In this document: positions 1-39,005 of the stretch, in pieces
How the letters are laid out: every line of letters starts with the position of its first letter
Numbering within the stretch: the first letter of the stretch is position 1
Assembly (NCBI GenBank): GCA_009695015.1
Contig: SIBT01000001.1
Span: 1-39,005 of the forward strand
Direction of reading: 5' to 3'
Length of the DNA stretch: 39,005 bases
Source: Candidatus Nomurabacteria bacterium
Lineage (GTDB): Bacteria; Patescibacteriota; Minisyncoccia; Phycocordibacterales; UBA9973
Program-made: the position numbers and the translations under genes
The notes under the pieces: model-generated
The model's database searches: none
The model's input: the letters and a program-made list of their open reading frames with translations, nothing else
Told to the model about the DNA's origin: nothing

Positions 1-74
1 CTAATAAATAATAATTTAAAACAATAATAATGTAGCGGATAAATAAAAACAAAGAACAGATGTTTACTTAATCC

Positions 75-117
75 CGACAACTCTGTCGAGACCCCGATTT
101 TACATCGGGGTTGAAAC
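75..117. other. Two adjacent short hairpins followed by TTGAAAC. The architecture resembles a CRISPR repeat, but there is only one copy. It lies in a 422-nt non-coding stretch.
   Basis: CGACA-ACTC-TGTCG (75-88) and CCCCGAT-TTTAC-ATCGGGG (92-110), followed by TTGAAAC (111-117). I found no second copy at repeat-spacer distance on either side. Confidence 0.3.
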
Positions 118-422
118 CTGAACAAAAAAACTTTTATCTTTTTATTCAGTTTTCAATGATCTTATAACTTAATTCTCACTAAACTATCATTTGAGATTTT
201 TTCGACGAAATCGCAAACGAGAATAAAGCAAAAAATAAATATAAATTTATGTGTTTATTTAACAGAAGACACAAAATAAAATGCGTAATCTGTAAATACT
301 AAACACAAATACATTATAATATATAGCTCCAAGATAGAGCAAGATATTATGTGGATAACTCGGATAAACCGACAAAATCCTACAGATTCAATGTTATCAT
401 ATTTCAATTAAAATGCAAGGAT

Positions 423-1298
423 CTATTTAACAAAATATCTACTCCACCTCTTTTCTCCAGTTTTATTAAGAACACCATCTTTCATCATGGACATTAATTC
501 TCTTTGTAAAGTTTTCTCACTACAAGACACGAGTTGGATGGCTTGTTCTGGTGTTGATTGAATCATATCCTTTATGTCCTTTATGGTAGCATTGCCACCA
601 ATAATTTTAACAATCTTTATGATTTCATCTCTTCTTTGTTTTTTTAGTAAATCAAAATCTTGACTCCGTGAGGCAAGACCTAACATATTAGGTCTTGCCT
701 CTAAAGTATTGGACATAAGATAAGTTTTATCGGACAGAGCTTTCATTAAAGTACTTCCCTTTTGGACACCAATTCTAGTATGTCCTTTAGGATTTTCTTT
801 CCTCCTTATTGAGGAGGAAAGCTCCGACCAAGGTCGGAGTGAGGTGGTGATTTTAGAATTACCACCCCCCACCTCCTCCTTATCAAGGAGGAGTGGTTCA
901 GATAAAAACTCTTCGAGCCATCTAGGTTTAACTTGTCTAGATTCTTGTATAGAAACTTTTAGTTCTAGAAATTCTTTTTTAAGAATTTCGCAGTTCATTT
1001 CGGAGATAAAATTCATAGCGAAAGTAATATTTAAAAAGGACAAAACTTGATCTACTTTTTGAGTATCAAAGGTAACCCTTGTAAGATTCTGCATAGTCAA
1101 GTCCGATAGAATTTCTAATCCCAATGTCCTTAATTTATTCCTAAGTGGTTCATCTTTATCCAAGATGTCCGTTACCATATAAAGCGCTGTAATAAGCTTA
1201 TGAGTTTTCGTATAAGAAAGTGGAAAGGAGATGTCTTTTATAGAAATGTCCGTGTTAGTTTTAAAATCTTTTAGATTTTTATTGATGTCCTTATTCAT
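423..1298 (-). CDS. Hypothetical protein with a C-terminal winged-helix (DeoR/MarR-like) DNA-binding domain; putative transcriptional regulator
   Basis: The ORF in the track starts at a TTG at 1346; the first ATG (MNKDINKN) is at 1298, preceded by TATAAT. The C-terminus IIKIVKIIGGNATIKDIKDMI...SEKTLQRELMSMMKDGVLNKTGEKRWSRY looks like a wHTH. The N-terminal domain is unrecognised. Confidence 0.6.
   Translation of the reverse strand: MNKDINKNLKDFKTNTDISIKDISFPLSYTKTHKLITALYMVTDILDKDEPLRNKLRTLGLEILSDLTMQNLTRVTFDTQKVDQVLSFLNITFAMNFISEMNCEILKKEFLELKVSIQESRQVKPRWLEEFLSEPLLLDKEEVGGGNSKITTSLRPWSELSSSIRRKENPKGHTRIGVQKGSTLMKALSDKTYLMSNTLEARPNMLGLASRSQDFDLLKKQRRDEIIKIVKIIGGNATIKDIKDMIQSTPEQAIQLVSCSEKTLQRELMSMMKDGVLNKTGEKRWSRYFVK
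797..896. repeat. GC-rich cluster of four consecutive perfect hairpins, including two copies of a roughly 19-nt palindromic unit, embedded in the coding region
   Basis: Four stems: CTTTCCTCC/GGAGGAAAG (797-821); CTCCGACC/GGTCGGAG (822-839); GAGGTGG/CCACCTC (841-875); CTCCTCC/GGAGGAG (873-893). The units TCCTCCTTATTGAGGAGGA and TCCTCCTTATCAAGGAGGA differ only in their loops. Confidence 0.6.
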
Positions 1299-1510
1299 AG
1301 GTAATATCTGTCCATTATATATCGGACAAAGAAAAATGCAAGGCAAGATTAAGCTAGAATAGTTTTTTAAATGTCTTGCGTAGGAGCTTAGAAAACAAAA
1401 TCGGTACTTCGATTATTGTTTTCTTGAGCGACGGAGAGAGCAATTGTTCAGCAGAAAAATATGTGTGCATTTTAAAAATTATTTTTGACTAATCTTTTAC
1501 AAAAGAAATG

Positions 1511-1519
1511 TGTTAAAAT
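1511..1519 (+). promoter_or_regulatory. Putative extended -10 promoter (TGtTAAAAT) for ftsK; its position implies a leaderless or near-leaderless mRNA
   Basis: TGTTAAAAT ends 6 nt before the ATG at 1526. There is no Shine-Dalgarno sequence and no good -35. Confidence 0.3.
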
Positions 1520-1525
1520 ACTCAC

Positions 1526-3736
1526 ATGATAAAGAATGGGAACAAGAAGAAAGAAAAAGATGATGAAAAAGAAAATACTGGATTAAGGAGTCAAACAAAA
1601 CATGTAATTGTATCGATAGTTTTTTTTGTTTTAGCATTATTTTTTTTAATGTCTAAATTTAATATGGCTGGAGTTGCTGGTATTGTCGTCAACGAAAAAC
1701 TTCACCTCTTGATCGGTATTGGTGACATCCTGCTACCGGCTCTTTTTATTTTACTCGGAACTTCATTTATTAGATCGCAAACCCCAAACATCGGCTGGAG
1801 AAGTCTAATAAGCTCAATAACATTTTTACTCTCGAGTCTGGGAATAATTGATATCGCTTCGAACAATCATGCAGGTGGATTATTTGGAGGGATTTTATCA
1901 ATCCCTCTGGTATCGCTCTTTGATGTGTATGCGAGTATTATTTTTCTCGGTGCAATTTTAGTAATTTCAATTCTGTTGATATTTAATGAGGAATTGGAAC
2001 TCGTGCCATTATTTAAAAAACTTTGGAATTTTATCACAAGGAAAAAAAGTGTCGCATCTCTCGAAAGTGAAGACAAAGAGGAGGAAAAAATCGACTCATC
2101 CTCAATTTCGCCCGAAACAAATACAGATGAGGAAGACGAACCAATGGGTAATAAAATAAAAAAGGCGTTGGGTATAAATAAAGACGAAGAAGAAGAGATG
2201 CCGATTAGAAAAAATAAAGAGAGAAGGAACGGATTGGTTTCCACTTATGTTCCTCCTCCACTCTCACTCCTCGAAGAGGATCAAGGCAAACCAAACACTG
2301 GTGACATCAAAGCGAATGCAAATATAATCAAGCGCACACTTTTAAACTTTGGCATTGAAGTAGAAATGGATGAAATAACAATTGGACCGACAGTCACTCG
2401 TTATGCACTGAAACCAGCAGAAGGAATGAAACTCTCACGCATCATCGCTCTCACCAACGATCTCTCACTAGCGCTCGCGGCCCACCCGATACGAATAGAA
2501 GCACCAATTCCAGGAAAATCTTTGGTTGGTATCGAAATTCCAAATAGAACAAAATCATTGGTGGGTCTTGCCACTTTACTTTCTGATGATAAATTCCAAA
2601 ATTCAGCAAAACCTCTAACTATCGCTCTCGGACGAAACATAGGAGGCAAGTCAGTCTTTGGTAACCTTGCAAAAATGCCACACTGTCTGGTGGCCGGCAC
2701 AACTGGTTCCGGAAAATCAGGAGCTATTCATTCGATGATCACTTCTCTTTTATATAGAAATGGACCAGACGACTTGAAATTTATCTTGATCGATCCAAAA
2801 CGCGTCGAGCTAACCCTTTATAATAATATTCCACACTTACTGACCCCTGTGATCACTGATGCAAAAAAAACGATTCTGGCTCTGAAATGGGCAGCTAAAG
2901 AAATGAACCGTCGGTATGATATCTTGGAGTCCGAAAGTGTGCGAGATATAGAGTCTTATCATAATAATGTTTACGCTAGTAGCATAAAGAAAACGAAAAA
3001 GAATAACGAGGGTATCGATGAAGAGGTCGGTGTTGACCGCCTGCCGTATATTGTCATCATAATAGATGAGCTAGCAGACATTATGAGTTCATACCCTAGA
3101 GAGCTTGAGTCAGCTATCGTGCGACTAGCCCAAATGTCCAGAGCTGTGGGTATTCACCTAATAGTTTCAACTCAACGCCCCGAAGTAAATGTCATCACTG
3201 GCCTAATTAAAGCCAACATCCCAGCTCGTATTGCTTTAAAAGTATCTTCACAAGTAGACTCACGCACGATCTTAGACGCCGGTGGAGCAGAAAAACTTTT
3301 GGGTGCTGGCGATATGCTCTATTCCTCCGGTGACGCTCAGCCCGAACGCCTACAGAGTGCATTTATTTCAGAGATTGAAGTAAAAAAGGTTGTGAGTTAT
3401 TTAGCCAATGCATATAAAGATGAAATATCTGAAGAGGTGGTTCTAACATCTGGTTCAATATCGGTTGATAAAAGTATTTTCGAAAGTACACTTGAAGATG
3501 AAGACGCTAGTGAAGATGATGATGAGCTCTATGAAGAAGCCAGACTATGTGTGATCGAAGCCGGTCGCGCTTCCACTTCTTATCTTCAGAGAAAATTAAA
3601 ATTAGGATACGCGCGCGCCGCACGTCTGATGGATCGGTTAGAAGAACGTGGAGTCATCGGCCCCGGAGATGGCGCAAAACCAAGAGAGGTGTTGGAAAAA
3701 ATCACACATGATGAAAATGGGGGCAATGTAATATGA
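1526..3736 (+). CDS. ftsK: DNA translocase FtsK/SpoIIIE
   Basis: N-terminal TM segments and an acidic linker; Walker A GTTGSGKSG; Walker B IIIDELADIM; C-terminal gamma wHTH STSYLQRKLKLGYARAARLMDRLEERGVIG. Confidence 0.95.
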   Translation: MIKNGNKKKEKDDEKENTGLRSQTKHVIVSIVFFVLALFFLMSKFNMAGVAGIVVNEKLHLLIGIGDILLPALFILLGTSFIRSQTPNIGWRSLISSITFLLSSLGIIDIASNNHAGGLFGGILSIPLVSLFDVYASIIFLGAILVISILLIFNEELELVPLFKKLWNFITRKKSVASLESEDKEEEKIDSSSISPETNTDEEDEPMGNKIKKALGINKDEEEEMPIRKNKERRNGLVSTYVPPPLSLLEEDQGKPNTGDIKANANIIKRTLLNFGIEVEMDEITIGPTVTRYALKPAEGMKLSRIIALTNDLSLALAAHPIRIEAPIPGKSLVGIEIPNRTKSLVGLATLLSDDKFQNSAKPLTIALGRNIGGKSVFGNLAKMPHCLVAGTTGSGKSGAIHSMITSLLYRNGPDDLKFILIDPKRVELTLYNNIPHLLTPVITDAKKTILALKWAAKEMNRRYDILESESVRDIESYHNNVYASSIKKTKKNNEGIDEEVGVDRLPYIVIIIDELADIMSSYPRELESAIVRLAQMSRAVGIHLIVSTQRPEVNVITGLIKANIPARIALKVSSQVDSRTILDAGGAEKLLGAGDMLYSSGDAQPERLQSAFISEIEVKKVVSYLANAYKDEISEEVVLTSGSISVDKSIFESTLEDEDASEDDDELYEEARLCVIEAGRASTSYLQRKLKLGYARAARLMDRLEERGVIGPGDGAKPREVLEKITHDENGGNVI

Positions 3737-4104
3737 ACAACAACGCAAAAAAAATATTACAAATAGGAGGTCTTTCTATTTTTTTTATGCTTATTATTAT
3801 CTATGCTTTTTTTCGCTCTCAAGATCTAATCTTTGGGGTGAAAATAAAAAATGTAATTATCGATAGCCTACCACTTCGTGGCAAAGTCACAGGTAGAACA
3901 AGAGTCGAAAATACAGTAATAGAAATATCAGGAAATACAACTAATGCAACAAATTTAACTTTAAACGGTCGAGAAATTTCAATAAATCAAGTCGGCAATT
4001 TCAACGAGACGATTGCACTCTTGTCGGGATATAATATAATCAATATTAAGGCAAAAGATAAGTTTGGATATATGGATGAAAAGAATTATCAGATTAATCA
4101 CTAG
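3733..4104 (+). CDS. Small membrane-anchored hypothetical protein (N-terminal TM plus a beta-rich, Ig-like ectodomain)
   Basis: ATGA start/stop overlap with ftsK. TM segment [20 protein letters not shown], followed by a beta-strand-like sequence ending [11 protein letters not shown]. Confidence 0.6.
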
Positions 4105-4111
4105 CAAGACA

Positions 4112-5170
4112 ATGTTAAAGAAAAAAGAAAAAAAAGAAGACAAGACTGTGGGTATAGCTGTATTAGAAGACACGCTGAAAGCAATTCAAACAAAATTTGG
4201 AGAGGGGTCAATCATGAAATTTGGCGATTCACCAAAAGTGGACATAAATGTGATACCCACCGGCTCCATTGGCCTCGACATGGCGCTAGGAGTAGGCGGA
4301 ATACCACGCGGTAGAATTATTGAAATATTCGGACCTGAATCTTCTGGAAAAACGACACTCTCCCTTCATATTGTGGCGGAAGCGCAAAAAAAGGGTGGAG
4401 TTTGCGCATATATAGACGCCGAACACGCGATGGATCCAGAATATACAAAAAAACTTGGAGTCAATATAAACAATCTGCTCATTTCCCAACCAGACAATGG
4501 CGAACAGGCGCTGGAAATTGTAGAGTCGCTAGTACGAACAGGAAAAATTGACGTAATAGTCATCGACTCTGTAGCGGCGCTCACTCCAAAAGACGAAATT
4601 GAAGGTGATATGGGCGCATACCATGTCGGTAAGCAAGCTCGCTTGATGTCTCAAGCGCTTCGCAAGCTCACCGCTATCGTCGCCAAATCTAAGACTGTGG
4701 TGATTTTTATCAATCAAATCAGAATGCAAATCGGGGTAATGTTTGGCAACCCTGAGACTACTCCGGGAGGAAAAGCGCTGAAATTTTACACTTCGGTGCG
4801 TCTCGATATTCGCAAAATCGCTCAGATAAAAAAAGGAGAGGATGTGGTAGGCAGTCGCACACGTGTAAAAGTAGTGAAAAATAAAGTGTCTGCCCCTTTC
4901 AAACAAACTGAATTTGATATTATTTACAATGAAGGCATTTCCAAAGAAGGTGAGATTATGGCGCTCGGAGAGAAATTTAAAATAATAGAAAAAACTGGAA
5001 ATTCATATTTTTACGTACCCGCCGAAACTTCGTTGAAGGTGGGTGATAAATCAGAGAATCTGAAACTAGGCGTAGGTTATGACGCTACCCGCACATTCTT
5101 GAAAGAAGATAAAAAAATATCTGACCAAATCTTAAAAGAAATCCGCAAGAAATTTGCCGAGGAAGTATAA
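4112..5170 (+). CDS. recA: Recombinase RecA
   Basis: [10 protein letters not shown] Walker [11 protein letters not shown] Walker [21 protein letters not shown] loop L2. The start is moved to the ATG at 4112, the first ATG after the upstream stop at 4102-4104. Confidence 0.96.
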
Positions 5171-5198
5171 CTTGTCAACCTGCCACGTCGACAAGTTT
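5171..5198 (+). terminator. Possible recA terminator hairpin
   Basis: CTTGTCAAC-CTGCCAC-GTCGACAAG (one mismatch) followed by TTTG. The U-tract is short. Confidence 0.35.
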
Positions 5199-5232
5199 GC
5201 AAAATAACCTTAAATTTGGTACTATGTTTCCT

Positions 5233-5811
5233 ATGTCAAAATTAGAATACAACGATATCCGCGAGAAGAAAATAATAATTTATAATGGTGAACCTTGTGA
5301 AGTCATCGAGTCGCATGTCGCACGCACTCAACAGCGAAAACCGCAAAATCAAGTGAAACTCAAAAGTCTCATCGCTGGCAAGACTATCGCCGCTACTTTT
5401 CACGTCTCCGAATCAGCCGACGAGGCAGACATCATTAAACGCGATATTACTTTCCTCTACCACAACAAAGGAGAATATTGGTTCTGTGATCCAAATGATA
5501 AAAGTAAAAGATTTAAATTAGATCTAGCGCTCATAGGCGACACTGCAAAATTTTTGAAACAAAACAGTAATGTGACCGCACTCATCTGGGAAGATAATGA
5601 AGTAGAAAAAATTATTAAAGTCACTCTGCCAATCAAAATAGAATTCAAAGTCAAAGAAGCTCCACCTGCAGTGCGCGGAGACACATCTAAAGGAGGCATT
5701 AAGGTTATAATTCTAGAAAATGGAGCGACTCTCAATGCTCCTATGTTTATAGCTCCTGGAGACGTAATCAGCGTAAATACAGAGACTGGAGAATACGTCG
5801 AAAGGATCTAA
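5233..5811 (+). CDS. efp: Elongation factor P
   Basis: Lines up by eye, without gaps over the first ~45 residues, with my recollection of E. coli EF-P from MSKLEYNDIR (NDxR, GEP, VKLK, VRGDTS, TGEYVERI). Alternative ATG at 5224; the track start at 5197 is a TTG. Confidence 0.9.
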   Translation: MSKLEYNDIREKKIIIYNGEPCEVIESHVARTQQRKPQNQVKLKSLIAGKTIAATFHVSESADEADIIKRDITFLYHNKGEYWFCDPNDKSKRFKLDLALIGDTAKFLKQNSNVTALIWEDNEVEKIIKVTLPIKIEFKVKEAPPAVRGDTSKGGIKVIILENGATLNAPMFIAPGDVISVNTETGEYVERI

Positions 5812-5849
5812 AAACTCTTTCTTGGCATACTTTTTATAAAGCAATCTAT

Positions 5850-5867
5850 CTCGCAAAGCTTTGCGAG
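5850..5867. terminator. Perfect 18-nt palindrome between the convergent efp and rpsR genes; candidate bidirectional terminator stem
   Basis: CTCGCAAAGCTTTGCGAG. There is no adjacent U-tract on either strand, so the call is weak. Confidence 0.3.
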
Positions 5868-5928
5868 TGAACTACTCGGCTCATCAACCTGCGTAAGGCT
5901 TTTTAAAAAGTACGCCTGCGAAGAGTTT

Positions 5929-6129
5929 TTATTTCACCACAAAAGGAAGCAGGCCTAAAAATCTCGCGTGTTTGATGGCTGATGTTAGTTGACGTTGATT
6001 TTTAGCAGTCACACCAGTACGCTTGTGACTGATGATTTTACCATTAGGATTTATGAATTTTTTTAGAATTTCAATATCCTTGTAATCTATATATTTTATA
6101 TTATTAGCTGAAAAATAATCTTGTTTCAT
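5929..6129 (-). CDS. rpsR: 30S ribosomal protein S18
   Basis: 66 aa, with [28 protein letters not shown]. Lies in the rpsF-ssb-rpsR arrangement. Confidence 0.93.
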
Positions 6130-6139
6130 AGTCTTGTTA

Positions 6140-6595
6140 TTAAAATGGAATATCTTCAGGATTAATATCTTCTTCTGGATATTCTATTGTATCTACTTCT
6201 CCATTTTCGGAAGATGGTTTTTGGGCTTCTGCGCTTGATGTTCCTCCGCTAGCTCCGACACCTCCGCTCTTAGCCCCAAATTGAACACGATCCGCAATAA
6301 TTTCTGTCCTATATTTTTTTTCTCCGCTTATTTTATCATCCCAACTGCGCGTTTCTATACGACCTTCTATCATTACCTGTTGACCTTTTTTTAAATATTG
6401 AGCCGAAGTTTCCGCTTGTCTGCCCCAAACGACGATATTGTGATAGCTGGTCGATTCTTGTTTAACGCCACTCTTGTCTTTCCAAACTCTGTTTGTCGCT
6501 ACACCAAACTTGCAAACCTTTTGACCAGAAGGTATCGCAGTGAGTTCTGGATCTCGAGTAAGATTACCTACAATTATTACTTTATTTAAATACAT
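6140..6595 (-). CDS. ssb: Single-stranded DNA-binding protein
   Basis: OB-fold N-terminus [15 protein letters not shown]...; Gly/Ser-rich linker; acidic tail ending DIPF. Confidence 0.95.
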
Positions 6596-6632
6596 AGTTT
6601 TTTTCTTTTACTTTATAAACTTTATAACTCGT

Positions 6633-7145
6633 TTACACTGCAATCAACGCATCTATTTCTTTGTCTATTTCTTCTTCATTTATAGGAACAACAGTTTCAT
6701 TTTCCATACTTTTTGCTTTTGGTCTCCTATATGTCTCTCCACGTGTAAATCTTTTTACAGCAATAGTATTTTCTCTCAATGTCTTTAGTATCAAAAATCG
6801 AATAAAACTAGAGTCGAGATCAAGATGCTTTTTTAATTCTAAAATTTGCTCTGTGCCCATAACAAATTTAATCCAACCAAAATACGCCGTGTTGAATTTG
6901 CTACGTACATTAGATACAACCTTTTGCATAGGATAGGCAAGATTGGTCATTTTAGGCATCTCGTCCGTTATAATCTCGCCATTAAAAGATGTCACAAGTT
7001 CTTTTAGATTGCCATAATTTATGGCCACATCCTCATTTTTGATTGTCGGCACCAACAGGTAACCAAGCTCGTAGATCTTGGAATTTGTATCTGCTAAATT
7101 AGCATTATTAATTTTATTTTCGCTGTTTTGTTCGCTTGCCTGCAT
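6633..7145 (-). CDS. rpsF: 30S ribosomal protein S6, with N- and C-terminal extensions
   Basis: YELGYLLVP...LAYPMQK...AYFGWIKF core. Located upstream of ssb-rpsR, the conserved operon order. Confidence 0.8.
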   Translation of the reverse strand: MQASEQNSENKINNANLADTNSKIYELGYLLVPTIKNEDVAINYGNLKELVTSFNGEIITDEMPKMTNLAYPMQKVVSNVRSKFNTAYFGWIKFVMGTEQILELKKHLDLDSSFIRFLILKTLRENTIAVKRFTRGETYRRPKAKSMENETVVPINEEEIDKEIDALIAV

Positions 7146-7154
7146 GTGGATTTT

Positions 7155-7183
7155 ATATTAGCAAAAAGCTTTCAAAAAGTAAA
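7155..7183 (-). promoter_or_regulatory. Putative sigma70-type promoter for rpsF
   Basis: On the minus strand: TTTACT, 17 nt, TAATAT, with the -10 ending 9 nt before the ATG and no SD. This implies a leader of only 2-4 nt. Confidence 0.3.
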
Positions 7184-7193
7184 CCCCGACTCC

Positions 7194-8012
7194 TTAAATC
7201 CCAAACATTCGCTTGGCATTTGCGATAATAGCAAGAGACACTTCTTTTTCCGATAAATTTTTAATTTCCGCAATTTTTTTCACAATTTCTTTTACATAAA
7301 TAGGCTCATTGCGCTTACCACGATAAGGAACGGGAGTTATGTATGGAGAATCTGTCTCGGACATAATCATATCAAGTGGTGTATTCCGTACAACCTCATC
7401 ATAATCATGAGTGAATGTGATAACTCCTGTAAAAGACAAAGTGAAGCCAAAATCCAAAAATGCTTTCGCCTCCTCCCATGTTCCAGCAAAGAAATGCACA
7501 TTACCCTTTACTTTCGCATGCTCTTTTAGAATTTTAATTGCATCTTCATAAGCATTTCTAATGTGCAACATGAGTGGCTTATTAAATTCATTTGCGAATT
7601 CTATCTGTTCTATAAAAGCTTCTTTCTGTTTTGAGATTGATTCGGATGTACATCTATAATAATCTAGACCACATTCTCCTATGCCGATTATTTTTTTATC
7701 TTTTAAAAGTTCTCGATAAGATTCTTTGTCGAAAATTTCTCCACGCGAGGTGAATTCTTTACCACCTTCACCCAACTCTTTCTCGTCATGATATGAAGCA
7801 CCAGTATGTATCGGATGCAGTCCTATAATCGCATAGACTCCTTCGGGATATTGATTCGCTATTTCTATTGCCTTTCTTGAAGTATCTATTTGTGTGCCGA
7901 CATTTATAACCCAAGTATTACCATCTAGTGCACGACGAATAACATCGTCTCGATCTGCATCAAAAGCTTTGAAATTTACGTGACTGTGTATGTCTATGTA
8001 TTTTGGAGTCAT
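7194..8012 (-). CDS. tatD: TatD-family metal-dependent hydrolase/DNase
   Basis: IDIHSHVNF, GECGLDYY, PLMLHIRNA, ETDSPY motifs. Good SD (GAGGAAGGA). metG-tatD adjacency as in Firmicutes. Confidence 0.9.
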   Translation of the reverse strand: MTPKYIDIHSHVNFKAFDADRDDVIRRALDGNTWVINVGTQIDTSRKAIEIANQYPEGVYAIIGLHPIHTGASYHDEKELGEGGKEFTSRGEIFDKESYRELLKDKKIIGIGECGLDYYRCTSESISKQKEAFIEQIEFANEFNKPLMLHIRNAYEDAIKILKEHAKVKGNVHFFAGTWEEAKAFLDFGFTLSFTGVITFTHDYDEVVRNTPLDMIMSETDSPYITPVPYRGKRNEPIYVKEIVKKIAEIKNLSEKEVSLAIIANAKRMFGI

Positions 8013-8059
8013 GATTTATTTCCTTCCTCTCTTTTGAGGAGAAAGTTGGGGTTAAATTC

Positions 8060-9532
8060 CTAATCCTTTCGTAAAAACAAAGGCTTCTCTGGAGCTCTGT
8101 TTTCTTTGATTAATTTTTTTATCTCTAATGAAGTTTCAGGTAAAATAGAAATCAACATTCGTCTTATAGAATTTAGCTTAATCACCAAATCAGTTATAAT
8201 TTTTCTCCCAGCTTCTTTATCTTTTTTTATAAGTTTAAACGGCTCTGTTTCTTGAATAATCTGGTCTAATTGTCCAATTTGTAGCCAGATGTAATCACAA
8301 GCTTTTTTTATTTCAAAATTATTAAGAAATTCAAAATAAGTTTCCATATTTTCCCGTTCTGGAATAGTAACTGGTACACTTAAATTATCTTGTGACATTT
8401 TCATAATCCTACTCACTAAATTCCCCAACCCATTCGCCAAATTTGCATTATACGCCTCTTTAAAACGCTCCATCGTAAACGGACTATCTTCAAATGAAGA
8501 AATTTCTCGCAGAAGAAAATAACGTAGAGCATCTGTGCCATACTGAGATACAATATCATTCGGATTTACTACATTCCCGAGAGATTTAGACATTTTTATT
8601 CCACCCTCGCGTGTTATAAAACCATGGTAGATGATTTTATTAGTCGTCGGCATACCAGCAGACATGAGCATGCCTTGCCACATGACTGATTGAAATTTAA
8701 CCATATCTTTACCAGCGATTTGGACCGTGTCTCCCTCTTGCCAAAATTTTTCAAAAAGATTTTCGCCATCTCCCTTCGGGAGATGGCTGGGTTGAGGGTT
8801 CGGCCACCCTAAAGTCGAAATATAATTTATAAAAGCACCGAACCAAACATACATAACCTGTGTATCATCCCCTGGTATTGGCACCCCCCAAGAAAAACGT
8901 TTTTTGTCGCGAGAAATTGAAAAATCTTCCATGCCATCTTTCACAAAATCAATAGCTTCTTTTCTTCTCCACTCTGGAAATATAACCTCTTCATCTGAGA
9001 GATATTCTAAAAGCTGTTTTTTATAGTTACTCAATCTAAAAAAATAATTTTCTTCCTCAACCATCTCAGGTTTCAAAGTTGGATGAAGAGAACACAACCC
9101 CTCTATCAAATCCTTCTCTGTAATGAATCTCTCACATCCAACACAATAAAATCCTCTATATATCTTTTTGTAGATATCCCCTTTTTTATCACACAAAATC
9201 CAAAATTCCTGACACGCCCTCACGTGTTCCTTACTTGTTGTCCTAATAAAATTATTATACGAAAGGTTTAGTGTGTTCTTAAGCTCCAAAAACTTTTGCG
9301 CATAATAATCCACATATTCTATTATATTTTTACCTTCCCTCTCACTCGCTTCCAAAATCTTTTGACCATATTCATCCGTGCCAGTGCTAAAAAAAACATC
9401 TTTGCCTATCAGACGCTGGTACCGCGCAATCGCATCTGCTTGCACTAATTCTAATGCAAAACCAATATGAGGATCCGCATTTATGTAAGGAATCGTAGTT
9501 GTAATGTAAAAAGACTTTTTTTCTTTACTCAT
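8060..9532 (-). CDS. metG: Methionyl-tRNA synthetase (short form, no C-terminal tRNA-binding domain)
   Basis: TTIPYINADPHIGF (HIGH region), GTDEYGQKI, Cys knuckle CVGCERF...C, KMSKSLGNVV. Confidence 0.93.
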   Translation of the reverse strand: MSKEKKSFYITTTIPYINADPHIGFALELVQADAIARYQRLIGKDVFFSTGTDEYGQKILEASEREGKNIIEYVDYYAQKFLELKNTLNLSYNNFIRTTSKEHVRACQEFWILCDKKGDIYKKIYRGFYCVGCERFITEKDLIEGLCSLHPTLKPEMVEEENYFFRLSNYKKQLLEYLSDEEVIFPEWRRKEAIDFVKDGMEDFSISRDKKRFSWGVPIPGDDTQVMYVWFGAFINYISTLGWPNPQPSHLPKGDGENLFEKFWQEGDTVQIAGKDMVKFQSVMWQGMLMSAGMPTTNKIIYHGFITREGGIKMSKSLGNVVNPNDIVSQYGTDALRYFLLREISSFEDSPFTMERFKEAYNANLANGLGNLVSRIMKMSQDNLSVPVTIPERENMETYFEFLNNFEIKKACDYIWLQIGQLDQIIQETEPFKLIKKDKEAGRKIITDLVIKLNSIRRMLISILPETSLEIKKLIKENRAPEKPLFLRKD

Positions 9533-9545
9533 TATTATTTATCAA

Positions 9546-10619
9546 TTACTTATTACCAATTCGGGTTAAGGTTTTATTTTTTTCAAAATCGCTCAAACAT
9601 TCCATTACAACAACAGCTATCGGAATAGAAAGAATTGACCCCCAAACTCCACCCAACTCAAAACCAATCAAGACAGAAAGAATTATGACAATCGGTGAAA
9701 GACCCACGATACTTTTTATAAGAAGAGGGGTAAATAGAAAAACTTCAAATTGATGAATTATAAGGTAAGCTCCAGCAACCATTAGTGAATCAGATAATCC
9801 TCCAGAAAGATAAGAAACGGAAACAGCTGGAATAAGAGCAATCAAAGTGCCATAAGGAATAAGTCCCATTATTCCGGCAAGGATAGCAAAAAGAAGCGCA
9901 TATTGAATTCCTATAAGAGAAAGCACGAGATAAACTAAAACAGAATCAATAAGACCCAGAACAAGCTGTCCTTTGATCCAAAGAGCAATTTTACGACTCG
10001 AACGTTCCCATAAATTTATTATATAATTTTCGTACTGAATAGGTAAAATAATCCTTAAGAAATTTTCTATTCCTCTTTCTTGAACTGAAAGATAAAAAGA
10101 AATAATTATGATCAATACCACATTAAAAATGCTTCCGAAAGCAATAGAGAGAGTTTGAAAAAATCCTCCGGAAAGATTTAAAATAAAAGCCTTGGACACG
10201 GAGAAAAGTTCGGGAAGTGAAAAATCGCCCGAAAGAGAAGCGACGATATCTTTTGCTCCAGAAAATGCTTCATTTTGGAAATAATTAAAAAAGGAAATAT
10301 TTGGAATATAAGTCGAAATAAAAGTGGAAAAATTATAAATTTCAGTTATTAAAAGCGGAGCAAAAAGATAAAATAATCCAGCTAGAGTGAGGAGAGATAC
10401 ACTATATAAAATTACAGAACCAAAAACCCTATTAATTCCTATTTTTTTAAAGTAAGGAATAGATGATTCCACAAAAGTGGCTATCACAATTGAAGACACG
10501 ACCACTAAAATTAAATCCCGTAAAAACCAAAACAAAAAGACGCAAAGAATAACGAGAACTGCTCGAACCATCGTGCCAGTTGTTATCGAAATAGAAGTAA
10601 AAGGGTTACTTTCAGACAT
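9546..10619 (-). CDS. AI-2E family (PerM/UPF0118) membrane transporter
   Basis: Polytopic membrane protein of about 357 aa with the typical AI-2E layout. First ATG at 10619; the track start at 10652 is a TTG. Confidence 0.75.
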   Translation of the reverse strand: MSESNPFTSISITTGTMVRAVLVILCVFLFWFLRDLILVVVSSIVIATFVESSIPYFKKIGINRVFGSVILYSVSLLTLAGLFYLFAPLLITEIYNFSTFISTYIPNISFFNYFQNEAFSGAKDIVASLSGDFSLPELFSVSKAFILNLSGGFFQTLSIAFGSIFNVVLIIIISFYLSVQERGIENFLRIILPIQYENYIINLWERSSRKIALWIKGQLVLGLIDSVLVYLVLSLIGIQYALLFAILAGIMGLIPYGTLIALIPAVSVSYLSGGLSDSLMVAGAYLIIHQFEVFLFTPLLIKSIVGLSPIVIILSVLIGFELGGVWGSILSIPIAVVVMECLSDFEKNKTLTRIGNK

Positions 10620-10658
10620 AGAAATATAATAACACAGAAAGATATAAGACAAAAGTAT

Positions 10659-11927
10659 CTAGAATTTGAGTATTTTCAAAAATCTATTCTTGTCCTTAAA
10701 CGGCCCAATAAAGGCTAAGTTAAGTTTCTGATTTGTGAAAATATCTTTTGCTAAAGCTTGAATTTGACTGGCTGTAACCTTACGTATTTCTTTGGCTTTT
10801 TCTTCTACTTCACAAATTTCCCTTTTCAAGAGTTCTTGTCCACCATGAAAATTTGCGATGTCATCACTCGACTCGAGAGATAACTTCATATTTCCGATTA
10901 AACACTCTTTTACTTTATTCAATTCTTCTTCCGAAACTTTAGAATCTTTTAATTTGCGACATTCTTCTAATACTGCTTCTAATACTTCATCGATTCTTTT
11001 ATTATCTACTCCCGCCGAAATCTGAAAAACTCCATGATCAGTATAAGGGTCATTGTACGCACGCACATAATATCCGACACCCATCTCTTCACGAAGTTTC
11101 ACAAAAAGCCTTGAGCTCATTCCCCCGCCGAGCACTCCACCTAAAACAGATAGGATCGCATTTTTCTTGTTGAATAAATCATACGTACGTACACCCAAAA
11201 CGAAATGCGTCTGATCTGTTTTTTTAAAATTAACTAATACTTGTGGATTATCTTGTGTATCTTTTACTTTTGTTTTACTCCCTTTCTTACCACTCGAAAC
11301 CGTGCTGAAAATTTTATTTACTTCTTTTAAAACTTCTGCTTCTGTTATTTGTCCAGCCACTACCAAGACAGTCGCTTCAGGCAGATAATGTTTGTTTTTA
11401 TATTCTACAAAATCATCCCTCTTCATTCTTAAAATATTTTTCTTCTCTCCGGCGATGTTCCACCCTGCCGGCTGATCTCCATAAAGTAATTTCATAAATA
11501 AATCTTGCACATGCCTCTGTGGCATATCTTCATACATATTTATCTCCTCGATGATCACACCTTTTTCTTTTTGCATTTCAGCATCAGGAAAAGTCGAATT
11601 TAAATAAATGTCAGACACAATATCTAGAATTTTTTTGAAATGTCGAGCATCAGACTTGGCATAATATCCTGTGTATTCCTGCGCCGTAAAAGCATTATAT
11701 TGACTACCAAGAGCGTCTAATTCCTTTGAAATATCAACAGCTTTTGGCCGCTTGAAAGTACCCTTGAAACACATATGCTCTAAAAAATGTGAAATTCCAT
11801 TCACTTTTTTTTCTTCATATTTAGACCCGGCTTCCACTAAGACTAAAACCGTAACCGTCGGATTATCTTTCATCGGTATTGTGATAACGCGCAAGCCATT
11901 CTTTAAAACTTTTTTTGTGAATTTCAT
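10659..11927 (-). CDS. M16-family zinc peptidase (pitrilysin/insulinase-like)
   Basis: HFLEHMCFKGT inverted zinc motif HxxEH. 422 aa, two-domain length. Confidence 0.88.
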   Translation of the reverse strand: MKFTKKVLKNGLRVITIPMKDNPTVTVLVLVEAGSKYEEKKVNGISHFLEHMCFKGTFKRPKAVDISKELDALGSQYNAFTAQEYTGYYAKSDARHFKKILDIVSDIYLNSTFPDAEMQKEKGVIIEEINMYEDMPQRHVQDLFMKLLYGDQPAGWNIAGEKKNILRMKRDDFVEYKNKHYLPEATVLVVAGQITEAEVLKEVNKIFSTVSSGKKGSKTKVKDTQDNPQVLVNFKKTDQTHFVLGVRTYDLFNKKNAILSVLGGVLGGGMSSRLFVKLREEMGVGYYVRAYNDPYTDHGVFQISAGVDNKRIDEVLEAVLEECRKLKDSKVSEEELNKVKECLIGNMKLSLESSDDIANFHGGQELLKREICEVEEKAKEIRKVTASQIQALAKDIFTNQKLNLAFIGPFKDKNRFLKILKF

Positions 11928-11934
11928 TTATCTA

Positions 11935-13245
11935 CTAAATCTTTTCTTTTATATAATTTTGTAACTCGGAAACTTTCACCCTCTCCTGTTTGCCTGTATC
12001 TCTATCCCGCACAGTCACTGTGTCGTCTTTCAATGTATCAAAATCAACCACAATACAAAATGGTGTGCCGATTTCATCTTGTTTGCGGTAACGCTTGCCA
12101 ATGTTACCATTGTCGTCCCAAGCGACACGGCCAAATTCTGCTTTGAGAGGTGCATAGACTTTTGTATTAGCATATTCTACAAGTTCTGGTTTGTTTTTAA
12201 GAAGTGGAGACACCGCGCAAATAACTGGGGCAATACTTGGTTTAAATTTTAAATACGAACGGATTTCCCCATCTTTTTCGTCCTCCACATAAACAGAAAG
12301 AAGCAATGCAAGCACGGCTCGATCAACGCCAAAAGTGGGTTCTATGACATGAGGAACTATTTTTTCTTTCTCTTCTTCATCTACATATTCAAGCTTATGA
12401 TTCTTTAAATCAGAATCAGTCCTGTAGGCGAGACCAAAGAGTTCTTTCTTGCCGAAAGGATAATCAAATTCGAAATCAATAGTACGTTTGGAATAGTGTG
12501 CTCTATCAGAAGGAGCTACTTCGAGCTCATGAACTTTTGCCATATCGATCCCCACTTCTTCCATCCAATTTAACATCTCACCTTTCCAATACTCAAAATA
12601 TTTCTCCCAATCCTCACTTCTGATAAAATATTCAATCTCCATCTGTTCAAATTCACGAACACGAAAAATAAAATCTCTAGGTGTAATCTCATTTCTGAAT
12701 GCTTTACCGATCTGCGCCATACCAAAAGGTAGTCGTGGATGAAACGCGTCGACAGTATTTTTGAAATTTACAAACATACCTTGAGCTGTTTCTGGACGCA
12801 AATATGATGTAGCGCTTGAGTCTTCTGAAGCGCCGACTTTGGTCGCAAACATCATGTTGAATTGTTTCAGATCACCTAATTTACCATCACATTCAACACA
12901 TTTTTTCTTATCTTCGATCTGATCCGCGCGAAATCGCCTTTTACATTTTTCACATTCAACCACCGGATCCGCAAACCCTGCCACGTGTCCGGACGCTTGC
13001 CAAACCTCCTGACGCATCAAAATAGCCGCATCAATGCCATACATATCTTTCCTTGAATCTACAAATTTCTTCCACCAATTTTGTTTAATGTTGTTTTTTA
13101 AGGCGACACCAAAATGTCCCCAATCATACGTACCGCCGAGTCCACCGTAAATCTCCGAACCCGGGAAAACAAACCCACGCCGTTTACACAACGAAACAAT
13201 TTTTTCCATCAAATCATTGTCTTTTTTTTTATTTATATCTCTCAT
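11935..13245 (-). CDS. glyQS: Glycyl-tRNA synthetase, alpha2 (GlyQS) type
   Basis: RRGFVFPGSEIYGGLGGTYDWGHFG, LRPETAQG, FRNEITPR, Cys cluster CEKCKRRF...CVEC, anticodon-binding C-terminus. Confidence 0.93.
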   Translation of the reverse strand: MRDINKKKDNDLMEKIVSLCKRRGFVFPGSEIYGGLGGTYDWGHFGVALKNNIKQNWWKKFVDSRKDMYGIDAAILMRQEVWQASGHVAGFADPVVECEKCKRRFRADQIEDKKKCVECDGKLGDLKQFNMMFATKVGASEDSSATSYLRPETAQGMFVNFKNTVDAFHPRLPFGMAQIGKAFRNEITPRDFIFRVREFEQMEIEYFIRSEDWEKYFEYWKGEMLNWMEEVGIDMAKVHELEVAPSDRAHYSKRTIDFEFDYPFGKKELFGLAYRTDSDLKNHKLEYVDEEEKEKIVPHVIEPTFGVDRAVLALLLSVYVEDEKDGEIRSYLKFKPSIAPVICAVSPLLKNKPELVEYANTKVYAPLKAEFGRVAWDDNGNIGKRYRKQDEIGTPFCIVVDFDTLKDDTVTVRDRDTGKQERVKVSELQNYIKEKI

Positions 13246-13247
13246 AA

Positions 13248-15197
13248 TTATTCAACTACTGTACCCCCACCTGTAGGAAATTGCGGATCATTGTCGAGCT
13301 CGGTGCGAAACGATGTTTTGCTCACCCTCACATCCACCTTAGCAAAATCATCGTATCCAGTCAAAATCGCATCGTTTACAATAATCGGCGTAGTGCGAAT
13401 TTGAGAAAGTGAAGGAGTAAATGCAACTTGAAAAGAAACACTGCGGTCAGACCCACTGATACCAGTACCCCTTGAAATTCGACCCACCTTCCAGATTATT
13501 TCTTTATTCGAAGGATTGTAGGTTAAATCTTCATCGGAAGGCGAAACAGTGCCTTTAAATTTCATCCATGAGGGAAGAGAAGAATGAACGACACCCTTGG
13601 AAATATTATTGGCTGTATTAGAAAGAGACCAGACTATTGTATAAGAAGTTTCGTTTCCAACTTTTGGAGGAATAGGACCAGTATTAGTAAAAGGTCCAGA
13701 ATAATAAAGCGCCTTGCTTGTGAACCCAACATCAGAAACAATTCGTACAATTCCAGAGTCAGAATTATTTAAATTCGTAGTTGCATAGCCAGCCACTAAC
13801 TGCTTGCCGGAAATAGAAATGTTTATATTAATAGAAGGGTCCGGAAGTATTCCGTCAGTAGCAGAAAATAAAGAAAGTGAAGAAACAGAAAAATTTACAG
13901 ACCCAGAATCACCCGGATTCACTTCACTAAATCCATTTTGAGAATTTTTGTCCCAAGTTATGGTATCAGTAATAGAATTATAAAAACCCCGGTTGGCATT
14001 TATTGTTTTACGATCAACTGCATTTCCGGAAATTTTAGCTCGGATCTCTAAATCATTTACTTTTGCATCTAAATTATTTATCCACCTAATTTCGCCCTGG
14101 ATTGGAGTCTTTGCATTTGTAGTATATTCTCTCTGGTAGATGCCATTTACAAAAAACTTTGCTTCAATAAAAGGTTTTTTTATTAAAGTAGTATGTGATA
14201 AAGAATTAAAAACTACATCAATCATAGACTTATCACCGCTCGACTGTGAGCCACTTGATATGTGAAAAGTTTTTTCTTCTCCATCAACAACATCAAACAT
14301 TTTACCAGTTATCGAAATATTACGTTCTGCTCCCGGAGGAAAATCACCTAAACTCCAAATATTGTTCCCTAGTGATGGAGCTGGAATAGAAGATCTAAAT
14401 TGAAAACCAACCGGATAATTAAGCTTGAGGAGTATTTTTGAGACTGATTTGGTAGCATTTAGCGTAGCTTTTATATTAAGAGTAATCTCTTGATTTGGAC
14501 TTATTTCAATAGGAGCATCAACAGAAAGATTTAATGGTGTAGAGCTTATGGTTACATCGTAGTTCTTTTCTTTAATAAAAATACCGTTCGATCCTTCTAC
14601 CCGATACTGAAGAGAAATTTTTATAGAACGCACGGACCCCTGCTCACCAAAAAGCACCACTTTTAGATTCTCATTGCGTACAGCTCCAGCAGGAATTGTA
14701 CCTAAAGACTCCCGAAATCTCTCCGTTCCAACTGAACCACCTATTCCCGAATTCAAAGAACTCTTTGGATATTCCATGACAAGATCAACCAAATCGAGCG
14801 CTGAACTATTTTTATTTGTAATTCCGACGATGAGCGAAAGCTCTTCCCCACCAGCAGTGAAATTATTTCCCATAATAGATATATCAATATTATCATTCGA
14901 TACAGTATTACCACCAACAAAGAACACATAAGAACCATACAAGAGCGTCAAAATAAAAAAACCTAAGGAAAAGATGAAGAAATTCTTAAAAATAGAGGTT
15001 CTCATAGAAAATTTTTCTCGATAATGGATAGAATCAATTCCAGCTTTATTTCCATTTTCCCAAACATCTGGTATATCATTTCTACTGAAACGTGTAAATC
15101 TATCTCGGTGTTCTACCTTTGGCTGGTAATTTTTACTAAAAAGTTTACCTTTAAGTTCTTCTATTCTATTGAGCTTATCTCGATCATTTAGTGACAT
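13248..15197 (-). CDS. Hypothetical single-pass membrane protein with a large beta-rich (Ig/CARDB-like repeat) extracytoplasmic region
   Basis: Charged N-terminal region of about 70 aa, TM segment FFIFSLGFFILTLLYGSYVFFVGG, then about 550 aa rich in S/T/N/G with a beta-strand periodicity. No catalytic motif seen. Confidence 0.6.
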   Translation of the reverse strand: MSLNDRDKLNRIEELKGKLFSKNYQPKVEHRDRFTRFSRNDIPDVWENGNKAGIDSIHYREKFSMRTSIFKNFFIFSLGFFILTLLYGSYVFFVGGNTVSNDNIDISIMGNNFTAGGEELSLIVGITNKNSSALDLVDLVMEYPKSSLNSGIGGSVGTERFRESLGTIPAGAVRNENLKVVLFGEQGSVRSIKISLQYRVEGSNGIFIKEKNYDVTISSTPLNLSVDAPIEISPNQEITLNIKATLNATKSVSKILLKLNYPVGFQFRSSIPAPSLGNNIWSLGDFPPGAERNISITGKMFDVVDGEEKTFHISSGSQSSGDKSMIDVVFNSLSHTTLIKKPFIEAKFFVNGIYQREYTTNAKTPIQGEIRWINNLDAKVNDLEIRAKISGNAVDRKTINANRGFYNSITDTITWDKNSQNGFSEVNPGDSGSVNFSVSSLSLFSATDGILPDPSININISISGKQLVAGYATTNLNNSDSGIVRIVSDVGFTSKALYYSGPFTNTGPIPPKVGNETSYTIVWSLSNTANNISKGVVHSSLPSWMKFKGTVSPSDEDLTYNPSNKEIIWKVGRISRGTGISGSDRSVSFQVAFTPSLSQIRTTPIIVNDAILTGYDDFAKVDVRVSKTSFRTELDNDPQFPTGGGTVVE

Positions 15198-15227
15198 TTC
15201 ATGATTATACTACTTTTTTGTATTATT

Positions 15228-15809
15228 TTACAGATGCGTCTCTTTTAGAGCTTTGTTTATTTGACGCAATACATGAGTTTTAGATTCTAAGACTTTGAAT
15301 ATTAAATCTTCCTCAAATGGAGATCTAATAAGATTTTTTAGGACAGCGCTTTCTCCAATATATCCTAAATTGTTTAAGATGCGCAAAACGATGATCATTT
15401 CGATGTTGCGTACATTTTCTTTTGCTTTATTTTTTTCTAAAATAGTTAAAACATCGAGTAGATCGACAAACAAAGCTTCATTTGGTTCGACACCAGCCAG
15501 TAATCGTTTCAACAAACGCGCAATATTTGCAAAAACTTTAAAAGTTTCTGGTTGTCTCGTAATCTGCTCCAACATATTTGTCTTTGAGGCATTCGTCACC
15601 CGAAAAATATTTTTACCTTGAACTAAATCAATTTTTAAATATGAAAAATCTTGCAAGACGTAGCGAAGCTTGGAAGATATTTTGCGCACCCCTTGGGCAG
15701 TAGCGGTGATCATCCCTAAGTCGCGAGTAAAAATGTAGTAATATTTTCCAGCTTCTCCAGAATTGCGACTGCCTAATATTATTCCTTCTGTGTGATAAAT
15801 GTGGTGCAT
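15228..15809 (-). CDS. recO: DNA repair protein RecO (short form)
   Basis: N-terminal OB pattern TEGIILGSRNSGEAGKYYYIFTRDLGMITATAQGVRK. Near glyQS, as in Firmicutes. No Cys4 zinc finger visible. Confidence 0.7.
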   Translation of the reverse strand: MHHIYHTEGIILGSRNSGEAGKYYYIFTRDLGMITATAQGVRKISSKLRYVLQDFSYLKIDLVQGKNIFRVTNASKTNMLEQITRQPETFKVFANIARLLKRLLAGVEPNEALFVDLLDVLTILEKNKAKENVRNIEMIIVLRILNNLGYIGESAVLKNLIRSPFEEDLIFKVLESKTHVLRQINKALKETHL

Positions 15810-15919
15810 TTGTGATTATCTCTATTTTATCACAAAATCTTTCAAGCTTAAAATTATTAGCTGGAGCTAGGGCATAATTTTGTATTCTTTATAAATTTCT
15901 GAAATTTTCTTGCTCATAC

Positions 15920-18900
15920 TCAGATTTTATCAATTTTCACTTTAAATACTAAATCATCGATTTTAATTTCCTCCCCATCATTTTCGATAAATTTAATATC
16001 TCTCCCGCCAATTATTTTCAGAAAACTGTCTTTGAATTTATTTATTAAATTTTCTCCTACTTCATTTATTTTTATCGAAAGCGAAATTGTATCACTCGGG
16101 AGAAGTCTCATTTTCTTTCGCATTTCTTGCAAGGCTCTCACTAATTCTCGAAAATCTCCTTCTTGTTTTAATTCTTCTGTGATATTTGTGTCGAGCTCTA
16201 CTTCGTTTGAAATAGAATTATCAAAAATTATTTTTTTAACATTTAATTCTTCTTCAATTAAATCTAAATACTCACTTGATAACTTTCGACTTTCGATTTT
16301 CGACTTGAGTGAAGCGAGTGGCTGACGAACTTTCACGCCTGCCTTTTGACGAGCTTCTAGGCCCAGAGTCACGATTTTTCTGACTGTTTGCATATTAGTT
16401 AGAACTTTATCGCCTACGCGACTAAACACATCTAGAATTCCCTTGGAAACACTAGGCCATTCTACCAAATGCACACTTTCTGCATCATCTTCATACTTCA
16501 ATTTCAACCAAATATCTTCTGCCGTAAACGGCGCAAAAGGAGCGGTAATTTTTGCTAAAGTTTTTAAAACAAAATACAAAGTTTGCCTCGCATCTTTATC
16601 CCCTCCCTTTATTCGATCGCGTGAACGACGCAAATACCAAGTGGAGAGATCTCCGATAAAATCCCTTACACCTCGTACCGGCTCAAGCAATTTATAATTA
16701 TCCAGATTTTCGGTAGAAAGTTTTACCAATTCATCAAGTCGAGCCAGAATCCATTGATCTAAAATATTTTTAGATTTTGCTGGAATATTTTTCTCTAAAT
16801 TTTTATCTCGATAAAGTTCGTAAAATGCCAGCACATTGTAAAGTAAACCAAAAACTTGACTCGCAAGTAACGCAACTGTCTTTTCGTCAAAATTTTTAGA
16901 TTCGCCTGGTTGGTTGACCGAATACATCCACAGGCGAAGCGTATCAACACCGTATTTTTCCATCATGATCCACGGATCGACGACGTTACCGATTGATTTC
17001 GACATCTTTTTGCCATTAGCGTCGAGCAGATGCCCAAGACAAATTACATTTTTATACGAGAGTCCCCGCCCCATCAAAATGCCAACCGCATGCAAAGTAT
17101 AAAACCATCCACGAGTCTGATCGATTGCTTCACAAATAAAATCAGCTGGATATAAAATTTCTCGAGAATTAAAAGGATAATGATCTTGCGCAAAAGGCAT
17201 CGCGCCAGAATCAAACCAAACATCCATGACTTCTTTTGTGCGTATTAAATCTCCACCACAATGACACCTGAGAGTAATTTTATCAATATATGGTCGGTGT
17301 AAATCAAGCTCGTAATTTTCATTATGAGGAAGAGGAATAAATTCGTGCTCTATATGCAGAGATGCCGTTTTGTTTTTCATTTGTGAGTGGAAAATTTCCA
17401 ATGAGCGTTTTTGATTAGCATTTTCAATTATAGCAGGTATTAATTCCACAGAGAGTCCATGTGAAATAATAAGGATTGTTTCGTCTTGATATTTCTGATC
17501 AATATCATGCAAGAAATCTCCGATCCTATTCTTGCCATCTTGAAAACTTTCTCCTCCTGGAATTTTTTTATCAAATTCCCAAGTTTTGTCTTTCATAAAA
17601 TCCCAATATTCCGCAACTGGACGGTCCGAAAAATCTCCAAATTCTAATTCACGAATTCTATCATCGTAAATAATTTGATCTTTCGGAAAATTATTCTGTT
17701 CAGTAAATATTTCCGCTGTCTCTCGCGTACGCAAAAATGGAGAACAGTAAATTTTGGTAATTTTCTTATTTTTTAGTTCTTGGCAAGTTTTTAAAACCTC
17801 AGCTTTCCCTTTATCTGTCAAATGATTTATCTTTTGATTAGAAGAATAAATATTTTTCGCATTATTTTCTGCCTCACCGTGTCGCATCACAAAATATTTA
17901 TTGCCAGATTTTTTAGTTTTATCTTTCAAATCTGCGATACTTCCTAAAACTTCTACTTTTTTACAAGAAACACACTGCCAGACTGGTAGTGGTGTCCCCC
18001 AATATCGCTCACGAGATATCGCCCAATCTTTAATCTCACGCAACCATTCACCAAAACGTCCATCTCGTATGTGAATAGGTTCCCAATTTATTTCTTTGTT
18101 TTCACTAATTAATTTTTCCTTTATTTTTGGATCTGACATTTTTATATACCAAGAATCTCGCGCATAATAAATGAGCGCAGTATGACAACGCCAGCAATGT
18201 GGATATGAGTGTTTGTAATTTTCCTGTTTGAAAAATAAATTTCTTTTCTTTAGATCTTCAATAATATCCACAGCTAGTGTCGGCTTGCCATTTATATCGA
18301 CTTCTTTGACAAACCTGCCTTCTAAAAACTCAGTACCGTTTACAAATTTACCTTCGAGATTTACTAAGTGATGCTTTGGTAAACCAACCTTGGTACCAAG
18401 CTCGAAGTCATCTTGCCCATACATCACCGCTGTATGCACTATACCTGTGCCGTCTGTTGTATTTACAAAATCCGCTTCGTAAATTTTATATGCTTTATTT
18501 AATTTTTCTTTTTCTCCATCAGAAACTAAATTTGTAATGAATAGATATAATGGCTCGTATTCCATACCCACCATATCCTTACCTTTATGTTCAGCTATTA
18601 TTTCATAAGGTTCAGAAATTATAGAAAGTCGTTCTTTGGCAAGGACAAAAATTTCTTCTCCTATTTTTATCTCCACATAATCTATATCTTTGCCGACTGC
18701 GAGGGCGACATTCCCCGGCAATGTCCAAGGAGTAGTGGTCCACGCGAGAAAATACGCTTTCAAAAATCCAACTATAGGGAATTTCACATATACCGACAAA
18801 TCTTTCACATCTTCATACCCCTGCGCAAGCTCATGACTGGAAAGAGTCGTACCGCACCTCGGACACCATGGCACAACTTTATAATCCTTGTAAAGCAAAT

Positions 18901-19447
18901 TCTGGTCATTTATTTTTTTGACCACATTCCATACAGATTCGATATAATCATTTTGATAAGTCACATACGGATGCTCTTGATCAGCCCAATAGCCCATTCG
19001 CTTGGTGAAATTTTTCCATAATTCAATGTACTCCCAGACGCTGTCTTTGCACAATTTATTAAAAGCTGCAATACCATAATTTTCAATATCTGTTTTTGAT
19101 TTAAACCCAAGCTTTTTTTCTATCTGTAATTCGACAGGTAACCCATGCGTATCCCAACCACCCTTCCTGCGCACATGATACCCTCGCATTGTTTTATAAC
19201 GAGGAATAACATCTTTAAAAGCAAAAGGTGCCATCGTATGTAAAACTGGTTTGGAGTTTGTTGTGACTGGACCATCATAAAAAACAAATTCCCCTTTGGG
19301 CGAATCTTTTTGTAAAGATTTTTCAAAAATTTTATTCTCTTTCCAGAATTGCAAAACAGTTTCCTCACGTTTTGCCATGTCGGAGCTACCAGCGGAGACT
19401 GGAAGTGCTACATCGAATTTTCTATTTTCTTCTTGGTTATTTCCCAT
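15920..19447 (-). CDS. ileS: Isoleucyl-tRNA synthetase (type 2) with an inserted histidine-phosphatase (PGAM-like) domain
   Basis: [24 protein letters not shown] (CP1 editing), [23 protein letters not shown], KMSKS. The insert spans aa ~517-705 with KYFVMRHGE ... ILIISHG. A T-box with an Ile codon lies upstream. Confidence 0.93.
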   Translation of the reverse strand: [1175 protein letters not shown]

Positions 19448-19632
19448 ATAAAAAACTCGTCTTCATAAAACAGGTTTCTGTTTTACAAGGACGAGTTTTC
19501 CGCTCGTGGTACCACCTCGTTTTTTACCCGCCTCTGACGGGATTTCTCATTACAGCTATAACGGGCCTACCCGTCGGGTTCTACTTTAATTTCCTCCCGA
19601 AGCTTAGAGGTGATAACCTCTTCAACGCTTAT
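19448..19632 (-). promoter_or_regulatory. T-box riboswitch leader (Ile specifier AUC) with terminator/antiterminator, controlling ileS
   Basis: All on the minus strand. T-box sequence GAGGUGGUACCACG (plus-strand 19508-19516). Antiterminator: CGAGG / UGGUACC bulge / ACGAG-loop-CUCGU / CCUUG. Competing terminator: AAAACUCGUC...GACGAGUUUU plus U6 (19450-19499). Hairpin AGAGG-UUAUCA-CCUCU presents AUC+A (codon at 19612-19614). Confidence 0.85.
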
Positions 19633-19638
19633 ATGCAA

Positions 19639-19668
19639 AGTATAACATATAGTATTTAAAAATTACAA
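19639..19668 (-). promoter_or_regulatory. Putative promoter for the ileS T-box leader
   Basis: On the minus strand: TTGTAA, 18 nt, then an extended -10 TGtTATACT. Located directly downstream of the preceding gene's terminator. Confidence 0.4.
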
Positions 19669-19674
19669 ACTCAT

Positions 19675-19710
19675 AAAAAAACAGCGGACCAAATGAATGG
19701 GCCACTGTTT
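19675..19710 (-). terminator. Rho-independent terminator of the 126-aa gene
   Basis: On the minus strand: ACAGUGGCC-loop-GGUCCGCUGU (9-10 bp including one G-U) followed by U7. Confidence 0.7.
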
Positions 19711-19727
19711 GCGTTTTGAGGATTTTC

Positions 19728-20108
19728 TCAGATTGTGAATACTGGATCGTGTTTCAATTTCTGAATGATCCAGTTAAAAAAATAATTCAAGGCAATTGTA
19801 ATTGCCTGGCTCATTCTGACGAGCAGTAGAAATTTATCTTTTTCTACCGTTTCAGGTGCCATCTTTTCCATTGGCATCTCTAACGCCAGATGAACCAAAA
19901 CATAGAAAGACCTTTCTGGTTTGAAAATGTCAATGTCCATCGTTAGCTTCTCCAAAAAACCTCTGTAAAATTTCTTGGCGTGGACAATATGGTCACGCGC
20001 GTGACCATAAATTACACACAAATCTTCTTGAGAAAGACTAGTGCCTTGTTTCAGAAAAGATGCTACAGCCACAAGAGTAGGACAATCCGATCCTCTTACT
20101 AAATTCAT
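19728..20108 (-). CDS. Hypothetical protein, 126 aa, no recognised family
   Basis: Intact ORF with its own 168-nt upstream region and its own terminator. Probably helical. Contains HARDHIVH (an Rx4H pattern). Confidence 0.55.
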   Translation of the reverse strand: MNLVRGSDCPTLVAVASFLKQGTSLSQEDLCVIYGHARDHIVHAKKFYRGFLEKLTMDIDIFKPERSFYVLVHLALEMPMEKMAPETVEKDKFLLLVRMSQAITIALNYFFNWIIQKLKHDPVFTI

Positions 20109-20276
20109 AAGTTAAAAGAACTAAATGATTGGTTATGGTCGAACGAACAGCCAACACTGTAATATATTTACAGATTAAATACAAGTTTTACGTAATATCC
20201 CGAATTCTAGCTTCAAGATTCCTAATTCTTTTATTTCTCTCTTTCTTCTTTTATTTTTTAAGTGAGCTTTATTTTT

Positions 20277-21677
20277 TCATGAGGTCTTGGATTTTAGTTC
20301 CTTCTTCCCCCCGCATGCAACCACAAAATTATCATGCATTTTTTTAATTTCACTTTCGGAAAGTTTCCCGAAAACATTGACCGCCTCATCTGACTTATTT
20401 TTAAAATCAAAATCTTTTTTTAAAATTTCCGGATGCACTTTGAGCGCATGATTATTTATTCCGAGAAGATACAGCCCAGAGAGCCTTCGCACTCGCGACA
20501 GTGCAACATACCCCTGTCCAAATTCAAAAACTTGTGATAAATCCATAACCGCCGCGTCCATGCTCATACCTTGGCTTTTATGCACTGTGATAGCCCAAGC
20601 TAGTCGAAGCGGGATCTGCGTGATCTGCGCACGAATTTTACCATTCTCTTCCACCGTCCAATCCATCGGCGCCACAACAATGCTGCATCCCCCTTTAGTT
20701 TTAATGATTGGGTACCCACTAAATTCTTCAAAACTGATGACTGTACCGAGAGTGCCATTCACAAATCTTTCTTTTGGATTATTTTTAGTGCACATCACGA
20801 CAGCGCCGATTTTGAGCTCTAAATTCTCCGGTGACAAACATCCTTTCTTGAGCGTCTCCATTGTCTTATCATTGCCACTTCCCGACATTCTGAATAATTT
20901 TATTTCTTCATTAATTTTTGCAAGCTCTGTATTGTTTACTCGATCCACATCCACGTTGTGGGAATAAAGTTTTGTAATATTCGCCGGCATCTTCCCCGCA
21001 TCAATTTTTCGAGCATTTATATGACCCATATGAATTTGCGAAAAATTATTAGTGCGTATTCCAGAGAGCACCGAAAGAAAATTAATATCATCTTGGCGGT
21101 GTTGTTCAGAAAGATAACAAACTATTAGCCGTGCGCGTTCCCAGGCTCCTCCACTATAAGCAAAAGTCCCCATAGGTCGAACCTCTCGAGTAAAAGAACT
21201 TTGTTTTTCTCTTTGTTTTTCTTCCGCATAATCTCTTTTTACAATCGGTGGCAATTGGAAAAAATCCCCAACTAGAATAATTTGTATTCCACCAAAAGGC
21301 GCACTGTTTTGTTTTATTTCCCGACAAACCATGTCCACCATATCAAGCGTATTCTCCGAGAGCATCGATATCTCATCAATAATAAGTACTCGTGTGCGAT
21401 TGATACGTTTAGAAATATATTCACTGCTCGTAATTTTATCTAATTCATATTTATCTAATTTTGTTTTAATGCCAATACCGCTCCAAGAATGAATCGTCAT
21501 CCCACCGATGTGTGTCGCCGCAATGCCCGTCGAAGCTGTGATGGCCGGCTCGACACCAGAAGCGCGTAAATAACTTACAAAATTATTTATTGTATGCGTC
21601 TTTCCAGCACCCGGCTCGCCAGTCAAAAAAACATTTGCGCCAGTTTTTAAAATATCTAAAGCTTCACTTTGAGTCAT
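20277..21677 (-). CDS. Pif1/RecD-like SF1 DNA helicase (AAA_30 plus UvrD_C-like)
   Basis: Walker A GEPGAGKTH, Walker B LIIDEISML, GDFFQLPPI, ITVHKSQGMSMD, YVALSRVRRLSGLYL. Confidence 0.88.
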   Translation of the reverse strand: MTQSEALDILKTGANVFLTGEPGAGKTHTINNFVSYLRASGVEPAITASTGIAATHIGGMTIHSWSGIGIKTKLDKYELDKITSSEYISKRINRTRVLIIDEISMLSENTLDMVDMVCREIKQNSAPFGGIQIILVGDFFQLPPIVKRDYAEEKQREKQSSFTREVRPMGTFAYSGGAWERARLIVCYLSEQHRQDDINFLSVLSGIRTNNFSQIHMGHINARKIDAGKMPANITKLYSHNVDVDRVNNTELAKINEEIKLFRMSGSGNDKTMETLKKGCLSPENLELKIGAVVMCTKNNPKERFVNGTLGTVISFEEFSGYPIIKTKGGCSIVVAPMDWTVEENGKIRAQITQIPLRLAWAITVHKSQGMSMDAAVMDLSQVFEFGQGYVALSRVRRLSGLYLLGINNHALKVHPEILKKDFDFKNKSDEAVNVFGKLSESEIKKMHDNFVVACGGKKELKSKTS

Positions 21678-21692
21678 CGCTCAAGTATTCTA

Positions 21693-23453
21693 CTACATTT
21701 TCTTCGGTGCAACGATACCGAGCAGGTGCAAGCCAGTCTTTATTACGAAAGTAACAGCATACGTCAGAGCCACTTTGTATCCGGAAGTTTTGTCTTCTTT
21801 ACTCACAATCAAATTATTACCGTAAAAGCTATTGAAGGCGCGGGCAACTTCGATCAAATAATTTGCAATATAATGTGGTTCGTATTCTTTGGAAGCTCGC
21901 AAAACAACTTCTCCAAATTTGTACAACAATTTCTCTACTTCAAAAATCTCAACTCCAAATGCATGCGGATCCGGTAAAATATTTTCTTTTTGCGCTTTTT
22001 CTAAAATAGAATTCGCGCGAGCATGCGAGTATTGTAGATATGGACCAGAATCTCCTTCAAAAGAAATAGATCTTTCAAAATCATAAACGATATCTCCGCC
22101 AGTTGATTGTTTTAGGATAGAATATTTTATTGCCGAGACAGCAACATCATCAGAAATCTTTTCCCTTTCTTCATTTCCAAATTCCCGGTCCGTCATCTTT
22201 TCTAAAACCAAATCACGAACGTCACTCAAAAGAGATTCACCTGTGATCACATTTTCTTTTCTCGAGCTCATCTTGCCACCCACGAAGCGCATCATGCCGT
22301 GCGTGATATGAAACATTTTCTTCTCATGTTCGGGATTAATCAGAGAGATAGCTTTAGCAACTACCTTCATATAATCCATCTGTTCGTTGGCAGTGACAAT
22401 GATAGATAAATTGAGACCCGGCTTTGTTTTAAATTTCTCTTCGGTGAGCCCGAGCTCCTTGGTCTCATAAGTAGATAAACCTTTGGATGTGATAAATACT
22501 CTAGTATGAAGTTTGGGATCGTATTTTTCAGCCTTGAAAACAATTGCATTATCAGATTCTTCAAAAATCATCTTGCTATGTGGAGCATCAATAACTTTAT
22601 CTAAATTATCTTTCACGATTCTCTCTCCAATCGGCGCCATCTGACTTTCTAAGAAATAAAAATCAAACTTTGTGCCGAGAATTTTATACAAATCCTCAAA
22701 AGCTTCCATCGTCGTCTTGAATCCCCAATCATATATTTCATTTATTTTTTTATCACTCTTGTCGTATATTTTCTTATTTATTTCATCTATTTCTATCTTA
22801 GCCTCCGAATTATTCTCGCATGCTTCTGACCCTTTCGCATAAGCTCTGCCAATATTTGCAGCTTGAAGCGTGCGCGTCCATTTTTTGTCTTGCAATTTAT
22901 CATTTTTCAAAAGTCCATAAATAGCCTTTGCCACATGCAATCCCACATCTCCCTGATAATTAACCCGAGATACTTCTGCGCCCGAGTGCGCCAAAATCCT
23001 CGCCACTGACTCCCCGATCGCATTCGTCATCAAATGCCCTATATGAAAAGGTTTGAAAGGATTGGGATCAGTGTACTCGATCATTATTTTTTTACCAGTA
23101 AGGACATCATTTTTCCCTATATTGTATCCTTGATTCAAAATTTCTTCCACACTTCGAGCAAAAAATTTGCGCGATAAATAAAAGTTTATAAACCCCGCGC
23201 CAGCAACTTGAATTTCCTGTATTTCAGGAAATTCACCGACAGTTTGTCGAAGAGTCGCAACAATCTTTTCAGCCAATTCTTTCGGGTTACTCTTCACATC
23301 CTTGGCGATAACTAAAGCAATGTTTGTAGAATAATCCCCCATCTTCAAATCTGCGGGATGTTCGAGAGCAATATCAGCAACTTCTATATCCAAATTTTTT
23401 AGAGCATCTTTTATTAAATTTTTTATTTTGTCTCCCATTTTTTTATAATACAT
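21693..23453 (-). CDS. argS: Arginyl-tRNA synthetase
   Basis: EYTDPNPFKPFHIGHLMTNAIG (HIGH), MSSRKENV (KMSKS-equivalent), DALR-type C-terminus ending in M. Alternative ATG at 23438. Confidence 0.93.
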   Translation of the reverse strand: MYYKKMGDKIKNLIKDALKNLDIEVADIALEHPADLKMGDYSTNIALVIAKDVKSNPKELAEKIVATLRQTVGEFPEIQEIQVAGAGFINFYLSRKFFARSVEEILNQGYNIGKNDVLTGKKIMIEYTDPNPFKPFHIGHLMTNAIGESVARILAHSGAEVSRVNYQGDVGLHVAKAIYGLLKNDKLQDKKWTRTLQAANIGRAYAKGSEACENNSEAKIEIDEINKKIYDKSDKKINEIYDWGFKTTMEAFEDLYKILGTKFDFYFLESQMAPIGERIVKDNLDKVIDAPHSKMIFEESDNAIVFKAEKYDPKLHTRVFITSKGLSTYETKELGLTEEKFKTKPGLNLSIIVTANEQMDYMKVVAKAISLINPEHEKKMFHITHGMMRFVGGKMSSRKENVITGESLLSDVRDLVLEKMTDREFGNEEREKISDDVAVSAIKYSILKQSTGGDIVYDFERSISFEGDSGPYLQYSHARANSILEKAQKENILPDPHAFGVEIFEVEKLLYKFGEVVLRASKEYEPHYIANYLIEVARAFNSFYGNNLIVSKEDKTSGYKVALTYAVTFVIKTGLHLLGIVAPKKM

Positions 23454-23465
23454 AACACCTAGAGC

Positions 23466-23888
23466 CTATTTCTTCCCTGTACTTCCAAACCTATCCTCAC
23501 CACGAACTGACTCACTTAGTGTATCAGTTTCTTCGAGTTTTGCTATAGTTACCGGTAAGATAACAAGTTGAGCAATTTTATCCCCCTCTTCAAAAGTATA
23601 CGGCTTATCAGATAAATTTACTAAATGTGTATTGTATTCACCTCGATATCCCGCATCAAACACTCCGCCCATGTGAGCAAGTCCAGCTTTCGAAATACTT
23701 CCTTTATCCATCACGATTGCACCGTATCCTTCAGGAATTTCTAGAGCAAACCCGTGCCAAAAACGATAATGTTCGCCTGGTTTTATTGTAGCCGTCTCCA
23801 TCGCATACATATCCATTCCTACATCCCCCGGATGAGCATAGCTTGGCAATTTTGCCCCCTCTTTTAGTTTTTTAATTTTGATTTTCAT
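23466..23888 (-). CDS. dut: dUTP diphosphatase
   Basis: 140 aa, with AHPGDVGMDMYA, GVFDAGYRGE and RGEDRFGSTG motifs. Confidence 0.92.
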   Translation of the reverse strand: MKIKIKKLKEGAKLPSYAHPGDVGMDMYAMETATIKPGEHYRFWHGFALEIPEGYGAIVMDKGSISKAGLAHMGGVFDAGYRGEYNTHLVNLSDKPYTFEEGDKIAQLVILPVTIAKLEETDTLSESVRGEDRFGSTGKK

Positions 23889-23894
23889 TTTATT

Positions 23895-24593
23895 TCAAAA
23901 ATTTTTTATCTTTCTTATTAATTTTTTGTAAATTTCTTCATGGATATCAAGAAAGGTTCTAAGTTCTTTATTTTTCATGCATTCTATCTTTAACCAATTT
24001 TTTTGAGTTTTCGCTAGCCATAATGCGCTTTGGATAGAATTTTTTAAGAAATTTTTATCTTTCTCGTGAACATCTTTCTTGTTGCCCAAATACGCGCGAG
24101 CGCCTTTATAATTTCGATCTTTGATTAATTTTAAAACTATATCGAGCGGCAAAGATAAATATACAGTCAAATCCGGCGCTGGAATTTTGAAAACTTTGTA
24201 TTCCATCTCCGAAAGCCACTCTAAAAACGCTTCACGTTTTTTTACATTATAAATTTTCCCTCCTTGATGAATTTGATTTGAAGAAATATAACGATCCATC
24301 ACCACGATGTATCCTTTTTTAAGCCAGTTTTCTATCTTTTTTTTAGATTCCCATCTGTCAGCCGCGTATAGGACAGAAGCGATTTTTGGGTGAATATTTA
24401 CCCACTTATAATATTGTTCGGAAAGACAATGCGCAATAAATTTTCCAAAAAAATTATCTTCGTAGCGTGGAAAATGAATAAAACGTACTTTTCGTCCATC
24501 TTTGCGAAAATGCTTCATGAGCAAGTTTGCTTGGGTAGTCTTCCCACTCCCATCTGTGCCGTCTATTACAATCAGTTTGCCCCTTTTAGACAT
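23895..24593 (-). CDS. tmk: Thymidylate (dTMP) kinase
   Basis: GKLIVIDGTDGSGKTTQ P-loop, DRY(I) motif, lid region. Confidence 0.88.
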   Translation of the reverse strand: MSKRGKLIVIDGTDGSGKTTQANLLMKHFRKDGRKVRFIHFPRYEDNFFGKFIAHCLSEQYYKWVNIHPKIASVLYAADRWESKKKIENWLKKGYIVVMDRYISSNQIHQGGKIYNVKKREAFLEWLSEMEYKVFKIPAPDLTVYLSLPLDIVLKLIKDRNYKGARAYLGNKKDVHEKDKNFLKNSIQSALWLAKTQKNWLKIECMKNKELRTFLDIHEEIYKKLIRKIKNF

Positions 24594-24607
24594 AGAAGAA
24601 CTATACC

Positions 24608-24631
24608 AAAAAGAAGCTTTAATTTAAAGCT
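24608..24631 (-). terminator. Possible weak terminator after glyA
   Basis: On the minus strand: AGCUUUAA-A-UUAAAGCU followed by UCUUUUU. The stem is AU-rich and tmk starts about 15 nt later. Confidence 0.3.
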
Positions 24632-24651
24632 GAATCACTTTTCTATACTTT

Positions 24652-25896
24652 CTACACAAACCTCTTTGGTATTGGAAACTTTTTTGCAAGAGCTTTTATT
24701 TCTTTATGCACTTTTTCTTTTAATTTTTTATCGTCTTTATTTTTCAAAACTTGGATCATAAGCTCGGCAACTTTTGCACATTCTTTCTCTTTAAAACCAC
24801 GCGTGGTAATAGCCGGCGTACCAAATCTGATACCGGACGGATCAAGAGGCTTCCTCGTATCCCCAGCGATAGCATTCATATTGAGCGTCATACCCACTTC
24901 ATCGAGAACAGTCTGCGCTTCTTTGCCAGTCACCCCCAAAGAACCAAAAACATCAGCTAGAATGAGATGATTGTCTGTACCTCCGCCGATCATACGAATT
25001 TTATTCTTCTTAAATACTTCCGCCATCGCTTTGGCATTTTTTAGAACTTGCTTGGCGTATTGTTTAAACTTTGGCGTCATGGCTTCTCCGAAAGCTACAG
25101 CCTTCGCTGCAATAATATGCATATGTGGACCACCCTGGATTCCGGGGAAAATAGATTTATCAATTTTTTTCGCTATTTCTTCGTTCTCTCTAGTGAGAAT
25201 AATTCCTCCACGCGGACCACGGAGAGTTTTGTGTGTCGTAGAAGTGATAATATCAAAACCATCATCAAAAGGATTGCGAAGCGCACCAGCAGCAATGAGT
25301 CCAGCAATGTGCGCCATGTCTGCCATCGTGATCGCCCCCACTTCACGTGCAATTTCTACAAATTTTTTATAATCCAATGTGCGTGAATAAGCCGAAAATC
25401 CAGCCAGAATAATTTTTGGCTTCTTTTCGATCGCAACCCGACGAAGTTCCTCGTAATCAATTTCACCGGTCTCTGGATTCTTCATCTTATAGGTGACGAA
25501 TTTATAGATCTTGGCAGGCAAAGTCATCGGATGCCCGTGGGTTAAATGTCCTCCGTGAGAAAGATCCATCCCGAGCACCGTATCTCCTGGCGCCAACAAG
25601 GCCGCATACACTGCAAGATTGGCTGGAGCACCAGAATGTGATTGCACATTAGCAAATTTACATTTAAATAATTTACAGACACGTTCAATAGCCAGACGTT
25701 CAATCGCATCCGTAAATTCCTGCCCACCATAATAACGTCGTCCCGGATACCCTTCTGAATATTTATTCGTAAAGACAGAACCGTTCGCCCTCAAAACATC
25801 TTCGGAAACATAATTTTCTGATGGAATAAGTTCTAAGCCCTCTCGTTGCCTCTTCTCTTCTCCTTTTATTAATTTTTCTACTAGTTTGTCTCGCAT
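24652..25896 (-). CDS. glyA: Serine hydroxymethyltransferase
   Basis: LIPSENY, GYPGRRYYGG, VQSHSGAPAN, TTHKTLRGPRGG (PLP lysine). Confidence 0.96.
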   Translation of the reverse strand: MRDKLVEKLIKGEEKRQREGLELIPSENYVSEDVLRANGSVFTNKYSEGYPGRRYYGGQEFTDAIERLAIERVCKLFKCKFANVQSHSGAPANLAVYAALLAPGDTVLGMDLSHGGHLTHGHPMTLPAKIYKFVTYKMKNPETGEIDYEELRRVAIEKKPKIILAGFSAYSRTLDYKKFVEIAREVGAITMADMAHIAGLIAAGALRNPFDDGFDIITSTTHKTLRGPRGGIILTRENEEIAKKIDKSIFPGIQGGPHMHIIAAKAVAFGEAMTPKFKQYAKQVLKNAKAMAEVFKKNKIRMIGGGTDNHLILADVFGSLGVTGKEAQTVLDEVGMTLNMNAIAGDTRKPLDPSGIRFGTPAITTRGFKEKECAKVAELMIQVLKNKDDKKLKEKVHKEIKALAKKFPIPKRFV

Positions 25897-25907
25897 GAAT
25901 TTTAATT

Positions 25908-26001
25908 AAGTGAATAAAGAATTTTCTTTTTATAAGGTCCTCGATTCTTCGAGTCCTTATCCCGGCCAGACCATTCTAAAAAGCAAATTCTTTATTCACT
26001 T
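25908..26001 (-). repeat. 94-nt extended imperfect hairpin (about 34 bp in total) between the MBL gene stop and the glyA start
   Basis: Outer 17-bp perfect stem AAGTGAATAAAGAATTT / AAATTCTTTATTCACTT. Then CTTTTT(T)A/T(A)AAAAG, ATAAGG/CCTTAT and CTCGA/TCGAG with a 4-nt loop. A 17-nt one-sided bulge is present. Confidence 0.6.
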
Positions 26002-26009
26002 TACCACAA

Positions 26010-26879
26010 CTACTTCTGGAAAGAAAATTCTTCTTTCTCTCCATCAGATTTCATCATTATTGTGCCGAGCAGATCCGTTCTAAAAATCTTTATGCCAAAT
26101 GAAGTTAGTGTGTCTAGGGTGTTTTGATGCGGATGGCCATATTTATTATCTTTACCGTCAGAGATAAGCGCATAAGTGGGCGACACAGTTTTCACAAATT
26201 CGGTAGAGGTAGAAGTGCGTGAACCATGGTGCCCAACTTTTAAAATAGTGCTACGAAGTTGCGTGGAAGAATTTTCTTCTAAAATTATTTTTTCGGTCAC
26301 GGTCGTAGAATCTCCGGTGAGCATTATGGAAGTTTTACCATAAGAGAGCCTCGCCACAATTGATCCATCATTACTATCCCATAGTGAGACTTCTCGATCT
26401 GGGAATAAAATATCAATCCATGCCCCACCACCCAAATCTAATCGCATTCCTTTTTTTAATAAAATATCCGGAATATTTTTATTTTTTATTTCTGTTTTAA
26501 GATTTTGATAAGTTTTAGAATCATTAAACGTACCAGGTTCAAATACACTGTCTATTTTGTAAACTTTTAAAACGTCCTCGAATCCGCCTATGTGATCTTG
26601 ATCGGGATTCGTAATAATAATCGCATCTATGTGCCTATCAAATGGAGACATCACGCGCGCAAGTTGGCTTAAAATTTTTCGAGGCGGTCCCCCATCCACT
26701 AATACCTGCGTTCCGGTCGGAGACTCTACAAAAAGCGCATCACCTTGGCCAATATCAAACATAGTGAAAGTAAGTTCTTTGTGAGAACTCTGAAAATCAA
26801 GATAGAAAAGATAGATAGTAGAAACTAAAAGCAGAAAAGTGAAAAGGAATAGACCGTATTTCTTGCGATTTTGAAGCAT
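26010..26879 (-). CDS. Membrane-anchored ComEC/Rec2-type metallo-beta-lactamase-fold hydrolase (stand-alone C-terminal ComEC module)
   Basis: N-terminal TM YGLFLFTFLLLVSTIYLFYL; FDIGQGDALFVE; ITNPDQDHIGG; VGHHGS; YGHPH. Confidence 0.8.
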   Translation of the reverse strand: MLQNRKKYGLFLFTFLLLVSTIYLFYLDFQSSHKELTFTMFDIGQGDALFVESPTGTQVLVDGGPPRKILSQLARVMSPFDRHIDAIIITNPDQDHIGGFEDVLKVYKIDSVFEPGTFNDSKTYQNLKTEIKNKNIPDILLKKGMRLDLGGGAWIDILFPDREVSLWDSNDGSIVARLSYGKTSIMLTGDSTTVTEKIILEENSSTQLRSTILKVGHHGSRTSTSTEFVKTVSPTYALISDGKDNKYGHPHQNTLDTLTSFGIKIFRTDLLGTIMMKSDGEKEEFSFQK

Positions 26880-26915
26880 GCTATAATGTTAGCATATTAA
26901 TAATTAAGGAATATT

Positions 26916-27509
26916 ATGAATAAATTTGAAGAAATAAAATTTAATATTGGAACATTAAAAGGAATCTCAGCGAAAAACATCGAAGAACATTTGAAACTCT
27001 ATGCAGGTTATGTGAAGCACTCTAATCTAGTACTAGAGAAGATTAACGAACTCGCTCAAGATGCTGAAAAAAATGCTTATGCATTGGGTGAAGTTCAGAG
27101 ACGATTCGGGTTTGAATACAATGGTATGAGGAATCACGAAGTTTATTTTGGATCCCTTTCCGGAGAGGCTAAAACTCCAACGAATGACAGTGAACTTAAA
27201 AAAGCAATCACGGCAGAATGGGGATCTTTTGAAATGTGGCTAAATCGCTTTAAATCTATCGCCCTTACTCGCGGTATTGGTTGGGTAATGCTTTACTATG
27301 ACCGAAAAGAAAAGCGTCTCCTTTTGACTTGGGTGGATGAACAACATTTTGGACAACTACAAGACTGCACTCTAGTCTTCGGACTAGATATGTGGGAACA
27401 TGCGTTTGTCTACGACTACCCTACTTCCGAAAAGAAAAAATACGTAGAAGCATTTTTTGAAAATCTAAATTGGGAAGTGATCGAAAATAATTTTAAAAAG
27501 GCTCAATAA
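26916..27509 (+). CDS. Fe/Mn superoxide dismutase family protein (divergent N-terminal motif)
   Basis: C-terminal GLDMWEHAFVYDY (D and H ligands) and NHEVYF. The N-terminal region has EEHLKLYAGYV instead of HHxKHHxxYV. SD AAGGA and TATAAT lie upstream. Confidence 0.75.
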   Translation: MNKFEEIKFNIGTLKGISAKNIEEHLKLYAGYVKHSNLVLEKINELAQDAEKNAYALGEVQRRFGFEYNGMRNHEVYFGSLSGEAKTPTNDSELKKAITAEWGSFEMWLNRFKSIALTRGIGWVMLYYDRKEKRLLLTWVDEQHFGQLQDCTLVFGLDMWEHAFVYDYPTSEKKKYVEAFFENLNWEVIENNFKKAQ

Positions 27510-29004
27510 TAAAGTTCTTGATACTTTTACCAAAAAGTCTATAAATAAAATAGATATAAATGACGATTGTGAGTAAAAGTGGAAAATTTGGAATTGAAAA
27601 AGATGTAAAGGGTAAATTTGAGAAAAAACTTATGACACTCAATTCGTAATGCAGAAATAAATAAGAGATAAATCCAAGCGGCACACCAAATCCATACCAA
27701 ATAAGTCCGACGAAACCAGTTAGGAAGCCAAATAGCATAGTAAAAGGAATGAAGGGCAAAATCAAAATATTTGCTGGTAGCGCTACGAGAGAAAGATTGC
27801 CCATCTTATAAAGAATAAAAGGTAAAACGAAAATATAAGCGGAGCAAGTCACAGTCATAATATCCCGCAATTTAAAATAATCCGGCACCCACAAAAAATA
27901 TTTCTCAATTCTGGGCGCCAGAAATATCACGGCAACCGTCGCAATAAAGGAAAGTTGAAAAGAAACATCATAGACAAGTATAAAAGGATTTAATAAAATC
28001 ATCCCAACTCCAGCGAAAATAAGGGCGCGCGCGACATCGTAATTTCTACCAGTTGCGCGAGCCACGAGCACCAAAGTCGCCATTATGCCCGCCCGTATTG
28101 CAGTAGAATTCCCGCCAGTCATCAATATAAAAAACAGGATTGCAAAAATACCCATACCAATACCAAAATTTTTAGGCACATAAGGCACTTGGGAAAATAA
28201 TTTCATTATCCATTCGGCGACGATCGTCACATTGTATCCGGAAAGTGCGACGATATGGATCGTGCCGGTATCGATAAACTTCTGTCGCATTTCATTATCA
28301 AAAGAAGAGCGCTCACCCAGTATCAAACCACCCATTAAAAGCGACTCTGGACGAGAAATTACTAAATTCATTTTATTTAAAAACTTATCTTTGATATAAA
28401 ATAGGGTGTTCTTAATTTTATTACCACCTCCCCGAGAAATTATTTCGATGTCTACATAATTCATCACATAAAAAATCCCATCTTTTCTTAAATAATTTAT
28501 ATAATCAAAATCTTTACCTTGATCGGTTGTGAAATTCCTCGGCTTTTCTAATTTACCGGAAAAATTAACTTCATCGCCGTATTGAAAATACGTGCCAAAA
28601 TCCACAGTCGCTAGAATTTTTGTTTTGGTGGGAGAAGCTCCGACTTCAATAATCAATTTTTGATTATTCTCTCGAATATCGGGCTCGTCGATAATCTTTC
28701 CCAAGAAAGATATTTTATTTCCTACTTGCGATTCGAAAACATAAGGCGCAGGTTTATCCACAACATGAAACCTCAGCATTCCAAGAGAAAAGATTAAAAT
28801 AAAAACACTAAAAATAATCCCCCATTTACTATTAGACTCTGTCGCTCGCGGAGGGCGGGGTCTAATTAAAGTAAAAAATAAAGTTAAAGCAAAACTAACC
28901 ACACCCAACAAAACAGTAAAATAAAAATTTACAAAAATAAAAGACCGCAAAAATACTCCAAAAATAAAACCAAAACAAATTGCATAGAAAATCTTATCAC
29001 GCAT
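27493..29004 (-). CDS. comEC: ComEC/Rec2 DNA-uptake channel protein (DUF4131/OB plus Competence membrane domain, no MBL domain)
   Basis: Polytopic; the N-terminal TM pair plus an OB-like ectodomain, then a roughly 270-aa competence domain (GLILGERS..., TGTIHIVALSGYNV). Confidence 0.85.
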   Translation of the reverse strand: MRDKIFYAICFGFIFGVFLRSFIFVNFYFTVLLGVVSFALTLFFTLIRPRPPRATESNSKWGIIFSVFILIFSLGMLRFHVVDKPAPYVFESQVGNKISFLGKIIDEPDIRENNQKLIIEVGASPTKTKILATVDFGTYFQYGDEVNFSGKLEKPRNFTTDQGKDFDYINYLRKDGIFYVMNYVDIEIISRGGGNKIKNTLFYIKDKFLNKMNLVISRPESLLMGGLILGERSSFDNEMRQKFIDTGTIHIVALSGYNVTIVAEWIMKLFSQVPYVPKNFGIGMGIFAILFFILMTGGNSTAIRAGIMATLVLVARATGRNYDVARALIFAGVGMILLNPFILVYDVSFQLSFIATVAVIFLAPRIEKYFLWVPDYFKLRDIMTVTCSAYIFVLPFILYKMGNLSLVALPANILILPFIPFTMLFGFLTGFVGLIWYGFGVPLGFISYLFLHYELSVISFFSNLPFTSFSIPNFPLLLTIVIYIYFIYRLFGKSIKNFIIEPF

Positions 29005-29026
29005 TTAGAAAGTATACCAAAAAAAA

Positions 29027-29515
29027 TTATTTATTTTTAAGTTCTACTCCCACACCCTCTGCAAAACTTGTGGCTATTAGATCCGCTCTGTCGTTGTACC
29101 TGTCTTCATTGTGTCCTTTTACATAGGTCCATTTAGGTTTCAACTCTTCTGTAAGTTTGTATAACTCCTCCCAAAGTTCGCGATTCAAAACCGGTTTTTT
29201 GTTCGCATTTCGCCAATTATTTTTCTGCCAATTAAAAATCCATTCCGTAATCCCTAAAATCACATATTTCGAATCAGAAATAATTTCTATATCTCCAGCA
29301 AGGACTACCCCTGCTGGAATTACTGGAAGTTTTTTTAAATACTTCAACGCTTCTATCGGCGCAGTGAGTTCCATTTGATTATTCGTCGCGTGATTTACTC
29401 CACCGCCAATCTCAAAAACTTTCTTATCAATAATAAAAACAGCACCAAAGCCAGCCCGTCCAGGATTCCCCTTCGCCGCCCCGTCGGTGTAGATAGTTAT
29501 TGTATCTTTTTGCAT
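29027..29515 (-). CDS. rnhA: Ribonuclease HI
   Basis: IYTDGAAKGNPG, NNQMELTA, ISDSKYV, KGHNEDRYNDRADLIA (DEDD catalytic pattern). Confidence 0.9.
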   Translation of the reverse strand: MQKDTITIYTDGAAKGNPGRAGFGAVFIIDKKVFEIGGGVNHATNNQMELTAPIEALKYLKKLPVIPAGVVLAGDIEIISDSKYVILGITEWIFNWQKNNWRNANKKPVLNRELWEELYKLTEELKPKWTYVKGHNEDRYNDRADLIATSFAEGVGVELKNK

Positions 29516-29537
29516 AGGCTTTATTTTATCATTAGTT

Positions 29538-31202
29538 TTAACTAATATCCTCTATTCGCAATCGGAGTTCTTCCCGACCCCTAAATCTAGATAGATCAAA
29601 CGTGGCTAATAAGTTTACGTTCATTCCTTCAGACAAAGTATTTTTAAAAGAGTCAACGCCAGAAAAAAAAGAAATAGCCACTACTTTATTCTTACCATTA
29701 GAAAAAATAATTTCCAAATGTTCGCCAGAGCCATTCTTGCCAAACTTTTTTATTTTTTCTATCTTTACACCTTCAAATAAAAAAACTGGTTTTGGATTAC
29801 CAAATCCAAAAGGCTCGAGCTTACTTATTTCACGCCAAGAATTCATTTTTACATCATCTAAAGATGATTTCACGTCATATTTTTTTTCCTCTAAACTAGT
29901 CTCAGTTTTCCTTTTTACTTTATTAAAAGTCGCAGAAAGTGCCTCTTCCAAGAAGTGTATTTTCTCAGAATGAACAGTAAACCCTCCAGCGAGCTCATGA
30001 CCACCAAAATTTATAAACGATTCACTCGTCGCCGTCATGAGCTCTACCACCGACACCGATCCATCACTACGACAAGAACCTTTAATACAATCATTTTCGT
30101 CTTTACCCCAAACAAAAACAGGCCTTTGGTGTGTATCACATATCTTGCCGGCCACGAGCCCTAAGATCCCGACACGCCAATTTGGATTTCCTATTACTAT
30201 AACTTCATTCATTACCTTGTCTTCAAATCTTTTATTAACTTCACGCATAATATTCGTCACAATTGTTTTTCTCTCATCATTTATTTTTGATAAATGATCT
30301 GCAAGCATTCCTGCCTCTACAATATCCTCTGTGGCGAGTAGTTCAAAAGCTCTCATCGGATCATCCATTCGAGATGCAGCATTCAACCTGGGTGTCACCA
30401 TAAAACCAATATCGTCCGAAGATAGATATCTCTGATCAATATTCATTTTGGCTAAAAGTTTCTGTAAACCTGGACGAGGGGATTTTTTCAACACTTTCAT
30501 TCCATAATATGCAATAGCTCTATTCTCTCCAGTTAGCGGAACCATATCCGAAAATGTGGCGAGGCCTGCCATATCGAGCATCCATTTTTCTGCGCCGATT
30601 CTCACTTTGAAATTCTTGTTCTCTTTGCCATATTTTTTGAGAAATCCTTGCGCAAATTTGAAAACAACGCCCGCTCCACATAACATTTTTTCTGGGTACG
30701 CATCTACTTTCGGATTTAAAATTGCATAAGCTCGTGGTAAAGTTTCTTGAGGTAAATGGTGATCTGTAATTATCACATCGATGTCATCCACTTCCGCTTG
30801 CGCTACTTCCACGACCGCTGTAATACCAAGGTCGACAGTAATTAGAAGTTTTACCCCAGACTTAGCAAAAATCTTTATCGCTTCTAAATTGAGCCCATAT
30901 CCTTCACTATTTCTCTGAGGTATATAAATTTCATAGTTTTTATATCCAACTAATTTAAATAAGTCATTTAAAATTACGGCGCCTGGAATCCCATCGCAAT
31001 CGTAATCCGCATAAATTACTATTTTTTCGCCTGCTTCTATCGCCTCATATAGACGAACACAAGCCTTTTCCATATCTTTCATTAAAAAAGGGTCGTGAAA
31101 ATCACGCTCGTAATCTGGACTCAAAAAAATCTCGGCTTGTGCCCCATCAATAATTCCTCTCTTTTCTAAAAGTACTCGCAGTAATTCTCCATATTTTTGC
31201 AT
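29538..31202 (-). CDS. recJ: Single-stranded-DNA-specific exonuclease RecJ
   Basis: DHH motifs YADYDCDGIPG, ITVDLG, IITDHHLP, plus a DHHA1 GGHELAGG. The start is set at the ATG at 31202 (MQKYGELL) because the longer ORF overlaps the divergent HIT gene. Confidence 0.9.
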   Translation of the reverse strand: MQKYGELLRVLLEKRGIIDGAQAEIFLSPDYERDFHDPFLMKDMEKACVRLYEAIEAGEKIVIYADYDCDGIPGAVILNDLFKLVGYKNYEIYIPQRNSEGYGLNLEAIKIFAKSGVKLLITVDLGITAVVEVAQAEVDDIDVIITDHHLPQETLPRAYAILNPKVDAYPEKMLCGAGVVFKFAQGFLKKYGKENKNFKVRIGAEKWMLDMAGLATFSDMVPLTGENRAIAYYGMKVLKKSPRPGLQKLLAKMNIDQRYLSSDDIGFMVTPRLNAASRMDDPMRAFELLATEDIVEAGMLADHLSKINDERKTIVTNIMREVNKRFEDKVMNEVIVIGNPNWRVGILGLVAGKICDTHQRPVFVWGKDENDCIKGSCRSDGSVSVVELMTATSESFINFGGHELAGGFTVHSEKIHFLEEALSATFNKVKRKTETSLEEKKYDVKSSLDDVKMNSWREISKLEPFGFGNPKPVFLFEGVKIEKIKKFGKNGSGEHLEIIFSNGKNKVVAISFFSGVDSFKNTLSEGMNVNLLATFDLSRFRGREELRLRIEDIS

Positions 31203-31230
31203 AAGTCGAATTTTAGCATATAATACAAAG

Positions 31231-31623
31231 ATGAACGACTGTGTGTTTTGTAAAATTATAAAAGGAGAACTGCCATCAAGTAAAATATATGAAGATGCTG
31301 ATTTTTTATCATTCTTAACTAAAGGACCAGTATCAGACGGACATCTTTTAATCGTCCCCAAAAAACACACAGTTTGGATGCAAGATGTTGATGATGAGAC
31401 AATATCAAAAATTTTCAAACTCACAAAAAAACTTATGCTGGCAGTTAAAAAAGGAATGGGTTGCGATTATGTGCAAGTCTCTGTAGTTGGCAAAGATGTT
31501 CCACATTTTCACATACATTTAATACCAAGATATCTCAATAATAACTTACCTGAATTTCCTACAAAAGAATACAAAGACGGTGAAAGAGAACTAGTGGTAA
31601 ATAAAATCACTCAAGCGCTTTGA
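31231..31623 (+). CDS. HIT-family (histidine triad) nucleotide hydrolase
   Basis: CVFCKII N-terminus and HFHIHLIP histidine triad. TATAAT ends 6 nt before the ATG. Confidence 0.9.
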   Translation: MNDCVFCKIIKGELPSSKIYEDADFLSFLTKGPVSDGHLLIVPKKHTVWMQDVDDETISKIFKLTKKLMLAVKKGMGCDYVQVSVVGKDVPHFHIHLIPRYLNNNLPEFPTKEYKDGERELVVNKITQAL

Positions 31624-32740
31624 TTCCAGGCAGAGTGCCACTCGAGAGGAATTCGAGCGTCGCTCCTCCTCCTGTAGATATGAAAGAAAACTTTTTTTCC
31701 ATTTTTATTTCGGAGATCAACGCCACCGTGTCTCCCCCGCCGATAATACTTTCGGCTTTTGAAGCAGCTACTAATTTTAATACTTCTTTAGTAGACTTTT
31801 CCCCACCATCTTCATATTTGCCGAGTGGCCCATTCCATAAGATAAATTTTGATTTTTTGATAAGTTGCGTCAAATTTTCTACCGTTTCATCCCCAATATC
31901 CAAAATATTTTCATCTTTGCCAACTTCAGTTACCTTTTTAGTAATTAACTTATCTTGAGACTTTACTACAACATCAACTGGTAAAATTAATTTACCACCA
32001 CCGCGGGCAGGTTTATTTTTCAATATTTTTGCAATGCCGTAATTAGTTTCGTCGACTAAAGATTCCCCCACACTATATCCTTTCGCTTTTAGAAAATCAT
32101 TCGCCAATGCTCCACCGATAAAAACTTGATCAGCTAATTTCAAATATTTTTTTATTAAAGGCATTTTGGTAGAAAACTTTGCGCCACCTAAAATAAAAAG
32201 AAAGGGGTGTTTAGGTTTTTTAAAAGCACGAGATAAATTCTTTACTTCCTCGAATAATTGAAGTCCGGCATAAGATGGTAATAGTTTTGGCAACAAGACA
32301 ATGGATGCATCTGCCCTGTGAGATACTGGAAAAGCTTCATTTACATATATATCAGCTAATTTCGCTAGATTCATGGCGAAAATTTCATTACATTCTTGTT
32401 CTCCTCTATCATTTCTCAAATTTTGAAGTAAAACCACTTCACTATTTTTCATATTTGAAACAATATCGCGGACTTCTTGACCAATGATCTCTTCTACAAA
32501 TTTTACTTTTATATATTTATTTAAAACTTTGGCAACCGGAAGAAGTGTATCTCCTCCTTTACCTAGATGTGTAATTAAAATTAATTTCGCACCTTTTTTC
32601 TGCAAAAATTCAAGGGTCGGCAATGCTTTTTTTATTCGAAAATCATCTTCGACTTTTCCATCTTTAATAGGCAAATTAAAATCTACTCTAATAAGCACAT
32701 TTTTACCTTCAATATTTTTTATTGACTTAATGCTTCGCAT
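31607..32740 (-). CDS. pgk: Phosphoglycerate kinase
   Basis: VLIRVDFNLP, THLGKG, FILGGAKFSTK, STGGGATLEFL. Confidence 0.95.
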   Translation of the reverse strand: MRSIKSIKNIEGKNVLIRVDFNLPIKDGKVEDDFRIKKALPTLEFLQKKGAKLILITHLGKGGDTLLPVAKVLNKYIKVKFVEEIIGQEVRDIVSNMKNSEVVLLQNLRNDRGEQECNEIFAMNLAKLADIYVNEAFPVSHRADASIVLLPKLLPSYAGLQLFEEVKNLSRAFKKPKHPFLFILGGAKFSTKMPLIKKYLKLADQVFIGGALANDFLKAKGYSVGESLVDETNYGIAKILKNKPARGGGKLILPVDVVVKSQDKLITKKVTEVGKDENILDIGDETVENLTQLIKKSKFILWNGPLGKYEDGGEKSTKEVLKLVAASKAESIIGGGDTVALISEIKMEKKFSFISTGGGATLEFLSSGTLPGIKALE

Positions 32741-33495
32741 ATTTTTATGATCTCCATAAATTTTACAGCATCCAAACTCACCCGACCGACGAGCACTCCT
32801 TCTACTCCGCCGTCCTTCAAAAAATCTTGCACATTTTTTTCATTTACATCTCCTCCGTAGATGATTCTTGGAATTTTTATTTTCACACCAAATTTATCAA
32901 CCAGAATCTTTTTGATAAAAAGAGACATCTCTTCACAATCGGCTGGAGTGGCGTCTTTATGGTTTGGAGTACTAGAAATGGCCCAGATTGGTTCATAGGC
33001 AATGATAATTTTTGAAATTAAATCTTTTTTTACTCCATCTAGACATTCTTCCAGTTGGGTTTTCACTAAATTAAAATAGCTATGACTTTCGTCACGAACG
33101 GTCTCCCCTACGCAGAGTATTGGAACAAGCCCCGCTGAAAGGGATGCTTTGATTTTTTTATTTATATCCAGACCTGTTTCCCCTAATTCTCGCCTTTTAG
33201 AATGTCCCACAATCACATATTTTATTCCTAGGTCCTCGAGCATCGAAGCTGAAATTTCCCCCGTGTAAGGCCCAGCTTCTTCATAAAACACATTTTGAGC
33301 ACCTAGAGATATTTTTTTAGTCCGCCGGCTGGCGGATCGCAATTTCTCTAAATACAAAAATGGTGGACAGATTACAATCTCTGTTTTTTGAACTCCGAAA
33401 ATAGACTTTGTTATATCGACAAACAACTTTTCAGCTTCTTTTTGGGTACTTGGATTCATTTTCCAATTCCCTATAATAATTTTATTCTTTGACAT
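32719..33495 (-). CDS. tpiA: Triosephosphate isomerase
   Basis: IIGNWKMN, VIVGHSKRR (usually HSERR), AYEPIWAI, YGG(D)V. Confidence 0.93.
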   Translation of the reverse strand: MSKNKIIIGNWKMNPSTQKEAEKLFVDITKSIFGVQKTEIVICPPFLYLEKLRSASRRTKKISLGAQNVFYEEAGPYTGEISASMLEDLGIKYVIVGHSKRRELGETGLDINKKIKASLSAGLVPILCVGETVRDESHSYFNLVKTQLEECLDGVKKDLISKIIIAYEPIWAISSTPNHKDATPADCEEMSLFIKKILVDKFGVKIKIPRIIYGGDVNEKNVQDFLKDGGVEGVLVGRVSLDAVKFMEIIKICEALSQ

Positions 33496-33527
33496 GAGAT
33501 GATTCTAGCATATCTATTTATTTTAAA

Positions 33528-35288
33528 TTACTGCGTTTCTCCCCAGCCATCAAGACGCCAAGCACCAGAAGGACCTCCAATAAAATTCTTACTAATCAGC
33601 CCACTATCATAGATAAGTGTTGAACTATTTGACATAATTATAGTCTTCGCAATAGCTTCTTTTACACTAGCAGTATTAGAAAATAGGATTGTGCCATAAG
33701 GAGCAGCAAGAATAACCGTACCTGCACTATTGGCAATATTTATTGCTGAAGATGAAGTAGAAGTAGTAAGTACCATAATATAACTTCCAGAAGTTGAAGA
33801 ACCACTAAATGAAGCGGAATTGGCGGTAGATATCGTTCCATCGCTAATAATCACCCCACTTGCTGATCCATAAGAATTTGAAAGTTTAAGTTGAGAACTG
33901 TTTGATAAACTAATATTTCCAGTAACCCAAAGCGTACCTGAGACAGTTAATACAGCATTATTACTAAGAATTAAGTTACCATTAATCTTTTTTGGGCCAA
34001 CAATAAGAGTGCTATTATTCGATAAATTTATTTCGCCTTGTGTTCCCCCCGCAACAGCTTCATCTTTCCATGTCTGAATTTGTGAATCAGAAATAGGGAA
34101 ATTTAATGGGGCTGGATCCCCTTGAGAAACATTACAACTTTTATTATTTCCACTGCCAGTCTGGCAATATAAATTACCAGCAATAGTTGAATTGTTCACA
34201 GTATGAGCCGAAGCATTACCAATACCGAATTGACCTATAATCATACCGCTGATAGTAGAATTGACACCCCCAAGATAAATTTTAAAAAAAGCATCGAGCC
34301 CTGAGGGGTTAGTGTTATTCCATGTGGTTGTTCCATATTGTCCCAATTTAGCCAAACCGCTTACATATTGAGCATTATTTGCTCCCAAAATATAATAATT
34401 AGAAGCATTAACACTTGCATCTAAAACTAGCCAATAAGTAGTATTAGTAGCGAGAGTAACATTAGGCGACAAAACAATATTCACCCAACCGTAAGAAGTG
34501 GCAACATTAGATGCCGAAAGTGTTCCGGTAGCAAGAGAGGTGTTTGCAGGCTTCCCGCTTGAATCTGCAGTTATCCTTACATTTACATCGCTTGGTCCTC
34601 CAACTTTTTTAATATATACAGAAACCTGGGTAGCAATATCAGAAGTAGCAACAATAAAACTTTGGGCAACATCTTGTGTATTAACAGCAGTACCAAATTG
34701 TATTACATCTGTTGGGGTTCCAGTGTCATTAATTTGATCAATAATCTCTGCCGTGCGATCAGCCGCTATTGCTGTACCTGTTATCTTAGCACTATTTGAA
34801 CCTACAATATCGCCATTAACATATACACTACCATTTATTGTAGCAGTATTAGACATAATCAATCCACCATTTCCTACCTGCATACCATAAGTGAAAGAAA
34901 GCCCTACACCAGTTGAGAGTTTGATATTGGTTTTTCTTTGATAGCTAGACACATCACCCAAAGTGGTGATCTGTTTATATCCCTCAGAAATGGTTGTAAT
35001 ATTTGTTGTCGCTAAACTTGAATCAAGATTGAGGGTTTCACTTCCATCTATAGTTAGATTATTTTTTATTCGGTACATCGCATCTTCACTGCCTGACTCA
35101 GCTAAAAAATAAGATTTCTTAGAATCTAGATTCAGGTTAGCATTTTTGAATTCACGCACTGTCGGACCCACCAATCCAGCTATTATGGCTAAGGAAATAA
35201 ACAAAAAAAAGATAACGGAAATCAACATCGCTGAACCAGATTGAGAGTTAATTTTTATTTTTATGTGTTTTGATGTCTTAATTTCCAT
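33528..35288 (-). CDS. PilX/GspK-like pilus-associated protein with a large predicted beta-helical S/T/N/G-rich domain
   Basis: N-terminus SGSAMLISVIFFLFISLAIIAGL resembles PilX_N. Repetitive xNxxLxVSGxL.. segments follow. It is the last gene of the pilin block. Confidence 0.6.
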   Translation of the reverse strand: MEIKTSKHIKIKINSQSGSAMLISVIFFLFISLAIIAGLVGPTVREFKNANLNLDSKKSYFLAESGSEDAMYRIKNNLTIDGSETLNLDSSLATTNITTISEGYKQITTLGDVSSYQRKTNIKLSTGVGLSFTYGMQVGNGGLIMSNTATINGSVYVNGDIVGSNSAKITGTAIAADRTAEIIDQINDTGTPTDVIQFGTAVNTQDVAQSFIVATSDIATQVSVYIKKVGGPSDVNVRITADSSGKPANTSLATGTLSASNVATSYGWVNIVLSPNVTLATNTTYWLVLDASVNASNYYILGANNAQYVSGLAKLGQYGTTTWNNTNPSGLDAFFKIYLGGVNSTISGMIIGQFGIGNASAHTVNNSTIAGNLYCQTGSGNNKSCNVSQGDPAPLNFPISDSQIQTWKDEAVAGGTQGEINLSNNSTLIVGPKKINGNLILSNNAVLTVSGTLWVTGNISLSNSSQLKLSNSYGSASGVIISDGTISTANSASFSGSSTSGSYIMVLTTSTSSSAINIANSAGTVILAAPYGTILFSNTASVKEAIAKTIIMSNSSTLIYDSGLISKNFIGGPSGAWRLDGWGETQ

Positions 35289-35323
35289 TTTTGCAATATA
35301 TAATTAATAATTCTTAATCAACT

Positions 35324-35815
35324 TTAATAGCTACCTCGCAATACAATTGTATTATAAAAATTAACAGTTCGATTCAATGCATCATTTTTTGACCTGACTG
35401 TTAATAACATTTTAACAGCTTTTCCTTTTACTGTAGTCATCGGTGTAAAAGATAAAGTAGTTACAACTATGTTTGGTGTATTTAAATTTCCAACCAAGAC
35501 ACCATTTTCTAAGTAATTGATATCTGTGCCAGAAAGTACAAATTCGATAGTTCTATTCGGATCAGCAGCCCCCATAGTTGCACTTGGATCATCAGAGCTC
35601 AAATCATAAGACCCTCTGATTTCTCTAGACATTCTTTCCATAATCGATCCACTTCGCAATAATTCAGCTTGTATCATAGTCTCTCTAAATGCATGGGTCA
35701 TAATGATCATCGAATTGATCACAACTAGAGACAAAACAGCGAAAAAAGAAATATAAAAAAGAAGTTCCAAAATTACATAACCATTCTTTTTATTTTTTAT
35801 ATAAATTTTATTCAC
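35324..35815 (-). CDS. Prepilin-type N-terminal domain protein (PilW/GspJ-like minor pilin)
   Basis: Class III signal KNKKNG|YVILELL with Glu at +5. I place the start at the GTG at 35815, 7 nt after the upstream stop; the ATG at 35878 in the track overlaps the upstream gene. Confidence 0.7.
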   Translation of the reverse strand: MNKIYIKNKKNGYVILELLFYISFFAVLSLVVINSMIIMTHAFRETMIQAELLRSGSIMERMSREIRGSYDLSSDDPSATMGAADPNRTIEFVLSGTDINYLENGVLVGNLNTPNIVVTTLSFTPMTTVKGKAVKMLLTVRSKNDALNRTVNFYNTIVLRGSY

Positions 35816-35822
35816 GATTAAT

Positions 35823-36299
35823 TTATGAAAAAATGTCAATAATATAAAACTGCAAAGTCTTGGTGACTGTGGTACCACCTTCCGACCAAAAAACTGTAAC
35901 AGTGACTAATTTAGTTTGAGGATCATCTACTCCAGCAGAAGATATATCTTTTGTTGTATTGTCACGATTTACATTTGCTATAGTTATTGTACGTGTAAAA
36001 ATTCCGGAAGTATTAGCTACAGCAGACAATGTCCAAATACCCCCTGAAAAAATAGGATAATAATTTACACCAAGAGTCAAACTAGAAATGTTGCTCCATG
36101 CATTATCGCGCACTATACGCACCGCTTCTGCGCCTTCTTCCAACAAGAAAGCAGCTTGACTTGTATGAAAAGCTTGGCGAGAAACAAAAATAGATTTTTG
36201 GGCAACTGCCGTCGCAGTCAAAACTGAAACAGTAATAATAGACGCCGCTACTAGTATTTCAACTGCCATGAATCCTCCGTTTTTAAAAATTTTTTTCAT
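35823..36299 (-). CDS. Prepilin-type N-terminal domain protein (PilV/GspI-like minor pilin)
   Basis: MKKIFKNGG|FMAVEILVA with Glu at +5. Confidence 0.8.
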   Translation of the reverse strand: MKKIFKNGGFMAVEILVAASIITVSVLTATAVAQKSIFVSRQAFHTSQAAFLLEEGAEAVRIVRDNAWSNISSLTLGVNYYPIFSGGIWTLSAVANTSGIFTRTITIANVNRDNTTKDISSAGVDDPQTKLVTVTVFWSEGGTTVTKTLQFYIIDIFS

Positions 36300-36318
36300 A
36301 GCTCTATCTAATCACCAC

Positions 36319-36786
36319 TTAATTTACACTCATGGCGCCTGTTGCAGAAATTGTAATAATTTTCACATAATTTGTAGTGGAAAGAGTTATCGTGCCAGTA
36401 GTATTCGGAATTCCAGAAAGACGATTGAAATACACATCACCCGAAATCCCACTCACGCCACCAAAAGTAATATTTGAAATAATAGCTCCAGCAGTGATGC
36501 CCATGATTTCGTTATCTGACGCACCGACAGAAAAAGCTATACCTTTAAAGATTATAACTTGATCAGATTGAAAATGCACTCCGTAAGAAGAAGAATTCAC
36601 TGATGCTAAGGTTTGCGAGTGTGCTTTATTTAAACTAGATAAAATATCACCTACAGTACTTTTAAGCACTTGGAGTTCTCTTGTTTTGGAAAATTGTGGG
36701 ATGACAACTGCAAATATAATACCGAGCACCACAACAACAATTAACAATTCTACCGCGCTAATCCCTTTTTGGTAAGAATGTTTCAT
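36319..36786 (-). CDS. Type IV pilin-like protein (FimT/GspH-like, or the major pilin)
   Basis: MKHSYQKG|ISAVELLIVVVVLGIIFAV with Glu at +5. Confidence 0.8.
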   Translation of the reverse strand: MKHSYQKGISAVELLIVVVVLGIIFAVVIPQFSKTRELQVLKSTVGDILSSLNKAHSQTLASVNSSSYGVHFQSDQVIIFKGIAFSVGASDNEIMGITAGAIISNITFGGVSGISGDVYFNRLSGIPNTTGTITLSTTNYVKIITISATGAMSVN

Positions 36787-36825
36787 AATTTCATTATATC
36801 ACTTTTAATTACGAAACTCATGAAA

Positions 36826-38043
36826 TCACCCAATACTTCCTAAAATTGAATAAAGTGGAGAAATCATCGAAATAGCAAAAAATCCGACCCCGGCCCCAAT
36901 AACAATCATCAAAAGGGGTTCAATAATCGTAGAGAGATTTTTGGTTTTATTTTCAATTTCTGTTTCGTAAAATAAAGAAATTTCAAGCAACATGTCTGAC
37001 AATTTTCCAGTTTCTTCTCCAACTTGAATCATTTCTGACATCATTACCGGATAAAGATTATTATTTGCCTCAAAAACTTGAGAAAATGGAGCCCCTTTTT
37101 CTATTGCGACTTTGGCTTCGTCTAAGACTTTTTTGTAGTAAATATTTTGCACCACATCTCCAGTGATCTCTACTGCGCGAGTTATAGGAACTCCTGCCAA
37201 CAAGAGTGAGGATATAGTGCGAGTAGTACGAGCAGTATTTAATTCTTTGGCCATAGTGCCGATAACTGGCATTTTAATAATAAAAAAATCAATATATTTG
37301 GCCATAAATTTAGCCCGAAAAAGAAAGTAACCGCCGACAGCTATACCGACAATAAGTACGAAAGTTAGTATCAAATTGTTTGAAAAGAAATTACCAAAAA
37401 AAATAAGAACGCGGGTCGGGAGAGGTAAGGTAACCCCAAGCTCTTTAAAAGTGTTAGCCAAGGTGGGCACAACAAAAGCAAACATCAAAACACCTATCAC
37501 CACCATCGCGGACAGAATTACTCCCGGATAAATAAGCGCCCCCCGCACTTTCTTGGTTAAAGAATGCGCTTTCTCTAAATTTAAACCTATTTCTGCAAGC
37601 GTCCCGGCAAGGTTCCCTGACTCTTCGCCAGCTTTCGTCATTGATATAAAAAGTTTTGAAAAAACATCGGGAAATTTAGAAAGTTCCGACGATAATGTCC
37701 CTCCAGAACTTATGCCCTCAGAAAGAGACACTAAAATATTATCAAGTTTAGGATTCTTTGTTTGTTTTTTTAAAATCGACAACGCTCGATAAAGCGAGAG
37801 CCCAGCTTTGAGCATTCCACTTAAATTTTTTGTGAAAATAATTTGTTCAGAAATTGAAACCCGAGAAAATATATTCTTCGTGAAAGACAAATCGCTCATA
37901 AAATCTTTGCGTTTTGTGGTTATTGATATTGGGATAAATCCGCGACTCCGGAGATCATGAGCGCCGGAGATACGATCCTTGGCATCGAGTACGCCTTCCG
38001 TTATTGTGCCCTCTTTTGATTTTGCTTTGTATAAAAAAAACAT
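36826..38043 (-). CDS. pilC: Type IV pilus / T2SS platform protein PilC (GspF family)
   Basis: Two T2SSF repeats, three TM segments, length 405 aa. Lies immediately downstream of the ATPase gene. Confidence 0.92.
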   Translation of the reverse strand: MFFLYKAKSKEGTITEGVLDAKDRISGAHDLRSRGFIPISITTKRKDFMSDLSFTKNIFSRVSISEQIIFTKNLSGMLKAGLSLYRALSILKKQTKNPKLDNILVSLSEGISSGGTLSSELSKFPDVFSKLFISMTKAGEESGNLAGTLAEIGLNLEKAHSLTKKVRGALIYPGVILSAMVVIGVLMFAFVVPTLANTFKELGVTLPLPTRVLIFFGNFFSNNLILTFVLIVGIAVGGYFLFRAKFMAKYIDFFIIKMPVIGTMAKELNTARTTRTISSLLLAGVPITRAVEITGDVVQNIYYKKVLDEAKVAIEKGAPFSQVFEANNNLYPVMMSEMIQVGEETGKLSDMLLEISLFYETEIENKTKNLSTIIEPLLMIVIGAGVGFFAISMISPLYSILGSIG

Positions 38044-38078
38044 TGATATAAAGCTTCTTTCTATTTTTTAATAAACTT

Positions 38079-39005
38079 CTACTCCGAAACAACACGAAAT
38101 ACTTCTTCTAAAGTGGTCACACCTAAAACTGCTTGAAACACTCCATCTTCAAGCATCGTCATCATCCCCTCTTTTTTTGCTTGTATTTCTATATCATCCT
38201 GCGAACTCCCCTTGACGATCATCTCCTTTATGGTACTAGTTACTTTGAGCACTTCATGCATTCCAATACGATTTGAATAGCCGTCTTCAAACTCACTGCT
38301 CTTGACTGCTTTATAAAAAGGAATTTTATCAAAAGTATCTTCTACACCTATAATTTTTTCAGTTTTTAAGAACTCTAACACTCTATCTAGATCAACAATT
38401 TTTGCTAAATTTGTTATTTCAGCAGGTGATAAAAAGTATTGTTCTTTGTTTGCAGTAAGTCTGCGCACCAATCTTTGCGCGATGATTGTCTTGACTGTGG
38501 CAGTTATTAAAAAAGGTTCGACGCCCATATCTATGAGTCTAGGTATTGCGCCAGAGGCAGAATTTGTGTGGATGGTCGAGAGAACTAAATGTCCTGTGAG
38601 CGAAGCATTTATGGCAAGACTTGCCGTCTCTCTATCGCGAATCTCTCCCACCATCACTATGTCTGGATCTTGACGCAAGAGCGACCGGAGACCATTAGCA
38701 AAAGTAAGTCCGATCTCTGGCTTTACTTGTGTCTGGTTAACTCTCGGCATCTGATACTCGATCGGATCTTCGACTGTAGAAATATTAACTTCCGGTTTAT
38801 TTAAAATATCGAGCATCGTATAAAGTGTAGTGGTCTTTCCACTCCCGGTCGGACCCGTCGCGAGTACCATTCCTGTCTTTTGCAAGAGTGACGCATGGAT
38901 ACGCTCCAAACCTTCTCCGTGAAAACCAAGCGTCTCGAGAGAAAATCCATGCGTATTTTCTTTTAAAATTCTCATTACAGTTTTTTCTCCAAAAAAAGTT
39001 GGCAA
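38079..39005 (-). CDS. pilB: Type IV pilus assembly ATPase PilB/GspE (N-terminus lies beyond the window)
   Basis: GEKTVMRIL, Walker A GPTGSGKTT, Asp box, Walker B DIVMVGEIRD, His box GHLVLSTIHTN, RLIDMGVEPFLI. The ORF is open at the window edge. Confidence 0.93.
   Translation of the reverse strand: MPTFFGEKTVMRILKENTHGFSLETLGFHGEGLERIHASLLQKTGMVLATGPTGSGKTTTLYTMLDILNKPEVNISTVEDPIEYQMPRVNQTQVKPEIGLTFANGLRSLLRQDPDIVMVGEIRDRETASLAINASLTGHLVLSTIHTNSASGAIPRLIDMGVEPFLITATVKTIIAQRLVRRLTANKEQYFLSPAEITNLAKIVDLDRVLEFLKTEKIIGVEDTFDKIPFYKAVKSSEFEDGYSNRIGMHEVLKVTSTIKEMIVKGSSQDDIEIQAKKEGMMTMLEDGVFQAVLGVTTLEEVFRVVSE

What the first reader, a model, noticed from the sequence alone, without database searches (positions are those of the whole stretch)
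17312..17899. Histidine-phosphatase (PGAM-like) domain inserted in-frame inside the Zn knuckle of isoleucyl-tRNA synthetase
Over the segments I can recall, the 1175-aa ORF lines up by eye with type-2 (Thermus/eukaryote-like) IleRS. Between the two Cys pairs of the zinc knuckle (CVSC, aa 492-495; CHC, aa 728-730) the Thermus IleRS as I recall it has only a few tens of residues. Here that position holds a segment of about 190 aa. It starts KYFVMRHGEAENN and also contains SPFLRTRETA, RELEFGDF and ILIISHG. Those are the RHG...SHG catalytic signature of histidine phosphatase superfamily branch 1 (dPGM, CobC and SixA-like enzymes). Both catalytic His residues and the Arg residues are retained, so the domain looks enzymatically competent rather than decayed. 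The Zn site would clamp the N- and C-termini of the insert together, which makes it a structurally plausible place for a domain insertion. I do not know of a described IleRS with this architecture. Possible roles, all speculative: acting on phosphorylated tRNA 3' ends; hydrolysing a nucleotide by-product of IleRS; or supplying a phosphoglycerate mutase activity in a minimal genome (pgk and tpiA are in this window, but no gpm gene is seen).
Basis: partly seen in the sequence, partly recalled or inferred. Interest (0 to 1): 0.72.

Follow-up and report, generated by a model that had tools for sequence, protein, structure and literature searches.

The report
Phosphatase domain built into isoleucyl-tRNA synthetase
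This candidate-phyla bacterium's isoleucyl-tRNA synthetase carries a complete, apparently active histidine phosphatase inserted next to its catalytic core; related lineages encode the same phosphatase as the gene just upstream of ileS, so the two enzymes seem to work together, in a way nobody appears to have described.

Summary
ORF 15920-19447 (-) is a 1175-aa type-2 IleRS. Residues ~509-710 form a discrete His_Phos_1 domain (Pfam E=2.5e-30; AF2 pLDDT 94). It sits between Cys pairs that align with Thermus IleRS C461/C464 and C502/C504.

It is not an artefact. All 120 closest database homologues carry the domain, and the catalytic residues R522, H523, R573, E600 and H663 are invariant.

New here:
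- The closest free-standing relatives lie immediately upstream of an insert-less ileS, usually as argS-hp-ileS with a median 4-nt gap. This includes the cultured Minisyncoccus archaeiphilus.
- 72 of 80 related loci link the phosphatase to ileS: 33 inserted, 38 upstream, 1 adjacent on the opposite strand.
- Other lineages insert it at two further IleRS sites or duplicate it in tandem.
- ValRS of Gracilibacteria/Peregrinibacteria carries His_Phos_1 in the homologous loop.

The domain resembles PhoE/CobC/PspA phosphatases, not dPGM. M. archaeiphilus also has a separate gpmA, so the "missing PGM" idea is disfavoured.

Best reading: an active phosphomonoesterase partner of class Ia synthetases, now fused. 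Its substrate is unknown. No paper describing the architecture was found.

The parts
15920..19447 (-). ileS: 1175-aa type-2 isoleucyl-tRNA synthetase that hosts the insert
   Evidence: ORF. TIGR00392 scores 851 bits (cut-off 621). Pfam domains. PDB matches to 8c8w and 1ile at E~1e-226 to 1e-230.
17924..19447 (-). IleRS N-terminal part (aa 1-508): first half of the Rossmann fold, CP1 editing domain, and start of the second half
   Evidence: Aligns to 8c8w residues 11-475. Thermus editing-domain fragments 1wk8/1ue0 match aa 210-417.
19232..19249 (-). Class I signature motif position, here P-V-L-H-T-M (non-canonical 'VLHT' instead of HXGH or GXHH)
   Evidence: 36 of 120 homologues share it. No other reading frame encodes a canonical motif.
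17963..17974 (-). First Cys pair of the second Zn knuckle (C492-V-S-C495)
   Evidence: Aligns with T. thermophilus IleRS C461/C464. Cys in 96% of 120 homologues.
17318..17923 (-). Inserted histidine-phosphatase domain with its linkers (aa ~509-710). The finding's interval 17312-17899 is aa 517-712.
   Evidence: Gap against 8c8w and 1ile. AF2 model of aa 505-715 has pLDDT 94.1 and pTM 0.90. Foldseek top hits are PspA, CobC and PhoE.
17405..17893 (-). Pfam His_Phos_1 (PF00300) match, aa 519-681
   Evidence: E=2.5e-30, 106 bits, cut-off 21.7.
17876..17884 (-). R522-H523-G524: the RHG motif, with H523 the predicted phospho-accepting nucleophile
   Evidence: Invariant in 120 homologues. Invariant wherever aligned in the 34 inserted, 38 upstream and 9 other sequences of the 80 GTDB loci plus the window.
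17729..17731 (-). R573, second phosphate-pocket arginine (SPFLRTRET motif)
   Evidence: Invariant.
17648..17650 (-). E600, predicted general acid/base (RELEFG motif)
   Evidence: Invariant in 120 homologues. E or D in the stand-alone forms.
17459..17461 (-). H663, second catalytic histidine (ILIISHG motif)
   Evidence: Invariant.
17258..17266 (-). Second Cys pair of the Zn knuckle (C728-H-C730)
   Evidence: Aligns with T. thermophilus C502/C504. Cys in 96% of close homologues.
15920..17317 (-). IleRS C-terminal part (aa 711-1175): rest of the Rossmann fold with DVWFDSG and KMSKS (aa 814-818, nt 16994-17008), anticodon-binding domain, and type-2 C-terminal DUF5915 domain
   Evidence: KMSKS is intact in all 120 homologues.
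21693..23453 (-). argS, 2.2 kb upstream of ileS (context). In sister lineages the order is argS-phosphatase-ileS.
   Evidence: Pfam ArgRS domains. Operon statistics in related loci.

Best explanation
The segment encodes a complete, catalytically competent branch-1 histidine phosphatase. It is a PhoE/CobC/PspA-like phosphomonoesterase, not a phosphoglycerate mutase. It is spliced into the distal loop of the second Zn knuckle of a type-2 IleRS, in the second half of the Rossmann fold and about 100 residues before KMSKS.

It belongs to a phosphatase family that is a dedicated partner of the synthetase. In sister Patescibacteria the closest relatives are ~190-aa free-standing proteins encoded directly upstream of, and often overlapping, an insert-less ileS (argS-hp-ileS). 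In this lineage the partner has become covalently attached.

Inferred chemistry, from the family:
- H523 attacks a phosphomonoester held by R522, R573 and H663.
- E600 protonates the leaving group.
- The phospho-histidine intermediate is then hydrolysed.

This would be a second active site operating beside the aminoacylation site. The substrate is not shown. My preferred guess (about 0.3) is a phosphate on a macromolecule presented at the synthetic site. That could be a phosphorylated or pyrophosphorylated tRNA acceptor end, or a phosphorylated KMSKS-loop serine of the synthetase itself, so the domain would keep tRNA or enzyme chargeable. A small nucleotide-like phosphoester tied to the reaction is nearly as likely (about 0.25).
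For: Shown:
- Domain identity and fold.
- R522/H523/G524/R573/E600/H663 are invariant in 120 homologues, although the insert as a whole is only 51.5% identical against 72.2% for the rest of the protein. The same residues are kept in the 80 GTDB-species loci plus the window.
- Gene linkage; argS 3327-4994, hp 4997-5581, ileS from 5586, with no insert in that IleRS. Of the 80 loci, 33 have hp inserted in ileS, 38 have it upstream of ileS, 1 has it next to ileS on the other strand, and only 7 have no ileS in the flanks.
- In the upstream class the hp stop to ileS start distance has a median of 4 nt, and 28/38 are <=30 nt or overlapping. argS ends within 150 nt of hp in 32/38.
- The cultured M. 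archaeiphilus has overlapping ORFs hp 6989-7576 and ileS 7573-10533, which are MNSC_03170 and MNSC_03180.
- Repeated, independent attachment. There are three different insertion sites in IleRS plus tandem copies; nearly all of the 20 copies in multi-copy proteins keep the catalytic residues (one R641->Q; two partial copies lack some aligned positions).
- His_Phos_1 sits in the homologous DWxISR...DTWFSS loop of 69 of 119 ValRS homologues from Gracilibacteria/Peregrinibacteria.

Weak support for a polyanionic partner: the stand-alone forms are strongly basic (median pI 9.76, +7.2 charges per 100 aa, against +2.3 for neighbouring ORFs). The inserted forms are less so (+2.9), and the window's copy has net charge -3.
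Against: - No substrate evidence of any kind.
- The nearest characterised relatives are all small-molecule phosphatases.
- The relative geometry of the two active sites could not be obtained. The full-length AF2 model has pTM 0.53 and a poorly predicted Rossmann core, and no coordinates are available.
- The charge signal is modest: 22% of neighbouring ORFs are as basic.
- NJ trees do not resolve whether insertion happened once or several times at site 1.
- Two insert-less valS loci show no adjacent phosphatase.
- Operon conservation in reduced genomes can persist without direct functional coupling.
- No PADLOC defence-system match.
Confidence: 0.6

Rival explanations
1. Hitch-hiking metabolic enzyme. 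The domain is an ordinary metabolic phosphatase or a cofactor-dependent phosphoglycerate mutase with no mechanistic link to aminoacylation. It is fused to or co-transcribed with ileS only to secure expression in a streamlined genome.
For: - The best NCBIfam partial hit is archaeal dPGM NF038349, at 88 bits.
- No gpm gene is in the window, although pgk and tpiA are.
- Jaffe et al. 2020 (PMC7304191) report PGM as undetected in several shallow Parcubacteria clades, possibly because it is too divergent.
- All close structural relatives act on small molecules.
Against: - NF038349 scores 88 against a cut-off of 225. gpmA-type models match only the N-terminal 60-100 residues: TIGR01258 31 against 81.7, and dPGM chains in the PDB about 35-40 bits.
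- The RE(L/I)xFGxF...PGGES motifs are of the PhoE/CobC type.
- M. archaeiphilus has a separate gpmA, MNSC_05730 (K01834 score 279, COG0588), besides the ileS-linked MNSC_03170 (K01834 score 23, COG0406).
- Simple hitch-hiking would predict terminal fusions to assorted genes. What is seen is internal insertion at three IleRS sites, tandem copies and a parallel insertion in ValRS.
Confidence: 0.17
2. Small-molecule housekeeping at the synthetase. The phosphatase hydrolyses a nucleotide-type phosphoester produced by, or inhibitory to, IleRS/ValRS. Candidates are AMP or other mononucleotides, a side product, or a phosphorylated aminoacyl-adenylate mimic. Tethering gives it local access.
For: - Family precedent for nucleotide-like and sugar-phosphate substrates: CobC, the riboflavin-pathway HFP 9mmh, Shb17 and TIGAR are among the best structural hits.
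- A subset of homologues adds a C-terminal HD phosphohydrolase whose weak nearest matches are the 5'-nucleotidases HDDC2 and YfbR.
- A cap subregion typical of small-molecule enzymes is present in most copies.
Against: - No direct evidence.
- IleRS-specific phosphorylated inhibitors are not known to me.
- Hydrolysing AMP would be wasteful for organisms that depend on nucleotide salvage.
- Seven of 120 close homologues have a shortened, 171-aa insert, apparently lacking much of the cap.
Confidence: 0.25
3. Non-catalytic module. The histidine-phosphatase fold has been co-opted as a structural, tRNA-binding or regulatory ligand-sensing domain, and phosphatase chemistry is irrelevant.
For: - Appended aaRS domains are often RNA-binding.
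- Some ValRS copies have lost E600 or H663 equivalents: E in 57 of 82 and H in 71 of 82.
- The stand-alone forms are basic.
Against: The whole catalytic set is invariant in the 120 IleRS homologues and nearly so across the stand-alone forms (E600 is D in 13 of 38) and the multi-copy forms (one R641->Q), even though the domain otherwise evolves faster than the rest of the protein.
Confidence: 0.05
4. Assembly or annotation artefact: a chimeric contig or a frameshift joining separate genes.
For: Some database relatives are fragments from frameshift-rich long-read contigs.
Against: - One uninterrupted ORF in the window.
- The same architecture is found in more than 100 independent assemblies from NCBI, JGI, ENA and Logan.
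- The junction sequences KKSGNKYFVMRHG and F.PLPHN.NYELDLHRPY are conserved.
Confidence: 0.01

Closest known systems
Type-2 (eukaryote/Thermus-like, mupirocin-resistant type) IleRS, e.g. T. thermophilus IleRS (1ILE) and P. megaterium IleRS2 (8C8W)
   Same: - Full collinear match outside the insert: Rossmann fold, CP1 editing domain, KMSKS, anticodon-binding domain and type-2 C-terminal domain.
- The four Cys align with the Thermus C461/C464/C502/C504 cluster.
   Different: - About 200 extra residues forming an enzyme domain sit inside the knuckle loop, where 8c8w has about 7.
- The signature motif is VLHT rather than HXGH or the G/AXHH described by Brkic et al. 2023.
Broad-specificity branch-1 histidine phosphatases: PhoE/YhfR (1H2E), CobC alpha-ribazole phosphatase (6NRU, 6E4B), Hydrogenobacter phosphoserine phosphatase PspA (4IJ5)
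   Same: - Fold: Foldseek E 6e-13 to 3e-10, TM about 0.7.
- Profile scores of 70-77 bits.
- RHG...R...E...H catalytic set and the PGGES cap motif.
   Different: - Those enzymes are free-standing and have no reported link to a synthetase.
- None of their NCBIfam equivalog cut-offs is reached: CobC 85 against 163, PspA 74 against 350.
- The N-x-Y-F lead-in to RHG is conserved in this ileS-linked family.
Free-standing versus inserted accessory domains of synthetases, e.g. the ProRS INS editing domain and its stand-alone YbaK/ProXp relatives (from general knowledge of the field, not tested here)
   Same: The same module occurs either as a separate protein or inserted in the catalytic domain of the synthetase in different lineages. 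That is the pattern seen here for the phosphatase.
   Different: Those modules are aminoacyl-tRNA deacylases with a clear role in fidelity. This one is a phosphomonoesterase, a chemistry with no known role in aminoacylation.
Other catalytic add-ons: 'ileS_w_GNAT' (NCBIfam NF040702), and the bifunctional RNase H/acid phosphatase of the Rv2228c type (NF005567)
   Same: - NF040702 shows that IleRS with an extra enzymatic domain is a recognised annotation class.
- NF005567 is a precedent for a CobC-like histidine phosphatase fused to a nucleic-acid enzyme. It matches the insert at 70 bits.
   Different: - Different partner domain (GNAT) or a different host enzyme (RNase H).
- Neither model's cut-off is reached: 314 against 1999, and 70 against 326.

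Membership tests
Isoleucyl-tRNA synthetase (NCBIfam TIGR00392 ileS, type 2) | Whole-protein score above the curated equivalog cut-off | tested here: met
   851.3 bits against 621.4.
Isoleucyl-tRNA synthetase (NCBIfam TIGR00392 ileS, type 2) | KMSKS loop | tested here: met
   KMSKS at aa 814-818, present in all 120 homologues.
Isoleucyl-tRNA synthetase (NCBIfam TIGR00392 ileS, type 2) | Canonical class I HXGH signature motif, or the known IleRS2 variant G/AXHH | tested here: not met
   Window has V-L-H-T at aa 68-71, shared by 36 of 120 homologues, while 68 have GIHH. The known variants are described in PMC10485003. The rest of the protein is unambiguous IleRS, so this is a variant motif rather than a reason for exclusion.
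Isoleucyl-tRNA synthetase (NCBIfam TIGR00392 ileS, type 2) | CP1 editing domain, anticodon-binding domain and type-2 C-terminal domain | tested here: met
   Thermus editing-domain fragments match aa 210-417. Anticodon_1 at 897-1044 and DUF5915 at 1046-1174.
Isoleucyl-tRNA synthetase (NCBIfam TIGR00392 ileS, type 2) | Isoleucine-specific aminoacylation activity | not testable with these tools
   Needs an enzyme assay.
Histidine phosphatase superfamily, branch 1 (Pfam PF00300) | Score above the gathering threshold | tested here: met
   106 bits against 21.7, aa 519-681.
Histidine phosphatase superfamily, branch 1 (Pfam PF00300) | RHG nucleophile motif, second Arg, acid Glu, and second His | tested here: met
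   R522, H523, G524, R573, E600 and H663 are present and invariant in 120 homologues.
Histidine phosphatase superfamily, branch 1 (Pfam PF00300) | Alpha/beta phosphoglycerate-mutase-like fold | tested here: met
   AF2 pLDDT 94.1. Foldseek probability 1.0 to 4ij6, 6nru, 1h2e and others.
Histidine phosphatase superfamily, branch 1 (Pfam PF00300) | Phosphatase or mutase activity | not testable with these tools
   Needs an enzyme assay.
2,3-BPG-dependent phosphoglycerate mutase (gpmA; TIGR01258, NF010713 etc.; archaeal NF038349) | Score above the curated cut-off and a full-length match | tested here: not met
   TIGR01258 scores 31 against 81.7 (residues 4-68 only). NF010713 scores 27 against 305. 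NF038349 scores 88 against 225. dPGM PDB chains match only profile positions ~9-114.
Alpha-ribazole phosphatase CobC (TIGR03162) / phosphoserine phosphatase PspA (NF045917) / SixA (TIGR00249) | Score above the equivalog cut-off | tested here: not met
   85 against 162.9, 74 against 350, and 43 against 74.5. These are the closest relatives, but membership is not established.
Second Zn knuckle of Thermus-type IleRS | Four Cys ligands at conserved positions | tested here: met
   C492/C495/C728/C730 align to C461/C464/C502/C504 of 1ile. That these bind Zn in Thermus is from my memory of Nureki et al. 1998.
Second Zn knuckle of Thermus-type IleRS | Metal actually bound, and required for hosting the insert | tested here: inconclusive
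   Metal binding is not testable here. Of 56 diverse insert-bearing representatives, 30 have lost both Cys pairs, so the knuckle is dispensable for the architecture.

The most novel reading that the evidence does not exclude
Class Ia synthetases of candidate-phyla bacteria carry a built-in or operon-encoded 'repair' phosphatase. It would remove inhibitory phosphates placed at the aminoacylation site by conflict systems. Two known precedents for such phosphates are:
- 3'-pyrophosphorylation of the tRNA CCA end by toxSAS enzymes (bioRxiv 10.1101/2021.04.30.441581; PMC11559606).
- Phosphorylation of class I synthetases by HipA/HipT-type kinases (PMC6581861).

If so, this would be a new, cis-acting layer of protection for translation, evolved repeatedly in IleRS and ValRS.
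Probability: 0.2. Interest if true: 0.9.

Novelty: new variant of a known kind. Interest (0 to 1): 0.72.

Why it matters
Aminoacyl-tRNA synthetases are among the best-studied enzymes, and phosphomonoester hydrolysis has no known place in their reaction cycle.

Here an apparently active phosphatase has been tied to IleRS in several ways:
- as a translationally coupled neighbour gene;
- by insertion at three different sites;
- in tandem copies;
- in parallel in ValRS.

This spans large parts of the Patescibacteria. That argues for an unrecognised step or vulnerability in aminoacylation in these reduced, host-dependent bacteria.

It also matters for metabolic reconstruction. This domain and its stand-alone orthologue attract 'phosphoglycerate mutase' labels: MNSC_03170 has K01834 as its listed KO match at a very low score and a UniRef90 name of 2,3-BPG-dependent phosphoglycerate mutase. 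Such labels could create false glycolysis calls.

Because a cultured organism (M. archaeiphilus) has the two-gene version, the question is directly testable.

Tried and rejected
- Insert-only word-index search. It returned only 18 hits, mostly fragments, and wrongly suggested rarity. The full-length search and the exhaustive profile search corrected this.
- Fragmentary hits P0007 and P0010. They come from frameshift-rich contigs, not from split genes.
- Context of distant stand-alone His_Phos_1 proteins P0014, P0016, P0018 and P0012. These are non-CPR or unrelated neighbourhoods and gave nothing informative.
- Broad stand-alone alignment A4.
- NJ trees of IleRS and of the phosphatase. Inserted and upstream states are interleaved and the branches are long. 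The number of insertion events at site 1 is unresolved, so I make no claim.
- Full-length AF2. pTM is 0.53 and the Rossmann core falls below pLDDT 50, so it is unusable for inter-domain geometry. Only the insert is confident.
- valS neighbourhoods in two insert-less relatives. No adjacent phosphatase was found.
- PADLOC, Rfam and tRNA scan. All returned nothing.
- Promoter/terminator scan around ileS. Nothing above the shuffled expectation.
- Charge analysis. Suggestive only.
- PGM hypothesis: considered and down-weighted.
- Artefact hypothesis: rejected.
Full report
1. THE OBSERVATION

The window is a whole 39,005-nt contig of a Candidatus Nomurabacteria (Patescibacteria) MAG. Its IleRS is found verbatim in the public protein collection as P0019. 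ORF 15920..19447 on the minus strand encodes 1175 aa.

Pfam finds tRNA-synt_1 in two stretches (best-scoring one aa 31-516), His_Phos_1 at aa 519-681 (E=2.5e-30, 106 bits against a threshold of 21.7), Anticodon_1 and DUF5915. NCBIfam calls the protein ileS: TIGR00392 scores 851 bits against a cut-off of 621.

Against solved structures the protein aligns collinearly with P. megaterium IleRS2 (8c8w) and T. thermophilus IleRS (1ile), except that query residues ~509-710 have no counterpart. With the insert deleted, C492/C495 and C728/C730 align with Thermus C461/C464 and C502/C504. As I recall from Nureki et al. 1998, those four are the ligands of the second zinc of that enzyme. Thermus has 37 residues between the pairs and the query has 232. 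The insert replaces the tip of the hairpin (Thermus ...ELKARATKPLPEPFDPHRPY...; query ...DLK[insert]PLPHNENYELDLHRPY...).

2. NOT AN ARTEFACT, AND NOT DECAYED

All 120 best full-length homologues carry PF00133 plus PF00300. They are 63-75% identical, come from NCBI, JGI, ENA and Logan assemblies, and sit on contigs up to 813 kb.

Within them the insert is 51.5% identical to the window's copy on average, against 72.2% for the rest of the protein. Even so, R522, H523, G524, T544, G547, S569, R573, T577, E600, R641 and H663 are invariant, and N529 is 99% conserved. That is the full catalytic apparatus of branch-1 histidine phosphatases.

An AlphaFold2 model of aa 505-715, built on a 130-sequence alignment, has mean pLDDT 94.1 and pTM 0.90, so it is a discrete alpha/beta domain.

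3. WHAT KIND OF HISTIDINE PHOSPHATASE

Foldseek against the PDB ranks the hits as follows:
- Hydrogenobacter phosphoserine phosphatase PspA (4ij5/4ij6; E 6e-13, TM 0.75);
- yeast Shb17;
- CobC alpha-ribazole phosphatases;
- the riboflavin-pathway phosphatase 9mmh;
- mycobacterial GpgP;
- PhoE;
- TIGAR.

Genuine dPGMs rank lower. A profile of the insert scores 70-77 bits on PspA, CobC and PhoE. It scores only ~35-40 bits on dPGMs, over the N-terminal half. No NCBIfam equivalog cut-off is reached: dPGM_arch 88 against 225, CobC 85 against 163, PspA 74 against 350, SixA 43 against 74.5, pgm_1 31 against 82. The domain is therefore a PhoE/CobC-type phosphomonoesterase of undetermined specificity, not a recognisable mutase.

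4. THE DECISIVE CONTEXT: A ROSETTA-STONE PATTERN

An exhaustive HMMER search with an insert profile over 1.84 billion cluster representatives found 263 proteins at E<=1e-30. Of the best 150, 98 are IleRS, one is a ValRS, and 50 show no synthetase flank: these are ~185-215-aa stand-alone proteins or fragments, 32-45% identical to the insert.

One stand-alone protein (P0236) is encoded between argS and an insert-less ileS: argS 3327-4994, hp 4997-5581, ileS from 5586. A second (P0006) has the same arrangement.

Scanning one genome per GTDB species with six stand-alone sequences returned 80 loci, nearly all Patescibacteria. They include Staskawicz-, Nealson-, Nomura-, Taylor-, Sung-, Lloyd- and Harrisonbacteria, Minisyncoccales, and the complete genome of the cultured Minisyncoccus archaeiphilus PMX.108. 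Classifying them with tblastn gives:
- 33 with the phosphatase inserted inside ileS;
- 30 with it as a separate gene <400 nt upstream of a contiguous ileS;
- 8 upstream with one intervening gene;
- 1 beside ileS on the other strand;
- 1 at a contig end after argS;
- 7 with no ileS in the flanks.

In the upstream class the hp stop to ileS start distance has a median of 4 nt, and 28 of 38 are <=30 nt or overlapping. argS ends within 150 nt of hp in 32 of 38. In M. archaeiphilus the ORFs overlap by 4 nt: 6989-7576 and 7573-10533. They are annotated MNSC_03170 and MNSC_03180. The catalytic residues are conserved in the stand-alone forms too.

The stand-alone arrangement occurs with two divergent IleRS subtypes, which suggests it is the older state. 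My NJ trees, however, do not resolve how many times insertion at this site occurred.

5. REPEATED ATTACHMENT

Other lineages attach the same kind of domain differently:
- tandem duplication at the knuckle site (P0176, P0217, P0224, P0275);
- insertion after the DSGxMP motif (query ~aa 758-767; P0190, P0196);
- insertion at the start of the anticodon-binding domain (query ~aa 881-893; P0190, P0196, P0232).

Nearly all of these copies keep RHG...R...E...H; the exceptions are one R641->Q and two partial copies that lack some aligned positions.

The top hit of the profile search, P0139, is a ValRS with four copies. Searching with it showed that 69 of the 119 closest ValRS homologues carry His_Phos_1. 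These come from Gracilibacteria, Peregrinibacteria and unclassified MAGs, on contigs up to 1.37 Mb. In the 42 His_Phos_1-bearing ValRS homologues examined, the domain nearly always lies between DWCISRQxWWGHxIPVW and DTLDTWFSS, which is the loop homologous to the IleRS knuckle; five proteins carry a copy before the DWxISR motif, one of them only there.

The ValRS copies score a median of only 65 bits on the IleRS-insert model, no closer than PspA or PhoE. Some have lost the Glu or the second His. I therefore read this as an independent, convergent recruitment.

Among 56 diverse IleRS representatives with the knuckle-site insert, 30 have lost both Cys pairs.

6. MECHANISM

Shown: a complete, conserved phosphatase active site, and tight, recurrent genetic and physical linkage to IleRS and ValRS.

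Inferred from the family: H523 accepts the phosphoryl group from a monoester held by R522, R573 and H663. E600 acts as the general acid/base. Water then releases phosphate.

Inferred from the linkage: the enzyme works with the synthetase rather than merely beside it. Hitch-hiking would favour terminal fusions to arbitrary partners. It would not favour internal insertions near the catalytic core of two paralogous synthetases, at several sites, plus a translationally coupled two-gene form.

The substrate is unknown. Weak hints towards a polyanionic or macromolecular partner:
- The stand-alone forms are very basic: median pI 9.76 and +7.2 charges per 100 aa, against +2.3 for neighbouring ORFs.
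- The charge relaxes once the domain is tethered: +2.9 per 100 aa, and net -3 in the window's copy.
- Seven of 120 close homologues have a shortened (171-aa) insert, apparently missing much of the cap subregion.

My leading guess (about 0.3) is removal of a phosphate that blocks aminoacylation. Two precedents exist. toxSAS enzymes pyrophosphorylate tRNA CCA ends (10.1101/2021.04.30.441581; PMC11559606). HipA/HipT kinases phosphorylate class I synthetases (PMC6581861). A nucleotide-type small molecule is almost as likely (about 0.25). That reading fits the small-molecule relatives and the extra C-terminal HD phosphohydrolase in ~1300-1365-aa homologues.

The phosphoglycerate-mutase idea is disfavoured, for the reasons in section 3 and because M. 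archaeiphilus has a separate bona fide gpmA. That gene is MNSC_05730 (K01834 score 279, COG0588); the ileS-linked MNSC_03170 scores only 23 on K01834 and falls in COG0406. The idea is not excluded for this genome. No gpm gene is in the window, and PGM is reported as undetected in some Parcubacteria clades (PMC7304191).

I could not obtain the geometry of the two active sites. The full-length AF2 model has pTM 0.53 and a badly predicted Rossmann core.

7. COMPARISON AND NOVELTY

The host is an ordinary type-2 IleRS apart from the insert and an unusual signature motif. The guest is an ordinary PhoE/CobC-like phosphatase. The combination, and above all the neighbour-or-insert pattern across Patescibacteria with its ValRS parallel, is what is new.

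Full-text searches found no paper linking IleRS with a histidine phosphatase or PGAM domain. Two recent evolutionary surveys of IleRS mention neither a phosphatase nor Patescibacteria (PMC10485003 and bioRxiv 10.64898/2026.02.03.703510). The proteins are already in databases under generic names such as 'class I tRNA ligase family protein', so the sequences are not new, but the biology appears to be undescribed.

I rate it a new variant of a known kind (synthetases with accessory catalytic modules), interest 0.72.

8. VERDICT

The best explanation, at confidence about 0.6, is an active phosphomonoesterase that is a dedicated partner of class Ia synthetases and is fused in this lineage. The specific substrate remains to be found.

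Noticed in passing
window 19232-19249 (-), IleRS aa 67-72: The class I signature motif is P-V-L-H-T-M ('VLHT'), not HXGH and not the G/AXHH variant described for mupirocin-hyper-resistant IleRS2. Among the 120 closest homologues, 68 have GIHH, 36 have VLHT, 6 have ALHH and 1 has canonical HIGH. No alternative frame encodes a canonical motif, so it is real and the fourth-position His is lost.
   Followed up: partly
relatives P0288-P0406 (ValRS of Gracilibacteria/Peregrinibacteria-type MAGs); P0139 = L090 366-3851: 69 of the 119 closest ValRS homologues carry one to three His_Phos_1 domains. In those examined the domain nearly always lies between DWCISRQ...IPVW and DTLDTWFSS, the loop homologous to the IleRS insertion site. 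Five have a copy before DWxISR (one of them only there). P0139 has four copies but comes from a 2x-coverage contig.
   Followed up: partly
relatives P0190, P0196, P0232, P0176, P0217, P0224, P0275: IleRS variants of 1007-1468 aa carry two phosphatase domains. These are either in tandem at the knuckle site, or at a second site (after DSGxMP, query ~aa 758-767) and a third site (start of the anticodon-binding domain, query ~aa 881-893).
   Followed up: partly
relatives P0043, P0053, P0054, P0059, P0065, P0070, P0074, P0083, P0084, P0107, P0119: IleRS homologues of ~1300-1365 aa have both the phosphatase insert and an additional divergent HD phosphohydrolase domain replacing the C-terminal end, after query aa ~1146. 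Its weak nearest matches are the 5'-nucleotidases HDDC2 and YfbR.
   Followed up: partly
relative P0254 (1066 aa): An IleRS-like protein shows an IS200-type Y1 transposase domain inside the N-terminal part, a His_Phos_1 domain and a C-terminal GNAT acetyltransferase. It may be a chimeric or degraded gene. NCBIfam also has an 'ileS_w_GNAT' model.
   Followed up: no
L072 (Minisyncoccus archaeiphilus NZ_AP038758.1) 6989-10533; PMC12281837 supplement: The ileS-linked stand-alone phosphatase MNSC_03170 is labelled 2,3-BPG-dependent phosphoglycerate mutase through UniRef and through a K01834 score of only 23. The genome's true gpmA is MNSC_05730. Such labels could inflate glycolysis calls in Patescibacteria.
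   Followed up: partly
window 19728-20108 (-), 33528-35288 (-), 35324-35878 (-), 35823-36299 (-), 423-1346 (-): These ORFs of 126-586 aa have no Pfam family. The 126-aa ORF lies between the Pif1-like helicase gene and ileS, where relatives have the phosphatase gene or nothing.
   Followed up: no
window 36319-39005 (-): A type IV pilus / type II secretion gene set runs to the contig end: a pilin-like protein with an N-methylation motif, a T2SS-F platform protein and a T2SS-E ATPase.
   Followed up: no
window 3733-4104 and 4064-5170 (+): The mechanically called TTG start of recA overlaps the preceding 123-aa ORF (weak Glucodextran_B match) by 41 nt. The RecA Pfam match begins at residue 33, so the real start is probably further downstream.
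   Followed up: no
window 26916-27509 (+): An Fe/Mn superoxide dismutase gene lies on the opposite strand to its neighbours. This is notable for a lineage usually described as anaerobic.
   Followed up: no
whole window: No tRNA gene and no Rfam family at gathering score, so there is no recognisable T-box or other leader upstream of ileS, argS or metG. Four synthetase genes (metG, a class II synthetase gene, ileS, argS) lie within 16 kb.
   Followed up: partly
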